Shown: in pieces, positions 1 through 64,000 of the stretch
Numbering within the stretch: the stretch's first letter is position 1
Layout of the letters: the number at the start of each line of letters is the position of its first letter
Origin: Candidatus Magasanikiibacteriota bacterium
Lineage (GTDB): Bacteria > Patescibacteriota > Patescibacteriia > Magasanikbacterales > GWA2-37-8
Direction: 5' to 3'
Assembly (NCBI GenBank): GCA_963840935.1
Contig: CAWJAS010000001.1
Span: forward strand, 706,790 to 770,789
Length of the DNA stretch: 64,000 bases
Notes under the pieces: model-generated
Told to the model about the DNA's origin: nothing
Seen by the model: the letters and a program-made list of their open reading frames with translations, nothing else
Databases searched by the model: none
Program-made: the position numbers and the translations under genes

Positions 1-3000
1 GGTCGCTTTTTCTGTCGTGCCTTCATACAATAAGAATGAAGTGGAAGAAGAAGAACCAACTTGAGTGAAGTTCAATGTAGTAATATACACGTCTTCATTG
101 ACATCGGCTGTAACAGTGAATTTAATCACTTCTTCTTGAGTGCTCTGGCTACCAACAGTGCCGAGAGAAATTCCGGCGAAGACCGGTCTGGTCTTGCGGA
201 TTTGCATCTGTTCACCAACGATACCGCTTGTGGAAAGGTTCTTTGTTTCCTCAGAACCGGCTGAACCCTTGTATTTCAAGGATGTCAGTTCCGCGCGGAA
301 TGTGCTGGAGCTCTGGGCTGCTTCTGAAATCGGATTCAAGACGACTTTGACGATGACGGTTTCGTTTCCATTGGCCGGGACAATCAACGTGTTAGTGTCG
401 ATCTTCACGGTTGTGGAACCGCTCATCAAGAAATCTGTACCGATTAAAGTAGTACCCTTGTAGAGTTTAACAGCGGAGATTCTGGCGTCTGATGCCAAAG
501 TTGAAGAATTCACAATGGTCATTTCCGTAATATTGGAAAGATCATATTGAGAAGTCAAACGGAATTCAGCAACATTGTATTCAACACCGGTCTTGGCAAG
601 AATAATGCCGGAGTCCGGAGTATCAGAACCAGCTGCCACAGATAACACACCGCTTGCAATCACCGTATTGGTGACAGTGGCGGATGTAATACCTGTCAAA
701 CCGGATGTTTTACCCAAGCTATCCTGACCGTTGAAGGTCAACACAGTCTTCAAGGTGCCGGTTGAGGCAGTATCAAATGAAGCCCTAATTTCAAATGATT
801 TGATTACATCTTTCGGGATAACTACGCTCAAGCCACTGAATGTGGCACCGCTCGCGCCAAAATCGCGGGTGGTTCCAACTTGTGTTCCGTCAACATAAAT
901 CTTAGCATCATAAACGGAAGTATCAGCAACTTGTGAGCCGGCAGCGCTGTTAGCGCCGGCAGCGATTGAAGTAATGGTAACCTGATCACCAAGCGCTTTC
1001 ACATTGAATTTGCCCAAAACAACCTCAGTGGTGCCTTGAACAACATTGCGCGGGTCAGTATAACCATCATTGCGAGCGATAGATAAACCGGCACCCTGGA
1101 TTGACACGATTGCACCAATCGGACTGCCGTTAATTTCGCTGGCTTCAACGCTATTGCCGGAAGAAACGTATTCCGGGTTTTCGCCATCAAGGAAGCTGGT
1201 GCCTACGACTTTGAACTTAACGTTCGCGCCGGAGACAACATCGCTTGTTGATTTGGCATCAATGGTAACTTTCAACTCATTGTCGCCTTGGTTAAAGGTG
1301 ACTGAAGTTTCAAGTTCATAAGTGCCGGCGTTGGTATCCGCATCCGGATCAAATGAACCGAGCAAATAACCATTTAAGTACACTTTGGCATTCTGGAAGG
1401 ATGAGGTTACGCTTGAACCTTCCCAACCGATTCGAATACCATCGGCAGTAATCTTTTCATCGGCGCGAATGTTCGCGAGCAATGAAACGGTGCCGGATGT
1501 ACCCTTGATAACTTCGGCGTCAGCCGGTTGTGTGGTTTTCTTGGTAATTGAAATTGCGCCGGCTTCGATGTTAACATCTCCGGTGCCACCAAGATTGGTG
1601 ATAGCGGCGCCAAAACCGGTTGATTTTTCAATAATTGAAATGTCATCGGTCTTATTGACAATATAGCGCAAGCTCGGGAAAGAAGTATTTTCTTTTGCCA
1701 TGATATCGCCTTTTACTATAAAGTCAGCGCTGTCGCCTTTTTCAATTTCCAAACCACCGCCATTCAAAGTGAAAGTGATATATCTGCCATCAACCACGCC
1801 GTAAGAAGAAACTTTGGTTCCGGCTTTCTCCAAATATACATTGGACAAAATCTTCACCATGTCTTCTGTACCGTTATTGCGTAACATGATTGATTTAAAG
1901 ATTACATCTTTTGATGAAGTGGCTGTTTGAGTCACTGTAAATCGGCCCAATTCAGCTTCGGTATCTCCAACCTTCGGAGATGTGGTAGCTGTATTGATCA
2001 AAACTGAAGCTGTCGCCACATTGTAATCGGCGAAAGACATCAAGTTGCCCATAACCGGGAAAGAACCGGCTACAGTTGTACCACCTGTGGAAACCGCGGT
2101 AGCGGCAGCAATGCCCAAAGCGGCATTACCGGCACCATCATTCAATGAGGCAACGATTTCTAAAGTGACTGAAGTTCCGGCCGGGATGTTCAAAACAGGA
2201 GAGAAAGTCAAGTTGACTTCATCTGAGCTGTTCATGCTGGATTGAGAAGAGACGCGAGCGCCATCTTTTTCCATCCAAACCTTGCCGGAAGTACCAGCGA
2301 ACACAGTGTAAAGACTCAAACCTGTTCTTTTAACAGTGATAGCATCGACATTAATCGCGCTGTCTGTACCGGCTGTCAAAACAACCTGGGTAAACGGAAC
2401 GCGAGTACCATTCTTCGGCACGCTCATGGCGGCCGGAGTTGTCGCGGCTAAAGCGACTGTTAAAGTACCTTGTGCTGTCGGGGTTGTGGTAATACCACCG
2501 CTCTGTGTTTTGTCAGTAATTGACGGAACTGCGGAAGTAATAGCATCACCAGTGGTAAATCCCGCGATGGCGGAAGCAGGCACGGCGCGAACAAATTTCT
2601 CTTGGAAACCGTTGGCGGTAAAGCCGGTAGCGGTAACTTCGCGAAGTTTGCTGTCTTGGTCAAGTAACCAAGTGGTGCTTTCACCAACAACCTGGAAGAG
2701 GAAGCCCGGGTGGACTTTAACTTCGGTAATCGGGGTGCCATTATTCACGTAATGTGGCCAGAAAACATCTGACACAGTCATTACTTTTGTGCCAACACCA
2801 TCGGCATAGACGGAAGTACCATAAAGAATGTTAGCTACTTCCGCTGTGATTGTGGCTTTGGTGTTGTTCGGTTCAACAACATAAAGCTGGTCCGAAGACG
2901 GTCGCTTAATGAGGTATGAACCCGGGTGATAGCTCACCGCGCCAGGATAATTTGACGGCACTGAAAGTGAATCAAAACATTCCTGGGTGATGGAGATGTA

Positions 3001-3243
3001 ACCACCATAGGTCGGTCTCCATGATTTGAACTCATCACCGGAAGGGAAATACAAAACTTTGAGGTCGCTGCGGATCGCGTAGATCGCGGCCTTGCCAGTA
3101 ACTTTAATCATATCGCCGGCAGCCAAGGTCGGACAAACCGCGCCTTGAGCCACTGTCGGGATTAAAGCGGCAACACCCACTGACCATAAAATGGTAGCGG
3201 CAACAACGCCATAGCTGAAAGTTCTTTTGATAACGTTGTACAT
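1..3243 (-). CDS. Large secreted cell-surface protein. N-terminus with signal peptide is in the window (ATG at 3243). The C-terminus runs off the left edge. It has repetitive beta-rich Ig-like/adhesin-like modules and is S-layer-like.
   Basis: My own translation of the minus strand from 3243 gives MYNVIKRTFSYGVVAATILWSVGVAALIPTVAQG..., a classic signal peptide. There is one continuous open frame of more than 1,080 codons to position 1. The composition is Thr/Ser/Gly/Val-rich and repetitive. The ORF track shows only short spurious ORFs here because the true ORF is open-ended. It lies downstream of the ECF sigma / anti-sigma pair. Confidence 0.6.
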   Translation of the reverse strand, partial: MYNVIKRTFSYGVVAATILWSVGVAALIPTVAQGAVCPTLAAGDMIKVTGKAAIYAIRSDLKVLYFPSGDEFKSWRPTYGGYISITQECFDSLSVPSNYPGAVSYHPGSYLIKRPSSDQLYVVEPNNTKATITAEVANILYGTSVYADGVGTKVMTVSDVFWPHYVNNGTPITEVKVHPGFLFQVVGESTTWLLDQDSKLREVTATGFTANGFQEKFVRAVPASAIAGFTTGDAITSAVPSITDKTQSGGITTTPTAQGTLTVALAATTPAAMSVPKNGTRVPFTQVVLTAGTDSAINVDAITVKRTGLSLYTVFAGTSGKVWMEKDGARVSSQSSMNSSDEVNLTFSPVLNIPAGTSVTLEIVASLNDGAGNAALGIAAATAVSTGGTTVAGSFPVMGNLMSFADYNVATASVLINTATTSPKVGDTEAELGRFTVTQTATSSKDVIFKSIMLRNNGTEDMVKILSNVYLEKAGTKVSSYGVVDGRYITFTLNGGGLEIEKGDSADFIVKGDIMAKENTSFPSLRYIVNKTDDISIIEKSTGFGAAITNLGGTGDVNIEAGAISITKKTTQPADAEVIKGTSGTVSLLANIRADEKITADGIRIGWEGSSVTSSFQNAKVYLNGYLLGSFDPDADTNAGTYELETSVTFNQGDNELKVTIDAKSTSDVVSGANVKFKVVGTSFLDGENPEYVSSGNSVEASEINGSPIGAIVSIQGAGLSIARNDGYTDPRNVVQGTTEVVLGKFNVKALGDQVTITSIAAGANSAAGSQVADTSVYDAKIYVDGTQVGTTRDFGASGATFSGLSVVIPKDVIKSFEIRASFDTASTGTLKTVLTFNGQDSLGKTSGLTGITSATVTNTVIASGVLSVAAGSDTPDSGIILAKTGVEYNVAEFRLTSQYDLSNITEMTIVNSSTLASDARISAVKLYKGTTLIGTDFLMSGSTTVKIDTNTLIVPANGNETVIVKVVLNPISEAAQSSSTFRAELTSLKYKGSAGSEETKNLSTSGIVGEQMQIRKTRPVFAGISLGTVGSQSTQEEVIKFTVTADVNEDVYITTLNFTQVGSSSSTSFLLYEGTTEKAT

Positions 3244-3464
3244 AAATAAAAATATATATTACTCCCATATTGTTGCGCGTTCCGATAAATCGGAAAGTCA
3301 AAAGATGGGAATTTTCGCGAAAACTTTCGTTCTCGCTTCACAATAAGTCTATGCGAGGACCATATGGCCCCTCGACCTTTGCAAAGACCGAATAAACAAA
3401 ATATTCTCTCTCTGTTTTGCGCGCAAATTTAATTGCAGGCAAAACAGAAAACAATATTTGAATT

Positions 3465-4824
3465 TTATCTGGAACTGGTCGCCGTGGTACCGGTGGCCGT
3501 ACCGGCAGTTGCGCCGGTTGCTTTTTTATTATCATCAACAGTGGTCACAATAACCAATACCGATAATTTTTCAGATCCAGCGGTTTCAGTGGCGACGGTG
3601 GTGGTGGCTGTTACCAAAACCGTTGAACTGGCAGATGATTGCGCGACTATGGCTGTCGCCTCTCTCAATTGATTTCTGGCCGTGGAAACAACGGAATTTG
3701 ATAAAATAGTTTGCGCCGCGCCAATGGCGTCATCCTGCAATTTATTTATTTCTTTGGATTTTTCTGAAACATATTTTATTAAATCCATCACCCCGGTCAA
3801 ATCATCGTTTTCGATTTTTTCTTTTATTTCCAAAAGTTTTTTATCAAATAATTCAACCGCTTCATTTGTTTTAGCCAATATCTGTTCGATATTTAATTTT
3901 GCCTGAGCGACTATTTCTGATGTTGACGCGTTAGATTTTATTTGTTCTGAGGCCGCTTCAACGGAAACACTAACCACGGTTGCCACACTTTCCACGTTTT
4001 GTTTGGTTTTGGCAACTTCATCAATTGAATTTTTAATAATTTGGTCAATGGCGGAGAGAACTTCGTTTTTATGAACCTTGCCAATTAAATAATTTGAAAC
4101 CAAAACTTCCATCGCTTTTATTGATGTGTCTTTGGAAAGTTCCGTGGCCTCGATAATTTTGTTGGAAATTATTTTTATTTCTTCCGAATTCCGAGGCGTT
4201 TAGTTCGTCTTTTACTTCTTTGAGAAGATTGCTTATTTGTTCGGTATTTTTTTGGACTTCTTTTGCCATTTCCGCTGTGCCATCGGTTTGAGCAGTAATT
4301 AATTTATCCAGCTTATCATTGGCTGAATTTATTTCTTCGGTTAAATCCGCCACTACTGAAGCCACTCTTTTTTGAACCTCCGGGTCGGTGCTCTTTATAA
4401 CTGTTTTGATTTCATCGGCACGACGCTTGGCAAATTCGCTGTGCAATCTGGCTTCTGTCTTTTTTGCTCCGATTATGGCGGCGGTGACCAATTGGGTTTT
4501 TTCTACCACTCGTTTGGCAGGATATAACCAATCACCCGGAAGCGAACGATATGAAGCATCCACTGTGGCAATCCAACCGCTGGTTCCAACCATAGCGACA
4601 ACCAGTAAAACCGCGACCGGACGAACCACGCCAAAAACAAATCTTTTTGGTAAAAAAATTGACATGCCGAGCCAAACATTGTTCCAAGCATTCGGTTTTT
4701 CACTTTTTACGGTATTGGAAATTTGGGATACCAAACGCGCCCGATCGGCCTTGAGCCACTCGGGTCTTGGAGTCACTTCGGACTGCTTAAGATTTTTCAG
4801 TTGTTTGATTATTTCCCGCGACAT
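3465..4824 (-). pseudogene. Anti-sigma-factor-like membrane protein (DUF5667-like coiled-coil ectodomain). It is split into two ORFs (4069..4824 and 3465..4112) by a +1 frameshift near 4195-4215.
   Basis: The N-terminal piece has a cytoplasmic segment, a TM helix (VAVLLVVAMVGTSGWIATV) and a long K/E-rich helix. Its last about 35 residues are junk (FGRNKNNFQQNYRGHGT...). The downstream ORF continues the same coiled-coil in the +1 frame (EEIKIISNKIIEATELSKDTSIKAMEVLV...). It sits directly downstream of the ECF sigma factor, overlapping it by 38 bp. Confidence 0.5.
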
Positions 4825-5380
4825 AATTATTTTGCGTAATTATTTTTAAGCGCTTCATCGCCCGGTGCAGAGTAACTCTGACCGCCACTTTGCCTTTGCC
4901 GACTATTTCGGCAATCTCATCAATGGTCAATTCATCAATATATTTTAAAGTAAGAATTTCTTGGTATTCCTGTTTTAATTTTTTGATTTGCGCGATTATT
5001 TTTTTTGCTTCTTCTGAAGCATGCAGTTTTTCAATTGCCATTCCGCTATCGCTCGGGTCGGACGCCTCGTCCAATTCAGAAAATAAAAGTGGACTCACTC
5101 GGACTGATTTGGCTCGATACATATCAATGATACAATTTCGCGCCACTCGATAAAGCAAGCCGCTAAAACTTTTTAATTCTTTACCTTCAGCCAAGTGATT
5201 CCAAACCTTCAAAAAAACTTCCGACGTAATATCTTCCGCTTCTTCATGTCCGGATACTTTAAAAAAAACGAACCGATAAATTCGTTGTACGTATAAATCA
5301 TAAAGCTCAGCGAAAGCTTCCGGATCCTGTTTTGACTGTAACCTATATAACAGTATTTTTTCCGATATTTTGCCTTTCAT
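4787..5380 (-). CDS. RNA polymerase sigma-70 family ECF sigma factor
   Basis: Region-2 and region-4 signatures are present (YDLYVQRIYRFVFFKVSGHEEAEDITSEVFLKVW, and LTIDEIAEIVGKGKVAVRVTLHRAMKRLK as the HTH). It is 197 aa. Confidence 0.85.
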   Translation of the reverse strand: MKGKISEKILLYRLQSKQDPEAFAELYDLYVQRIYRFVFFKVSGHEEAEDITSEVFLKVWNHLAEGKELKSFSGLLYRVARNCIIDMYRAKSVRVSPLLFSELDEASDPSDSGMAIEKLHASEEAKKIIAQIKKLKQEYQEILTLKYIDELTIDEIAEIVGKGKVAVRVTLHRAMKRLKIITQNNYVAGNNQTTEKS

Positions 5381-5645
5381 TTTAGAAGACGAAATAAATA
5401 GAAAAATGTTACACTTTTATAAATTTGGATATGTATACAAATCCTGTTCAACCGCTCTCTAACAAAAACGACCGGATTCAACCAGTCAGTATCATTAATG
5501 CATATAATGATAGCAACTGCGAGATTGCTTGTCAAATAATTACACATTGTAAATTTTTGACCAGTCACTCGCGAGCGACTGGTTTTAATTTATGAATGAT
5601 ATATTTAATTATTAACTAGTTAAATATTTTTATAGTTAACGAATA

Positions 5646-5669
5646 TTTGTATACACAAGTGTATACAAA
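5646..5669. promoter_or_regulatory. Operator-like inverted repeat TTTGTATACA-N4-TGTATACAAA (copy 1 of 3)
   Basis: A 10-bp inverted repeat with a 4-bp spacer (caag). Exact copies lie at 5715..5738 and 5830..5853. Confidence 0.5.
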
Positions 5670-5714
5670 TAGTGAAATTCTCGAATTTGCTAAAATTAGC
5701 CAAATCTTATTTTT

Positions 5715-5738
5715 TTTGTATACACAAGTGTATACAAA
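5715..5738. promoter_or_regulatory. Operator-like inverted repeat (copy 2 of 3)
   Basis: Identical 24-mer TTTGTATACACAAGTGTATACAAA. Confidence 0.5.
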
Positions 5739-5820
5739 AAATTATCGAATATACATATATAGCATTAAAAAGAGAAGCAGAAAAAAGCGACTGCTCAAGT
5801 ATTGACAAGAGGAAGGCAAA

Positions 5821-6180
5821 ATGATAGAGTTTGTATACACAAGTGTATACAAACTTATGCCTGTTGACCCAAAAAATCAAAAAAACGAAGGCAATTCAAA
5901 AGAGATAATCAGGTTATCGGTTTCTGAAGCCGCTAAATTATTTGGCGTCAATTCGCAAACAATCAGAAGGGCCATACAGGCGCAAGAAATCACATACGCT
6001 GTTGTGGCCGGAAGATACAAAATCAATTTTGAAAGTTTGGTAAAATGGTCGCAAAGGCACACCACAATCAAAAATAAAATGGCACAACGCGGAATCGGGC
6101 AATATGTGGAAAGGTGGAAAATCAAAAATCCGATGTATTCGCCAAATCCCAAATCAGTCAAAAAATCACCAAACAAATAA
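5821..6180 (+). CDS. Small helix-turn-helix DNA-binding protein (excisionase/MerR-like HTH_17 type). The true start is probably the ATG at 5857.
   Basis: SVSEAAKLFGVNSQTIRRAIQAQEITYAVVAGRYKINFESLVKW is an excisionase-type HTH. The first 12 codons of the listed ORF are the operator repeat itself, so a downstream start (MPVDPKNQ...) is more plausible. Confidence 0.6.
   Translation: MIEFVYTSVYKLMPVDPKNQKNEGNSKEIIRLSVSEAAKLFGVNSQTIRRAIQAQEITYAVVAGRYKINFESLVKWSQRHTTIKNKMAQRGIGQYVERWKIKNPMYSPNPKSVKKSPNK
5830..5853. promoter_or_regulatory. Operator-like inverted repeat (copy 3 of 3), overlapping the -10/+1 of a putative promoter (TTGACA 5802-5807, 17-nt spacer, TAGAGT 5825-5830)
   Basis: Identical 24-mer placed immediately after a sigma70-like -35/-10 pair and just upstream of or inside the 5' end of the HTH gene. 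This is a classic autorepression geometry. Confidence 0.45.
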
Positions 6181-6185
6181 TAATC

Positions 6186-6211
6186 GACTCCCCCTTTCGG
6201 GGAGTTTTTTG
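6186..6211 (+). terminator. Rho-independent terminator
   Basis: Stem gactcccc / ggggagtc with loop tttc, then a T6 run, right after the HTH gene stop. Confidence 0.7.
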
Positions 6212-6252
6212 TTGACCACAAGCCCTTGTTTGGAATATAATACAGATACAAT

Positions 6253-8002
6253 ATGCACAAAAAAATATATAAAGCGCTTCATAGGCACTACAAAAACAAA
6301 TATGAAGGCATATACAAAAATGCTAAAAAACTTTTTGTATTTGATTTAATTTTACTTGCCGGTTCTTTGATTCTTCTTGGCGCTTCTTTGTTCTTCTTTT
6401 TTTGGAAACCAACCATTGTGGACTTGGTTGATGTTAATTTTAGCGTACACGCGGAAAGAATCATGGCCGGAGACGAAATTAACATTTCAATTGATTACAA
6501 AAATAGAAGCAAACATAAATTGGAAGATGTTATTTTGGCCGTTCACTTACCAGCCGGCTTTTTAATTGACAGGCAAAAAACACCGGTCGAAATCTTTTCA
6601 TTGAATTCAACAGCCGACATCGGCTCGCTTGAAGCCGGAGCAACAGGTAAAATTGTTATTTATGGAAGATATTTTGCCGCTCCTTTAACAGACGAAAAAA
6701 TAACCGCCTATTTTTCGTATAGGCCGGAAGACAAAAAAAATAAGGAACAAAAAATTGCCGGCGCATATATAAAAACAGTCGGATCAAACCTGGCGATTGA
6801 AATAGGCTCACCAACTTCTTCTTTACCAGGATATAATGTGCCATTCACAATCACCCTCCAAAATAATGGGCTTTTACCCATGGAAAATATTAATGTCAAC
6901 GCGAATAATTTGGAGATTGTTTTTAATAAGCCCGAAATCAGCGAAAAATATTTCTATCGGCCCAAAGGAGCAGATAAAACTTTCCGGCACATTACGTGCG
7001 CCATCGACTGCTGGCGACTATTTGTTTTCTATTTTTGCCACCGCCATAATAAACAATACGCCGATTGTTATTGCGGAATTGCAAAAACAAATTCAATCAA
7101 TTTATCCAAAAATTAATAGCGGAATTAATCTTCAATTTGATAAACCTTATGCCGACGGTTCTGATACTATTCCCTTGCGAGTATATTGGAACAATTCCGG
7201 GGACCGCGAAGTGGCCGAACCTCGACTGCGGTTTGTGTTTACGCCGGGTGTGGTTGATTTAAGCGCAACGGCCAGAGAAAACAAATTAACAATTTCGGGA
7301 AACGAACTTATCGCCGATAAAAAAACCAGAACGTCTTTTTTTGACGGTTCACCCGGCGCTTCGGATGAATTTGTTATTAATCTAAAATTACTTCCATTTT
7401 TCAAAACCGACGGTCAAAAAACATTAGAGATAAAAGTAGTCGCCGAAGCGGTATTACCGGAAAATGTCGAACAAAAAATTACAACGGAAAGCTCGGAAAA
7501 AATATCAATTAATCTTGCCACGCAAATTAATTGGCATATTAAACCGGTCTATTACACGGACGAAGGCGATCAACTTGGCCGTGGCCCCCTGCCTCCGGTC
7601 GTCGGTGAAGAAACAAAATATTGGGTGTTTGTCGAAATAAATAACGGCCTTAATCCAATAGAAAATAATTATTTTAAGGCGGAACTTGGCGATGGAATAA
7701 AATTTACCGGCAAAGAAAGTGTTACAATTGGCTCCAAATTTACTTATAATAACGACAGCAATTCAGTATCATGGAGCCACCCATCTGTTCCGGCAAACAG
7801 TTCCGTTGGGTTATATTTTGAAGTAGTGGTAACACCAAACGCGTCGCAAGCGGGTAAAAATATAATATTAATAAAAAACGCGGAATATCGCGCCAAGGAC
7901 AGCGCTGTCAATAAGGAAATAAACCTAAAATACGGCCAAATCAACAACACACTCTCCAAAAGCGACCGCGGTTCTGAATACAAATCTCAAGTTCTGCCGT
8001 AA
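6253..8002 (+). CDS. Membrane-anchored cell-surface repeat-domain protein (DUF11/CARDB-like beta domains). It is interrupted by a frameshift in an A5 run at about 6944-6948, giving ORFs 6253..7116 and 6836..8002.
   Basis: N-terminal TM helix (LILLAGSLILLGASLFFFFW). Frame 1 is protein-like to ...FNKPEISEK, then junk with many Cys. Frame 2 is protein-like from ...SIGPKEQIKLSGTLRAPSTAGDYLF onward. The switch happens exactly at the homopolymer gcgAAAAAtat. Confidence 0.5.
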
Positions 8003-8060
8003 TCTCGCCTATCAAAAAAACCCCGGTTTCAACCGGGGTTTTTATTTATTAATTTTTAAT

Positions 8061-9233
8061 TTAGAAAAACTTTAATACCGAATAAATTGTCGCGACAATA
8101 AAAAATAAAATAACAGGTATGGCGACTAACCAAAAACTTTTTAAACCATACCTTCGGCCATCCAAATCCCCTTTTTTGCGCGCTTGATAACAAATCATCA
8201 CAACCATTAACGATTCAATGCCAATAAATAATCCGCCAACAAAATCAAGTACCGCCACAAAACTTCTGAATCCGAACAAAAATAATAGAATCGGAACTGT
8301 AACAACGGCAAAATCGGCAATATGCCTGCTTATTTTGTGGTCCCACATCAAAGATTGCTTCAAGGCTAACCCCATACCCATAAAACAAGTCGCCATGGCC
8401 ATCACAGCAAAGGAATTGGCAATTATCGCGAATGGACGGCCAAAAGCGTTGCCAAGCCCGATTGTGGCCACTTCGGTGGTGTTCAAGCCAAAATAGCCGA
8501 CCACAGCTAAAGAAAATAACACATAGACGGCTGTTGGTATCAAAGCGCCAATAATAATCGCTTTTTTAAATCGTTTCTCCGAACCCGGCAAAACAGCATG
8601 CGCTTCAGCTATTGATGGCGTGGCGTGTAAGGCGAACAAAATTACGCCGAATGGTAAAAAGAAATTACCAACCTCAATAAAATCAAAATTTATCGGTTTG
8701 ATATGAGGCAATAAAAACAAAGAAAGCCCAACAATCAAAATAATGACCGATAAGCTCAAAACTCGATCGACTTTTTTTATGGAATCAAGCCCTTGCCAAA
8801 TAAAAAAACTGCCTAATGACCAAAAAAACACGCTCCACCACATTGGCGCTCCGCCAAAAATGGCCGATAGTGCGTGCCCTTCACCGATAATATACGCAAG
8901 TAACGAACCAAATCCGGCAAATACAATAACAAAACTAAGCAAAATTTTTGCAAACCGGCCAAGATATTTGCCAGCCAAACCGGGTAGTTGAAAACTCTGT
9001 TTGGTTCGCACCACAATATCCCCAAGCATTAAATTAAGAAGCAATATTACCAACCCCCAAATTACTATAAGCAACAAGCCAATTACAAGACCGGAGCGAG
9101 CGATAACATAAGGCAAACCTAGAACACCGGCACCAATGGTCATTCCGGTGATCATAAACACAGCTTCACTAGTGCTGGCCGGTTTTTTAAAAATACCCTT
9201 GTGAGAAACTATGGGCTGATCTATTTTCATCAT
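8061..9233 (-). CDS. Amino-acid permease (APC-superfamily / aromatic-amino-acid-permease-like transporter), about 11 TM helices
   Basis: SEAVFMITGMTIGAGVLGLPYVIARSGL... is a typical N-terminal signature of amino-acid transporter family proteins. It is very hydrophobic and 390 aa long. Confidence 0.7.
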   Translation of the reverse strand: MMKIDQPIVSHKGIFKKPASTSEAVFMITGMTIGAGVLGLPYVIARSGLVIGLLLIVIWGLVILLLNLMLGDIVVRTKQSFQLPGLAGKYLGRFAKILLSFVIVFAGFGSLLAYIIGEGHALSAIFGGAPMWWSVFFWSLGSFFIWQGLDSIKKVDRVLSLSVIILIVGLSLFLLPHIKPINFDFIEVGNFFLPFGVILFALHATPSIAEAHAVLPGSEKRFKKAIIIGALIPTAVYVLFSLAVVGYFGLNTTEVATIGLGNAFGRPFAIIANSFAVMAMATCFMGMGLALKQSLMWDHKISRHIADFAVVTVPILLFLFGFRSFVAVLDFVGGLFIGIESLMVVMICYQARKKGDLDGRRYGLKSFWLVAIPVILFFIVATIYSVLKFF

Positions 9234-9412
9234 ATATTTATATGGACATATTATAGCATATTATTTGTATAAATCATTGTGTGTATGGCCATGCAATACT
9301 TTTGTTCTCGTGGCTACAACTATTTACCGCAATTATCAAAAAAAAAAGGCCCCCGGCGATATGTAATTATACCGCAAGGGGCAGAAAAAATGTGCTTTCA
9401 TCTGCTCTGGCC

Positions 9413-10285
9413 CTATTCCTGATGATACAGGGCAAACAGACGGTTCATGACCTCGCTAAAATCCATCAAAGGAAAAATATTGCGCGCATATTCTCGCATA
9501 ACCAGGAACTGTCTCGCAACCTTGGTCATGTGGTTTCTCTCCCTCTCGCTTCCCGGATCAAATTCAACATCCCAGCGCAGAGGAACAGCCCTGCCAATCA
9601 TTCCCCAACGGAAATTGCCATTGGCTTTCATGATTCTTAAGCAGGCGTGGAAATCCTCCATACCGGCCAGCGGAACCTCGCCAAATTCCTCGGTTCTAAC
9701 GGTCCTGCCGATGCCATTGCATTCCGGGGCGAAGCCACCCACGCCAAGAAGGACTTCTGAATTCCAAATGGCAGCGGTGTTTTGGACGACGTTCCATTGC
9801 GGTCTTTCCCACCAGCGTTCACGGAGAAATCCGGCTACTGCCAGATTCCTACGCTCGATGAAATTGAGCGCCTGAGATATTCTTAATCCATCCACATCGA
9901 TTTCCGGCGACCACATCATAACATAATTACCGGGATAACGCTCCTCGGCGATACGAATGCCGTCGTTAAGGGCGTTTCCGCTACCGGGGTTTCTACCCCA
10001 ATTCTCGCAAGTCAGCGGGATGAGAGAACCGTCAGTGATTTCATTGGGGAATGTTTCCCTAAGTGCCGCTATGGTCGGCGTCACTCCGTCTTCCGCATTC
10101 TCAGCCATAGGACTTTTGGGGTCCCCATTGGTCACGACGACAACCGCCCGGACCACTTCGGAAAACCGCAAGATGTTTCTGAGCGGACGCGCCACCTTGT
10201 TGGCAAACAGAACCGGATCAAAACTCTTTCCTTGTCCACCTGTTCCGGCCTGAAAAGACCGGGTTATAACTGTTAACGCAGTCAT
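9413..10285 (-). CDS. Hypothetical protein with GT-A-fold/nucleotide-diphospho-sugar-transferase-like features. Its GC content (about 50%) is markedly higher than its neighbours (about 35%).
   Basis: 290-aa ORF with protein-like composition. It has a DxD-like motif (EIDVDG) and a VVVVTNGDP beta-strand motif. The function call is weak. It is followed at 9339-9372 by a GC hairpin plus T10 terminator. Confidence 0.4.
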   Translation of the reverse strand: MTALTVITRSFQAGTGGQGKSFDPVLFANKVARPLRNILRFSEVVRAVVVVTNGDPKSPMAENAEDGVTPTIAALRETFPNEITDGSLIPLTCENWGRNPGSGNALNDGIRIAEERYPGNYVMMWSPEIDVDGLRISQALNFIERRNLAVAGFLRERWWERPQWNVVQNTAAIWNSEVLLGVGGFAPECNGIGRTVRTEEFGEVPLAGMEDFHACLRIMKANGNFRWGMIGRAVPLRWDVEFDPGSERERNHMTKVARQFLVMREYARNIFPLMDFSEVMNRLFALYHQE

Positions 10286-10410
10286 TCAACCTCCTTTTTC
10301 ATGATTTTTAAAGAACAGTTAAAGAAATAAAATTTTAACTAGCAAGATTAACACAAAAAAGGCCCTTTGTCAAGCCCGTGAGGTGAATATTGAGTGTTAA
10401 TTTTTATCGG

Positions 10411-11604
10411 CTAGTTCTTTATTCTTTGCGACCGCCTTTGTAGTATGAGTTCTTTATAAAATAAATATAACTCATTATCTTGTTCATCTTCACTCCAATT
10501 CATCATTGCGCGAGCCGTAATATCACCATGTTCCTTAAATGAGGATATATCAGACTCTTGTGTCGCACCAACTTCGGCTCCATAATAAATAATGGGTGGC
10601 TGTTTTTGCGCAAACTGTATCTTGGCAGCTTCCTTTAGTTTATTTTTATCCTGGCCTGTTTCAAAAAGAAATCTGTTCATGTCATGATTGTCCAAAAATG
10701 TCGGCAAAAAATAATCAGCTGGATATTTTTTGTAATGACGCTTTAGTTTCCATTGGAGTAGCCAGCGTGGCCGAAAAAACGACGGCTTGGCAATATACTG
10801 TTTCATTAACTTCTGAAATTCAAAATCCAGCACACCATCCAACTCACCAATATACTCCTTTAACAAAGCATCAGAAATTGATCCAGATAACCATTTGATA
10901 ATTTTTCCTTTTATCTGAATTGTTCTTAGGTCAGCAAACTTCACACCGGAAATCCAAGCTTCTCCAATCAGAACCGCTTCGGGATATTCTTTCTTGATTT
11001 CACTTCTAAAAAATTTCCAAAACAAATGCTTTGGGCCGACAACATGATCCAATCTGAAACCGTCTATTCCTTGGCTTAACCAATATTTTGCGGAATTGAC
11101 GATGTGATCTCTTGCCGGCTCAAAATCCAAATTTATTTTAGGCAATTCACGAACTTTTAAAAAACACAGGTATTGATCCGGCCATTTAGTAAAATGAAAC
11201 CAATTTCTATATTGACTATCCTTGTTTTTCTGAGCGTCCAAAAAATACGGATGAAAGCTTGACATGTGGTTTGGCACAAAATCCATTAAAATTTTTATTT
11301 TTCTTCTGTGTGCCTCATCAATTAATTTTTTTAATATCGATAAAGAACCGAAACGGTGATCAACAGCAAAAAAATCGGTAATGTGATAACCGTGATATTC
11401 GCTTGTCACGTTGAACGGACTAAGCCAAATAGTGTTTATGCCGAGGTCTTTCAAATAATCAAGGCGCTCAATAACACCGGTGAGATTCCCGCCACAAAAA
11501 GACGGAGCCTTGCAATTTAACGGTTTCTCGTCTTCAAGTTTGCCTCTGGAGAACCGGTCAATAAAAATTTGATAAATAATTGCGTCTTGGAACCAGGAAG
11601 TCAT
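10411..11604 (-). CDS. Alpha-amylase family glycoside hydrolase (GH13 catalytic domain)
   Basis: GH13 regions are present: DAIIYQIFIDRF, GINTIWLSPF, ILMDFVPNH, GIDGFRLDHV, GEAW, FLDNHD. Confidence 0.85.
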   Translation of the reverse strand: MTSWFQDAIIYQIFIDRFSRGKLEDEKPLNCKAPSFCGGNLTGVIERLDYLKDLGINTIWLSPFNVTSEYHGYHITDFFAVDHRFGSLSILKKLIDEAHRRKIKILMDFVPNHMSSFHPYFLDAQKNKDSQYRNWFHFTKWPDQYLCFLKVRELPKINLDFEPARDHIVNSAKYWLSQGIDGFRLDHVVGPKHLFWKFFRSEIKKEYPEAVLIGEAWISGVKFADLRTIQIKGKIIKWLSGSISDALLKEYIGELDGVLDFEFQKLMKQYIAKPSFFRPRWLLQWKLKRHYKKYPADYFLPTFLDNHDMNRFLFETGQDKNKLKEAAKIQFAQKQPPIIYYGAEVGATQESDISSFKEHGDITARAMMNWSEDEQDNELYLFYKELILQRRSQRIKN

Positions 11605-11708
11605 ATTTGTACGCCAAGGGATTCGTCACGGGATGAACCCGTGACGCCCTGAGTTTATCTCAGGGCGAACAAAAAAAATAAAGAATTATATTAAACACAG
11701 TATATATG

Positions 11709-11782
11709 TGCACGCCAAGGGATTCGAACCCCTGACCCCCTCGGTGTAAACGAGGTGCTCTAACCAACTGAGCTAGGCGTGC
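11709..11782 (-). tRNA. tRNA-Val (anticodon TAC)
   Basis: The reverse complement folds as GCACGCC / GCTC-AGTTGGTTA-GAGC / CCTCG-TTTACAC-CGAGG / AGGGG-TTCGAAT-CCCTT / GGCGTGC-A. The anticodon loop has UAC at positions 34-36. Confidence 0.85.
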
Positions 11783-11856
11783 AATTCCGCCGAATCTTAA
11801 TATAAATATAGTATAAAGTCAATAGTATATACCCGATTCACTCCATTAATTTTTCT

Positions 11857-12861
11857 TTATTTCTTCTTCAAAGTTTTTACATAATCCGCGAAATCAGAAA
11901 TGTCTTTTTTCTGTTCCATCCAATACCACCACTCCGCTCCCCACAAATAAGCGCGGGAAAACCCAACTTTTTGCGCGTAATCAATATTTTTTTCAAATCT
12001 CTTTATATTCATTGATTTGTATTGTTCGGTCAAATCGACTTTTGCCACATCATTATTACTGACCCATGGCTCGGCCTGCAATTCAGAAATATAAGCATTT
12101 TCCGATTTTTGCCCGGTCAACCAAAGTTTGGAGCGATAAAAAAGCGGAGTCAGCCAATCATACGAAAAATATCCGATGGTTTTATTCCAAACGACTCGAT
12201 ACATGGTTGTGCCGAATAAATCGCCGGCCCTCGCGGTATTGCGCCAAGAAGCCAATTCCCCGCTGTCAGTGACCATCACCGGCCTTTCCGAGTCAAAAGA
12301 ACGGACAACATTTATTTCGGAAATCAACATCTCCAAATCAAAATAACGACACTCGCCATATTTTAAAAGTGGTTCATTTTCAATCTGCCAAATTTCTATG
12401 GCCGGATGGTCCACATATTGTTCAACCGTTGCTTTGACAAATCTTTTTACCGCCGCCTGATACTCTGTGTCGGATAATTTTTCCGCCCAATTTGGGGCAT
12501 GGCATTCGGGCCAACGAGGAGTTTTTTGCCCCACCGCCAAAACGACTTTCGCGCCATATTGACCGGCCAAATCCATAAGCTTATTAAGCTCGGCAAAATT
12601 ATATACGCCAGGGAGTTTTTCAATTTCATCCCACTGAGCCGACAAACGAATATAATGAAACCCCCAATCGTTTAAAATTGTATTTAAAACCGCGGTTGGC
12701 TCAAAACCAAGTTGCTTGGCATATGTCGCATTAAAACTAACGCCATAAACTTGTTCGCTGTTTTTGGTGGCTACGGCATAAAGTCGCACCAAGCCCCAAA
12801 TAATTAATATCGCCAAAATTATTATTAATATTTTCATAATTTTTTTGAATGTATTTGACAT
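11857..12861 (-). CDS. Membrane-anchored GH-A clan glycoside hydrolase (GH42/GH5-like TIM barrel)
   Basis: N-terminal TM helix, then a conserved NEP acid/base motif (EIWQIENEP) and YIRLSAQWDEIEKLPGVYNF, typical of clan GH-A enzymes. Confidence 0.55.
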   Translation of the reverse strand: MSNTFKKIMKILIIILAILIIWGLVRLYAVATKNSEQVYGVSFNATYAKQLGFEPTAVLNTILNDWGFHYIRLSAQWDEIEKLPGVYNFAELNKLMDLAGQYGAKVVLAVGQKTPRWPECHAPNWAEKLSDTEYQAAVKRFVKATVEQYVDHPAIEIWQIENEPLLKYGECRYFDLEMLISEINVVRSFDSERPVMVTDSGELASWRNTARAGDLFGTTMYRVVWNKTIGYFSYDWLTPLFYRSKLWLTGQKSENAYISELQAEPWVSNNDVAKVDLTEQYKSMNIKRFEKNIDYAQKVGFSRAYLWGAEWWYWMEQKKDISDFADYVKTLKKK

Positions 12862-12863
12862 AT

Positions 12864-13793
12864 CTAGACCAATAACGCCAAACCGACGGCAATAATTAAA
12901 ATCGCGATTGACTGAAACACAACCTCGCGAGGAGTAATTTTTTCTCGAAATAATTTAGGAGCGTATTTTGTTAAATAAAAAACCGCCAAAATTAACACAG
13001 CATACTGAAAACCAGCGATAGCATTTACAATCGTAACATCCCCCAAAGCAATGGCCCACTGAATCAAAAATACCCCAACAAGCGCCCCCAAGCGATTAAT
13101 AAGAATTACCAAGTGACCGGTATTGGCTTTTTCCGGCTTATTCGAACGACCAAAAAAAATATGAAATATTTTTTTAATACCGACTAATAATTCTTGTCTT
13201 ATCGGGGTCGAAAATAAAAGAAACAGTCCAAAAATCGCGATTGCTCCTCTGGTCCAAACAAGCCCGCTAAAAAATCCATAACCATCATAAATATATTTGG
13301 CCGAGACGTGAGAAACGGCAAAAAGAAAACCGGAAAGAACTCCCCAAGCAATCCCCAAATGCCATCCATTGTTTTTTTCGCTTTTTTCTCTTGCGATCAA
13401 AAGCAATCCGCCGACTAAACAAGCAATGGCAATAAGTGTTTTTTGACTGAACGAATTACCCAAAAAATAAATACTCAAAAATAAAACAAAAACGGGCGTA
13501 ATCGCGCCGACCAAAGGACCGGCATGCGAAACCTCGCTTTTTTGAAAACAAATAAACATAGCCCACAAACCCAAAAAAAATGTCAAACCGGACAAAATGG
13601 CAATAAACCAGTCAAGCATGCCGTTTAAAAAAACAACACCAAAAGGAATAAGTAAAAAAATCGGCAATAATATGGCGGTCGAATAAAAAACAAAAGTTGC
13701 CGAATTATTTATTTTATTTTCTAAAATAAATTTATCCAAAATATTCACCGCCGCCAAAATAAAATATCCAATCAAAGCGATTACAAGCCACAT
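12864..13793 (-). CDS. EamA/DMT-superfamily transporter (10 TM helices)
   Basis: Two homologous 5-TM halves. Highly hydrophobic, 309 aa. Confidence 0.65.
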   Translation of the reverse strand: MWLVIALIGYFILAAVNILDKFILENKINNSATFVFYSTAILLPIFLLIPFGVVFLNGMLDWFIAILSGLTFFLGLWAMFICFQKSEVSHAGPLVGAITPVFVLFLSIYFLGNSFSQKTLIAIACLVGGLLLIAREKSEKNNGWHLGIAWGVLSGFLFAVSHVSAKYIYDGYGFFSGLVWTRGAIAIFGLFLLFSTPIRQELLVGIKKIFHIFFGRSNKPEKANTGHLVILINRLGALVGVFLIQWAIALGDVTIVNAIAGFQYAVLILAVFYLTKYAPKLFREKITPREVVFQSIAILIIAVGLALLV

Positions 13794-13796
13794 ATG

Positions 13797-14639
13797 TTAT
13801 TCTTTATTAATTTTTTCGGCGCAAAAAACCGCGTTCCGCATTAAACAAGCCACGGTTACAATCCCAACACCGCCCGGGGTGGGCGTAATTTGTATGCCCT
13901 GTTTTTTAAAAAGCGCGCGATCGGCATCCCCGACGGATTTTTTACCTGAAAAAGAAAAACCGGCGTCAATAATTACCGTTCCTTTTTTAACCATATTTGT
14001 TTTTATCAACCCGGCGTGACCGACGGCAGAAATAATAATATCCGCGCTTTTGCATAAACCGGCCAAATCTTTAGTTGTGCTATTCGCGACAATCACAGTG
14101 GCGTGTCTTTCCATTAATTCCAAGGCGAGCGGACGCCCGACCAAAAGTCCGGCTCCGATAACCAACGCTTTTTTTCCTTTTAAATTAATTTTTTTATCGT
14201 CTATAATTTCCAAAATAGCGTCAACAGTCGGCGGAATAATTTTTGCTCTCTTCATCACTACCCTGCCCAAATTAATATCAGACAAACAATCGATGTCTTT
14301 ATCTGGCAATAAGCAAGACAATATTTTATTTGCGTCAATTTTTTTTGGCAAAGGCAATTGAATAATTATTCCGGATACGGCGGGATTACTTTGAGTATGC
14401 AAAATTAAACTTGATAATTTATTCTCGGAAGTCGTTGCCGACAACTTAATAATTTCAAAATTAAATCCCAATTTTTTGGCCATTTTTTCTTTTTGATTAA
14501 TATAAACAATTGATTGTGGAGAATCACCAACCAAAAAAACGGTTATTTTTGGATGATAACCTTTTTTTATTAGCCGAGAGACTCTTAACTCGGTGTTTTT
14601 ATTTATTTTTTGGGAAATTTTTTGGCAATCAATAAACAT
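13797..14639 (-). CDS. folD: Bifunctional methylenetetrahydrofolate dehydrogenase / methenyl-THF cyclohydrolase
   Basis: The conserved Rossmann segment is present (ALVIGAGLLVGRPLALEL, PTPGGVGIVTVACLMRN). The length of 280 aa fits folD. Confidence 0.9.
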   Translation of the reverse strand: MFIDCQKISQKINKNTELRVSRLIKKGYHPKITVFLVGDSPQSIVYINQKEKMAKKLGFNFEIIKLSATTSENKLSSLILHTQSNPAVSGIIIQLPLPKKIDANKILSCLLPDKDIDCLSDINLGRVVMKRAKIIPPTVDAILEIIDDKKINLKGKKALVIGAGLLVGRPLALELMERHATVIVANSTTKDLAGLCKSADIIISAVGHAGLIKTNMVKKGTVIIDAGFSFSGKKSVGDADRALFKKQGIQITPTPGGVGIVTVACLMRNAVFCAEKINKE

Positions 14640-14732
14640 GGCGATTGAAAAATCTTGATAATTATACCATAATTTGGCTTTGCGAGCAAATTTTATGACT
14701 GTTTTTTGCCTTAAATTAGCTTAATTTTTGTA

Positions 14733-14761
14733 TTGACAAAAGCGCTAATTTGTGCTATAAT
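14733..14761 (+). promoter_or_regulatory. Consensus sigma70-type promoter (TTGACA, 17-nt spacer, TATAAT) for the GT4 gene
   Basis: TTGACA at 14733-14738 and TATAAT at 14756-14761 with an exact 17-nt spacer, 22 nt upstream of the ATG at 14783. Confidence 0.6.
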
Positions 14762-14782
14762 ATATAGTTATATTAAAAAAAT

Positions 14783-15937
14783 ATGAAAATAGTCATGTTG
14801 GGCCACAAAGGAATACCGGCAATTTATGGCGGAATTGAACGCCATGTTGAAGAATTGTCAGCAGAACTCGTCAAACAAGGACACGAGGTTTTTGCTTATT
14901 CCAGACGCTGGTATTCGCCAAATAATTTATCTGAACATCGTGGAATTAAAATTATTTATACTCCGACTATCAAAACAAAACATTTGGACGCTATTGTTCA
15001 TACTTTTACCGCCACATTAAAGGCCATGGCGCAAAAACCGGATATTATTCATTATCACGGGGTCGGCCCGTCACTTTTGGCTTGGATCCCAAGAATTTTT
15101 GCTCCAAAAATCAAAGTGGTTTGCACTTTCCATTGTATCGACCGCTACCACCAAAAATGGGGGGTTATCGCCCGCCTGATGCTTTGGCTTGGCGAAAAAG
15201 CGGCCTGCAAATTTCCGCATGAAACAATTGCCGTATCAAAAACAATTCAAAATTATTGTTTGAATGAATACCGAACCAATACTTCTTATAATCCAAATGG
15301 TGTTTCCATTGAAGACGGTTCAAAAATTGAACATTTGTCAAAATGGAATTTGGAACCGAATAAATATTTGGTTATGGTTTCACGCTTGGTCAAACACAAA
15401 GGGGCGCACTATTTAATTGAAGCGTGGAAAAAGGCACGAAGCGAAGAACCTGCTTTGAAAGATTTAAAATTGGTGATTGTGGGCGGAAGCTCATTCACCG
15501 ATGATTATGTTCGCACACTAAAAAAATTAAGTGAAGGTGAAAATTCAATCATATTTACCGACTGGCAAAATGGTGAACCGCTTAACGCGCTTTACGCCAA
15601 CACCCTGATGCTTGTTCATCCGTCAGAAAACGAAGGATTGCCCATCACGGTACTACAAGCAATGGCTTATGGACGCCCGGCTTTGGTGTCGGATATTCCT
15701 GAACACCAAGAAGTTATTACCGACGGCAAATTTTGGTCGGCCAATGCTTCAACTTTTTCTTTGTCCAAAAAAATAATTGAATTGGTGAAAAATCCGGCAT
15801 TACTTGAAGAAGCTGGCAAAACTAATTTGGAAACTGTGATGAATTATTTTCAGTGGACAGATATCGCCAAAAAAACCGCCGACTTATATAGCTTGCCAAT
15901 TACCGAGCGAGCACATAAAAAATTAAGAACCGCATAA
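14783..15937 (+). CDS. Glycosyltransferase family 4 (GT-B fold)
   Basis: MKIVMLGHKGIPAIYGGIERHVEELSAELVKQGHEV is a GT4 N-terminal domain. The C-terminal E-x7-E-like region is HPSENEGLPITVLQAMAYGRPALVSD. Confidence 0.8.
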   Translation: MKIVMLGHKGIPAIYGGIERHVEELSAELVKQGHEVFAYSRRWYSPNNLSEHRGIKIIYTPTIKTKHLDAIVHTFTATLKAMAQKPDIIHYHGVGPSLLAWIPRIFAPKIKVVCTFHCIDRYHQKWGVIARLMLWLGEKAACKFPHETIAVSKTIQNYCLNEYRTNTSYNPNGVSIEDGSKIEHLSKWNLEPNKYLVMVSRLVKHKGAHYLIEAWKKARSEEPALKDLKLVIVGGSSFTDDYVRTLKKLSEGENSIIFTDWQNGEPLNALYANTLMLVHPSENEGLPITVLQAMAYGRPALVSDIPEHQEVITDGKFWSANASTFSLSKKIIELVKNPALLEEAGKTNLETVMNYFQWTDIAKKTADLYSLPITERAHKKLRTA

Positions 15938-15960
15938 ATAATTAAAAAAATCCACTGGTT

Positions 15961-16695
15961 CTAACCGGTGGGTTTTTTTATTGTCATAATCTGCGCTTCG
16001 CCGTTTTTTATTTTTTGGCCCGCGCGATTGAAGTATTCTATTTTAATATTTTTGAACCCGGCATTTCTTGCCAGCGCGCGCAATTCCGAATCGGAAAATA
16101 TATGAATATATCGCGGGTAATCTTTTTTGCCCGTCGCTTTCCAGCCCACATAAACATCGCCCGCGTCATGGCCGGGTTTAATATTTTTTAATTGTTTTTC
16201 AATATTAAATTTATTTCTCGCCCAATCTTCAAGCAAATTCCAATTATCTATTTTTGCTGTTGCTCCATTTTTTAGCACGCGAAAAAGCTCATTCATAAAT
16301 TTTTGCCGTAGCTCATCTGACGGAATATGATGCATCACTGAAATGGAAATCGCAAAATCAAAATAATTATTTTTAAAAGGCAATTTCATGGCATCGGCCA
16401 CCACGAATTCAGCTTGTTTTGTTTTTATGTATGACGCGTATTTTTTTTTGCATAATTCGATTAATTTTTTTGAAATATCGACGCCGGTATAATAACCCCC
16501 TTGATTCATAATAGCGTTCGCCATAAGACCATTGCCACAGCCCAAATCAAGCGTTTTCATTTCGGTTTTTACGCCTTTAATCATTCGCATTTTTATTCCA
16601 CTCGGCTCAAAACGCGAAACATCCCATTCCTTGGCGATGGTATTGTAAATTCGGCTCATTTGCCGTACAATTGCTAATGCTTTACGTTTTTGCAT
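15961..16695 (-). CDS. Class I SAM-dependent methyltransferase
   Basis: Motif I is LDLGCGNGLMANAI and motif II is FDFAISISVMHHIP. Confidence 0.8.
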   Translation of the reverse strand: MQKRKALAIVRQMSRIYNTIAKEWDVSRFEPSGIKMRMIKGVKTEMKTLDLGCGNGLMANAIMNQGGYYTGVDISKKLIELCKKKYASYIKTKQAEFVVADAMKLPFKNNYFDFAISISVMHHIPSDELRQKFMNELFRVLKNGATAKIDNWNLLEDWARNKFNIEKQLKNIKPGHDAGDVYVGWKATGKKDYPRYIHIFSDSELRALARNAGFKNIKIEYFNRAGQKIKNGEAQIMTIKKPTG

Positions 16696-18510
16696 ATGGC
16701 TTTACTCCACGAAAAAATTATTAAAAAATTGCTTAGAAAAGTCCCCAAAACAGAGGATGATTTTGGCGCTGTTTTGCGTTCCGAATCCCGCGCTGTCAAA
16801 GGCAATCAAGGCACCCCGCGAAAATCGGATTTGCTTCGAGTATATCACGAACTTATTCAGGCGGGCAAGATAAAAAAATCTTCCGCTTTGGAATCTATAT
16901 TAATCAAGCGCGCGGTCAGAACATTGTCCGGCGTGGCGATTATTACGGTTTTAACAAAACCAAATGAGTGCCCGGGAAAGTGCATTTATTGCCCGAATGA
17001 AAAACAAATGCCAAAAAGCTATTTGAGCGATGAGCCGGCGGCGGCCAGAGCATTACTTTTAAATTTTGATCCATTTAAACAAGTAACTGCTCGAATTGAA
17101 GCGCTAAAAAATAACGGTCATCCGACCGATAAAATTGAACTAATTGTTAAAGGGGGCACTTGGAATGCTTATCCCCTGTCTTATCAATATTGGTTTATAT
17201 TGCGATGTTTTGAAGCGGCTAACTCATCATTGTCATTGCGAGCCCCGAAGGGGCGTGGCAATCCCCTGATAATTCAGGAAGCCGTGGGATTGCTTCGTCG
17301 CTCCACGGTCGCTCCTCGCAATGACAAAGTTACGTCTCTTCGCGCCGCTCTTCAAACAGCGCAGAAAAAAAACGAAAAAGCCAAGCACAGAATAATCGGC
17401 TTGACTTTGGAAACCAGACCGGATCACATCAATAAAAAAAATATTATTATAATGCGCGAACTTGGATGCACCAGAATTGAACTTGGCGTCCAAACGACTG
17501 ATGAAAAAATCTTGAAGCTGGTTAGGCGCGGGCACGGAACAGATGAAATAATCCAAGCCACGGAATTATTAAAAAATTACGGTTTTAAAGTTGATTATCA
17601 TTTGATGCCACAACTTCCCGGCTCGACTCCGGCCAAAGACGCGCGTATGCTTGAAGAAATTTTTGACAACCCGAACTACCGACCGGACATGATAAAAATT
17701 TACCCCTGCACGGTCACAAAAAATTCTCCACTTTATCTTTGGGTTAAATCAGGCAAATACAAACCATACACAGACAAAAAATTGATTGAACTTTTGATTA
17801 GTTTCAAAACCAAAATCCCCCGTTATGTCCGCATCTCTCGGCTTATCCGCGATATTCCGGGGCATCATATTGTTGCCGGAAACAAAATGACAAATTTGCG
17901 ACAAGTAATTCAAGCGGAAATGGCGCGTCGCGGACTCAAATGCAATTGCTTGCGTTGCCGTGAAGTCGGACATGCCAACCTCCCTCTCCTTGCCAAGGAG
18001 AGGGCTGGGGTGAGGTCCTCCTTTGAACCAAAACTATTTATTGATAAATATAAAGCTTCCGGCGGTACAGAATACTTTCTAAGCTTTGAAGACACAAAAC
18101 GAAAAATGGTGTTCGCTTTTTGCCGATTAAGAATATGTACGTCTGTCATCCTGAACGCAGTGAAGGATCTTGTTCCTCTTGTCATTCCCGCGTCCCGAAG
18201 GTATCCCTTTGGGAAAGGTGGAATCCAGTCACCGTTAGATCCCCGTTTACACGGGGATGACAACAAAATGGCATTTATTCGCGAGCTCCACACCTACGGA
18301 CAATCCTTATTATTAAAGCAAAAAAACAACAAGGCATTAAAACACATCCAGCACAAAGGGCTCGGCAAGAAACTTGTTAAAGAGGTTGAAAAAATCTGCA
18401 AAAAGAATAGAATAAATAAGCTGGCGGTAATATCGGGCGTTGGCGTGCGCGATTATTATCGCAAACTTGGATATAAATTAGAAAATACTTATTTGATTAA
18501 AAAAATTTAA
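16690..18510 (+). CDS. Elp3-like radical-SAM / GNAT protein (tRNA wobble-uridine modification type). It carries three in-frame palindromic repeat insertions.
   Basis: Radical-SAM cysteine motif (ECPGKCIYCPNE), a central zinc-finger-like region (CNCLRCREVG) and a C-terminal GNAT domain (GLGKKLVKEVEKICKKNRINKLAVISGVGVRDYYRKLGY). Its length of 606 aa is consistent with Elp3 plus about 80 aa of insertions. Confidence 0.7.
   Translation: MHMALLHEKIIKKLLRKVPKTEDDFGAVLRSESRAVKGNQGTPRKSDLLRVYHELIQAGKIKKSSALESILIKRAVRTLSGVAIITVLTKPNECPGKCIYCPNEKQMPKSYLSDEPAAARALLLNFDPFKQVTARIEALKNNGHPTDKIELIVKGGTWNAYPLSYQYWFILRCFEAANSSLSLRAPKGRGNPLIIQEAVGLLRRSTVAPRNDKVTSLRAALQTAQKKNEKAKHRIIGLTLETRPDHINKKNIIIMRELGCTRIELGVQTTDEKILKLVRRGHGTDEIIQATELLKNYGFKVDYHLMPQLPGSTPAKDARMLEEIFDNPNYRPDMIKIYPCTVTKNSPLYLWVKSGKYKPYTDKKLIELLISFKTKIPRYVRISRLIRDIPGHHIVAGNKMTNLRQVIQAEMARRGLKCNCLRCREVGHANLPLLAKERAGVRSSFEPKLFIDKYKASGGTEYFLSFEDTKRKMVFAFCRLRICTSVILNAVKDLVPLVIPASRRYPFGKGGIQSPLDPRLHGDDNKMAFIRELHTYGQSLLLKQKNNKALKHIQHKGLGKKLVKEVEKICKKNRINKLAVISGVGVRDYYRKLGYKLENTYLIKKI
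17230..17327. repeat. MITE-like nested palindromic element inserted in-frame in the Elp3-like CDS (13-bp perfect terminal inverted repeats ttgtcattgcgag / ctcgcaatgacaa)
   Basis: The TIRs enclose the cccc-gaa-gggg and ggcaatccc/gggattgcc sub-hairpins. It is translated as ...SLSLRAPKGRGNPLIIQEAVGLLRRSTVAPRNDKVTSL... Confidence 0.7.
17982..18012. repeat. Short palindromic element (ccctctccttg-N-caaggagaggg, then ctggggtgagg) in-frame in the Elp3-like CDS
   Basis: A perfect 11-bp inverted repeat, translated as HANLPLLAKERAGVRS between the CxCxRC motif and the downstream domain. Confidence 0.65.
18144..18262. repeat. Nested palindromic element (tgtcatcctgaacgcagtgaaggatc ... ccccgtttacacggggatgacaa) in-frame in the GNAT part of the Elp3-like CDS
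   Basis: Terminal inverted repeat ctgtcatcc / ggatgacaa, an internal hairpin ccccgt-ttac-acgggg, and a gtcattcccgcgtcccgaagg module. Translated as VILNAVKDLVPLVIPASRRYPFGKGGIQSPLDPRLHGDD. Confidence 0.65.
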
Positions 18511-18511
18511 T

Positions 18512-19501
18512 ATGCCCGAACACCATCCCTCACCCGAAGCCCGTGACGCCTCCTCCTTTGAATACTGGCTTGATAATGAGGTAAAAAGACAATATATAGA
18601 GCAAGTGACCGCTCTTAACGAGATTGGTCTTTTGGATATCTTGCCCGAAGCCGAAGCCAAGGGCGTGGTTGGTATTGACGGCAAGGAATACCCGGTCCCA
18701 AGCTGGGCGGAGATTAAGGCCGAATTAGAGAAAGACAAAGAAAAATATGATACCAAAAGAAAACAAGGTTTCACCGAACTACAGCTCACCTCTTTTGCTG
18801 TCCCGCTTGAACGATTAACCCACACTTTAGAGAAACAAATCCTCGAACACCACAAACAAGGCAAACTCCTGGCTACTAAGGACAAAGACACTGACCCGGA
18901 TGAACCATTGGAATTAGACACCAACCAACCCCTCTATACATGGGACGGTTGGCTCGACCCGAACGCCCCACAGGGCGAAAGAGGAGCCGATGTCACTGGC
19001 AAGTGCGTTTACTACCCCGAATCCTTTGATAAAAAAAACCACAACGGCCAGACCAAACAACAAATACTCGACAAACAAAACAAGAATAACTCTCCCTTCC
19101 CCGGCTGGAATGTCATCCTCCTGGAAGCCAGCCCGAATATACCGAGAGAGGGCAAAGGCAAAACCCTGAACAACAGAAAACAGTTGGAAGCAGGCAAAGA
19201 ACCACAGCAATATCTCAAAACCCTACAAACCGACCCAACCTACCGGCATGAACAAGGCCTGACTATCGAGGACTGGACAACCCAAATGCTTACTCACCTG
19301 CACAAAACCAACCAGGTGATTGATGATTACCAAGGCAAAGGCAGTATCTGCTATTGTGCCGGCATCTTTAATCCCGCTTTCGGCGACCTGGGCCGCGCCT
19401 GCTGGCGCCGCGACTACCGCCAGGCCTACTTGATCTGGTACGTTCCTGGCTCTCGGTACGACTTCGACGGTCTCCGCTCCGCGGTGGGGATTGGTCCTTG
19501 A
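18512..19501 (+). CDS. DGR target (variable) protein A. The C-terminal about 37 codons are the variable region VR1.
   Basis: 329 aa. It is about 93% identical to the inverted paralog at 24435..25424 except for the C-terminal about 40 aa. Its 3' end matches the template repeat with substitutions only at TR adenines. Confidence 0.8.
   Translation: MPEHHPSPEARDASSFEYWLDNEVKRQYIEQVTALNEIGLLDILPEAEAKGVVGIDGKEYPVPSWAEIKAELEKDKEKYDTKRKQGFTELQLTSFAVPLERLTHTLEKQILEHHKQGKLLATKDKDTDPDEPLELDTNQPLYTWDGWLDPNAPQGERGADVTGKCVYYPESFDKKNHNGQTKQQILDKQNKNNSPFPGWNVILLEASPNIPREGKGKTLNNRKQLEAGKEPQQYLKTLQTDPTYRHEQGLTIEDWTTQMLTHLHKTNQVIDDYQGKGSICYCAGIFNPAFGDLGRACWRRDYRQAYLIWYVPGSRYDFDGLRSAVGIGP
19376..19486 (+). repeat. 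DGR variable repeat VR1
   Basis: A 111-nt match to the TR (24025..24135, opposite strand). About 17 mismatches, every one at a TR adenine. A GC-rich hairpin (cccgccagc-atgag-gctggcggg) lies 40 bp downstream at 19530-19557. Confidence 0.85.
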
Positions 19502-19571
19502 TCTTTGGTTTTTAATTCGTATTATAAAACCCGCCAGCATGAGGCTGGCGGGTTTTAATTTATTCTAATTT

Positions 19572-22500
19572 TTAAAATCTACCGTGCCAAACATTGCCAC
19601 GACCGCCGGAATTGTAGGTCATCTGCGAGTTCAAATTATCACCAGTGCTCAAATCATCATAAATTTTCGTTTCCGGATCGCCCGAACCGTCGTCCAGCGC
19701 GCGCAAGCGCGTCAAAGCAATCGGGTCATTAGTCAGATTATCCGGCATCTTCACCGAACCGCCATATTGGCTGGCGACGGCCAATGTTTTGACCGGTAAA
19801 CCAACAAACATTTTTTTAACTCCGTCTAAAATCGCCGCTACCTGCTCTTCGCTTTCAATACCCGGGGCGTAATAAATACCATTGAGCATCAATGCCGGTT
19901 TTTTATCTTCATCCATGGCGAAACTACCAAAAATAAAACCAAGGTTTTCACTGGATGTTTGTTTAGGCGTATCATACAATGCTTCACCTTGCGGTTTTTC
20001 CATGGAGATAACAAACGATAGCGGGTCGGCGTTAATTGAGGCGACCCAATATTTATTTTCCGTGCCATGTTGAACCACCATATTGTAATTGTTGCTCGAA
20101 AAACAGCAAATTTTGCTGTCGGCAAAGCGCACCATATTCATCAGTTGTTTGGTTTTGTCCATATAGCGCAAACCGACGCGTTGGTGCTTTTTTTCTTCAC
20201 CGCGCGACATCGGCCGAACATAAGTCAATGTGTCTTGAATAGTTTGAAACGGCCCCTGCAAATGACTCTCCAATTCCTGCACCAAAGCCACATCGCTTTC
20301 GCGCAATCGCTCTTCGCCCAGCACCTGCATGCTGATAAAAGTAAAAATGGCGCTCGGTGATTTTTCTGTCAAGGCGATAATTTCTTGTCCGATGGCTTCG
20401 ATTTTTTGGCTTCGCTCACTTGCTGACAAGCCGGCAAACCGGTCTTCCACTTTCATTTCCGACACCATCTGGCGCTCATTTTCCAATTTGGTCAGTTCGG
20501 CCTGAATATTCGCGATTTGTTTTTCTAAACGCGGTTTGTTTTTTTCATCAGCCCTCTCCAGCCCTTCGCGCAAATTGCCCAGGGCTTTCTTTTTGCGCGC
20601 AATTTCACTAACCACGGCTTTGGCTCGCTCATTTCCGCCCCGCAATGCCACCAGCAAATCCTTTTTCATCTTTTTTAAGTCCAGCCGTTTTGCGTCCAGG
20701 CGGGGAATCAATTCTTCTCCGCGGATAACAATTCGCTCGTCGTCAAACACGCTGTCCAAAGTGGCTTCGAGCAACATTTTTTCGCCCAATTTTTTCCAAT
20801 TATCTTTAAGGTCATTTTTGGCGCGGTCACGCAGGTCAGGCCATTCTCTATCAATTTCTGAAATTAACTGTCCGCGATCAGCAAAGGTCTGCGCCGATGA
20901 CATCTGCGTTAAATATTTTTCAGCCATTTCAGTTTTTTCTTGCTGTAAATATTCGCGGTAGAGAGGGAATATCAAAACTACGCCGAGTTCGCCCCGGCCA
21001 AGAGCTCGGCCGATTTCTGCATTGGCATTTTTTATGGCCGCATTTTCACTTACCTCAAAACTCACTTCCTGATAAGCCCGTTCATTTTTTTCACCAAAAT
21101 AATGACCGTCTTCCAGCCGAGAACAAACCTCAGTTGTTTCGGTTTTTTTTAATCCGCCCCGCTCGAGCGCCGAAGCAAACGCATGCATCGGCTCTTTGTG
21201 CGTGCGCAATTTGGCAATCAAATCCAGCATTTCTTTGAATTTGGCAAAACTGTAATTGTTTATTAAATTGAAACGGTCATCCCCACCGTGGAGTAAATAA
21301 TAAATCATGGCCGAGTGTTCGTCGCGATTAAGGGCGGTAATAAGCGAGCGCGAGTCGGTAAATTTTTCAAACTCGGTTTGCTTGGAACGGATATCGGCCA
21401 CGCGTTCGGAAATATTTTTTGTCCGCCAATTCTTATCTTCGTAAATAAATTCCAAAATTTCTTTGCTCGGCATCACGCCGAGCTCTCCGACCACGCTCTG
21501 CAAAACTTCCAGCCGTCGATTTTCACTTTCCATCGTCACCGGCCCTTGTTTGTTTTCCGGCAATTTTTTTCGTTCAGACCGATTGGCTACTCCGCGCTCT
21601 TTCCACCACTCGGCCACATCTTTTGGCAAATAACCTTTGTCGCATAATTTGCCGAATAAATACAAAGCCAGATGATTGTTTAGGCGGGGGTCGCCGGCCA
21701 GGCGCAAAATTATGTCATTGCCTCGCCAGTCGTCAAAATTATCCAAAAATACTTTTATAACGCGAGGCAAATGTCCGGCTTCCATTTTTTCCGCCATATC
21801 GCCTGGCTCGCTTTCGTCGCGAATCAAATCCAACAGCAATTGGCGCGTATCCTCGCCCAGCGTACCGACGGCTTCGCTCAATTGTTTGGTAATAGCGCGT
21901 TCGTCAAATTTTTTGCGCTCCACCGAGACCTTTAATTCTTGATGTAAACGATTACGCACCGCCCGTCGCTGATTTTCTTCCTCTGATTTCTTTTCCACCA
22001 CCGCTTGGTGAAGCAGGGGCGCCAAAGCCAAATCCAATTCGCGCGACACTGCCGGCCGTTTGTCGTCGGGGATCAATGCCAAAAAATCCGCCCGATCTTT
22101 TTCGGGTAAAACCAATGCATAGTCGGCCAAAAGCTGTTTGTCACTGGTCGCTTTTTTAGCGATTTCATTCATGTCAGGCAAAGTGGATTTTTCAACCAAT
22201 TTTTTTTGCAAACCCAAAAGCATGGCATCTGCCAGCAAACTGGACGGAGCAACTTTGGGCACATTTTTACAAGCCGAAAGATATTTATCAGCGGTCTCCA
22301 TTTCCACATCCGGATACACACCGGCAACCAAACTCATTTTTGCCGCCCGCGCCATGGATAAGGCAGCCAAATCGGGAAACAATTCAGCCGTGTCTTCGGC
22401 TTTGGATATTAAAATTTTATACTGTCCTGTTGCCTCTTCGGTAGATAAATCATCTTGACTTCCACCGCCGGCTTCACTGTTAACTTTGGCCAAATCAGCA

Positions 22501-22679
22501 TCATAGCGCTCGCGCATAGCGCCGGTTGACCATGGTTGTTGCAAATTCAGTGCGTTGATGCGTAATTCTTGAGACCGTTTCCGCATTTCCGCGCGAATAT
22601 GTATGTTGCCAAATTCGGCCACAGATTTATTGTTGGCTTCTATGAAGTCCGATGGGTGTTGTCCTTCGCCTTTGCGCAT
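19572..22679 (-). CDS. Large (1,035 aa) hypothetical protein encoded immediately downstream of, and overlapping, the DGR reverse transcriptase. It has no recognisable catalytic motif and no Walker A.
   Basis: Long uninterrupted ORF with island-like GC (about 50%). The N-terminal two-thirds are K/E/R/L-rich and predicted helical. The C-terminal about 230 aa are beta-rich. Its start overlaps the RT stop by 40 nt, consistent with an operon. Confidence 0.65.
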   Translation of the reverse strand: MRKGEGQHPSDFIEANNKSVAEFGNIHIRAEMRKRSQELRINALNLQQPWSTGAMRERYDADLAKVNSEAGGGSQDDLSTEEATGQYKILISKAEDTAELFPDLAALSMARAAKMSLVAGVYPDVEMETADKYLSACKNVPKVAPSSLLADAMLLGLQKKLVEKSTLPDMNEIAKKATSDKQLLADYALVLPEKDRADFLALIPDDKRPAVSRELDLALAPLLHQAVVEKKSEEENQRRAVRNRLHQELKVSVERKKFDERAITKQLSEAVGTLGEDTRQLLLDLIRDESEPGDMAEKMEAGHLPRVIKVFLDNFDDWRGNDIILRLAGDPRLNNHLALYLFGKLCDKGYLPKDVAEWWKERGVANRSERKKLPENKQGPVTMESENRRLEVLQSVVGELGVMPSKEILEFIYEDKNWRTKNISERVADIRSKQTEFEKFTDSRSLITALNRDEHSAMIYYLLHGGDDRFNLINNYSFAKFKEMLDLIAKLRTHKEPMHAFASALERGGLKKTETTEVCSRLEDGHYFGEKNERAYQEVSFEVSENAAIKNANAEIGRALGRGELGVVLIFPLYREYLQQEKTEMAEKYLTQMSSAQTFADRGQLISEIDREWPDLRDRAKNDLKDNWKKLGEKMLLEATLDSVFDDERIVIRGEELIPRLDAKRLDLKKMKKDLLVALRGGNERAKAVVSEIARKKKALGNLREGLERADEKNKPRLEKQIANIQAELTKLENERQMVSEMKVEDRFAGLSASERSQKIEAIGQEIIALTEKSPSAIFTFISMQVLGEERLRESDVALVQELESHLQGPFQTIQDTLTYVRPMSRGEEKKHQRVGLRYMDKTKQLMNMVRFADSKICCFSSNNYNMVVQHGTENKYWVASINADPLSFVISMEKPQGEALYDTPKQTSSENLGFIFGSFAMDEDKKPALMLNGIYYAPGIESEEQVAAILDGVKKMFVGLPVKTLAVASQYGGSVKMPDNLTNDPIALTRLRALDDGSGDPETKIYDDLSTGDNLNSQMTYNSGGRGNVWHGRF

Positions 22680-23647
22680 ATCTTGTTTTTGATTAACCAG
22701 TTATAATTTTTTAGATGTTTAAGATGGTGTTGCTTTGCCAGACCATAATAGCTGGGTACATTCCGCCGATTCAATCGAGATTTTGCTCTGCGCCAAATTT
22801 TAGCTTTGAGCCGTCGGCCAGTAGGATAGATTTCTACGCCCAAAAAATGGATACCCCGCCGCACAGGTAATAATATATCATTTTTACGGTTTATTTCAAG
22901 TCCAAGAGCATTTTTTAAGAATATCAACACTCTCTCTCGTAAATCTTTTGTTCCTATTCTTGTCTGAGTTATTATTATAAAATCATCGCCATAACGAAGA
23001 TAAAATTGCGGTTTTAAAATATGTTTTACAAATCGATCCAATTCATTGAGATAAATATTGGCGAAAATCTGGCTGGTCAAATTGCCGATAGGGATTCCCC
23101 GCTGGTCAGCTTCTCTTTTGTTTTGTCCAGAGTGAATATAACTGCCAATAATTATTTTAAGCAGGTTAGTTGTTTTGGTATCTTTAATACGGCGCGCCAT
23201 AATGCAAAGCAATACATCATGCTTTACGCTGTCAAAAAACTTGGTAATATCCGCCCGCCAGATAAAACTTTGAGAATATTTTTTAAACATTTTTTCCGTT
23301 CGCGCGATTGCCCCAATCAATCCTTTTTCTTTACGGCAAGACCAAGCGTCGTAAATAAAAGTTTTGTCGTAAATCTGCACAAGATATTCATAAACCAAAC
23401 GATGAAAAACCCGATCGCGAACACTGGCGACCGCGATATCACGGCGTTTGTTATCCGTCACCGTAAAATGCTGATACGGACCATGTATATATTGCCCGTT
23501 GTTCAAGTCCGTAAAAAGCCCCCATAAATTGTTTTCCAAAAAATATTGAAACAAATCAAGTTCATTTGTTCTTCTTTTTCCTCGGCGAAATTCAAACCAA
23601 CTTTGCCAAATATTATTTAAACTTAAATCAACGGGCGCTTTAAACAT
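22640..23647 (-). CDS. DGR reverse transcriptase
   Basis: RT motifs including the YxDD box (YLRYGDDFII) and the DGR-RT-characteristic QGIPIGNLTSQIFANIYLNELD segment. It is 335 aa. Confidence 0.9.
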   Translation of the reverse strand: MFKAPVDLSLNNIWQSWFEFRRGKRRTNELDLFQYFLENNLWGLFTDLNNGQYIHGPYQHFTVTDNKRRDIAVASVRDRVFHRLVYEYLVQIYDKTFIYDAWSCRKEKGLIGAIARTEKMFKKYSQSFIWRADITKFFDSVKHDVLLCIMARRIKDTKTTNLLKIIIGSYIHSGQNKREADQRGIPIGNLTSQIFANIYLNELDRFVKHILKPQFYLRYGDDFIIITQTRIGTKDLRERVLIFLKNALGLEINRKNDILLPVRRGIHFLGVEIYPTGRRLKAKIWRRAKSRLNRRNVPSYYGLAKQHHLKHLKNYNWLIKNKICAKAKDNTHRTS

Positions 23648-23675
23648 AATATTCTTAATTGATTCATCTTAATAT

Positions 23676-24020
23676 ATGCTAACATTACCCATAATCAATC
23701 AGGTTTACGAGGTGTATAAAATAATGGCGGACATAAATATCCACACAGAAAAACGCTGGCGTTATTCATTGGGCTCAAGTTTGGAAAACACAATTTTAGA
23801 TTGTATGTCCGAACTGATCATGGCCAAAAATGCGCCAAAACCAATTAAGGCCGGTCATCTTATTCAGGCCGGCGCGCATTTAGAAATATCAATCTTAAAA
23901 TTGCGACTATTTTTGGAGTTAAAAATTGCCAATGAAACAAAAGTTTTTCAGGCGCAAGCCAAAATCCGAGAGATTGGAAGAATGCTCGGTGGCTGGCTGA
24001 AGTCCTTGCAAAATACATAA
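23676..24020 (+). CDS. avd: DGR accessory variability determinant (Avd, four-helix-bundle protein)
   Basis: 114 aa. The C-terminal region IREIGRMLGGWLKSL and the central RYSLGSSLENTILDCMSELIMA pattern resemble Bordetella phage bAvd (LIAEVGRILGSWIARV). It is immediately adjacent to the TR. Confidence 0.7.
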   Translation: MLTLPIINQVYEVYKIMADINIHTEKRWRYSLGSSLENTILDCMSELIMAKNAPKPIKAGHLIQAGAHLEISILKLRLFLELKIANETKVFQAQAKIREIGRMLGGWLKSLQNT

Positions 24021-24024
24021 ACCT

Positions 24025-24135
24025 CACCGCGGAGCGGAGACCGTTGTTGTCGTTCCGATTGCCAGGATCGTTCCTGTTCAAGTTGGCCTGGCGGTTGTCG
24101 CGGTTCCAGTAGGCGTTGCCCAGGTTGCCGAAAGC
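24025..24135 (-). repeat. DGR template repeat (TR). The sense (adenine-bearing) strand is the minus strand, and it is rich in AAC (Asn) codons.
   Basis: The minus-strand reading GCTTTCGGCAACCTGGGCAACGCCTACTGGAACCGCGACAACCGCCAGGCCAACTTGAACAGGAACGATCCTGGCAATCGGAACGACAACAACGGTCTCCGCTCCGCGGTG aligns to both VRs. All differences fall at its adenines. Confidence 0.9.
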
Positions 24136-24434
24136 ATTAGTGATAATATCCGTCCGTAAAATTGAATGACCGCGGTCAATCCAAAATTGCGCCTATTGCG
24201 CTAAACAAACCCGCGCGGGGGTATAGATATTACTCATCACGGTGGGATTTATGTGTAAGGGTTTACGCCACACGATATTTGCTAAAATATTTTAGAAATA
24301 CTTCGCGTTTTTTCGGCGTTTGAACATAGCGGCAGCCCGCCCCAAGGCGGGTGGCTTTTCACCGGGTATGTTATTTTTTTTAAAAACGAAAAACCCCAAA
24401 ACCAAAAGAAAAAAGAAAAAACAAAGGCCAAAGA

Positions 24435-25424
24435 TCAAGCACCCACCCCCACCGCGGAGCGGAGACCGCTGTCGTCGTACCGACTGCCAGGAACGCTCCT
24501 GACCAAGAAGGCCCGGCGGCCGTCGCGGTCCCAGCAGGCGTAGCCCAGGTTGCCGAAAGCGGGATTAAAGGTGCCGGCGAGGAAACAGGCACTGCCTTTG
24601 CCTTGGTAATTATCAATCACCTGGTTGGTTTTGTGCAGGTGAGTAAGCATTTGGGTGGTCCAATCCTCGATGGTCAGGCCTTGTTCATGCCGGTAGGTTG
24701 GGTCGGTTTGTAGGGTTTTGAGATATTGCTGTGGTTCTTTGCCTGCTTCCAACTGTTTTCTGTTGTTCAGGGTTTTGCCTTTGCCCTCTCTCGGTATATT
24801 CGGGCTGGCTTCCAAGAGGATGACATTCCAGCCGGGGAAGGGCGAGTTGTTTTTGTTTTGTTTGTCGATTATTTGTTGTTTGGTCTGGCCGTTATGGTTT
24901 TTCTCGTCAAAGGATTCGGGGTAGTAAACGCACTTGCCGGTAACATCGGCCCCTCTCTCGCCCTGTGGGGCGTTCGGGTCGAGCCATTCGTCCAAGGTGT
25001 AAAGGGGTTGGTTGGTGTCTAATTCCAATGGTTCGTCCGGGTCAGTGTCTTTGTCCTTGGTAGCCAGGAGTTTACCTTGTCTGTGGTGTTCGAGGATTTG
25101 TTTCTCTAAAGTGTGGGTTAATCGTTCAAGCGGGACAGCAAAAGAGGTGAGCTGTAGTTCGGTGAAACCTTGTTTTCTTTTGGTATCATATTTTTCTTTG
25201 TCTTTCTCTAATTCGGCCTTAATCTCCGTCCAGCTTGGGACCGGGTATTCTTTGCCGTCAATGCCAACCACGCCCTTGGCTTCGGCTTCGGGTAAGATAT
25301 CCAAAAGACCAATCTCGTTAAGAGCGGTCACTTGCTCTATGTATTGTCTTTTTACCTCATTCTCCAGCCAGTATTCAAAGGAGGAGGCGTCACGGGCTTC
25401 GGGTGAGGGGCGGTGTTCGGGCAT
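24435..25424 (-). CDS. DGR target (variable) protein B, an inverted paralog of protein A. Its C-terminus is VR2.
   Basis: 329 aa, near-identical to protein A until the last about 40 residues. Confidence 0.8.
   Translation of the reverse strand: MPEHRPSPEARDASSFEYWLENEVKRQYIEQVTALNEIGLLDILPEAEAKGVVGIDGKEYPVPSWTEIKAELEKDKEKYDTKRKQGFTELQLTSFAVPLERLTHTLEKQILEHHRQGKLLATKDKDTDPDEPLELDTNQPLYTLDEWLDPNAPQGERGADVTGKCVYYPESFDEKNHNGQTKQQIIDKQNKNNSPFPGWNVILLEASPNIPREGKGKTLNNRKQLEAGKEPQQYLKTLQTDPTYRHEQGLTIEDWTTQMLTHLHKTNQVIDNYQGKGSACFLAGTFNPAFGNLGYACWDRDGRRAFLVRSVPGSRYDDSGLRSAVGVGA
24450..24560 (-). repeat. DGR variable repeat VR2
   Basis: A 111-nt match to the TR with about 15 mismatches, all at TR adenines and at positions different from VR1. 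A downstream hairpin gcccgcc-ccaa-ggcgggt lies at 24347-24368. Confidence 0.85.
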
Positions 25425-25590
25425 ATTAAATTATAAAATAAGTATGTCGTCGAATTGACAAAAGTATGAATAAATAATAGCAAATATTATATACCATGTC
25501 CAACAAACGCGCAGACAAATAAATTTATCGAAAAATTGACAAAAAATACATAAAAGCTGATAATAAGGTAATTGAAAAAATAAAAAATTT

Positions 25591-26829
25591 ATGCACAAAC
25601 AAAAACTTGAACAATTTGATACGGAAATTTTCTCGGCCATTGCCAAAGAAAAAGCCCGCGAGGAAAACGGACTGGAAATGATTCCATCGGAAAACTTTGT
25701 TTCCACCGCGGTTTTGGAAGCCCTGGGTTCGATTTTGACAAACAAATATTCGGAAGGATACCCGGGCAAACGCTATTATGGCGGATGCGAATATATTGAT
25801 GAAATAGAAACGCTCGCAATTGAACGCGCCAAACAATTATTCGGAGCCGAACATGTTAATGTTCAACCGCTTTCCGGCGCGCCGGCCAATATTGCCGTGT
25901 ATTTTGCTTTGCTTGAACCGGGCGACACTATTCTTGGCATGGATTTGGCTCATGGCGGGCATCTCACTCACGGCCATCCTGTCACCTACATGGCAAAATT
26001 GTATAATTTTATTCGCTATGGCACAGGTGCCGACGGACTTATTAATTATGAAGAGCTGCGTCAAACCGCCCTTGGACACAAACCAAAAATTATTCTGGCT
26101 GGCTACAGCGCCTATTCGCGTCTGATTGATTGGAAAAAAATAAAAAATATTGCCGATGAAGTGGGCGCAATCACCATGGCGGACATTGCTCACATTGCCG
26201 GACTTATCGCCGGAGGTGTAATGGAAAATCCTGTTCCGATTTTTGATGTTGTCACCACCACAACGCACAAAACTTTGCGCGGACCCAGAGGCGGAATGAT
26301 AATGTGCAAAAAACAATTCGCCAAAGCGATTGATAAATCAGTTTTCCCGGGATTCCAAGGCGGACCGCATGAAAATAATATCGCCGCTAAAGCAATTTCT
26401 TTTAAAGAAGCGCTGGAACCGGAATTCAAAGAATACGCAAAACAAATTTTAAAAAACGCGAAGGTTTTGGAAGAAGAATTCAAAAAACGAGATTACAATA
26501 TTTGTTTTGGCGGAACTGATAACCATCTTTTGCTGATTGATTTGACAAACAAAAATATTACCGGCAAGGAAGCGCAAATTGCTTTGGACAAAGCCGGAAT
26601 TACAGTTAATAAAAATATGGTGCCAAATGACCCGCGCTCGCCCATGGACCCGTCAGGTATTCGCCTTGGCACACCGGCCCTAACCACTCGCGGGATGAAA
26701 GAAGATGAAATGCGCAAAATTGCCGAATGGATTGATACGGCGATAAAAAATTACCAAAACGATGATGAACTTCAAAAAATAAAAAATGAGGTCATTAACC
26801 TCACAAAACAATTCCCACTTTACTATTAA
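25591..26829 (+). CDS. glyA: Serine hydroxymethyltransferase
   Basis: 412 aa. Conserved segments are [35 protein letters not shown], the PLP-binding [14 protein letters not shown] and DLAHIAGL. Confidence 0.92.
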
Positions 26830-26834
26830 TAAAA

Positions 26835-26861
26835 AAATCGCCGACTGGCGATTTTTTAATT
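26835..26861. terminator. Bidirectional rho-independent terminator between convergent glyA and pyk
   Basis: aaaaaaa-TCGCC-gact-GGCGA-ttttttt is a symmetric hairpin flanked by A and T runs. Confidence 0.6.
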
Positions 26862-28299
26862 ATTTAATCTCTTTTACTTCCAATAAATTAGTCGTCCCCG
26901 GTTTGCCTACCGGTTCGCCCGTGACAAGAACAATTTTGTCGCCTTTTTTTAAAAATTTTCTCTTCTGAACATATTCCATAAATGCGGAAATCAAATCTTC
27001 GATTGATTTTTTTGTTGGAAGCAAAAATGGATATAAGCCCCAAGATAAACAAAGTTGGCGCCCGGCAACAATCGACTTAACTCCGACAAAAACAGGTAAT
27101 TGCGGTCGTACTCTACTGACTAACCGGCCGGTATTACCGGTAGCCGAAGCCACGAGAATAGCTTTGGCGCCCACTTGTGTGGCAATCACGCCGGAAAGAC
27201 CGGCTATGGCTTTGCTTATTGAATGATGTGGATGAAGCTCTTTCAAAGGGTCCACATCATCATATTTTGATTTTTCCGCTGCTATAATGATTTTGACCAT
27301 TGTCTTTACGGCTTCAACCGGATATTTTCCGGAAGCTGTTTCATTGGAAAGCATCAAAGCATCAGCATGGTCAATAACCGCGTTAGCCACATCAGTGATT
27401 TCCGCTCTGGTTGGCCTTCGGTTTATTTGCATTGAATCGAGCATTTGCGTGGCGACTATAACCGGCTTAACAGCAGTATTAGCTTTTTCAATAATTTTTT
27501 TCTGAATCAACGGCATGTCGGACATTTTTGTTTCCATGGCCAAATCTCCGCGCGCCACCATTACTCCGTCCGCTTCTTTAATAATTTCATTTATATTTTT
27601 TACCGCTTCGTTTCTTTCAATTTTCGCCACAATAAACACCGGTGCGGTTCGCTTGATTTTTAAATCAGCGATATATTTATTTATTAATTTTCTTGCCTTC
27701 TTTATTTCTTCAGCCGTATGCACAAATGACAAAGCGATAATATCCACCCCGATTTTCAATCCGAATTTTAAATCCTTGCGGTCTTTCTCATTCATTATGG
27801 GAATTTTTAAATTACTATCAGGAAAATTAATTCCTTTGTGCGATTTTATGAGAAATCCCTCAATAACATCGCAATAAATTTTTCTTCCGAATACTTTTTT
27901 TACCCGCACTTCGGCATGGCCGTCATCAATCAAAAGTCTATGCTTTGGTTTGATAAATTTTTCTAATCCCGGAAAATATAACGGCAGTTCTTCGTCTTTA
28001 TATTCAATAGACGCGGTATTGATCACAATCGATTGCCCGCTTTTAATTAAAACCCCTTCTTTGGGCATAAGTCCGATTCGTAATTTTGGACCCTGAATAT
28101 CTTGCATTATACCGACCGGTACGCCAACTTCTTTTTCCGCTCTCCGAATATTACGAACTAGTCCGGCATGATTTTCATAAGTACCGTGCGAAAAATTAAG
28201 ACGGGCGACATTAACGCCCGCTTTAACCAATGACTTGATTATTGCGTAAGACTCCGAAGCCGGACCGATGGTGGCGACTATTTTTGTGCTTTTTTGCAT
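26860..28299 (-). CDS. pyk: Pyruvate kinase
   Basis: 479 aa. Motifs KIVATIGPAS, RLNFSHG and MVARGDLAME are present. Confidence 0.9.
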   Translation of the reverse strand: MQKSTKIVATIGPASESYAIIKSLVKAGVNVARLNFSHGTYENHAGLVRNIRRAEKEVGVPVGIMQDIQGPKLRIGLMPKEGVLIKSGQSIVINTASIEYKDEELPLYFPGLEKFIKPKHRLLIDDGHAEVRVKKVFGRKIYCDVIEGFLIKSHKGINFPDSNLKIPIMNEKDRKDLKFGLKIGVDIIALSFVHTAEEIKKARKLINKYIADLKIKRTAPVFIVAKIERNEAVKNINEIIKEADGVMVARGDLAMETKMSDMPLIQKKIIEKANTAVKPVIVATQMLDSMQINRRPTRAEITDVANAVIDHADALMLSNETASGKYPVEAVKTMVKIIIAAEKSKYDDVDPLKELHPHHSISKAIAGLSGVIATQVGAKAILVASATGNTGRLVSRVRPQLPVFVGVKSIVAGRQLCLSWGLYPFLLPTKKSIEDLISAFMEYVQKRKFLKKGDKIVLVTGEPVGKPGTTNLLEVKEIK

Positions 28300-28307
28300 A
28301 CCTCCTT

Positions 28308-28775
28308 TTAATTATTCATTGCTTTGAGCTGTTCCGCTTGCTGTGGATTGAGGTTCAGTAAATTTAATATTTTTTGCAAAGCGTTTGTCTCGTCATTTTT
28401 ATCGGTTGTGACCGATTGAAACTGCCCGACAATTAAATCGTATTGTTGGTTAACTTTTTTTACAATCGGCCAGCCATACCAAGCTCCCCAAATAAGAACA
28501 GCTAATATTAAAAGCCATTTGACCCAAGCAATTACAGCCGTAAGAGTCAGCCGGCGTATAATTCGCCTATTTTGTTCGTAAATAATCTGCGACCATTTCA
28601 AATTTTTTTCAAGCATTTCTTGTATATCGCTAAAATGACCGGGTTTTTCATCTAATTTTTTTTTATCAAAACCGATGAAATTGCCCTTGTGACCGGTTTT
28701 TTCAACTTCTTTTATTTCTTTTCCGGCTGTTTCGGAAACATCTTCCGTGCCGGTTTCTTTTTTAATTTCCTCCAT
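28308..28775 (-). CDS. Hypothetical small membrane protein (single TM)
   Basis: 155-aa ORF with a central TM segment (LTLTAVIAWVKWLLILAVLIWGAWYGW). The ends are charged. It lies in the operon between pyk and nrdR. Confidence 0.45.
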   Translation of the reverse strand: MEEIKKETGTEDVSETAGKEIKEVEKTGHKGNFIGFDKKKLDEKPGHFSDIQEMLEKNLKWSQIIYEQNRRIIRRLTLTAVIAWVKWLLILAVLIWGAWYGWPIVKKVNQQYDLIVGQFQSVTTDKNDETNALQKILNLLNLNPQQAEQLKAMNN

Positions 28776-28790
28776 AAACGAGGTGTTAAA

Positions 28791-29249
28791 TTATGAATTG
28801 CCGTTTTTTATTTTTTTTAATTCTTTTTCAAAAGTTTTTACGTCTTTAAAATCTCGATAGACGCTCGCAAAACGAATATAGGCCACTTTATCAAAAACGC
28901 GCAGATGCTTCATCACAATTTCTCCCAAATCCTTACTGGATATTTCTCGTTTTTTTCTTTTTTGAATGGCGCGTTCAATAGCGTGAATCAAACGATTAAA
29001 ATCATCAGCCGTATAAGCGCGTTTTGAAAGCGACTGCTTAATACCGCGCTCAATTTTGTCGCGCATATAGCTTTCACGCCGACCGTCGCTTTTGACCACC
29101 ACAATATCCAATAACTCAATCTCCTCAACAGTTGAAAATCTGTATGAACACTTGTTGCATTCACGTCTTCGGCGGATAACAAGTCCGTCGCTCGTGGCAC
29201 GGCTATCAACCACACTGGTCTCCAAATTATTACATACCGGACATCTCAT
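28791..29249 (-). CDS. nrdR: Transcriptional repressor NrdR
   Basis: MRCPVCNNLETSVVDSRATSDGLVIRRRRECNKCSYRFSTVEE is a Zn-ribbon, followed by an ATP-cone. 152 aa. Confidence 0.9.
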   Translation of the reverse strand: MRCPVCNNLETSVVDSRATSDGLVIRRRRECNKCSYRFSTVEEIELLDIVVVKSDGRRESYMRDKIERGIKQSLSKRAYTADDFNRLIHAIERAIQKRKKREISSKDLGEIVMKHLRVFDKVAYIRFASVYRDFKDVKTFEKELKKIKNGNS

Positions 29250-29251
29250 AA

Positions 29252-30487
29252 TTATTGCCCCATTTTTCGCCTAATAAAAGCCGGGATTTCCAAATCATCA
29301 TCAACGGAAGTGGCGGTCTGCGCCGTATCATTGGAAAAATCATTTTTTGATTCTTTCGAAAAATCCGAAGCGCGCGACACTACAGGGGGTTTTACCTCGG
29401 GTTTTTTTACGGCCATTACTTCATCAGTAAACTTTTTCTCTTTTTCTTCCTCTTCGCGCTGTTTGAATTTTGAGGCCACACTCACCGCGCCAAAAGGAGA
29501 ATAACGCGAAACTGTCTCTTCTTCAATTTTTCTGCGGTCATCAAAACCTGTGGCGATTACGGATATTTTCATGTTACCACTCATTGTTTCATCAATAACC
29601 GCACCAAAAATTACCTTGGCATCTTCGGAAGCCGAAGAAGTAATAATCTTAGCCGCTTCTTCCACTTCACTCATTGTCATATCCGGCCCGCCTGTTACGG
29701 TAAAGAGTATACCTCTGGCTCCATCAATTGAAAGTTCCAGAAGCGGACTGGAAATCGCCATTTTTGCCGCTTCCACCGCTCTGTTCTCCCCGCTTCCCGA
29801 CCCAATACCCATCAACGCCGAACCGGTATCTTTCATAATTGTTTTAATATCCGCAAAATCAACATTAATAACACCATGCAAAGTAATTAATTCAGAAATT
29901 CCCTGGACACCCTGACGCAACACATCGTCAGCCACTTTGAATGCGTCAAGCATGGTTGTTTTCTTATCTATAACCTGATTGATTCGGTCATTGGGAATGG
30001 TAATAATTGTATCCACATGCTTAACCAGCTCCTCCCACGCTTTATCCGCGATAGTGGCGCGTTTCTGACCTTCAAAAGCAAACGGTTTGGTGACGACAGC
30101 AACCGTCAAAGCACCCATCTCTCTTGCTACTTCGGCCACAACCGGACTTGCCCCTGAACCGGTACCGCCTCCAAGCCCGCAAGTAACAAAAACCATATCG
30201 GCATCTTTAATCACTTCACGAATTTCATTTTGTGATTCTTCCGCCGCGCGTCTTCCCAATTCCGGCTCCATCCCCGCCCCAAGACCGCGTGTAACGGTTT
30301 TTCCAATATGGAGCTTATTTGGCGCCAAACTGTGGTGCAAATCCTGAACATCCGTATTCATGGCAACAAAATCAACTCCGCGAATGCGGGCAGCCATCAT
30401 TCGATTAACGGCCGAACCGCCGGAACCACCGACTCCGATAACTTTAATTTTGGCAAATGTTTCGATATCTGGTTTGACTTGTGGCAT
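29252..30487 (-). CDS. ftsZ: Cell division GTPase FtsZ
   Basis: GGGTGSG tubulin signature ([42 protein letters not shown]) and [18 protein letters not shown]. Confidence 0.95.
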
Positions 30488-30657
30488 AAAATTAATTTAA
30501 AGGGGAATTGGATTAAATTATTGTTCAATCTTTAAAAAAATTATAATTATTTATTTGAAGATGAACAAATATAGTGTTCAACGTTAGAATATTAAATAGC
30601 GAAGACATGGCTTCGCTATTTATTTTATCGCCTTTGACCTATGGGTGTCAAGTAAAA

Positions 30658-31923
30658 TCAAGGGAATAAAGCGCCAATTGTCTTCCTAATTTTGCTTTTG
30701 ATGTTTTCAACCGTTCGCCCTCCTGATTTGGACGAAGAATATTTGTATGGATTTATGTCAGACATTTCACTACCCCATTTTACCAAGCTAATGGCGGTGC
30801 TAAAAGCAGGGTCGTTGATTTCACCGGCAGAAGCCACAATTCCCAATGGATAGCCCATAACTGCCGGCAAACGCAAGTTTCTTTTGGCTTCTTCCACAAT
30901 ACCGCGCAGTTTAGACCCTCCTCCAGTCATAATCGCTCCGGCCGGCAAAAGCCCGCTTCGCTGGACCTTTTTTAATTCCTTGTCCACCATAAACAAGATT
31001 TCTTCCACTCGGGCGCTAATAATAGAATTAACATCCTTCATTTTAAAATATTCGTGTTCCGTAGCTCCCAAATCCATCAAATCAATCTCATCTCTATTTT
31101 GGCGCGAATCGGCTGAACAATCCCCGTGTTCAATTTTAAGTTTTTCCACCACATCAATCGGGGCCCGCAAACCAACCGCCAAATCATTGGAAATATGGTT
31201 TGAGCCAACAGGAATTGTGCCGGCATGGAGCAAATCCCCTTCCTCAAAAACAATCACCGAGGTTGTTTGGCCTCCAATATTAATTAACACCGTTCCCAAA
31301 TCTTTTTGGCGCGGTGTTAAAAGCAAATTTGATGAAGCCAATTGCGACAATACGATGTCATTGATTTCCAATCCGGTTCTGTATATCGCTCTGGATAAAT
31401 TCTTTATTTGAGATGATTGCCCAAGAATAATTTTTGTATCCACCTCCAAACGCATGCCGGTCATTCCAATCGGGTCTTTAATACCACTTTGCCCGTCAAC
31501 ATTATATGACCTGGGGGTAACATGAAGAATTTCATAATTTAAAGGCGTGGAAACCGAGCGCGATGAATCAATCGCTCTATCCACATCGGCAAAAGTAATT
31601 TCATTATCTGATTTTGCCACCGCGGCATAACCACGGCTATTTTGAATCATTGTTTGAGTGCCGGAAATACCAAGCCAGACCGTCTCAATCGGAGCGCCAA
31701 TAGCTCTTTCAGCGTTTTCTAAACACGATGAGACAGATGAGACGACATCCTCGATGCTTGTAACAACACCTTTTGACACGCCTTCTGAAGGCACTTCCAC
31801 CAAACCAAGAATTTGGATGGCGCTTTCGTTGGAGCCAACATCCATAACCTTGCCGATCGCCATGCGGACGTTAGAAGACCCAATATCAAGGCCGGCTATT
31901 AAATTATCGTGTCTTTTTGCCAT
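30658..31923 (-). CDS. ftsA: Cell division protein FtsA
   Basis: Actin-like ATPase: LIAGLDIGSSNVRMAIGK, VLINIGGQTTSVIVF and GAIMTGGGSKLRGIVE. 421 aa, immediately upstream of ftsZ. Confidence 0.9.
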   Translation of the reverse strand: MAKRHDNLIAGLDIGSSNVRMAIGKVMDVGSNESAIQILGLVEVPSEGVSKGVVTSIEDVVSSVSSCLENAERAIGAPIETVWLGISGTQTMIQNSRGYAAVAKSDNEITFADVDRAIDSSRSVSTPLNYEILHVTPRSYNVDGQSGIKDPIGMTGMRLEVDTKIILGQSSQIKNLSRAIYRTGLEINDIVLSQLASSNLLLTPRQKDLGTVLINIGGQTTSVIVFEEGDLLHAGTIPVGSNHISNDLAVGLRAPIDVVEKLKIEHGDCSADSRQNRDEIDLMDLGATEHEYFKMKDVNSIISARVEEILFMVDKELKKVQRSGLLPAGAIMTGGGSKLRGIVEEAKRNLRLPAVMGYPLGIVASAGEINDPAFSTAISLVKWGSEMSDINPYKYSSSKSGGRTVENIKSKIRKTIGALFP

Positions 31924-31988
31924 AAATAATGTTAAATCAAGTCAATATCAGTATACATTTATTTTTGATTATTGTGAATGCTTTTTTG

Positions 31989-32369
31989 CTATATTCGGTC
32001 GAGCATCTGATATATCCAAGTAATAAAATAAGGAATAAATATTATTAATCCAACAGTAACCGCTCCGATAACAGTAAGAAAAACAGCCCCGGCCATTACA
32101 TCTTTTACTATTTTTGCATAATGATGCAATCTGGGCTTTAATAAATCAATAAATTTTTCAATGGCGGTATTAAGAAGTTCTATCACCAAAACCATAAACG
32201 TTAAAATAACCACAAGTAACCTTTCCGATCCCTTAAGCGGAAAAATTACAGCCAAAATTAAAGCGATCAGACCAAAAAATAGTTGTATGCGAAAATTAGG
32301 TTCATGAAAAAAAGCATACTGAATTCCATCAAACGCGTCTTTAAAACTTTTTAATAATCTGCATTTCAT
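31989..32369 (-). CDS. dgkA: Diacylglycerol / undecaprenol kinase family membrane protein
   Basis: 126 aa with 3 TM helices. The conserved ELLNTAIE motif is present. Confidence 0.7.
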   Translation of the reverse strand: MKCRLLKSFKDAFDGIQYAFFHEPNFRIQLFFGLIALILAVIFPLKGSERLLVVILTFMVLVIELLNTAIEKFIDLLKPRLHHYAKIVKDVMAGAVFLTVIGAVTVGLIIFIPYFITWIYQMLDRI

Positions 32370-32800
32370 ATTTTATTTATTGTGACTGCCAAAATTTCTT
32401 CTTGAATTTTAAACATTTTTTGAGCTTCATTTTTTTTGTGATGGTTGTACCCGGCCAAATGCAAAAGTCCATGAATAAAAATTCTCAAAAACTCTTCTGT
32501 CGGTGAAACATCAAATTCTTTTGCTTGCAATATTATCTTTGGAAATGAAATAAAAATTTGCCCTATTTGTTCGCTTGGATAAAAATTACTTTTACTCCAT
32601 TCAAAAGCCAAAACATCAGTTTCTTTATTTATTCCCCGCCACAACCGATTTATTTTTTTGATTTCTTGATTGTCTGTTATAATGAGCTCGATTTTACCTT
32701 TTAATTTTTTTTCTTTTTTTACCGCGATTTGGGCTGTTTTATTTATCAGACCAATATTTATCGGATATTTTTTTTTATTAATAACCATTATTTCTATCAT
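32366..32800 (-). CDS. ybeY: rRNA maturation endoribonuclease YbeY
   Basis: Zn-binding H-x3-H-x5-H motif (IHGLLHLAGYNHH). 144 aa. Confidence 0.85.
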   Translation of the reverse strand: MIEIMVINKKKYPINIGLINKTAQIAVKKEKKLKGKIELIITDNQEIKKINRLWRGINKETDVLAFEWSKSNFYPSEQIGQIFISFPKIILQAKEFDVSPTEEFLRIFIHGLLHLAGYNHHKKNEAQKMFKIQEEILAVTINKI

Positions 32801-34041
32801 ATTGCGGACGTTTCCTGCTCCTCGATAAAATCTATGAATTGTTCCCCTATTTCCTCTTGAAACACAGGCTCTTCTTCCAGTTCTTCATCTCCCTGTTCTA
32901 CCGAATCTTCTTCCACTTCAGTCTCTTCCATATTTGCACCATTAAATAAAGATTCGGCAACCTGTTCAAATTCTTCGGGCAAAACCGGCGGCTGTTCATA
33001 AATAGAAATTATTTTCGTAAATACAAAACTTCGCGCCATTACTTCCAAAACCGTTTTGTGATTAACAACCGAATTACCGCCTAAATGATAAATTAAAGAA
33101 ACAACTTGATTATTTCTAACAAAGAAATAGACCAAACCGTCAAATCTTTTTTTGCCCACGGTTTCAAAACGACTTACAAATTCACTATAATCCGATAATA
33201 ATTCATCCGCCGGCGCGTTTATGGCAAACCACTGCTCAAATGTTTGGCCATATGGCATATCAAAAACCCTCACTTCAATATTCTCTCCGCTCAAAGCGCT
33301 AAAAAGCGCCTGACTACTCCCTTGGTCCACGCTTCCCATTACCCAAGATTTGGGATGATACAATTCATAACCATAATTATTATTTTTATATACACTAACC
33401 ATTCCGGAATCAACTAATTTTTGCGGTTCAACTCCGGCCGGATTATATAAATAAAATAATTCATGACTGTCGGAATAACCATCGCCGTCAGTATCGGGAT
33501 TGCCCGGGTCGGAAGCGAATGCTTCTTCGGAAGCGTCAAAAACGCCATCCTGGTCCAAATCGTTTCCAACGGGTAATATTTTGGAAGGTAATTCAAAACC
33601 AATTTCTTTGGGTGGGACAACGACAGGCTCTTCCTGAACCGGCTCCAAAATATCACTGCTTGTCGGCGTTTGAACAACCGGAATTTCCTGAACAGGAGTT
33701 GTTATTGTCGGTCTTTCAACAATTTGCACCGGTTTTTTTCGGAGCGTAAGCCAATAATATATTCCGCCTCCAATAGCGAACAAAATAAACAACAAAAGAG
33801 CGCCAAATATCCAAAATTTTGTATTAGAAAACAAAGAACCGGGACCTTTGGCGGTAGCTGTATCCAAGGCCTTTTTTTCATATGGCTTTAAAGGCGACGC
33901 GAATTTATCCAAATTAACGGTTTGTTCAGTTTTTTTGAACTTAACCGTCGGATCGGAACCGCCATAAAAATCATCGGGCATAGCCGCGATTTTTATGTCT
34001 AATTCCGGCGCCTTTATTTCTGATTCTTTTTTCCCAAACAT
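32797..34041 (-). CDS. Membrane-anchored secreted protein with thrombospondin-type-3-like Ca-binding Asp repeats and an acidic C-terminal tail
   Basis: A TM helix (FWIFGALLLFILFAIGGGIYYWL), the D-x-D-x-DG motifs DPGNPDTDGDGYSD and DLDQDGVFD, and a C-terminal run of E/D. Confidence 0.5.
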   Translation of the reverse strand: MFGKKESEIKAPELDIKIAAMPDDFYGGSDPTVKFKKTEQTVNLDKFASPLKPYEKKALDTATAKGPGSLFSNTKFWIFGALLLFILFAIGGGIYYWLTLRKKPVQIVERPTITTPVQEIPVVQTPTSSDILEPVQEEPVVVPPKEIGFELPSKILPVGNDLDQDGVFDASEEAFASDPGNPDTDGDGYSDSHELFYLYNPAGVEPQKLVDSGMVSVYKNNNYGYELYHPKSWVMGSVDQGSSQALFSALSGENIEVRVFDMPYGQTFEQWFAINAPADELLSDYSEFVSRFETVGKKRFDGLVYFFVRNNQVVSLIYHLGGNSVVNHKTVLEVMARSFVFTKIISIYEQPPVLPEEFEQVAESLFNGANMEETEVEEDSVEQGDEELEEEPVFQEEIGEQFIDFIEEQETSAI

Positions 34042-34066
34042 ATTTTATATAATACCGAAAAAATGT

Positions 34067-34888
34067 TTATATCGCCGGTTCTTCATTAACCGGAGTTACG
34101 CTCTCATTCACTGATGAAGTGGCGGTATTTGGATTTTCAAAAAGTTTTCCCGGCCCAAGTGGGTTATAACCATTACGCACTTCGTCTCCGTCTTTAAAAC
34201 TGTCTCCATCCGTATCCGGATTCAAAGGGTCTGTTTTCCAAATTAAAACCTCGTCGCCGTCTGTCAAACCATCAGCATCGGTATCGGGATTAAACGAATC
34301 TGTTTTAAATGTTACTTCCGCCCCATCAAGCAAGCCGTCACCGTCTGAATCCACCGAATCAACAATAAAATCAGGAACAACATCGGTTGTTGTGGTGGAT
34401 TCATTTTCGAGCTCATCCATATTCGCCTCCAATTCTGTTTCCGCGTCGATTTGACCGTTATTATAATCAGGGTCATCTTCATCCAAATAATCTACCGGAG
34501 TTAACGGCGCTTGGTCATCCGCCACCTCATCCGTAATCGGTTGTGTAACAATTGTTTCAGGTGCTTGTTTATCCGGCGCGTTCAAATAGGAATATAATTT
34601 CCAGACACCAAATCCGATGCCAGCAAAAAATAATATAAAAATTATGGCAAATATTATTTTGCCCAAAACCGGTTTGCTGACAGCATAAATTTCCGCCGGT
34701 TCAGAACCCATGCCGGGCGGGGGCGACGTGTGAACTGAGGCCTGTTTAGGTCTCAAAACACCCGCATCAAGCGCACTCGGGCCAGACGGTATAGGCGTTT
34801 CACCTTCCGTTTCAGCAAACATATCCATTGGTTCAGTTGGTAAATTTTCTGGTATTGGAATATTTTTTTGTGGAGCATCTTCAAACAT
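34067..34888 (-). CDS. Pro-rich membrane-anchored protein with tandem thrombospondin-type-3 (TSP3) calcium-binding repeats
   Basis: DSDGDGLLDGAEV, NPDTDADGLTDGDEV and NPDTDGDSFKDGDEV are three canonical D-x-D-x-DG-x-x-D-x-x-E repeats. A TM helix (IIFAIIFILFFAGIGFGVW) is present. Confidence 0.6.
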   Translation of the reverse strand: MFEDAPQKNIPIPENLPTEPMDMFAETEGETPIPSGPSALDAGVLRPKQASVHTSPPPGMGSEPAEIYAVSKPVLGKIIFAIIFILFFAGIGFGVWKLYSYLNAPDKQAPETIVTQPITDEVADDQAPLTPVDYLDEDDPDYNNGQIDAETELEANMDELENESTTTTDVVPDFIVDSVDSDGDGLLDGAEVTFKTDSFNPDTDADGLTDGDEVLIWKTDPLNPDTDGDSFKDGDEVRNGYNPLGPGKLFENPNTATSSVNESVTPVNEEPAI

Positions 34889-34930
34889 ATATGAATATTT
34901 ATATTAATAATTATTTAAATATAATGATAA

Positions 34931-37900
34931 CTAGAGTAAAGAAGGAAATACGCAGGAACACCTACATTGATTAGTGCAACTCTTTACTTGACCAAAAACT
35001 GTACACGCAGGACAATTGGACGGGTCGATATCACACTCTTCATAAGAAAAATTTATCCATGGATAAGGTGGGATCAATAAACCAGATGCGTAATTTATAT
35101 TAAGAACTCCTTGTCTTATCCCGTCACCGCAATAACCCCTTCCGACCAAATTGATAGGATCTGTCAATGATACAGGGAAACTATTTACCGCGCATCCGCT
35201 AGATATGCTGTTTACCACTGACTTACTAACATCCCAACCGGTACAATCCGTTTTACAAGGAAGACACCTGTCCACTTCATCAATAAACATTGTTCTAGCG
35301 AAACCTCCGTTTGACATGCCCGGGTCGCACAATTCACTTTCGTTTAAAATACCATTTCCACAAACAATATCTTTTGTAATAACATTTTTACAATCAGCGG
35401 AACAATATGTGCAATTCTGCTGAGGATAGATCGGCGTGCAAATAATTCCATTTTCGTCCTCTCCACGATCGCAAGCTTCAAATTCATCCACTATTCCATT
35501 ACCGCAAACTCCAACTGTCGGCACAGCGGAATCAGCGATGCATTCCTGTAATTGGCAATTTAAACACTCGGCCGTCCCGCTAAAACCACCATCCGTGGTG
35601 CAAGGTACCGGCGTAGTCCCTTCACATTGCTCACCGCTATCCGTTTGCAACATACCGTCTCCGCAATAACCGCCAAAACCCGTGCAATTCCAATTGCATG
35701 AAAAGGCATTAAAAATATCATACTGCCGGCAAGGCTGGCTATAATATATCTCGAGCATTTGATCAAGAATTGAATCGCTAGAATCATTAATTGGAATATA
35801 TTGGTATGTGCCACCAGCCGCCGCCCAATCATTGAATGCCTGAGTAAAATAAGCTACGCCAAACACATATGTTAATACGCCATAACCGGGGCTGTTTAAA
35901 AGCGTAATTTCTTCTGTAGGGGTTGGTACTCCCGTTGAAGCACCATCGGTTACTAAAATAAGATTAATTTGTCTCTGTTTATCTTCTTCGCTAAAATTCT
36001 CATATATATTTTCTCTCCACCATTTAATTGCTGCGCCGGTTGGAGTACCGCCACTTGCGGCGAAAGTTCCGACTACCCCAGCCACTTCTACCGGCATCGC
36101 AAATTTAATATCTGGATCTAAATAATCCACAAAAATATTTGAGCTTCTAAAAGAACCTATGCCTATTTTTGCCTTGGTTTCAGATTCGGCAAATTGTACG
36201 GCTAATAACGGAAGTTGTTCTTGCACATACTGCAATCTTGATTTTTCACCGGGTGGAGGCGTGGCGGCACCGGAAAAACTATAATTCATAGAACCTGACA
36301 AATCCACCAAAAAGTAATAGACTGGTTCGGTTGTGAATCCTTTTTTTGTTTCTACCCCCGGCCTATAAGCGCAAGTCACGGGTTGAGTTGCGGTTGCTAA
36401 AACAGTATCGCAAAATTCACCCGAATCCAAAACTCCATTTCCGCAAGTTTGAAAAATACCGGAACAACCCGTGTTGCATCTGCCCGGCTGGCCATTTAAT
36501 AATCCATCATCACAAACTTCTCCGATTGAATATTGAATTTTGCCATCTCCACAAGTTCCTCCGATCGCCTCGGCGCAAGTAGTGAGAGATTCGGCTCCCC
36601 AAGCACACTGGCTATTGCAGGTTTTTTTGGTAGCTGAGGCAGGGCACGCCACCGTATTATAACTTACCGATCCGGGCGGGTCGCACTCCTCTCCACTACC
36701 TAAAACTCCATCACCACAATATACATTATATGGCGAGGAAATCTCATTGGCCGAAGCGCAAACTCCATATTCAAACAATACTTTGTTGAAAGTAAAATCA
36801 TTTAAAAAATTAAAATAATTCTGAGGCTCCGGACTTTGAAGTGTTTCAAGATTTGCTCTGAGTAAATATGATTGAGTAGTTGAAACAAAACTATAACGAT
36901 AGGCATATGACGAAGTATTGCAAGCAAAACTAAACCGCCTGTCTTCCGCGCTCCAACCGGTCACTGGATCATGCAGAACGCACAGCCCGGCATATAAATT
37001 ACCGATTTCAGCAGTATCCAATTCACGAGAATAAAACGCTATATTGTCGATTTTACCGTTAAAACTCTCACCCATTTCAATACTCAAAGTATTTGTGGCA
37101 TACGGGAATGAAGGCTCTGTGATAGTTACAGAGGCTCCATTCGGAGGGACCCTGAATGTCTCACTAACCAAATTGCCATTGATATACAATTTGCCTGTTT
37201 TTGTGTTTTTATTAAAAGTAGCGGAAATATAATACCATTGATTTAAACCGAGCGGTTCCTGCGAATCAATGGCATAATATTTATTCGGGTTAGAAGCTTC
37301 AGGGAATATTGCAAAACGAATAGTGCCGTTGTTAAACCTTACTTGTGACCCGGTAAACTGAAGACCGCTATACTCAAGAATAAATCCTCCTAAACTATTT
37401 CCATCTCCATCCGAACCACCCTTTTTAATAATTGTGGCAGTGTTTCTTTTGGTCGGATAAATCCACGCTGAAACTGAAAAATTATCGCCATTATATTCAT
37501 CAAAGTTCCCGGCAACTACTTTGGCCGATGAATCACCAGCAAATTCAAATGCTTTACCGTGCCCCTTGCCGGCAACTGTTTGCACCGTTCCCTCAATAGT
37601 CGCATTGTTACCTATCGCCCCCTCGTCTTTATTGCCTTCGTCAGCCGTCCAATAGCTTGATCTTCCGCTAATCGGTATGGTGGCACAATCAGCATCTCTA
37701 AAACAGGCTTCATATTGATTGCCCGATACTGGTAAAAAGCATGTTCCACTTTGCGCTAATTTATTTATCGGGTCGACCGGAAGCTGTGTGTTTAATTGCG
37801 AACCCAAATCAGACCAGGTGGTTGGCCAAACACTAAAAGCATGACCGGGTAAATATGTATTTTCCGGCAAATTCGGATAACCGCCGTTATATGGCAAACT

Positions 37901-40900
37901 ATCATAAAACAAATCACGCATTTCGTCTGGATTCAAAGCTCTGGCATAAATCCTCACATCATCAATATCGGCTTTAAAAACAGAATCGCAACCCAAGTCT
38001 AACGCTGAGCATTTCATACAATTACCAACACTACTGCAAATTGGCGTACCAATTCGAGGTTTCCCTTCATACATATGACCAAAGGAGGACGGATAAGAAT
38101 CACTACCGGATAAAGCACCGTCGACATAACACGAAACATTTGTTTGCCCGGCTTGTCGATCAAAAACGACTGCTATGTGATGCCATAAATTATCATTAAC
38201 TTTATCTTCAGAACATAAATAATCCGCCCCGTTATATGAAATTCTATAACTTACCTTTCCATTGCTAATACCAAAATAATATCTATTATTCGTACTATTC
38301 GGATCGGCGTCATTTGTAACCGTATACGCCCGATACTGACTCGAGGTTGTTTTTATCCAATGAGCGATTGTAAAAGACCTATTACCAATATCTGTCGCTT
38401 TTGTTGCAACCAAATACGCCGGCTGTTCCAAATGGAGAGCCTGGCTAATTCGCCCGCTTAATAAAGATGCTTTTCCTGTTGATTGATTAATTACGGCTTC
38501 GAACCCGCGACCGGTACTATCAGGTAATTTCCCATAAGTAACATAATCCATCGGCCAAATGGCGACGGCTCCTCTGCCCCACTCAATACTTTTTATCATT
38601 CCACGCAAATCATTCAAACGAGTATAGTTTCTTTGTAATTTATCTTTTTGGTTATAGCAAAAATAATTGCTCTTTGTGGTTGTGGGACTGGCTTTTTTTA
38701 TTGCTTCCATTTGCGCCAGACAATCCATATCGTTTGAACACTGCATTCCATAATCTATATTTGCGCCACTATAATCGGATGCGCAATATGGATCGTTTTT
38801 TAAACGAAGATTGAATTTTAAATACTTAATTATTTGATTAAATACTTCTTTTGTTTGGGCGGTGGCGTCGCTATTAATGCTAAACTGGTAAATATTTGAA
38901 TAAATATTAAATGTTGTCGGGTTGGTGTATAGGGGCTGAACCAACGCATCAATATAATAATTATTTCCATCGGTCAAAGCGTCAAAACCGTCTATTTTTA
39001 CCGAGTTCATCTGGCCAGTGTAGCCTTGAGACGCATACCAATCACTTATTGATAAATGATTGGAATTATAAAAAATCTGAATACCAATGGCATCTTTGTT
39101 GTTATTATTAATAAAAATATATCTTTTCACATAAGGTGAACCAACTGACGGCGTCCAAATTTGGCTGGTTGTAACATTTGGCAAATCATCGGCTATACCC
39201 ACCATACCATAATCCATGCAATAATAGGTGGAAAAATCATGTTCCTCGTCCTTGAAAGGAAAATTATCAAGCGAGCCGGAAGGCCAGCGATTCTCGCATA
39301 AAAATACTACGATTCGCGACTTTCCAGTAACGATCGGGGAAGCGAGCGGAAAAATATTTTCTGTAAAACGTGATGTGGCTGTTAAATCAACTTCTCCATT
39401 GCGATTTTTGGCAGTAACCACATTCACGGTGCCGGTGGCGTTTGCTATGGCAATAAATTCATTTTGAGCAGGGCCCCAATCATATTCCCACGAATAACCG
39501 GCCACCGGTTGGATGTACTGGTCATTTTGAGAAATTGATTTTACCTCAAAATCTTCTGTAACGCCGGACTTATTAAACATGTGTTCATCCGGATCAATTT
39601 CCGCTTTGTCCAATACACATATTTCATTACCGGTAATAAATTGCCATTGTGCGGTATTGCCAATACTCACTCCGCGAACATCTTTTGCGCCGGGTCTAAA
39701 AATAATGGCGTAGTCGCTGTCAAAAGCGAGCGGTTTATTGAGACTAATCAAAACAGAGGAGGTTGAATTAACACCCTTTGGGTCATTAACAATAACGCTG
39801 GGCGTTCCTGTTTCATCGCCAACGCAATAAATATTAGCATTAAATTCACTACGCGGTGTGTCAGCCGATGCTTTTATGCCGAATAAATTTTTAACCCAAC
39901 CTGTAAAACCGGCCCATAATCTTTTATACCATGGTTGTATCTGGTCACGCGCGTCCGCGATATAGCCCCTTACAAGATCCGTCACATCAATTTGACCAAC
40001 CGGACATTCGGGGGTTGTCGTGGCAATATTATAGCCACGAGCAATATAAACTGCACCTGGCAGTGTATTAATATCAATTACCTTGTTAAAAGTGGCTTCA
40101 ATATATGTATTTGGGCAAACATCAAACGCGGTCGCAACCTCAGAACTTGAAGGCATGGTGCGAGCGGGATAAGTATCAATCAAGAGCGCGCGTTCATAAC
40201 AGCATGAATTTTCCGCCACACCCATAAGAGGATTATTTGTTTGTATTTGACATTCAAGATCAGTATTAAAACCGCATAAAATTTCGAATTGTCCTTTGCC
40301 GGATTCGGTATAAATTTTTTCATCAACTTCTTGCTCACCGGTTGCGGTAATATCTGTAATTTGCGTATTGTTGGGCGTGGTAGTACCAAGACCGATTCCA
40401 ACTGCCAAGGCCCAAGGGTCAACAAACTCGCGAACATAAACAAAATTCTTTTCGCAATCGGGATCTTCGCCAATACCGACAATACCGTCTCCACAAAGCG
40501 AAGAGGTAGAATACATTAAAGACGATCCTTCATATTGCCCGATTGAGTTACATCCTTCTGATTTGATTACACTTGTATAAATTGGATTATTTTCAATATC
40601 TCTCACTACTAATGTGGTGGTAGGTGAACATTTTTTTAGCGAATCATCAAACACATTTATCAAACAACGGTCTGTGCAAATGAGCAGAGGATTAGTTGCG
40701 TCCTCGCAGGCCTTATCTTCATCCGGACTGGCTATATCATCACCGCAAATACTTTTTGCCTTGGCGCAAGCGGTGTTGAATTCAGACATTGAAAATCCGC
40801 CATAGGTGGTAGTATTATTGTCATCAACGCACCAACCGGCATATAGCGCTGAACCTAAATGCAAACACTTTTCAGAACAAAATAGCGATGAAGTCGAACG

Positions 40901-43900
40901 CCAAAAATCGGGCGAGGTTCCAAGGTCGCAATCTTCGCCCACGCCAATCATGCCATTTCCACAAATTGATGCGCCAGTATCTTCGGCTCCGGTTTGAGGA
41001 GATGAACCGGCATAAAGACAATTTGATGTGCATCCAGCGGATGTGGCTGGATTATTTGGGTCACATTTTTCGCCTTTGAGCGGGTTTACCACGCCATCTC
41101 CGCACAAGCCGTAATCAATAGTACCACCATAAGATATGGTTGTTGTTACATTATTATTCCCCGGTCGCAAACAATTAAGAGTACACGCCACTGTATCACC
41201 TATTTTTCGAGGAGGGTCGCAGTCTTCCCCGGCTTCCACCGCCATATTCCCACACAAAGGTTCCATTACTCCACCATAGGGAATTGAACTTCCTTTTTTA
41301 ACACAATTGGCGGTGCAAAAAGAATTTTTTCCTTTTGTTTTAAATTCCACAACCTCGGCAACCAAAATATCGCTTGATGCCCAATCCCAATCAAGCGACC
41401 ACGCGTTTAGCAATTGGCCTTCCGGGTCACAAGAATCCGGCGCTGAACGAGCCTGGGAAGAATAAACTTTGCGCGAATCAATGGTCAGGGCTCTATACAA
41501 AACCGGAGTTACCGTCACGCTGTCAACCGTGCATTTTTCACTTTTTGTTCTGAACCTCCAGCTAAACGCCTCTTGCATTGGCTTACCTTGAGATGATGGT
41601 TCATTAATTGTTTTTTGAGACCAAAGCTGTGAAGTTTGGTCGCCCACACTATCACCCGTTTTGGACAAAACCACCAAATACAAGGTATCTTTTTGCCATT
41701 CAGGATTTGGGTCTTCTGTTGTCGCCATCGGAACAATACTTAAAAACCTTAAATCATCGCCAAACTTCACATCCAAATCATAAGACGGAATCTGAACAGT
41801 AGAAGAACAATTTTCATCAAAACACTTATAAACTTTCACGCCATTATCAACATTATATGATGACATTCGAATATTAAATCTTGCTCCAATTTCCGCGTTA
41901 GTACATGCTTCCAAGCAATTCGGCCAATAATCAACCACGCGCGGTTTTGACAAATCAATTGTTAACGGACTAACACCGATTTTTTGATCATAATCAAATT
42001 CATTTATACCTTGATAAAGGGCAAAAACTTCTCCGGGCGTTAAATCTTTTTTGTATATTCTCACGTCGTCAATATCGCCGTGCCAAAATTCATTTGGGGT
42101 TGGATGAATTTGCGCGCCGATGTATGCATATTGTTGTACCAAATACCACCCCGGTTTGGCTTCTTTCGCCACTTGAACTCCGTTTGCATATAATGTGGCA
42201 TAAGTTCCGTCATAAGTTAAACAAATATGATTCCATATATCCGCCTGCCAAAAATTATTGACTTGAATATCATCTCCATATCCACCGGCAACCAAATGAC
42301 TGCCCAATCTTCCGATAAACATCGCTCGTCCGGTTCCCATCGAACCATAGGCAACCAGCCATTTATATGAAAAATTGACATCGGACGTTTTACCCCAAGC
42401 GCACATGGTTCGCGAATTTTTTGCATCCGGCAGAATCCACGGATTTGACAATACGACTACGCCATCAGTACCGTTCAATCTTATTGCCCTGTTTATTTTA
42501 CCATTCACAAAAGTAACCCCGCCTTGAATAACACCGTTATTTTCATCACCACCCATACTCATATCCAAAACATTATCTCCATCAAAAGTCCACCAACTTA
42601 TCAAGCCATTCTCTGAAGCAAGACTGCCCTTAGTGGCGGTTGCTTCAATGTTTGCCGCGTCTTCCGGATTTACTAATCCCACACTTACGGTATTGCTCAA
42701 GGCTGAAACTTGTTGCATATTGCCGTTCGTGCCTGTTGAAGCTCCGTACAGTTCAGCGTAACTATTTCTGCCGGCCTGAACCGACCATTCCCATTCATAA
42801 CCATCCATATTCATCATTATACATTTTTGGTCGCTTAGCCCAGTCCCGCGATAATAAAAATCCGTCCCCAAATCGTCCGTATTATCTTTAATATCTCGCC
42901 TCATAATCGGTTCTTCCAAAATTGACGTCCAATATGTATACGGGGTAACCACTACTCGTGCCAATTTACAATCCCGCGCGTCTGTTTTAAAAACAAAACA
43001 ATAAGCCGAATCTGCTCCGCAAGTGCTTTGTGGTTTTAGATTTTGGGGGCCCAAAGCAATTTCATCATCGCCATACATATATGATGTCGGCGCCGACATT
43101 AAATCTGTTTGCAATACAACATGATAATAAGTATCATCTTCCCACTGTCCGCTTTGCGGAAACATTTGAACATAGTCATGATTGGCATTTTCCACGGCCG
43201 AAGCGGGATACAAAACATAGCTATCATTTTTCATTTGTACTGGCCCGCCAACATGTACACAAGAATTGACTGTTGGAAAAAAAGCTCCTTCTAATGAAGA
43301 TGTGGTACATTTAAAAACTTGGATATTATTCGCATTTACAGAACTCTGTAACATTCTCATGGAAAATTCAACCGTTATTTCAGCTGTCCGACATACATTA
43401 AAATGATCGTTGTTTTCAGACAATGACCAGCGAATATTCGGTGATGGTGATGGTAAATTCAATCCTAAATCCGTTTCGCTATTACATCTTTCAACAACTC
43501 TCGCGGTCGGAGGGAAAGGCCCTGTGTTAAATCGCCACATATAACCGGTGGATCGCGTTTGTCCATCGCACAATTCCGTATTCAAACGACAAATTCCGGC
43601 ATCATTACCGGCAGTGCAACATTGATAAGCCGGACTAGCACAAGTATTATTATTTTCTAAACAATTAAAAACAGTAAAGGGCATGCTGTTGCCCATCTTT
43701 CCATCAGTTGAGCGATACATGACGACCGGACCCGTCTCTGTATCCCAAGGCGGTTGAACAACCGCACGAGTATTGGAAACGGAAATGGTACCAGTGGTTG
43801 TTCTTCCGGTGATCGACAAAGGATCGGCGGCTGATAGCCAAAAATACGGCACGGCCAAAACACTGTCCCTGGTATAATATTCACCAAATATCTGCATTGT

Positions 43901-46171
43901 CGCCGTTTGGGCAAATGGAATTGGACCGCTGGCAGGGTCAATTTTACAAATACCCGGAGCGGGGTTACCTGACTCCAAAGCAAAAGTTGCTCCAACCGGA
44001 CTAATTGCGTTATCGCTTGAACGTTGAATTTGAACTTTATAATTTCTGCCCTCCTGTACGCTTGAAGTTGGGAACTTCACTACCACTTGCTTGTCACTCC
44101 AAGTTGCGCCTTCACACTCTTCCGGGAAATCAAAAGTTCCATAAACCGCTTCGGTTTCTTCGTATTTAAATAATACTTTTCCCGTATAACTGCCAAAATT
44201 TTTACCGGTGATTGTAATGTATTCCCCTCTCGCGCCATCTTCAGGATAAATACTCTCAATCATCGGCGCGCCTGAATCCAAAACTTCTCGCACGTTAAAC
44301 TGAACGCTGTTACTATTTTTATTATCATTCATTAATTTTACGGGAACAGCGCCGGTTCCAAGAGCCGGCACTCGAGCTGTCACGCTATTGCTTGACCAGT
44401 TATAAATTATCGGAGTGGAAGAAGCAAAAAATACATTATCTTGGCCTTGCGTTTGGCTTGACCCAAAATTCTCACCAATCAAAACAACATTTGTATATGG
44501 AGCGCCATAATTTGGCACAACGGCGCAAAGCCCGGGCAACAATTCATCATTAACAGTAAAATTCCCTTGGTAGCCCCAACCATCGTTATCTGTGACATCA
44601 ACAAATTTTGTTTCTTCCGTGCCCGCGGTTTCCACTTTAATCGGACCGGTTATGGCATCAGGAGGAACTTTGACAATAATTTGCGATTTAGTCCAATTAT
44701 CAATTCCAGCTCCGCAATTCGCCACAAATGCTTCCGACCACCCGTCCCCTTCTGATTTTCTAAAATAAACATGACCGCCGTCATCACCAAAATATTGACC
44801 CCAAATTGAAACATAGGTGGTGCTAGCGGCACCTGCGGTCGGACTAAAACCGTTGATTCGCATTCTATCGACACAAATTCCTTCTTCACACCAACCACTA
44901 GCGCAATCGCTATTCTCGGTACATGATTCACCGGCGCACGAGCCACATTCGCCTCCACAAGCCGGCGGACCGGCAATAGTTTCTCCAAAATTTAGCTGGT
45001 CATCAAAACAATGGCCGGCTAAAAGCATAATATCGCGTGAAGTTGAAGCAGACAATGCGGCATTATCAAAAACAATTGATTCTAATGAATATGTACCAGT
45101 TGGTGACGTGCCGGACGACCAATTTAATGTGGTGGTGCCAGATTTTTGGCACCCGCTTATTGACTGGCTATCGATTGGCGTACCGTTAACATATAATGAA
45201 ACATTTTGAACACCAAAATTATCGGTATAATATATTTCTACCGGTACCACCGAACCTTGGGCAAATGATTGATTGTTAAAAGGATTGATTATCGCAATGG
45301 TCGGCGGGTCGACATCGACACTATCTCCGGTAACAAATTCAACCGCCGGAGTGTTTTTGCATTGAAGTTTATAATTCCCAACATTACAATTCAAACTTAA
45401 CGCATCCTGACTTTTTATATTTGAAGAATTTACAAAATATATTTGATAAGTAGTGCTGGCATCTAAACAATCATTTTGTGGCGGTTCCACTCCGCAATCT
45501 CCGATTGGGTCAAAAACAATCGCGTTTTGTTTATCAATAGAAACCAAGCGCCAAATTCCCTCTGCCGGCGCACCCGTTTGCTTATTTCTTATTACCAAAT
45601 TATCGGGAACTGTGGCAATGTCAATCGCTTTATTGAAAGTTATTATCGGGTGAATATTCCTGATACCGCAACCCAAATCATCGCCCGGCATTGAGGTGAT
45701 ATACAAAACATTGGTAAACGACCCCGGAGGGCCACCCGGACCGCCAGGACCCCCTTCTCCGCCGGTGGTGGCGCTGACCAATGCATTAATAACAAAACTG
45801 GCAATGGCATAGGCGGATAAAATAATCGCCAAACCGATTGCCGCGTTAACCAAAATCTTTTTTGCTTTTTGTATTTTTTCTTCATTTCCGCCGGCTGTCA
45901 TCCAGACAAATCCGCCATAAAGAATGAGAACCAGTGCGACAATTCCCAAAAACCCCAAAGCCACCCTAATAATTCTTGCCACCACCAAACGAATGTCTGT
46001 GGTCGGTAGCCCGATAGTCTCCCCGATTTCATCCATTTGCATCTCATCGACAGTGATGAGTCCTGTGGCAGGCTCTGTTTGAGCCAACACTTGAAGAGCA
46101 AAAAATAGACCGGCCCAAATTATTACGACCAGAAGCAGTGAAGATAAAATTTTTCTTTTTTGGCCGATCAT
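34931..46171 (-). CDS. Giant (3,746 aa) membrane-anchored extracellular protein. Domains are an N-terminal two-TM module, multiple concanavalin-A-like/LamG lectin domains, a vWA domain, more than 8 Myxococcus-type cysteine-rich repeats, and Ig/IPT-like beta domains.
   Basis: One uninterrupted 11.2-kb ORF. LamG signatures are DDVRIY(A/K)xxL, repeated at least 3 times. The vWA MIDAS motif is YYFLVDLSGSMNY...LVTDGAS. The Cys-rich repeats are CGDGxxxxxEECD, CGNGVLDSGEFCD, CGNGIVDEFEACD and similar. The N-terminus (...GLPTTDIRLVVARIIRVALGFLGIVALVLILYGGFVWMTAGGNEE...) is paralogous to the upstream 711-aa protein. Confidence 0.85.
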   Translation of the reverse strand: MIGQKRKILSSLLLVVIIWAGLFFALQVLAQTEPATGLITVDEMQMDEIGETIGLPTTDIRLVVARIIRVALGFLGIVALVLILYGGFVWMTAGGNEEKIQKAKKILVNAAIGLAIILSAYAIASFVINALVSATTGGEGGPGGPGGPPGSFTNVLYITSMPGDDLGCGIRNIHPIITFNKAIDIATVPDNLVIRNKQTGAPAEGIWRLVSIDKQNAIVFDPIGDCGVEPPQNDCLDASTTYQIYFVNSSNIKSQDALSLNCNVGNYKLQCKNTPAVEFVTGDSVDVDPPTIAIINPFNNQSFAQGSVVPVEIYYTDNFGVQNVSLYVNGTPIDSQSISGCQKSGTTTLNWSSGTSPTGTYSLESIVFDNAALSASTSRDIMLLAGHCFDDQLNFGETIAGPPACGGECGSCAGESCTENSDCASGWCEEGICVDRMRINGFSPTAGAASTTYVSIWGQYFGDDGGHVYFRKSEGDGWSEAFVANCGAGIDNWTKSQIIVKVPPDAITGPIKVETAGTEETKFVDVTDNDGWGYQGNFTVNDELLPGLCAVVPNYGAPYTNVVLIGENFGSSQTQGQDNVFFASSTPIIYNWSSNSVTARVPALGTGAVPVKLMNDNKNSNSVQFNVREVLDSGAPMIESIYPEDGARGEYITITGKNFGSYTGKVLFKYEETEAVYGTFDFPEECEGATWSDKQVVVKFPTSSVQEGRNYKVQIQRSSDNAISPVGATFALESGNPAPGICKIDPASGPIPFAQTATMQIFGEYYTRDSVLAVPYFWLSAADPLSITGRTTTGTISVSNTRAVVQPPWDTETGPVVMYRSTDGKMGNSMPFTVFNCLENNNTCASPAYQCCTAGNDAGICRLNTELCDGQTRSTGYMWRFNTGPFPPTARVVERCNSETDLGLNLPSPSPNIRWSLSENNDHFNVCRTAEITVEFSMRMLQSSVNANNIQVFKCTTSSLEGAFFPTVNSCVHVGGPVQMKNDSYVLYPASAVENANHDYVQMFPQSGQWEDDTYYHVVLQTDLMSAPTSYMYGDDEIALGPQNLKPQSTCGADSAYCFVFKTDARDCKLARVVVTPYTYWTSILEEPIMRRDIKDNTDDLGTDFYYRGTGLSDQKCIMMNMDGYEWEWSVQAGRNSYAELYGASTGTNGNMQQVSALSNTVSVGLVNPEDAANIEATATKGSLASENGLISWWTFDGDNVLDMSMGGDENNGVIQGGVTFVNGKINRAIRLNGTDGVVVLSNPWILPDAKNSRTMCAWGKTSDVNFSYKWLVAYGSMGTGRAMFIGRLGSHLVAGGYGDDIQVNNFWQADIWNHICLTYDGTYATLYANGVQVAKEAKPGWYLVQQYAYIGAQIHPTPNEFWHGDIDDVRIYKKDLTPGEVFALYQGINEFDYDQKIGVSPLTIDLSKPRVVDYWPNCLEACTNAEIGARFNIRMSSYNVDNGVKVYKCFDENCSSTVQIPSYDLDVKFGDDLRFLSIVPMATTEDPNPEWQKDTLYLVVLSKTGDSVGDQTSQLWSQKTINEPSSQGKPMQEAFSWRFRTKSEKCTVDSVTVTPVLYRALTIDSRKVYSSQARSAPDSCDPEGQLLNAWSLDWDWASSDILVAEVVEFKTKGKNSFCTANCVKKGSSIPYGGVMEPLCGNMAVEAGEDCDPPRKIGDTVACTLNCLRPGNNNVTTTISYGGTIDYGLCGDGVVNPLKGEKCDPNNPATSAGCTSNCLYAGSSPQTGAEDTGASICGNGMIGVGEDCDLGTSPDFWRSTSSLFCSEKCLHLGSALYAGWCVDDNNTTTYGGFSMSEFNTACAKAKSICGDDIASPDEDKACEDATNPLLICTDRCLINVFDDSLKKCSPTTTLVVRDIENNPIYTSVIKSEGCNSIGQYEGSSLMYSTSSLCGDGIVGIGEDPDCEKNFVYVREFVDPWALAVGIGLGTTTPNNTQITDITATGEQEVDEKIYTESGKGQFEILCGFNTDLECQIQTNNPLMGVAENSCCYERALLIDTYPARTMPSSSEVATAFDVCPNTYIEATFNKVIDINTLPGAVYIARGYNIATTTPECPVGQIDVTDLVRGYIADARDQIQPWYKRLWAGFTGWVKNLFGIKASADTPRSEFNANIYCVGDETGTPSVIVNDPKGVNSTSSVLISLNKPLAFDSDYAIIFRPGAKDVRGVSIGNTAQWQFITGNEICVLDKAEIDPDEHMFNKSGVTEDFEVKSISQNDQYIQPVAGYSWEYDWGPAQNEFIAIANATGTVNVVTAKNRNGEVDLTATSRFTENIFPLASPIVTGKSRIVVFLCENRWPSGSLDNFPFKDEEHDFSTYYCMDYGMVGIADDLPNVTTSQIWTPSVGSPYVKRYIFINNNNKDAIGIQIFYNSNHLSISDWYASQGYTGQMNSVKIDGFDALTDGNNYYIDALVQPLYTNPTTFNIYSNIYQFSINSDATAQTKEVFNQIIKYLKFNLRLKNDPYCASDYSGANIDYGMQCSNDMDCLAQMEAIKKASPTTTKSNYFCYNQKDKLQRNYTRLNDLRGMIKSIEWGRGAVAIWPMDYVTYGKLPDSTGRGFEAVINQSTGKASLLSGRISQALHLEQPAYLVATKATDIGNRSFTIAHWIKTTSSQYRAYTVTNDADPNSTNNRYYFGISNGKVSYRISYNGADYLCSEDKVNDNLWHHIAVVFDRQAGQTNVSCYVDGALSGSDSYPSSFGHMYEGKPRIGTPICSSVGNCMKCSALDLGCDSVFKADIDDVRIYARALNPDEMRDLFYDSLPYNGGYPNLPENTYLPGHAFSVWPTTWSDLGSQLNTQLPVDPINKLAQSGTCFLPVSGNQYEACFRDADCATIPISGRSSYWTADEGNKDEGAIGNNATIEGTVQTVAGKGHGKAFEFAGDSSAKVVAGNFDEYNGDNFSVSAWIYPTKRNTATIIKKGGSDGDGNSLGGFILEYSGLQFTGSQVRFNNGTIRFAIFPEASNPNKYYAIDSQEPLGLNQWYYISATFNKNTKTGKLYINGNLVSETFRVPPNGASVTITEPSFPYATNTLSIEMGESFNGKIDNIAFYSRELDTAEIGNLYAGLCVLHDPVTGWSAEDRRFSFACNTSSYAYRYSFVSTTQSYLLRANLETLQSPEPQNYFNFLNDFTFNKVLFEYGVCASANEISSPYNVYCGDGVLGSGEECDPPGSVSYNTVACPASATKKTCNSQCAWGAESLTTCAEAIGGTCGDGKIQYSIGEVCDDGLLNGQPGRCNTGCSGIFQTCGNGVLDSGEFCDTVLATATQPVTCAYRPGVETKKGFTTEPVYYFLVDLSGSMNYSFSGAATPPPGEKSRLQYVQEQLPLLAVQFAESETKAKIGIGSFRSSNIFVDYLDPDIKFAMPVEVAGVVGTFAASGGTPTGAAIKWWRENIYENFSEEDKQRQINLILVTDGASTGVPTPTEEITLLNSPGYGVLTYVFGVAYFTQAFNDWAAAGGTYQYIPINDSSDSILDQMLEIYYSQPCRQYDIFNAFSCNWNCTGFGGYCGDGMLQTDSGEQCEGTTPVPCTTDGGFSGTAECLNCQLQECIADSAVPTVGVCGNGIVDEFEACDRGEDENGIICTPIYPQQNCTYCSADCKNVITKDIVCGNGILNESELCDPGMSNGGFARTMFIDEVDRCLPCKTDCTGWDVSKSVVNSISSGCAVNSFPVSLTDPINLVGRGYCGDGIRQGVLNINYASGLLIPPYPWINFSYEECDIDPSNCPACTVFGQVKSCTNQCRCSCVFPSLL

Positions 46172-46186
46172 GAAAACATTTAAAAA

Positions 46187-48322
46187 TTATATTGACGGAC
46201 TGGTAAGCGGTATTAATAAATTTGACCTGCAATTATCCGGGTCGTTTTCCGCCGGATTTCCGTTGCAACAGAAAACAAGTGCCCCATCTTTAATACAACA
46301 ATTATCGGGATTTTTATCGCAATAACCGGACATTTTTGAAATATCATAATTTGGCCCTTCCAAAGGCCCCTGGCCCGGATACAAACAGTTGAAATGCGCA
46401 TCTTCAACATTGGAATCAATATACGGAATATAACCCTGAGGCAAACCATCCAAAAATGGACCGTGATTCATGATTGTTCGCGTAATTGGGGTGGTTGAGC
46501 TAAAAACAACAAAAGGCACTTTCCAGATTAAATCCAAAATACATTGTTCGGATGATAATTCATAATAAACGCATCTTTCTTGCGGTGTCGGTGATTCTTC
46601 AATACTAATATAATACATCGGGTCGATTCGCATGCGCTTGTCAAACCACATATTCCAGGCTTCGTTAGCCGAAACCCATGGCGCTTCGGGCCCGGGAATA
46701 ATTTGAGAAATAATTGGCGGGGTTAAATCCAATTCATCTTTGAGTGCAAATCCCCAAAAATAATGGTCTGGCAATTTCCAACCCTGTCCGGTCGGCACAA
46801 AAACAGGTTCAATTGTCGGGCCAACATCAACCAAGCTATTCTTATTACCGTCAAGCGCGTTGCCACAAATATCAGCCACACCGGTAAAAGGATTTGATTC
46901 AAAAGTATTTGGAGAAATAGTGGAGGCGGCTTTTAATAAAATTTCATAACTGTCTTGACTGCAATCCGCTCCCTCGGCATCGCAAACAGGCATGCAGTAA
47001 ACCGTGTTGCCACAAGCATTTTTACCGCAAGGGACTGAAGGGGTAAATTCCAAAGTCTGATAATTATTCACCAGATTAAAAGCGCCGATCGGCATGGTGC
47101 TCTCTTGATTTTGTATGAATATAAATCCGTTTTGCAAATAATAATACCCATAACTTGAGGTGGCAAAAATACCTTGCACGCCAATCGGATCCATCGGTTC
47201 ATTAAAACTAATTTGAACAACCGTATTTTTGTATTCAACGGTATCAATTCCCGGATAAACATCAATCACATATGGTGGAGATAAATCCAATTCAGTTCCG
47301 CAAGTAAATTGCCATTCATAATATTTTGAACCGGACAATCCGTCAAAAATTCCCGGATTACCCAAATCCGGTTCATCGCGCTTAATGTCTTTGCCAAGGT
47401 GCACCAGATATGAAACATCTTCGGTTTCAGAGCCAAGATATTCAAGCGGACGAATTACTATTGTGTAAACACCGGCAATACCAGTGGCCGGGTCCACACT
47501 CGGCGATGCCATAATAGCCGCCCCGCTTATGGGAACATATGTCGGGGTGCCGGTGGCTGATTCCGCCGGAATAATAGCCGTAATATTTATTAAATTATTA
47601 TCCAAAATTATCTGGTCGCAATCTGTCGACCAATCGTTAAGTGGGGTTTTGCATGTACCAAAAACACCGTCATAATTAGTGTCTTCTGCCAAATTACTCA
47701 TTTGAATAGGACGGAAAAATGAAATAACTATTTTGGTATTGCGCGGAACATTAGTTTGATTACGATTTGGATAATGGTCTTTTATCACTCGTCCCAAAGC
47801 TCCACTTCCGCGGAAATTTTGTGTTCCGGGCGCTGCCATCGGGCCCATCATTCCTTCACCCATGCCGATTCCAAGCATGCGCATTACAAAAAGAACGATT
47901 GCATAAGCCGACAAAATAATAATCAAACCAATCACGGCGTTGGTCAATGTTTTTTTGGCTTTTCCAATCTGTTCCTCGTTGCCCGCCGCAGTCATCCATA
48001 GAAACCCACCATAAATAATAATTACCAATAATACAATGCCCACGAGTCCAAGAGCAATCCTTATAATATTGGCAATAATCAAACGGATATCGGTCGCCGG
48101 CAACCCAATCGGTTCTTCAATCATTTCTATCCCTTGAATCAATTCGGAATTGGGATCGGCCTGACTGACAATATCTTCGGCTTGAACTTTTAACGCGTTA
48201 CCAAAAGCAAAGTAAAAACAAAAAACCGCCACAAATAATAACCCTCCTATTGTGGCGGTCCTTTGAAATTTTGAATATGGTCTATTTATCCATTGAAGCA
48301 TGGTAACAATGAAAAAATACAA
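46187..48322 (-). CDS. Large (711 aa) membrane-anchored extracellular protein sharing the N-terminal two-TM module with the giant protein. It forms an operon pair with it (15-bp gap).
   Basis: The N-terminus EPIGLPATDIRLIIANIIRIALGLVGIVLLVIIIYGGFLWMTAAGNEEQIGKAKK aligns to the giant protein N-terminus. The remainder is beta-rich and Cys-containing. Confidence 0.8.
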   Translation of the reverse strand: MYFFIVTMLQWINRPYSKFQRTATIGGLLFVAVFCFYFAFGNALKVQAEDIVSQADPNSELIQGIEMIEEPIGLPATDIRLIIANIIRIALGLVGIVLLVIIIYGGFLWMTAAGNEEQIGKAKKTLTNAVIGLIIILSAYAIVLFVMRMLGIGMGEGMMGPMAAPGTQNFRGSGALGRVIKDHYPNRNQTNVPRNTKIVISFFRPIQMSNLAEDTNYDGVFGTCKTPLNDWSTDCDQIILDNNLINITAIIPAESATGTPTYVPISGAAIMASPSVDPATGIAGVYTIVIRPLEYLGSETEDVSYLVHLGKDIKRDEPDLGNPGIFDGLSGSKYYEWQFTCGTELDLSPPYVIDVYPGIDTVEYKNTVVQISFNEPMDPIGVQGIFATSSYGYYYLQNGFIFIQNQESTMPIGAFNLVNNYQTLEFTPSVPCGKNACGNTVYCMPVCDAEGADCSQDSYEILLKAASTISPNTFESNPFTGVADICGNALDGNKNSLVDVGPTIEPVFVPTGQGWKLPDHYFWGFALKDELDLTPPIISQIIPGPEAPWVSANEAWNMWFDKRMRIDPMYYISIEESPTPQERCVYYELSSEQCILDLIWKVPFVVFSSTTPITRTIMNHGPFLDGLPQGYIPYIDSNVEDAHFNCLYPGQGPLEGPNYDISKMSGYCDKNPDNCCIKDGALVFCCNGNPAENDPDNCRSNLLIPLTSPSI

Positions 48323-48342
48323 AAAGTACGCGTTTGAATTAT

Positions 48343-48591
48343 TTAGCGGTGTTTCTTAAACTTTTCTTCCGGCAAGCGTCCTATTTTTTTCAGATAATCC
48401 ATTTTGGATGAAATTTTTAGGCGATGCAGGGCGCTTTTTTTGCGCATGTTTTTACTTTTATCCGCTTCGTGAAATTGAATTTTTTTGACTTGCAGGACTT
48501 TGCCTGATTGTTGCCATCGCTTCTTTACACGACGAATAAAAGCTTCGAATGATTCGTTTTTCTTTCTTTTTATTTCTGACACAAAAGTCAC
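48343..48591 (-). CDS. rpsU: 30S ribosomal protein S21
   Basis: 82 aa, very basic. The EAFIRRVKKRW...RKKSALHR pattern is typical of bS21. Confidence 0.8.
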   Translation of the reverse strand: MTFVSEIKRKKNESFEAFIRRVKKRWQQSGKVLQVKKIQFHEADKSKNMRKKSALHRLKISSKMDYLKKIGRLPEEKFKKHR

Positions 48592-48638
48592 CTCCGTTTC
48601 TAAAAGATTATACTGATTTAATACATTATATTATAATC

Positions 48639-50084
48639 CTATTTTACGGTATCGTCAAATTTTTTAAGCTTTCTTTTGACCAAATTTTCGACTTTCTTTT
48701 GGTCCACGATTTCCTGAACGCCGGATTCCATGTCTCTGATAATAATTGTTCCTTCCTGCACTTCTTTTTGCCCTAAAATAAGGGTATATCCCACCTTCAA
48801 ATCATTGGCAATTTCCAACTGATTTTTTAACGAACTTTTAAACAGGTTGAAACCGATTTTTAATCCACTATGTCGCAGGTCCTCAATTATTTTTAGCGCC
48901 CTTCCTTTTGCCCTATCCCCAAGCTGGGCAAAAAATATGTCGAAATTTGATTTTGGCAAATTAAGAATATTTTTTTCGGCAAACTGTTTCAAAACAGCCA
49001 CTGTCCGGTCAATGCCCAAGGCAACTCCAACCGCGGGAGTTGCTCGACCGCCCATTTCTTCCATAAGTAAATCATAACGCCCTCCCCCGCCCAAAGCGCT
49101 TTGAGATTTTTCATTATTTTTATTCTCTTCTCCATCCGACAACTCATTTAAAACCGGATAAATTTCAAAAACAGTATGGGTATAATAATCCAGACCGCGA
49201 ACCAATGAAGGCTGAAGAACGTAAGGCACCTGCAATTCATCCAAATATTCCAAAACTTTCATAAAATAATTTTTTGAACTATCGGAAAGCCAATCAACAA
49301 TTTGCGGGGCCTCGTCTTTAATCGGCTGGCATTGGTCTTCTTTGCAATCAAGCAAACGCAAAGGATTCTTAAGCAAGCGTTTTCGGCAATCCTCGCATAA
49401 ATAACTTTTTTTGGTACGATAAAAATTCGCCAGTTCGGCTTTATAGCGCTCTCGCTCATCGGGCAAACCAATACTATTGATTCTTATCTCGACCGGAAGA
49501 CCAATGTCTTTATAAAAATTATACGCAACCAAAATCAACTCCGCGTCACTGGCCGGGTCAAGTACTCCTATGGTTTCAAATCCAACCTGATAAAATTGAC
49601 GATAACGCCCGGCTTGCGGACGGTCATGGCGAAACATCGGCGCCCAATACCACATTTTAACCGGCTGAGGGTAATTCCACATTCCGGCGTTAATAAAAGC
49701 GCGGGCGACCGGCGCGGTTCCTTCAGGTCGCAGACAAACTTTACCTTCCGACAAATCAAAAACATACATTTCTTTTTCCACCACATCAGTTCCTTTACCA
49801 AGCGAACGAACAAACAGTCCGGCCTCTTCCATAACCGGCGTTTCTATTCGGCCGAACTGAAAATGTTCAGCTAAATTTTCTGCATTATGATACAACGGCT
49901 TCCAATATTTTTCTTCTCTGGGCAAAACATCATGCATACCACGCATCACCTGAAAAGTTTTTTTGGATTTTGACGCTCCCGACAAATGTTCCTTGGCGCT
50001 TTCCGTGCCGGTCTTTTTTATTTTCTGCGCAGGCTTTTTTACAGATTTGGTTTTGGTTAATTTTTTATTCTTTTCTTTTTTCAT
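48639..50084 (-). CDS. hisS: Histidine--tRNA ligase with a Lys-rich N-terminal extension
   Basis: Class II aaRS motifs are present (RGMHDVLP, LRPEGTAPVARA, YRQFYQVGFE, GGGRYD). 481 aa, including an about 45-aa K-rich leader. Confidence 0.9.
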   Translation of the reverse strand: MKKEKNKKLTKTKSVKKPAQKIKKTGTESAKEHLSGASKSKKTFQVMRGMHDVLPREEKYWKPLYHNAENLAEHFQFGRIETPVMEEAGLFVRSLGKGTDVVEKEMYVFDLSEGKVCLRPEGTAPVARAFINAGMWNYPQPVKMWYWAPMFRHDRPQAGRYRQFYQVGFETIGVLDPASDAELILVAYNFYKDIGLPVEIRINSIGLPDERERYKAELANFYRTKKSYLCEDCRKRLLKNPLRLLDCKEDQCQPIKDEAPQIVDWLSDSSKNYFMKVLEYLDELQVPYVLQPSLVRGLDYYTHTVFEIYPVLNELSDGEENKNNEKSQSALGGGGRYDLLMEEMGGRATPAVGVALGIDRTVAVLKQFAEKNILNLPKSNFDIFFAQLGDRAKGRALKIIEDLRHSGLKIGFNLFKSSLKNQLEIANDLKVGYTLILGQKEVQEGTIIIRDMESGVQEIVDQKKVENLVKRKLKKFDDTVK

Positions 50085-50129
50085 AATAAAAAATAATTAT
50101 ACTATAAACTGCAGTAATTAATTTGTTTT

Positions 50130-50834
50130 TTAAATATTCAAATTTGGAGCGCTAAATATTTCCGCTCGTGAAAAAGGCCATCCTCTTATCCAAGCTCGGC
50201 CAACGATAAACGAACGGTCGACCGGGCCAAAACGCCTTGAATCAAAACTATTCGGACGATTGTCGCCCATTAAAAAGAATTGGTCGTCCCCTACCGTAAC
50301 CAAACGATCACCTTCGGTGGCAATGTCACTCGGTAAATAAAATTCATCAATGGCCATTCCTTCGGGATGTTCATCATTATAAATTATCACTTTGCCCGAT
50401 GATATTTTAACTGTTTCTCCTGGTAAGCCGATTATACGTTTTAAAAAATGTTCTTTGGGGTTATCGGGATAGCGAAAAACAACCACTTCACCTCTAATCG
50501 GCTCCCTTAAACGATAAGATAATTCATCGATTATCAAATATTCTTTTTCATAAAAAGTAGGTTCCATGGACGCACCTTTAACATAAAAAGGTTTGAACAA
50601 AAAATAACGAATGAGCCCGATAGTAATGCCGGCGATAACGGCAATTTTTACCATTTCAAACAAAAACAAACCAACCGAAGCGATTATTTTTATAAACCTT
50701 TTTTTGAATTCACCGGATTTTTTACCGGTATCTAGTTTGTTTATTTCTTCGTTGTTTTCTTGGTCTTCCATAAGAATTTTTGATTTTGTAAAAAATGACA
50801 ACAAAAAATTGCCACATGTATTAATATACACCAA
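50130..50834 (-). CDS. lepB: Signal peptidase I
   Basis: S26 boxes are present: GASMEPT, the catalytic Lys region HFLKRIIGLPGE, and GDNRPNSFDSR. Confidence 0.9.
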   Translation of the reverse strand: MVYINTCGNFLLSFFTKSKILMEDQENNEEINKLDTGKKSGEFKKRFIKIIASVGLFLFEMVKIAVIAGITIGLIRYFLFKPFYVKGASMEPTFYEKEYLIIDELSYRLREPIRGEVVVFRYPDNPKEHFLKRIIGLPGETVKISSGKVIIYNDEHPEGMAIDEFYLPSDIATEGDRLVTVGDDQFFLMGDNRPNSFDSRRFGPVDRSFIVGRAWIRGWPFSRAEIFSAPNLNI

Positions 50835-50941
50835 TTATTTATGATTGGCAAGAAGAGAAAACAAAAACCGGCGGCGTTATTTTATGGCTAAAATAAGCGC
50901 GCGCCGGCAATATACGAAAGAACAAAAAGAAGAAAAACGAA

Positions 50942-51781
50942 TTATTCACGCATGGCCTTTTCACGAGCCACCGCCACAATCGCATTTATGTCAAGAGTGG
51001 ACTTCTTTGCTCGCGGTTTGCTTGACTGAACTACCTCGGCGCCATTGATCTCACCTGCGGTGTCGTTCGATGCTTCAGGCGCTGTTTCAGTCGATTCAGG
51101 GCCGGCCAACAAACCGGCCGCATAAAGATTTTTAACTTTTTTTACCAAACGAAAATACAGACCCAGTCTATATTCGGCGATGGCCCAAACCTTTTCGCCC
51201 GGATAACATTTACCGGACATGTAAACCAGCAAAGCGCTTTGAAGAGTTTTTGATTTGCAAGCTTGAACAAGAGAACTAAGATAAATTGCTCCGCATTCCA
51301 TTTGCCCGTGGGCGCTTGCCAATTCACACCCTTGCTTGGCTACTCCATGTACCTGCGGAATGCCGATTTCTCCTCGCTTCTTTCCGATTTTGTGAATATC
51401 AAACCGGCTTTCCAAATAAAATTTGACTACCAGAAGAAGAGGCGGGAGATTATGAATTTTCGCCAGAGAAACAATGCTCGCCGACACTTCTTCGCGCTGT
51501 TCATTGTTTTTACCGCAAAGCCAACTTTTCGGGTCTTGCCCGCAAAGCAAAAATTCGATCATTTTATCAACGGCTTCCGGCGTCTGGATATCAATTGATT
51601 CAAATATACGCGCTTCAACTTCCGGATTTGGCCGACACACCGAAGGACCAACGGGTTCGGACGAAAAGGCGCTAAATGGAACAAACGTAAACACAAGCAC
51701 GGCCATATATTTTGCCATGTTTTCTCCTTTTTTTATTTTGAAAGAACGGGTTATATTCGCATAAATACAACATTTTGTCAA
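50942..51781 (-). CDS. Secreted lytic transglycosylase (SLT-domain) protein
   Basis: Signal peptide. The SLT-like catalytic ES motif is KFYLESRFD and the GLMQ-like motif is GEIGIPQVHG. The GC content is somewhat elevated (about 45%). Confidence 0.55.
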   Translation of the reverse strand: MTKCCIYANITRSFKIKKGENMAKYMAVLVFTFVPFSAFSSEPVGPSVCRPNPEVEARIFESIDIQTPEAVDKMIEFLLCGQDPKSWLCGKNNEQREEVSASIVSLAKIHNLPPLLLVVKFYLESRFDIHKIGKKRGEIGIPQVHGVAKQGCELASAHGQMECGAIYLSSLVQACKSKTLQSALLVYMSGKCYPGEKVWAIAEYRLGLYFRLVKKVKNLYAAGLLAGPESTETAPEASNDTAGEINGAEVVQSSKPRAKKSTLDINAIVAVAREKAMRE

Positions 51782-51896
51782 TAAGCTTGTTTAAAATGAG
51801 ACACAAATAAAACACACTCTTTTCCACATTTATCTCTTGATTATTTGCATGCTTTTTGCTATACTTGTCAAAGTATAATATTTTTTATATAATTTC

Positions 51897-51970
51897 GGGC
51901 GTATAGCTCAGCTGGTTAGAGCGTTTCGTTGACATCGAAAAGGTCTCCCGTTCAAGTCGGGATACGCCCA
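51897..51970 (+). tRNA. tRNA-Val (anticodon GAC)
   Basis: GGGCGTA / GCTC-AGCTGGTTA-GAGC / TTTCG-TTGACAT-CGAAA / TCCCG-TTCAAGT-CGGGA / TACGCCC-A. Confidence 0.85.
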
Positions 51971-51991
51971 CAAGTAAGAGTTTCACAATAA

Positions 51992-52065
51992 GGGCAATTA
52001 GCTCAGATGGTTAGAGCGCGTCACTGATAATGACGAGGTCGGAGGTTCGATTCCTCCATTGCCCA
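51992..52065 (+). tRNA. tRNA-Ile (anticodon GAT)
   Basis: GGGCAAT / GCTC-AGATGGTTA-GAGC / CGTCA-CTGATAA-TGACG / GGAGG-TTCGATT-CCTCC / ATTGCCC-A. Confidence 0.85.
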
Positions 52066-52097
52066 CATTATAAAATTACCACCTTTAAGAATAATAA

Positions 52098-52126
52098 TAA
52101 AAACACTGCCAAAATAGGCAGTGTTT
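52098..52126. terminator. Bidirectional hairpin terminator between the convergent tRNA pair and the 16S rRNA gene
   Basis: aaaa-ACACTGCC-aaaat-aGGCAGTGT-tttt. Confidence 0.55.
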
Positions 52127-52241
52127 TAAATTAACAATATAAACGTGACAAAAACCTAAATCGTTCACCCCGTTCCGAAAGAAATTAATCTTAACTCGGA
52201 ACTCGACTGAGAATCGTCTGCCTTTCGGCAGAAGTGTCTCC

Positions 52242-53780
<1,539 letters not shown>

Positions 53781-54129
53781 TAAATAAGATATTTGATTTT
53801 ATTTTTTGACGCCTAAGCGCCAAAAAAGAATTTGTATTTTTTGTTTTTAGGAATAAACGATTATCTATGAACAAACCGAAATTTGTTCATGTGGTTTTTG
53901 TCACATTTATATTGTCAACGATCGTTCTTTTCGCTTTCACAATCGCGTACTCATACGATTCTTGTATTTTTCGAGTTTGAATAAACTCGCGCGGAAAGAA
54001 AAAAGAGGAAGCCAAACTGACTTACTCTTTTCTCCTTCCAGTTTCCTCTTTTCGCAAAAATCAACGAGGACTTAGAAAAATATTTGATTTATTAAAGATG
54101 AAATTTTTGTCAGTATTTTTTTAGCTTGT

Positions 54130-54162
54130 TAAGCTTACCTCAAAGGCAAAATTTTGTCAAGA
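54130..54162 (-). promoter_or_regulatory. Candidate rRNA promoter (TTGACA, 17 nt, TAAGCT) about 350 nt upstream of the 16S 5' end
   Basis: On the minus strand, TTGACA is the rc of 54155-54160 and TAAGCT is the rc of 54132-54137, with a 17-nt spacer. A second TTGACA-like element lies about 25 nt further downstream. Confidence 0.4.
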
Positions 54163-54220
54163 GCTAGCCAATATTTTCTTTTTGGATAAACTGTGGATAA
54201 ATTCCAAACAATAATTTGGC

Positions 54221-54946
54221 TTATTTTACACGTTTTTTACGCCATTCCGCGATTTTTGCATGGTCTCCTTCAAGTAAAACCTTTGGAACTTTAAAGCCCA
54301 TAAAATTTTCCGGACGAGTGTAAACAGGGTATTTGCCAGAAATTTTAGACTTGTCGTTCGCTAGCGACAGATTAGATTTTAATCCGCCGGCTGACGGATT
54401 GATTTTAGATCGACTGTGAGTTTCGCCAATCAATGATTCTTCATTGCCCAATACTCCGGGCACCAATCGACTAACGGCTTCTACAATCGTGAGCGCCGGC
54501 AATTCACCACCGGACAAAACATAATCGCCGACAGATATTTTTTCATCCGCTAATTTATAGACACGTTCATCAAATCCTTCATATCTTCCGCAAATTAAAA
54601 TAATTCTTTCCAACTTGGAAAATTTTTCAGCCATACGCTGGTCAAATTTTTTTCCGGCCGGATCCATAATGATAATTCTTGTTTTTCTGTTTTTTCCTTT
54701 CCGGGCTTTGATTGCCTTAAGACAATCGTAAATCGGCTGAACTTGCAGAATCATACCGGCTCCCCCACCATACGGCCTATCATCAACGTGACGCTGTTTG
54801 TCTTTGGTGAAATCACGAAAATTATGAGCCAAAATATTAACCAAGCCGGCTTTTTGGGCCCGCTTCAAAATACTTTCCGAAGCATAGTCATAAACAATGT
54901 CCGGAAAAAGAGTCAAAATATCAAATTTTATTTTTGGCCTCTTCAT
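54221..54946 (-). CDS. trmD: tRNA (guanine37-N1)-methyltransferase
   Basis: MKRPKIKFDILTLFPD..., the SPOUT knot motifs RPYGGGAGMIL and GRYEGFDERV, and SVGDYVLSGGELPA. The ORF track's 319-aa version adds an implausible 80-aa N-terminal extension, so the ATG at 54946 is chosen. Confidence 0.9.
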   Translation of the reverse strand: MKRPKIKFDILTLFPDIVYDYASESILKRAQKAGLVNILAHNFRDFTKDKQRHVDDRPYGGGAGMILQVQPIYDCLKAIKARKGKNRKTRIIIMDPAGKKFDQRMAEKFSKLERIILICGRYEGFDERVYKLADEKISVGDYVLSGGELPALTIVEAVSRLVPGVLGNEESLIGETHSRSKINPSAGGLKSNLSLANDKSKISGKYPVYTRPENFMGFKVPKVLLEGDHAKIAEWRKKRVK

Positions 54947-55252
54947 ATTGACAAATTCTTGATTATGGTATAGGGTTAAGGTTAGCGGTAACTGGGCAAA
55001 ATCCGCTCCCATCTGCAAGTAGTAGCGAAAGCGAAACGGCCGGATGGTTCTCTCAGATCGACCAAGGATTGACCTGACAAGCCCCAAACAGCCACGTTCC
55101 TTTTGCCCAGCCATCGGCGTGCAAGCATATATTACGGCGAAGAAGAGTTCCCCCTCCTTTCTCTTCAATCGTAGTATCAAATGCTTGGCGCTGATGGCTT
55201 CTTTTTTTTATAAAAAAATAATCCCGCCAACATTTAGCTGACGGGATCAATT

Positions 55253-55567
55253 TTAGATATCCAAGTTATCAACTGCGCTGGTGTCAACCGCTTCTTCTCT
55301 GGCAGTGCTTCTGCCACGGCCACCTTCAGGTTCGTTAATTTTCAAATTAACGCGGGCGTTGTTCTTCGCTCCGACAATTTTGAGCAAAGTTCTGATAGCC
55401 CTTGCGGTTTGACCGCTTCTTCCGATCACATAACCCATATCGCTCGGATTAACGTCAAGCGTGAGAAGTACTCCGCGCTCGTCAATCATGCGTTCTACCT
55501 TCACATCGTTCGGATTGTTTACAATCGCTTTAACGACGGATTCCAAGAATTGCTGATCGCTATTCAT
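55253..55567 (-). CDS. KH-domain RNA-binding protein (YlqC/UPF0109 family) with an RGG-like C-terminal tail
   Basis: VVKAIVNNPNDVKVERMIDERGVLLTLDVNPSDMGYVIGRSGQTARAIRTLL carries the canonical KH GxxG loop (GRSGQ). It is located between rpsP and trmD, as in most bacteria. Confidence 0.7.
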   Translation of the reverse strand: MNSDQQFLESVVKAIVNNPNDVKVERMIDERGVLLTLDVNPSDMGYVIGRSGQTARAIRTLLKIVGAKNNARVNLKINEPEGGRGRSTAREEAVDTSAVDNLDI

Positions 55568-55699
55568 AATTAACAACTTAATTTTAAACGAACGAGACAA
55601 TTTGTCGACATGCGGTTTCCCGCCCAAATCATCTTCATTCTTAATATGTATATTATACCATTTTTTCGACTTTCAGTCAAGATCTTTCGCGCCGTTCAA

Positions 55700-56224
55700 T
55701 TAAACGGTCTCTTCACTAACCGCTTCAGGCTTTTTTTCTTCGGTGGCAACCGGCGTTTCCACAACCGTTTCCGGCGTTGTTTCCACAACCGTTTCGGCCG
55801 GTGAAGATACTTCCGCTTTTACTTCGGATTCTGCCGGAACCTCAGCGGGCTCTTCAACAGCAACCTCGACCGGCGGAGTTTGTTCGGCTTGCTTTTTGGC
55901 GTCAGCTTCTGCTTTTTGTTTTGTCTCTTCTTCCAATTTGGCTTTTCTTTTTTTAGACAAATAAACAGACTTCTTTTTTTTGCCTTCGATAATTCTGGCT
56001 GAAATCAATAAATTATTGACGGTTTCCGACAACTGAGCGCCTTTGGAAATCCAATATTTTATTCTGTCGACTTTGGCCGACAATTGTTTTCCTTTGGAAT
56101 GCGGGTCATAACTTCCAAGTTCTTCCAAACTTGTGCCCCAAGTATCTTTGGTTTTTTCGGAAATAATAAAACGATAGGTGGGCAATTTCTTTTTTCCTAT
56201 TCTTTTTAATCTGATAGTTAACAT
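55700..56224 (-). CDS. rpsP: 30S ribosomal protein S16 with a long Lys/Glu/Pro-rich C-terminal extension
   Basis: MLTIRLKRIGKKKLPTYRFIISEKTKDTWG...YDPH is the bS16 core. The C-terminal about 90 aa are low-complexity. Confidence 0.9.
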   Translation of the reverse strand: MLTIRLKRIGKKKLPTYRFIISEKTKDTWGTSLEELGSYDPHSKGKQLSAKVDRIKYWISKGAQLSETVNNLLISARIIEGKKKKSVYLSKKRKAKLEEETKQKAEADAKKQAEQTPPVEVAVEEPAEVPAESEVKAEVSSPAETVVETTPETVVETPVATEEKKPEAVSEETV

Positions 56225-56377
56225 AAAATATATTCAAAAATCAAAATCCGCCAGCTGGCGGTAAAAGTCAAAATTAATAAATTATGACTTTTTTCATTTT
56301 GACGGGTTGGGCTTAAGGCCCAGAGAGCTTGATTAATATACATTAAAATAATATTGCTGTCAACACCGCCCGTAGCC

Positions 56378-58348
56378 TCATTCTTGATTCGGCACATCAT
56401 CGATTTTAACGCTCAATAGCTTCGAAATTCCATCCGAGGCCATGGCCACTCCATAAAGCGCGTCAACTGCGTGCATCGTCACTCGATTATGAGTAATCAA
56501 AATAAATTGAGCGTGCTTGGATAATTCGGAAATAATTTTGGTAAAACGAATTGTATTTGCTTCATCAAGAGCGGCTTCGACCTCGTCAAGCACCACAAAA
56601 GGCGAAGGATTATAATTCAAAACAGCACAAATTAAAGCAATGGAGGTGAGAGTGCGCTCCCCTCCAGACAAAGAATTCAAACTTTTTATTTTTTTACCCG
56701 GCGGATTGGCGGTCACTTCAATACCCATCAAAATCTTTTCTTTTTTATTTTTTAATCGAGTATTTTCCGCAGAAATAATTTGTTCTTGATTTTCAAAATC
56801 AATATTTTCGCCAACATTTTCCGGCACTTCTTCCTCGTACACTTCAACCAAATCCGCATTACCCCCTTCAAATAAAATATTAAAAAATCTGTTAAATTCT
56901 TTGCGTATATTTCTAAAAGCGACCACTCGTTTTGATTTCATCAAATCATCAAGTTCAGCGGACATTTTGGTCAAATCGGCTGTCGCCTGACGCAAGTCAG
57001 TCAACTGATTAAACAAGAAGTTAAATCTCTCTTTGGTGGTTTCGTATTCGCTTATCACTTCTTCGTCAATACCTCCGATTAAATTCAATTGGTATTTTAA
57101 TTTTTGAATTTCTAACGCCAATTTTTCATAATCTTCAACTTCCAAAATATCCTGGCGCCGGCCAATAATTGATTCCAAAGAAATATTCATGTCATTTCTC
57201 ACTTCTTCATTCAGCGATTCCGCTCTGGTTTCAAGCCGAGCCAAAGCCACCCTCAGGTCATTGCGAACCGTGGCAATGCCGTTCAAATCGTTTTGTTTAA
57301 TTTGCATTTGTTCTTGAAGAGAAAAAACATGTTGTTTCTTTTGTTCCTCGCGTTCATTAAAATCCCTCATTTCATTTTCGATTTTTTGGACTATGGCGAC
57401 TTTGGCGTTCATCTCGGCCATCAATCTTTCTTTCTCGCGATTTAATTCCGATAATTTTATTCCATACTCTTCAGGGCTCATTTCCACAAACGATAATTCG
57501 CGTTCAATTTGCGCCAACTCTTTGTCCAAATTTTGTTTTTCGGTTTCAACAAGCGCCCGTCTGGCAACATTTAACTCGCGCTTAACCTCCAAATCAGACA
57601 ATTCTTTTTTGGCTTGTCCAAGCATTTGTTCAATATCCAAAAGATTTTGCTGTTCCAGAGCAAGAGAACGTTGGCATTCTTTGATTCTATCTTCCGCCCC
57701 CATCATTATTTTTGTGGCAAAACTGATTGAACCAAAACGGTCTTTCCGCCACCCTCCTTTCATCACACCTCGCTTTTCAATCAAATCACCATTCAAGGTG
57801 ACCATGCGCGCCCGACCAATGCCGATTAGCTGGGCGGTTTTCATATCTTTCACCACCAATGTATTGCCAAGAACAAATTGAAAAATATTTTCAAATTTTG
57901 AATCAAATTTTATCAAATCAACCGCCTTGCCGACAACACCCGGCTCGTTTACTAATTCGTTTAAAACCGCGTCTTCCTGCCTGGCGGTAATTTTGTTAAT
58001 CGGTAAAAATGTGGCCACACCCAATTTGTTTTCTCGCAAATAATCAATCGCTCGCTTGGCAATATCATCCGTTTCCACCACCACCGAAGAAAGATTGCCT
58101 CCGGCAGCCACATCAAGAGCCAGCCGATTTACTTCGTCGGTCTCACCAAGCTCGGCGACAACACCGAATATTTTTCCAATTTGAGATTTGTTATTCAACA
58201 CCGCTTTTATGGCCGTAAGCCCGGAAACCTGCAAAAAATTCTGCTCTGATTGGTAGACCTGATCTAGCCAGGGATGTGCTAAGTGATGTGCCTCATGTGG
58301 TTTTAACAAAGCAGCAATCAGCGTTGAAGTATCAAATACTAGTCTCAT
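56378..58348 (-). CDS. smc: SMC (chromosome condensation/segregation ATPase) fragment. It has the hinge, second coiled-coil and C-terminal head only. The N-terminal Walker-A head and first coiled-coil are absent. The first about 40 aa look PIN-domain-like.
   Basis: Hinge is GKIFGVVAELGETDEVNRLALDVAAGGNLSSVVVETDDIAKRAIDYLRENKLGVATFLPINKI. The ABC signature is LSGGERTLTSIAL. Walker B and D-loop are VVLDEVEAALD. There is no GxxGxGKS anywhere. The N-terminus MRLVFDTSTLIAALL resembles the start of PIN (VapC) domains. Confidence 0.7.
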   Translation of the reverse strand: MRLVFDTSTLIAALLKPHEAHHLAHPWLDQVYQSEQNFLQVSGLTAIKAVLNNKSQIGKIFGVVAELGETDEVNRLALDVAAGGNLSSVVVETDDIAKRAIDYLRENKLGVATFLPINKITARQEDAVLNELVNEPGVVGKAVDLIKFDSKFENIFQFVLGNTLVVKDMKTAQLIGIGRARMVTLNGDLIEKRGVMKGGWRKDRFGSISFATKIMMGAEDRIKECQRSLALEQQNLLDIEQMLGQAKKELSDLEVKRELNVARRALVETEKQNLDKELAQIERELSFVEMSPEEYGIKLSELNREKERLMAEMNAKVAIVQKIENEMRDFNEREEQKKQHVFSLQEQMQIKQNDLNGIATVRNDLRVALARLETRAESLNEEVRNDMNISLESIIGRRQDILEVEDYEKLALEIQKLKYQLNLIGGIDEEVISEYETTKERFNFLFNQLTDLRQATADLTKMSAELDDLMKSKRVVAFRNIRKEFNRFFNILFEGGNADLVEVYEEEVPENVGENIDFENQEQIISAENTRLKNKKEKILMGIEVTANPPGKKIKSLNSLSGGERTLTSIALICAVLNYNPSPFVVLDEVEAALDEANTIRFTKIISELSKHAQFILITHNRVTMHAVDALYGVAMASDGISKLLSVKIDDVPNQE

Positions 58349-58611
58349 GACATCAATGCTGCCAGTCGCTGTTCACGGTCTTGTTGCACAAAATCTGTTT
58401 CCTGGTCCGTCAGCTCACCATTATAGACCAATACATGATTTTCATAGGTCAAATGAGAGGGCATTTCCTTAACCCGCACCTCGAATGCCATCACTCTGGC
58501 GTCTTCACAATTAGGGACATCCCGGTACCCCAGTCCAAATTGTTTTCGCAAAGCTTCCGAAACAGCGATAATTCCTGGCTTTTCCAGAGTAATCTCTACC
58601 GTTGAATTCAT
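58345..58611 (-). CDS. Hypothetical 88-aa protein. Its stop overlaps the start of the SMC-fragment ORF (ATGA), so it is a possible antitoxin-like partner of the PIN-like N-terminus.
   Basis: The ORF sits in a region of intermediate GC and shows translational-coupling geometry. No recognisable family. Confidence 0.3.
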   Translation of the reverse strand: MNSTVEITLEKPGIIAVSEALRKQFGLGYRDVPNCEDARVMAFEVRVKEMPSHLTYENHVLVYNGELTDQETDFVQQDREQRLAALMS

Positions 58612-58852
58612 GCTTTTTCTCCGATCTCAAAGTACAGGCCCTGTTGTGATGAGCTTTCCGAGTCTTAACTCAATTCTCACTACTTTTCACCCATTCGTCA
58701 AACTCACGAAGCAATTGCTGTTTCACAGGAGCTGGTGCGACACGTCACAAAGGCATTGCGCGCCCACACGGGCCAGATCAACCTGATCATAGCCAAATTC
58801 TGTGGCCAGCACCTGATATTCCTGGGTGAGCGACGTGTTAAAGAGCGGCGGG

Positions 58853-59845
58853 TCACTCACTGTTGACCGTGACCAGCAGCCCCATGCGATCCAGTTCGGG
58901 GAAGGGATGGTCCGCCAGGTTGGGATAGACGTGCGGACAGATGTTACTGGTCGGGTTGAGTTCCAGGGGAATCTGGCGCTCTTTGAGCAGGGCCAGCAAC
59001 TTCTCATCTTCAATGGCGCGCACACCGTGTCCAATGCGGTCGGCATGTAAGGTTGTCACCGCGCCCCAGATGCTGGCCGGTCCCACCGTTTCCCCGGCAT
59101 GAGGCACCGAGAGCAGACCAGCCGCTTTGGCGGTGCGAAAGACCTGGGCAAACGGCTCCGGCGGCGCACCAACTTCATAGCCGCCCAAGCCAAAGCCGAC
59201 CACCCCTTTGTCCTGACCGGCTAACGCATACGCCAGTGTCCGTTCAGCGGGATAAGCGTTGTAATATTCCTTGGTACGCAAACCCAACCGGCGTAATTGG
59301 GCGTCCACCACCCGCTTGACGCCACGCACCTTGCTCGACTTATGCCACGGTTTGAAACTGGTGTTGCGCGGAATGTCAAAAACCCAGCGCATTTCGACGC
59401 CAAAGTCCCGTTTTGCCTCGGCAAGGCGCGGCCAGTTTCTAACCCTTCAAAGAGCGCTTCTATCGTTAACCCTTTCTCCTGCGAAGTCAGTGTGGGTAAA
59501 AGGCGTAAAGGTCACCTTCGCGGTAGCGGATATTCTGCGCCGCCATATCCGCGCCACAGGCATGGACGATCAGCGCAAAATCTTCCGGCGTGCGCAAGAG
59601 ATCCGAAATCGTCCAGTAAATCTGGATAAAGTGCGGGAAATCGGTAAAGGTAAACCAACGGCGCAGGCCATCCAGATCGGTCGTGGCAGCTTACTCTTCC
59701 CGCCGGTGCCGGGGCGCGCCAGTTCCAGCAACGTCTCCGGTTGGATTGCGCCTTCCAAATGCACATGAATTTCCGCTTTGGGCATGGCCTGGATAAAATC
59801 ACGGGTTGAGGGCTGAAGGTTGAGTGGTACATTCATGGGATTCAT
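58853..59845 (-). pseudogene. add: Adenosine deaminase, disrupted by at least two frameshifts. High-GC region.
   Basis: The N-terminal fragment (59570..59845) has PKAEIHVHLEGAIQPETLLELAR. The C-terminal fragment (58853..59392) has GFGLGGYEVG, HAGE and LELNPTSN. The middle is out of frame. Confidence 0.6.
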
Positions 59846-60107
59846 CGTTGATCAAAATTTTGTTTGACGTGAATGGCAGGTAGAATGGTAAAGGAAGTGC
59901 CAGTTCAACGTTCGCTAAAGAATGGCTGAGAAAGAGAAAACCCTTCCTGTCAATGGAAGCAGTATGCTTTAAGCTTGCGAAATGCCCCCTGCGTATGATC
60001 TGGCCAGGCGATAACCGTTAGCTCACTTCAGAAATTCTAACCGAATTCATGTATATTGATCAAACTCAAACCGATTCGACGCAAACCATTCAACCGCTTG
60101 CATACAA

Positions 60108-61395
60108 GTGGAGTTGGGTAAGACGCGCAGAAGCGTTTTTTATCTACTGATGTTCACTATTGCTTTGATGTTGAGTGGTGGCAGCGCCCTGCCGGCCACG
60201 CAAGCCCGCGACCGCGGCATGGCGATGATTGTCGCCGGCTGGGGCTTTGATCTGCTCGGTTGGGAAGCGGAAGCGGTTGCGGCCAAATTACGTGCCCTAC
60301 TCAACCAACCCGCTGCTGGATTGACCTATACAGAAGCGGTCAGTCTGGTTCGCCAGTATCTGGATCACGCCCAGCAAATTCGTGAGCCTCGAGAAGGAGA
60401 TCAATCGTAGCTTTGCTGAAAATCAACACAAGGCCACATCAGAGATAAAACAACAGCAGGCCCAAATTACTGCATTACGGGCGCAACAACAGCAGAAACG
60501 CCCTACGGTTGAACAGATCATCGAAGGCCAGGTCACCTATGAATTGCAGCAAGAGGGGCTAGAATGGGCAAACTGGGCTTTCCCACCCGTTCAGTTTACC
60601 TTTGTCGAACCACCGCGGTAAATTGGTCGTCAGCCCGCGTGCGATAAAATCACCACGATGTATAGCCAAATGCTGGATGCCGAAATGAGCATTGACCAGC
60701 TTGAGCAAAGTGAAGCCGCTTATCGCCAACAGTACAATGTCAGTGCCTATATCGCCAATATCGGCGGGTTAGGCGCCTTCCCCACCATGGTGATTGACCG
60801 CGCTGGTCTCTCATGGATTTTGAGCACGGTCGCCCACGAGTGGTGTCATAACTATCTCTCGCTCTTTCCGCTGGGCCTCAACTATCTCACCAGCGCCGAT
60901 CTGACCACGATCAATGAAACCGTAGCCGAGATCGTCGGCAATGAGAGTCGGCGACCGCGCACTGCGTACCTTCTATCCCGATCAAGTGCCACCCCCGACG
61001 CCGCAAGAATCACCGGTCCAACCAGCGCCCAATGCGCCGACACCGTTTGACTTTTATCAAGAATGCGCGAAACCCGCCTGCGGGTCGATGGCTTACTAGC
61101 CGCCGGCCAAGTCGAAGCCGCCGAGCGCTATATGGAAGCCCGCCGTCAATTTTTTGTAGCGCATGGCTACCCCCTGCGCGTCCTTAACCAGGCATATTTT
61201 GCCTTTCACGGCAGCTATGGCACCAGTGCTGCCAGCACCAGCCCCATCGGCCCTAAGTTAGAAGAATTGCGCCGCTTGACGCCTGATCTCCACCTTTCTC
61301 CAGGTTGTACGCAGAATCACATCAGCCGAAGAACTCGACGCCATTCTAGCCGACTGGCAAAGGCGCTGATCGCTCCGGCCAGTTGCAATCACTAA
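60108..61395 (+). pseudogene. Fragmented membrane-anchored HExxH-type putative metallopeptidase. It comprises four consecutive ORFs in alternating frames.
   Basis: ORFs 60108-60410, 60382-60621, 60658-61050 and 61063-61395 abut or overlap. Present are VAHEWCHNY (HExxH) and an N-terminal TM/signal. GC is about 58%. Confidence 0.35.
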
Positions 61396-61423
61396 TCACC
61401 CGATCACCCAATACCGAATCGCT

Positions 61424-62161
61424 ATGCGCTTTTCTTTCACCACCCAACCGGCGACCTTCTTGGAGCGGCCCAATCGCTATCGCATTGTCGCTCAACTACA
61501 CGAAAATCAGCAGATCGTCAACGCCCACTGCCCTGACCCTGGCCGCCTGCGCGAGTTACTCATTCCCGGCGCCACCGTTCACCTGAGCAACGCCAGCCAC
61601 AATGAACGCAAAACGGCCTATGACCTGCGTTTTGTTGAACATCCAGAGCACGGTCAACTGGTCAGCCTCGACACCCGCATTCCCGATCAAATTTTCCAAG
61701 AGGGACTGGAAACCGGCTTTTTCAGCCCCTTCCGTGGCTACCACGCCATGCAACGCGAAGTCCCTCTCCCCCATCCACCAGCCGATGGCGGTGTCCATAG
61801 CCGGATTGACTACCGGCTGATCGATGCCAATGGACAGCCCTGTTGGATCGAAGTGAAGTCGGCCAGCCTGGTCGAAGAGCGCTGCGCCCGCTTCCCTGAT
61901 GCCGTCACGGCGCGTGGACGGCGCCATGTGCTGGAGCTAGCCGAAATGGCGCAACGTGGCGTGCGCACAGCCATTGTCTTTATCATCCAGCGCCCCGACG
62001 CCGACCTGCTGCGGCCCCAGTGGAGCACCGATCCGGATTTTGGGTATGCGTTAATAGCAGCCCAAGTTGCCGGGGTCGAGATTTATGCCTATACCTGTAT
62101 CCTCACCCTGGAACAGGTTACGCTAGAACGAGCAGTTTCGGTTGTTCTAACCATCGACTAA
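61424..62161 (+). CDS. sfsA: Sugar fermentation stimulation protein A (SfsA, nuclease-fold DNA-binding protein)
   Basis: 245 aa. The RPNRYRIVAQL start, the DLRFVEHPEHGQLVSLDTRIPDQIFQEGLETG run and the RIDYRLID...CWIEVKSASLVEE run are conserved SfsA blocks. Confidence 0.85.
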   Translation: MRFSFTTQPATFLERPNRYRIVAQLHENQQIVNAHCPDPGRLRELLIPGATVHLSNASHNERKTAYDLRFVEHPEHGQLVSLDTRIPDQIFQEGLETGFFSPFRGYHAMQREVPLPHPPADGGVHSRIDYRLIDANGQPCWIEVKSASLVEERCARFPDAVTARGRRHVLELAEMAQRGVRTAIVFIIQRPDADLLRPQWSTDPDFGYALIAAQVAGVEIYAYTCILTLEQVTLERAVSVVLTID

Positions 62162-62238
62162 CCAATTACCAACAAAACGCCAACATTTTCGCGCTTTACA
62201 AAAACGAACTCCTGTGCTATACTAGTATTGTCAGTCAA

Positions 62239-62649
62239 GGGGATGTCCGGTTTCGACGGGGCAGGAAGTGCTTTGATTGCAGGTCGTAGAGCGTGTGGCT
62301 ACGTAAAAAGACGCAAAACATATAAATGCCAACACAGGCAAATCCTTCAACTTCGGTTTCGCTAGCGCCCCTATGGCGGTTGCAGCCTAACTAAAAGTGG
62401 AAGATTGATCCTTTAACCAGGATCACGGCCCGTTCTAGTGTTACTCTCAGGCTAGACGCAAGCTGAAATATACTGCTGAGTTGCGGGGGCTAGACGCCGA
62501 TACGGCCCCTTAAGACACATCGGCTAGTTGGGCATAGGAATCTCGTCGCCGGAGTCCGCCAGCGAAACAACAAATGTGCAACTAAACCTGTAGACGTCTC
62601 TGTACAAGTGTTTCGGACGGACGCGGGTTCAATTCCCGCCATCTCCACC
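62239..62649 (+). ncRNA. ssrA: tmRNA (ssrA). The predicted tag peptide is ANTGKSFNFGFASAPMAVAA.
   Basis: The 5' end is GGGGATGTCCGGTTTCGACGGGG. The 3' tRNA-like end is GGACGCGGGTTCAATTCCCGCCATCTCCACC. An internal tag reading frame begins at GCCAAC and ends at ...GCGGTTGCAGCCTAA. Confidence 0.85.
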
Positions 62650-62656
62650 TATAAAA

Positions 62657-62690
62657 AGCGGCCCGGATATGATCCGGGCCGCTTTTTTAT
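62657..62690 (+). terminator. Rho-independent terminator after tmRNA
   Basis: AGCGGCCCGGAT-atg-ATCCGGGCCGCT, followed by TTTTTT. Confidence 0.7.
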
Positions 62691-63429
62691 TTATACTATA
62701 ATAATTCGTGCGTTAACAGAATTTCCTCTACTTCTGCCGCAAATTGCAGTAAAGGTCGGGGGGACATTCCCATTGGCAGAGGCGCATGTACATCAGTTTG
62801 GCCAAAGGGGTGGTAGTGCCAAACACCATAGTTCATAATCGCAGCCATAAAGTCTCCCCGCAGCACTTACTAAAGCAAGGCTTAACCGATTACTGCGCAA
62901 ACTCAAAAAAGTCTGGATGAACAAGTCATCGTTGATTTGCGATCCGTGGTCATTGTACGGTCAGTACGCTCAACAATCACGAATGAACGCACAAACCAGA
63001 ATGTATCGCTAACTTCAATTGCTTCAAGCAGTAACTGGTCAATTGTTGGCATGGCAAATCAGTTAGCTGCCGCTGGATTGTTTCAATACCGTCAACCGCC
63101 GTCTCCCAGGCCATCGCATCGATTCAACTTCCCAGCTATAGTTCTGCTGCTTGTCATATGCTGCTGCTCAAATTCGAGCAAAGGTCATTCCATATTTTTT
63201 CTGCAACTGCCGATCCGTCAAGCTGACCACGCTAAGCGGCGACGAATGTCAGTGGAGCAGGCTACTCAATTTTTGGTCAATTTCGGTAGCCTGTCCAATG
63301 ATCGATTGTTTAAATGCTGGGCAATATTGTCAGAAATCTGAATTGTCACACTCATAGTTCCTCCACACCAACGTTTTCACGATTGATGATATTAACACCA
63401 GTATACGAGATGATTTCTATTTTGATTCA

Positions 63430-64000
63430 GCAAAAGTCGTTGCCCAGTCGTCTGTCTGACCGATCAAGCAGCCACAACCTCGCGAATGGCCTGGCTGATC
63501 CGCCCCACATTCGGGATCGAGCATCCTCCAAGGGCGGGCTATAGGCCACCAGGGCGCCACCCATGTTGACCCGTTTCACCGGTGCGTCGAGATAGTAAAT
63601 GCCCATGATCGGCGGCCAGCGACACAATATCACCACCCCAGCCCGCACCATGGGGCGCCTCTTCCACAATTACCAGACGGCTGGTCTTAGCAATCGAAGT
63701 CGAGTATGGTCTCTTCATCCAGCGGGACCATGCTGCGCAGATCGATCACTTCCACGTCGATGCCTTCTTCGGCGAGCGCTTTTCAGCGGCTAGCGCACGG
63801 TGCATCATCAGTTGCGATCCACGACCACCGTTACATCTTTGCCCTGGCGGCGCACCTTGGCCTTGCCTAGTTCCATAGGACCGGTGTTGTCGGGGACATC
63901 TTCACTGATGTTATCGAGCCCCTTGTGTTCCAACACAAAGACCGGATTGTTCTCCCGAATCGCGCCACGCAGCAGCCCATAGGCGTCGGTCGGCGTGCCG
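63430..64000 (-). pseudogene. 2-oxoacid dehydrogenase E1 beta / transketolase C-terminal-domain gene fragment with several frameshifts. It runs off the right edge.
   Basis: The reverse-strand translation contains ...GTPTDAYGLLRGAIRENNPVFVLEHK..., ...EEGIDVEVIDLRSMVPLDEE... and ...VEEAPHGAGWGG... in different frames. Confidence 0.45.

Follow-up and report, generated by a model that had tools for sequence, protein, structure and literature searches.

How does a gene for the chromosome-segregation protein SMC come to lack its 5' part and to open instead with the start of a toxin gene, at a place where the composition of the DNA changes? The original prediction allowed two answers, a genuine rearrangement that truncated smc and fused it to a toxin-antitoxin remnant, or a chimeric contig in which a CPR genome runs into DNA of a high-GC organism. 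We analyzed the whole 64,000-nt stretch of DNA that contains the locus (the window). Comparison with relatives of both sides argues for the second answer: with a probability of about 0.85, the window is an inter-phylum assembly chimera made up of CPR and Caldilineaceae DNA.

Positions 1–58252 of the window are DNA of Magasanikiibacteriota (Patescibacteria/CPR) with 41.8% GC, collinear with relatives. Three CPR relatives (L001, L002, and L003) have the conserved order sigma70-HSP20-VanW-ClpP-DHH-smc-S16-KH-TrmD-16S-S26-HisRS-pilin, and the window is collinear with them from the pilin gene to codon 395 of smc and no further. The blastn HSP to L001 opens exactly at 58252 and shows 84% DNA identity and zero indels across the 1,875-bp smc fragment. 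The CPR gene hisS, which served as a control, had two indels, both in-frame and 3 bp long, one of them at the start of the gene.

The smc 3' fragment (56378..58252, minus strand) is of CPR origin and equivalent to codons 395–1018, as judged from Pfam, the conspecific protein P0121, and blastn to L001. Like the bacterial Smc of Smc-ScpAB condensin, it has a hinge, the second coiled-coil arm, and the C-terminal half of the head. The SMC_hinge domain (Pfam PF06470; 100.7 bits, E = 9e-29) covers ORF residues 59–173 (57830..58174, minus strand), and translation revealed the ABC signature motif LSGGE (56657..56671, minus strand) and the Walker B/D-loop region DEVEAALD (56564..56587, minus strand). 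Pfam SMC_N matched the ORF over positions 112–219 of its 220-position profile only, which is the C-terminal part of the head. Pfam and translation therefore agree with the domain layout that had been predicted, including the lack of a Walker-A head. SMC homology begins at residue 33 of the ORF, corresponding to residue 395 in relatives of 1018 aa, and alignment to these relatives reduced the missing part from the roughly 500 aa first estimated to 394 residues, comprising the Walker A (GPNGxGKS) half of the head and the first coiled-coil arm. The post-hinge arm alone is present, and the pre-hinge arm (about residues 170–394 of the relatives) is absent. This part, by which the fragment differs from bacterial Smc, is missing not only from the ORF but from the whole window: tblastn of the window with the 394-aa N-terminal half gave no match, and the upstream neighbors of smc are likewise absent from the window. 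An SMC fragment without its N-terminal half cannot form an ATPase head alone.

The conspecific protein P0121 is a full-length SMC of 1018 aa, and 621 of the 624 residues of the fragment are identical to its residues 395–1018 (99.5%). It is almost certain that the smc of the source organism is normal and full-length. When the full-length SMC was compared with the GTDB species representatives, the best match was a Magasanikiibacteriota MAG (74%). A protein search with the 394-aa N-terminal half returned not even the full-length relatives P0002–P0004 (93–95% identical).

The breakpoint between CPR and Caldilineaceae DNA lies at 58252..58255, where the CPR alignment starts (58252) and the Caldilineaceae alignments stop (58255). 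The two parents meet bluntly, leaving no more than 2 nt (AC, 58253–58254) that belong to neither. At this place the parents have no common repeat, no shared k-mer, and only about 5 nt in common, and the window contains no Ns. The join runs from mid-gene to mid-gene, connecting codon 395 of the CPR smc with the Caldilineaceae vapC, which breaks off after codon 31. The resulting fusion ORF (56378..58348, minus strand; 656 aa) consists of vapC codons 1–31, one junction codon, and smc codons 395–1018.

The ATG and the leader of the fusion ORF come from the 5' remnant of vapC, a gene for a PIN-domain toxin (58256..58348, minus strand). The leader is identical at 28 of 31 positions (90%) to residues 1–31 of a 146-aa PIN protein on the Caldilineaceae-type contig L013. 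This identity bears out the predicted PIN/VapC-like opening of the SMC ORF, with a non-SMC leader of 31–32 residues instead of about 40. The remnant keeps the first Asp (FDTS motif), and with 31 of 146 codons the complete PIN domain is absent; Pfam PIN had no match on the fusion ORF. On L017, the PIN gene runs for 115 codons more past the point where the window alignment ends. The in-frame fusion of PIN and SMC is most likely coincidental, the 656-aa ORF existing because both frames agree by chance (1-in-3), and its product would not be a functional protein. The ORF is nevertheless publicly recorded as a called protein, the identical P0001 on the 770,905-bp NCBI/ENA contig. The junction 24-mer had no match in JGI metagenome contigs, the source itself being an NCBI/ENA record.

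From 58255 to its end, the window consists of Caldilineaceae (Chloroflexota) core chromosome, with collinear genes in the order vapC (31 codons), vapB, adenosine deaminase, a 439-aa gene, sfsA, tmRNA, and E1-beta. This side has 86–92% DNA identity to Logan contigs whose vapC has the full 146 codons. A single blastn HSP connects window positions 58255–62691 to positions 6845–11263 of L017 (86% identity), and a second HSP to the same contig covers E1-beta (92%). L017 has the order LspA-RluD-PIN146-87aa-ADA-439aa-SfsA-tmRNA-E1beta, and L013, L015, and L016 show the same synteny.

Three of the foreign genes are broken. The adenosine deaminase gene (58688..59836, minus strand), identified by Pfam A_deaminase on three ORFs and by tblastn, occupies at least three frames and contains 9 small indels, which recur against L016 and L017; with the indels masked, it has 94.7% amino acid identity and a dN/dS of 0.07. 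The 439/441-aa gene conserved in Caldilineaceae (60049..61366, plus strand) was traced from the ORF list and by tblastn, for which the proteins of L016 and L015 served as queries; it is split into 4 ORF pieces by 9 indels and has a dN/dS of 0.145. The 2-oxoacid dehydrogenase E1-beta gene (63464..64000, minus strand) is frameshifted, with tblastn HSPs in three frames, and runs off the window. Compared with L016 and L017, it has 6 frame-breaking indels and one 3-bp deletion (dN/dS 0.07); its relatives carry Pfam Transket_pyr and Transketolase_C, and it is syntenic with L015, L016, and L017. The gene sfsA (61424..62161, plus strand; Pfam SfsA and SfsA_N), encoding the DNA/RNA nuclease SfsA, is intact. 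Its best named relatives are from Caldilineaceae (85–86%), cluster members are 90–97% identical, and its product, P0123, is recorded on the same 770,905-bp NCBI/ENA contig as P0001. The tmRNA (62239..62650, plus strand; ARAGORN and Rfam RF00023, 136.5 bits) is of the Caldilineaceae type, with the same tag peptide as that of L016 and 90% DNA identity to it.

The foreign content is thus housekeeping chromosome (tmRNA, a 2-oxoacid dehydrogenase E1 subunit, and adenosine deaminase). Among the ORFs and Pfam matches in 58.2–64 kb there was no integrase, transposase, or recombinase. The same region showed no att-like repeat or border tRNA; its sole RNA gene, the tmRNA, is 4 kb away from the join and has its syntenic counterpart in Caldilineaceae.

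The foreign coding sequence, about 3 kb, contains about 24 frame-breaking indels of 1–5 bp (about 8/kb), and comparison with either of two independent references, L016 and L017, placed them at identical positions of the window, between 58,744 and 63,821. This dense pattern of 1–2 bp indels is biased towards insertions, and the genes that are broken in the window are intact in L013, L015, L016, and L017. With the indels masked, the broken genes have 84–95% protein identity, dN of 0.02–0.09, and dN/dS of 0.07–0.15, compared with a dN/dS of 0.08 for the intact sfsA and 0.03–0.19 for CPR control genes. Since the broken genes equal sfsA and the CPR controls in dN/dS, they show no trace of relaxed selection, and their low dN/dS makes the indels look like low-depth consensus errors and not like decay. 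Net frame-changing indels are missing from one stretch of 1.2 kb that takes in the whole of sfsA and the 5' part of the tmRNA; if indels were placed uniformly, this would have a P of about 0.003. We can only attribute the gap to uneven depth or partial polishing.

We favor a chimera because both parental contexts were recovered, each continuing past the breakpoint. An artefact is further favored by the intact conspecific smc, by a blunt join without shared repeat or mobile-element genes, and by foreign indels that are dense without relaxed selection next to a CPR smc fragment that, at similar divergence, is free of indels. The evidence from both parental contexts, the conspecific gene, and the indels therefore supports the chimeric join that had been proposed as one of the two possibilities. 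Most probably, the Caldilineaceae DNA became attached to the CPR contig through a chimeric long read or through an overlap error at low depth; scant read support for the foreign organism would then have let the consensus keep small indel errors, while the deeply covered CPR part would be clean. The in-frame fusion, the position of the join inside a deposited 770,905-bp contig, and the uneven spread of the indels are points against a chimera. Inter-phylum misassemblies of this sort are what GUNC and similar tools flag. As in other chimeric or contaminated MAG contigs, two phylum-level blocks that differ in GC and tetranucleotides are joined mid-gene, and past the join each keeps the gene order of its own relatives. 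Unlike in those, the join lies inside a very long contig (770.9 kb) instead of between binned contigs, and it was called from comparative sequence and error density instead of read mapping.

An artefact of the same general kind might also have arisen from short reads, by a de Bruijn-graph or scaffolding misjoin at sequence common to both genomes and not through a chimeric long read. Many public MAGs are short-read assemblies, but we regard this origin as improbable here, given the absence of a shared k-mer at the join (with about 5 nt in common), the absence of Ns from the window, and the dense insertion-biased 1–2 bp indels, which are unusual for an Illumina consensus. A misjoin mediated by a k-mer repeat was rejected, as the parents have no common sequence at the join. 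A biological explanation would be a genuine, fixed insertion, in which Caldilineaceae chromosomal DNA integrated into the CPR smc and destroyed it, and the acquired genes are now decaying pseudogenes. Such an insertion would fit a sequence that is contiguous in the deposited 770.9-kb contig, a fusion ORF that is in frame, and foreign genes that are visibly broken next to a still intact sfsA and tmRNA. However, the gene is whole in a conspecific whose SMC is 99.5% identical, and nine indels per 1.1 kb acquired by neutral decay should have brought far more nonsynonymous change; pseudogenization of a transferred island was rejected on the dN/dS of the broken genes. Hence, the genuine rearrangement offered in the original prediction found no support, with smc intact in the conspecific and indels present without relaxed selection, and we consider it very improbable. 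Nor is the GC content of the foreign DNA shifted toward that of the CPR genome, and the locus shows neither mobile-element genes nor a target duplication. The Smc-ScpAB ATPase is near-universal in chromosome segregation and the genome here has little redundancy, and loss of the Walker A head would disable this ATPase. Islands acquired by horizontal transfer in CPR genomes resemble the locus in that DNA of foreign composition adjoins native genes. They differ in that mobility genes, a border tRNA or att site, and a base-composition shift toward the host are all lacking here, and the locus has housekeeping content, truncated genes at both sides of the border, and indels without relaxed selection.

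The join could also have formed in vivo without becoming fixed. One CPR cell or a small subpopulation would have taken up DNA of neighboring or host Caldilineaceae and joined it illegitimately into smc, and one or a few long reads would have caught this dead-end molecule, which the assembler then followed. A dependence on DNA uptake is presumed for CPR bacteria and would favor such a capture, as would the blunt, non-homologous join and the error-rich foreign part, which fits support by very few reads. Network analyses of wastewater plants, in which Patescibacteria co-occurred with Chloroflexi genera (PMC10943839), are a further point in its favor. However, nothing ties this CPR lineage to Caldilineaceae specifically, and our search of the literature on this taxon pair retrieved nothing relevant. 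JGI metagenome contigs yielded no match to the junction, and the same sequence is expected from in-vitro ligation or an in-silico chimera, both of which are far more common. We therefore view a captured molecule as highly unlikely. If the join were real, made in a Magasanikiibacteriota cell living on or near a filamentous Caldilineaceae bacterium, it would directly and physically document that a CPR bacterium captured DNA from another phylum, and it would point to the host of that bacterium.

If the window is an assembly chimera, as we prefer to read it, its main value lies in database hygiene, with P0001 and P0123 already public on a contig that otherwise resembles a near-complete CPR genome. 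Taken at face value, the contig would credit Patescibacteria with adenosine deaminase, SfsA, a Chloroflexota-type tmRNA, and a 2-oxoacid dehydrogenase subunit. It would also present an apparent inter-phylum gene transfer and an apparent CPR bacterium living without functional SMC. The analysis provides a recipe for recognizing chimeras without reads, by recovering both parental contexts across the breakpoint, comparing the density of frame-breaking indels between the sides at matched divergence, and testing the broken genes for persisting purifying selection.

The composition break that first drew attention to the locus is real. GC content is 41.8% at positions 1–58252 versus 53.8% at 58651–64000, and the comparison of tetranucleotides between the halves, which had been suggested as a check, set the right block apart, its distance to the left centroid being 6.8 SD above the spread of the left blocks (z-score 6.8). 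The right side is not uniformly at 55–60% GC as had been described, but averages 54% within a range of 0.45–0.62. The GC step near 58650 was considered as the breakpoint and rejected; the true join is about 400 bp further left, at 58252–58255. The step is displaced to the right because the native Caldilineaceae toxin-antitoxin module itself has only 45% GC, here and likewise in its native context.

The antitoxin gene of this module, vapB-like and encoding 88 aa (58345..58611, minus strand), shares an ATGA overlap with the vapC start at 58345–58348. The VapB-like geometry that had been noted for this ORF recurs in the gene pairs of L013 and L017, both of which combine a small gene with a PIN gene. 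The product is 59% identical to the 87-aa protein whose gene precedes PIN in L013, and the same position is filled in L017. No Pfam or NCBIfam family matched the protein, and it had no relatives in JGI metagenomes; the native vapBC context was found on Logan contig L017. The locus differs from a type II VapBC module in that 31 of 146 toxin codons remain, the antitoxin falls outside curated families, and the module belongs to Caldilineaceae and not to CPR. It resembles such a module in the small upstream gene that overlaps the toxin start by ATGA and in the 146-aa PIN homologue, which has Pfam PIN hits and weakly matches the VapC family TIGR00028 of NCBIfam.

The abrupt change in composition reported in the original prediction is real: GC content is 41.8% in window positions 1-58252 compared with 53.8% in 58651-64000, and the tetranucleotide distance of the right block to the left centroid lies 6.8 SD beyond the spread of the left blocks. 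The break itself lies elsewhere than first placed. DNA alignment to L001, a locus from a CPR (Magasanikiibacteriota/Patescibacteria) relative, begins exactly at position 58252, and alignments to Caldilineaceae-type contigs terminate at 58255. Therefore, the join is at 58252-58255, ∼400 bp to the left of the visible GC step (∼58650), which is displaced because the toxin-antitoxin module adjoining the join has a GC content of only 45%, as it has in its native Caldilineaceae contig. The join is blunt, with at most 2 unassigned bases, and we found at this site neither a repeat common to both parents nor any Ns in the sequence.

The left part of the window follows the CPR chromosome. Loci from three CPR relatives (L001, L002, and L003) share the order sigma70-HSP20-VanW-ClpP-DHH-smc-S16-KH-TrmD-16S-S26-HisRS-pilin, which the window keeps from the pilin gene to mid-smc and then breaks off. 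The SMC search matched proteins from Patescibacteria/Magasanikbacteria, with a Candidatus Magasanikiibacteriota MAG as the best GTDB genome match. The 656-aa fusion ORF (56378-58348, minus strand) encodes the SMC hinge; of the SMC head, it retains the C-terminal part alone, and the LSGGE and DEVEAALD motifs lie where they were originally described. In the alignment, SMC homology starts at ORF residue 33 (QSEQNF), corresponding to residue 395 of full-length relatives (1018-1024 aa), so 394 SMC residues are absent; loss of the N-terminal head had been recognized, with its size overestimated at ∼500 aa. The 5′ half of smc and its upstream neighbors are absent throughout the 64-kb window. P0121, a conspecific full-length SMC (1018 aa) from a separate NCBI/ENA contig of 139 kb, falls into the same 90% cluster and is identical at 621 of 624 positions over the shared part, so an intact smc is normal for the species. 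Set against bacterial Smc, the window fragment corresponds to half of a normal CPR Smc, and it lacks the Walker A motif and first arm of the family only because the CPR sequence stops there.

The start of the fusion ORF had been described as ∼40 residues resembling a PIN/VapC domain. The resemblance holds for a leader of 31 residues, 28 of which are identical to the homologous PIN protein of the Caldilineaceae-type locus L013. The alignment to the PIN gene of L017, a Logan contig, ends after codon 31, and that gene runs 115 codons further. The predicted 88-aa VapB-like ORF upstream is present at 58345-58611 (minus strand) and overlaps the fusion ORF start by ATGA. The leader is therefore what remains, as a stub of 31 codons, of a VapC/PIN toxin gene next to its VapB-like partner, both from the Caldilineaceae side.

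Gene order in the right part of the window matches L015 (GCA_019637645.1, Caldilineaceae) and the Logan contigs L016 and L017, the last with the order LspA-RluD-PIN(146 aa)-87 aa-ADA-439 aa-SfsA-tmRNA-...-E1beta. Window positions 58255-62691 align to L017 in one HSP with 86% identity; another HSP, with 92% identity, spans E1-beta. The right part carries the tmRNA of the Caldilineaceae organism and an intact sfsA (61424-62161) with best matches in Caldilineaceae; mobility genes were not found in it. Hence, this part is ordinary Caldilineaceae core chromosome.

The interval from rluD to the adenosine deaminase (ADA) gene varies among the Caldilineaceae relatives, with differing defense or toxin-antitoxin cargo. 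In L013 (1943-7154), it holds ParE and an antitoxin, PIN with an 87-aa gene, and CHAT-NACHT; in L016 (5758-6626), a nucleotidyltransferase/HepT pair; and in L017 (6498-7198), PIN with an 87-aa gene. It is empty in L015 (7338-7367). This slot looks like a toxin-antitoxin hot spot. The stretch 3′ of the tmRNA is likewise variable (9334-9886 in L016; 11294-12016, with HigB, in L017). Between tmRNA and E1-beta, window positions 62692-63463 have a lower GC content (0.45-0.50) and do not align to L015, L016, or L017; the sole sizeable ORF there (62937-63341, plus strand, 134 aa) has no NCBIfam match. This segment may represent a strain-specific insertion at the tmRNA gene.

Several foreign genes are broken in the window and intact in all four relatives (L013, L015, L016, and L017): ADA is split over three or more frames, the 439-aa gene into four ORFs, and E1-beta over three frames. 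The indels (1-5 bp) occur at identical window positions against L016 and, independently, against L017, amounting to ∼24 frame-breaking indels in ∼3 kb of foreign coding sequence, with more insertions than deletions. With indels masked, the broken genes have 84-95% protein identity to L016 and dN/dS values of 0.07-0.15, similar to those of intact sfsA (0.08) and of the CPR controls, for which L001 was the reference (0.03-0.19). Pseudogenes with so many indels would be expected to show far more nonsynonymous change; we therefore rejected real pseudogenes, and the indels resemble low-depth consensus errors. As a comparably diverged control (84-86% DNA identity), the CPR smc fragment had no indels in 1,875 bp, and hisS had only two in-frame 3-bp indels, one at the gene start. 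Such unequal indel density across one contig implies unequal read support, as a chimeric join predicts. A rare, real capture of DNA in a CPR cell would, by sequence alone, look the same as a library chimera, and we regard it as very improbable.

The whole locus is best regarded as an assembly chimera between two phyla that is present in the public record, where the fusion protein (P0001) and the Caldilineaceae sfsA product (P0123) are recorded together on one 770,905-bp contig. The blunt, repeat-free join and the type of indels would favor a long-read chimera or an erroneous overlap over a k-mer graph misjoin. The value of the case lies in flagging the public record and in diagnosing a chimera without reads.

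Within the foreign part, a run of ∼1.2 kb (61290-62559) spanning the entire sfsA gene and the 5′ portion of the tmRNA gene has no net frame-changing indel (P ∼0.003 under uniform placement; ∼6.5 indels per kb in the surrounding region). Compared with L017, it contains only a compensating +1/−1 pair 4 bp apart (61507/61511) and an intergenic insertion at 62186. Uneven read depth or incomplete polishing could account for this run.

The CPR part has a solitary 16S rRNA gene (52244-53787, minus strand), which matches model positions 1-1533 in 1,544 nt without a large insertion. Rfam detected no 23S or 5S rRNA in the 64 kb, so the rRNA genes appear unlinked. The tRNA-Val (GAC) and tRNA-Ile (GAT) genes at 51897-52066 are on the strand opposite to 16S, and L001 and L002 have the same pair after 16S on the same strand; therefore, a segment of ∼300 bp is inverted in the window. 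A weak 16-nt inverted repeat surrounds the tRNA segment in L001, and the inversion could be either real or another assembly problem. The CPR part also contains a giant ORF of 3,746 aa (34931-46171, minus strand). The stretch at 1-3300 (46% GC) appeared free of ORFs because an ORF of at least 1,086 codons on its minus strand extends past the left end of the window.

Follow-up and report, generated by a model that had tools for sequence, protein, structure and literature searches.

At the right end of the window (the whole stretch of DNA analysed, 64,000 nt), several neighbouring genes are broken by frameshifts and an sfsA gene in their midst is intact. The question is whether this end is low-coverage or poorly polished contaminant sequence or a decaying acquired segment, both of which had been proposed in a preliminary description. 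Comparison with related contigs indicates that the segment is very probably low-quality Caldilineaceae DNA joined artefactually to a Patescibacteria (CPR) genome, and hence would be an assembly artefact and not biology.

A blunt breakpoint with truncated genes on both sides

Outside the foreign segment the window is Patescibacteria DNA, syntenic with CPR contigs. Three features mark the transition.

56378–58253, minus strand: 3′ part of smc, the last CPR-derived sequence; by Pfam, SMC_hinge and the C-terminal half of SMC_N only
58254–58255, no strand: blunt breakpoint, seen when the window is aligned with both L026 and L019
58256–58348, minus strand: first 31 of the 146 codons of a PIN (VapC-like) toxin gene, with 115 missing, from comparison with L019

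In DNA comparison, homology to CPR contigs stops at 58253 (L026) or 58252 (L025), and the Caldilineaceae-like contigs L019–L021 match the window from 58255 onward, with 99% DNA identity at the start. When the window is set against L026 and L019, no bases at the breakpoint are common to both sides. The taxonomic affinity changes abruptly at this single point (58253/58255), and the GC content goes from about 0.40 before the breakpoint to 0.50–0.64 after it, at the right end of the window. The high-GC terminal domain noticed earlier thus stands, but it starts at 58255 and not at 58600; the additional 58255–58600 brings in an 88-aa antitoxin-like ORF (58345–58611) and the 31 PIN codons. The foreign segment extends from 58255 to at least 64000, its far end being outside the window.

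One gene is cut on each side of the junction, namely smc on the CPR side and the PIN toxin gene on the foreign side. The smc remainder comprises the C-terminal 625 of about 1018 codons and lacks the N-terminal 394. It is 94.7% identical to residues 395–1018 of a 1018-aa relative, and the smc relatives bear Magasanikbacteria and Patescibacteria names. The PIN remnant matches the N-terminal residues of the 146-aa L019 protein (Pfam PIN/PIN_3) without a difference. The truncated smc and the truncated PIN gene are fused in frame to a chimeric ORF of 656 aa (56378–58348), which is already predicted as P0157 on the public 770,905-bp contig. The junction 25-mer has no exact match in the JGI metagenome contigs, a weak result as this collection is without these populations.

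The junction could also be read as a real event, in which a fragment of a Caldilineaceae chromosome entered smc of a Patescibacteria cell and the genes that came with it are now decaying into pseudogenes, with sfsA and ssrA retained. The deposited sequence does contain both the junction and the broken genes (P0001, P0149, and P0157 on the 770,905-bp contig), and sfsA is intact amid broken neighbours. However, such an insertion would destroy smc, and neither its lost half nor the genes for DHH phosphoesterase and clpP, which come after the rest of smc in close CPR relatives, are found within the window. This and the evidence below make the integration highly improbable.

Gene content and affinity of the foreign segment

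Beyond the PIN remnant, the foreign segment holds the following features.

58345–58611, minus strand: 88-aa antitoxin-like ORF, open; L019 alignment, relatives 87 aa
58688–59845, minus strand: adenosine deaminase gene, broken by about eight window-private indel events; Pfam A_deaminase
60049–61369, plus strand: gene of an uncharacterised HExxH protein, broken by seven window-private events; relatives 439–441 aa
61424–62161, plus strand: sfsA (DNA/RNA nuclease SfsA), intact; Pfam SfsA and SfsA_N
62239–62650, plus strand: tmRNA (ssrA) of Caldilineaceae type; ARAGORN and Rfam
62651–62690, plus strand: terminator hairpin 3′ of ssrA; alignment with relatives
63055–63355, minus strand: gene homologous to that of a hypothetical protein of 107 aa, in pieces in three frames; found by tblastn with the L002 protein
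63464–64000, minus strand: pyruvate/2-oxoacid dehydrogenase E1-beta, 3′ part (codons ~149–325), running off the window

Neither Pfam nor NCBIfam gave a family for the 439-aa HExxH protein, the 87-aa antitoxin, and the 107-aa protein.

Independent short-read contigs from relatives run collinear with the segment, with 86–99% nucleotide identity, and in them all of its genes are intact. The deaminase of the relatives has 384–388 aa, and their E1-beta has 325 aa with Transket_pyr and Transketolase_C. The shared gene order is E1-beta, ssrA, sfsA, the 439-aa gene, deaminase, antitoxin, and PIN, followed by rluD, lspA, and his genes, and the gene content is that of an ordinary chromosomal neighbourhood. 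Such chromosomal synteny argues against horizontal acquisition, and so does the identity of up to 99% to Caldilineaceae-like contigs, as no amelioration is seen.

The closest named sfsA relatives are Caldilineaceae, and all 13 of the 13 GTDB loci encoding an sfsA relative belong to Caldilineaceae or Chloroflexota genomes. The earlier expectation that the intact genes would turn out not to be of Patescibacteria was borne out, both by the sfsA relatives and by the segment as a whole. Judged from its sequence, the whole segment is non-Patescibacteria DNA and stems from part of a Caldilineaceae (Chloroflexota) chromosome. At the protein level the nearest sfsA relative has 97% identity, and a second assembly of the same population was not found. 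The sfsA cluster at 90% has 14 members, which means that many related lineages are present in public assemblies.

Private indels without decay in substitutions

We counted an indel as private when none of the available relatives shared it; these came from five samples and, across most of the segment, represented three lineages. As gap placement is ambiguous position by position, the counts are net offsets per 8-nt cluster. The segment has about 27 such events in 5746 nt (about 5 per kb), an excess over the smc control, which has no indel in 1876 nt of coding sequence against L026 at a comparable identity of 88% (Poisson P = 1.5e-4). Stop-free stretches of at least 200 codons make up 85% of 1–58254 versus 16% of 58255–64000. 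There are about 19 net insertions versus 8 net deletions, mostly outside homopolymers. This spectrum differs from the classic nanopore homopolymer-deletion profile, so that the sequencing platform is not assignable from sequence.

The deaminase, HExxH, and E1-beta genes were correctly described as multiply frameshifted; each has several frame-changing indels relative to five independent intact relatives. Their extents need adjustment, as the deaminase gene covers 58688–59845 (not 58853–59845) and the HExxH gene 60049–61369 (not 60108–61395). Pfam matches to A_deaminase fall on fragments in three frames, and the frame-corrected deaminase reaches 294 bits. The two 3′ indels of the HExxH gene are upheld against the 96%-identical contig L028, and E1-beta is broken by five private events. 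Two affected genes were missing from the earlier list. One is the antitoxin, in which five indels at 58481–58528 add up to a net +3 and leave the frame open with about 20 middle residues scrambled; the other is the 107-aa gene at about 63055–63355, whose three-frame split was judged against one reference lineage only. As claimed before, sfsA is intact, with a score of 173 bits to the TIGR00230 equivalog and no indel against L001, L002, L019, and L028. The same claim fails for the tmRNA, which has a 1-nt deletion at 62558 and a 4-nt duplication (CGGA) at 62614, neither present in four relatives, and a lowered Rfam score of 136.5 bits versus 147–152 for the relatives. Its tag peptide is the same as in the relatives.

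The terminator hairpin has a private insertion as well, a C at 62682, which is paired by a substitution in the opposite arm. Looking compensated, this insertion may be a genuine change.

The indels come in bursts regardless of gene type, including the tmRNA and the still-open antitoxin ORF, and groups or pairs of them 10–50 nt apart restore the frame. An indel-free stretch at 61298–62557 is not bounded by genes, since its left end is 127 nt upstream of sfsA and its right end lies within ssrA. If errors fell at a uniform rate, an indel-free stretch of 1158 nt with sfsA in it would have a probability of P = 0.001, and sfsA alone would be indel-free with P = 0.013, which counts somewhat against such errors as the cause. 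Considered as the longest of 28 gaps, the stretch has P ~0.03 and is therefore only modestly improbable. Given its boundaries and its length, selection is unneeded as a cause of the intact sfsA.

The broken genes were then corrected in frame, and their dN/dS and nonsense substitutions were compared with those of intact relatives. The corrected genes have dN/dS of about 0.09–0.14, near the values between intact relatives. For the deaminase, dN/dS is 0.042/0.49 versus 0.033/0.48 between intact relatives, and for sfsA it is 0.048/0.67. No internal in-frame stop occurs in about 990 corrected codons; the corrected deaminase stops four codons early, at the variable C-terminus. Private substitutions are equally dense or sparser in indel-rich stretches compared with clean ones, without any excess. 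Because dN/dS is low and internal nonsense substitutions are lacking, the pattern fits an indel-only error process and not decay. Hence, of the two explanations first proposed, a decaying acquired segment is disfavoured, and low-coverage or poorly polished contaminant sequence is favoured by the blunt gene-truncating junction and by indels that are not accompanied by relaxed selection. For an integration into smc, the unrelaxed dN/dS, the lack of internal nonsense substitutions, and private substitutions that are not in excess are equally unfavourable, as are the damaged tmRNA and a clean stretch that ignores gene boundaries.

The indels might instead be real even if the junction is artefactual, in which case the donor Caldilineaceae strain would have a truly pseudogenised region. 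We regard this as very unlikely. It is in keeping with indels that are present in the deposited sequence and clustered in bursts, and with the apparently compensated indel of the terminator hairpin. In contrast, the damage extends to the housekeeping E1-beta gene and the tmRNA, of which every relative has an intact copy; a load of about 5 frameshifts per kb with neither a rise in dN/dS nor internal nonsense is at odds with neutral decay; and frame-restoring indel groups 10–50 nt apart are typical of consensus noise.

Somewhat more credence, though still little, may be given to a consensus of several co-occurring Caldilineaceae strains of ~88–96% identity as the source of the indels, beyond low depth alone and with the join artefactual. 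The many related public lineages (those of the 90% sfsA cluster) and the patchy likeness to different relatives along the segment would agree with such a collapse, and several indels are at sites variable among relatives, e.g. 59482 and 59515. However, some indels fall at sites that do not vary among the relatives, e.g. at 62558 and 62614 in the tmRNA, and no fine-scale switching between known lineages is seen along the segment. A fine-scale mosaic of known lineages was accordingly rejected as the indel source.

Probable origin of the join and comparison with known systems

In the explanation that we prefer, a Caldilineaceae chromosome fragment would have been joined artefactually to the Patescibacteria chromosome in the public 770,905-bp contig. 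The join may go back to a long read that was itself chimeric, to an error of the assembler, or to a wrongly binned contig that was concatenated. Caldilineaceae cells probably made up a much smaller share of the sample than those of the CPR organism. Owing to this rarity, their consensus would be built from a handful of error-prone reads, or from such reads with poor polishing, and therefore retain about 5 small indels per kb, which gene callers would take for frameshifts. The low coverage, the long-read origin, and the exact manner of the join are inferred, whereas the blunt breakpoint, the switch of affinity, the two cut genes, the private indels, and the lack of decay in the substitutions are seen in the sequence comparisons. 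Low-coverage long-read consensus leaves indels that fragment gene calls (PMC9262707; proovframe preprint 10.1101/2021.08.23.457338). It is extremely unlikely that the join is real in the sense that a Patescibacteria episymbiont, or only a subpopulation of it, captured chromosomal DNA of a filamentous Caldilineaceae host and that a single long read recorded it, the indels being read errors. A real join, if true, would indicate which organism hosts this CPR lineage.

The value of these results lies in database hygiene rather than in new biology. A near-complete public Patescibacteria contig (770,905 bp) appears to hold at least 5.7 kb of Caldilineaceae DNA, with genes for tmRNA, SfsA, adenosine deaminase, and part of a 2-oxoacid dehydrogenase. 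If they were accepted as CPR genes, metabolic reconstructions of these bacteria would be skewed, and so would counts of horizontal transfers and pseudogenes. A fictitious PIN-SMC fusion of 656 aa would enter databases, where P0157 is already present as a predicted protein. The analysis also illustrates a read-free test, in which broken genes are frame-corrected against relatives and then examined for decay by dN/dS and nonsense substitutions.

The segment resembles decaying acquired regions in that several adjacent genes have frame-disrupting mutations. It differs from decaying pseudogene regions in its unrelaxed dN/dS, the lack of internal nonsense, the hit to an RNA gene, and the donor-type identity of up to 99%. 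Like ssrA genomic islands, it is foreign in composition and has a tmRNA gene with variable small genes behind it. Unlike in those islands, the ssrA gene too is foreign (of Caldilineaceae type), and the breakpoint is not at its 3′ end but 4 kb off, inside smc/PIN. An ssrA-targeted island was ruled out, as the ORFs at 62608–63357 have no integrase domain and the window, whose right edge lies short of the far boundary, has no second copy of the 25-nt ssrA 3′ end with up to 3 mismatches allowed. Having no integrase, mobility gene, or att-like repeat of this 3′ end also speaks against horizontal acquisition in general.

As in low-coverage or unpolished long-read assemblies (PMC9262707; 10.1101/2021.08.23.457338), small indels fragment conserved genes and leave substitutions unchanged, and they are limited to the part of the contig presumed to have low depth. 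The segment stands apart in its excess of insertions and in the position of most events outside long homopolymers, which leave neither a platform nor an error model assignable from its sequence. Chimeric or contaminated MAG contigs share the abrupt switch of affinity and composition, truncated genes on both sides, and ordinary foreign chromosomal DNA. There is no essential difference from such contigs; what is unusual here is the in-frame fusion, which gives a plausible ORF of 656 aa.

Composition of the window and the CPR–foreign junction

The GC content is about 0.40 through most of the window and 0.50–0.64 from about 58.7 kb to its end. Of positions 1–58254 (the CPR part), 85% fall in stop-free stretches 200 codons or longer, but only 16% of 58255–64000 (the foreign segment) do. 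In the latter, Pfam detects adenosine-deaminase pieces in three frames and an intact SfsA, which bears out the pattern of broken genes around an unbroken sfsA in the preliminary description, and ARAGORN and Rfam locate a full-length tmRNA at 62239–62650.

The CPR part contains two uninterrupted minus-strand ORFs, 34931–46171 (3746 codons) and 1–3258 (at least 1086 codons, continuing past the left window end), and hence its consensus quality is high. The sole strong frameshift suspect seen there is at 6253–8002, where the same-strand ORFs 6253–7116 (DUF11 domain) and 6836–8002 share a 281-nt overlap. The 16S rRNA gene is located at 52244–53787 on the minus strand, within 51897–53787. As the window has no 23S gene and the adjoining tRNA-Val and tRNA-Ile genes are on the opposite strand, the rRNA genes seem to be unlinked. 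The CPR part also hosts a diversity-generating retroelement (22640–25424), whose TR/VR mismatches are all at TR adenines in minus-strand orientation.

Components of the diversity-generating retroelement
22640–23647, minus strand, reverse transcriptase (Pfam RVT_1)
24022–24135, template repeat (TR)
24447–24560, variable repeat (VR), 3' end of the 329-aa ORF 24435–25424 (minus strand)

The junction lies within a 656-aa ORF (56378–58348). Its C-terminal 625 residues are 93–95% identical to 1018-aa SMC proteins, and farther SMC matches carry Patescibacteria or Magasanikbacteria names. Contigs of close CPR relatives (L025, L026, and L027) have the order clpP, DHH phosphoesterase, smc, rpsP, KH-domain protein, and trmD, which is that of the window read in reverse. 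CPR homology stops at 58253 (L026) or 58252 (L025), Caldilineaceae-like homology begins at 58255, and the three-way view reveals an abrupt switch with zero shared bases. The window retains only residues 395–1018 of smc and the first 31 codons of a PIN gene; the N-terminal 394 codons of smc, DHH, and clpP are absent from the whole window. The two truncated genes happen to share strand and reading frame, forming a chimeric ORF that is already listed in protein databases (P0157). Weak evidence comes from the JGI metagenome contigs, among which the junction 25-mer had no match.

Origin of the foreign segment

The window sfsA product is identical to P0001, recorded on the public 770,905-bp contig. 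Its nearest named relatives are all Caldilineaceae, and all 13 sfsA loci detected in GTDB species-representative genomes belong to Caldilineaceae or Chloroflexota, which confirms the non-Patescibacteria affinity predicted in the preliminary description. Contigs bearing members of its 90% protein cluster (L001–L005) are collinear with 58688–64000 at a DNA identity of 86–90%. The shared order is deaminase (minus), a 439–441-aa gene (plus), sfsA (plus), tmRNA, small variable genes, and E1-beta (minus), every one of which is unbroken in the relatives. The relative contig L019, with the order deaminase, 87-aa gene, 146-aa PIN gene, rluD, lspA, and his genes, carries the homology leftward to 58255, the first 150 nt being 99% identical; the 88-aa ORF at 58345–58611 is 87 aa long in relatives. 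The tmRNA tag peptide is the same in window and relatives. The segment is thus part of the regular chromosome of a Caldilineaceae-like organism rather than a mobile element.

The 439–441-aa protein has a HEWxH motif, is conserved directly upstream of sfsA in Caldilineaceae-like contigs, and has no family match in Pfam or NCBIfam.

Genes of the 439–441-aa HEWxH protein
60049–61369, window
8628–9947, L002
8012–9337, L001
3197–4516, L019

In this neighbourhood, the toxin-antitoxin pairs at equivalent positions differ between lineages: MNT/HepT or the 87-aa gene plus PIN beside the deaminase, ParE/Phd before sfsA, and HigB, a PIN-like pair, or a 107-aa gene downstream of ssrA. Between the window and L019, the 87-aa/PIN module is 99% identical but its flanking genes reach only about 86%, which suggests that the module moves between lineages.

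Toxin-antitoxin sites
5758–6626 and 9334–9886, L001
1881–2720, L002
1127–1849 and 5945–6645, L019
58255–58611 and 62700–63400, window

Private indels, sequencing error, and decay

Alignments to L019, L001, L002, L020, and L021, which come from five samples and stand for three lineages along most of the segment, were projected onto window coordinates. An indel counted as private only where a cluster showed a net offset other than zero on which every available relative agreed. The foreign segment has about 27 such events.

Private indels in the foreign segment
58481–58633, antitoxin gene and adjoining sequence, 5
58737–59719, deaminase, 8, plus a compensated −1/+1 pair at 59684/59694
60118–61297, 439-aa gene, 7
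61298–62557, clean stretch, 0
62558, 62614, and 62681, tmRNA and terminator, 3
63520–63819, E1-beta, 5

About 11 further indels at 62751–63418, judged against one lineage only, split the 107-aa gene across three frames. Comparison with L028, a 96% identical short-read contig, demonstrates that −1 at 61061 and −2 at 61289–97 are window-specific, and finds no indel in sfsA or the 5' part of tmRNA. As a check on the method, the CPR smc coding sequence, compared at the same 88% identity, has 0 indels in 1876 nt (Poisson probability at the foreign-segment rate, 1.5e-4). Net insertions (about 19) exceed net deletions (8), mainly outside homopolymers, and this spectrum does not identify the sequencing platform. 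Indels occur in bursts, e.g. four events in 48 nt at 58481–58528. Some groups regain the frame by chance, and the antitoxin ORF is still open with about 20 residues scrambled. The tmRNA, previously described as intact, is so in length, but two indels are at positions invariant in four relatives: one removes a C from a CCC run, the other duplicates CGGA immediately 5' of the T-arm, and together they give an Rfam score of 136.5 bits versus 147–152 in relatives. One insertion private to the window, in the terminator hairpin of ssrA, has a counterpart substitution in the opposite arm and may be genuine.

With the indels corrected to the reading frame of the relatives, Nei-Gojobori distances were calculated. 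The deaminase has dN 0.042 and dS 0.49 (window versus L002), compared with 0.033 and 0.48 between the two intact relatives; the corresponding values are 0.097 and 0.68 versus 0.075 and 0.43 for the 439-aa gene, and 0.048 and 0.67 versus 0.034 and 0.62 for sfsA. E1-beta has a slightly raised dN (0.034 versus 0.003, 175 codons), partly from misaligned codons beside indels. About 990 frame-corrected codons contain no internal in-frame stop, the sole stop being at the variable C-terminal end of the deaminase, four codons ahead of the relatives' stop. The frame-corrected deaminase matches Pfam at 294 bits, and indel-rich stretches show no higher density of private substitutions than clean stretches do. 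Because about 5 frameshifts per kb come without relaxed selection or internal nonsense substitutions, the frameshifts fit an indel-only error process, not neutral decay. A decaying acquired segment, the second possibility raised in the preliminary description, is thus disfavoured, and on the testable criteria the broken genes do not qualify as genuine pseudogenes. The bursts, chance frame restoration, and tmRNA damage are further signs of noise.

Taking the rate found outside the clean stretch (5.9 events per kb) as uniform, the probability is 0.013 for a clean sfsA, 0.001 for the full 1158-nt clean stretch, and about 0.03 for this stretch as the longest of 28 gaps, values that overstate the surprise as the events are clustered. 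The stretch extends from 127 nt before sfsA into the tmRNA gene, tracking position rather than gene boundaries; hence, locally better read support fits the intact sfsA more than selection does.

Proposed attachment history and comparison with known systems

Most likely, a long-read or otherwise error-prone community assembly yielded a high-coverage CPR chromosome, to which a low-abundance Caldilineaceae fragment would then have been attached via a chimeric read, an assembler misjoin, or concatenation of a mis-binned contig. The blunt junction without shared sequence is compatible with all three routes. The consensus of the rare organism would have retained read-level indels; the coverage difference, platform, and exact join route are what we infer. 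Extra polishing is a known need for low-coverage long-read bins, since their gene calls are fragmented by indels (PMC9262707; proovframe preprint). It is highly improbable that the junction existed as a real molecule, the record of a CPR cell taking up Caldilineaceae DNA.

The segment differs from an ssrA-targeted island, a candidate rejected because the ORFs at 62608–63357 encode no integrase domain and the window contains no repeat of the ssrA 3' end. The testable criteria all place it with chimeric or contaminant segments whose frameshifts are sequencing errors, which supports the poorly polished contaminant proposed first in the preliminary description, and it is not a biological feature. 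The main value of this result is a flag on the public CPR genome and the fictitious proteins derived from it.
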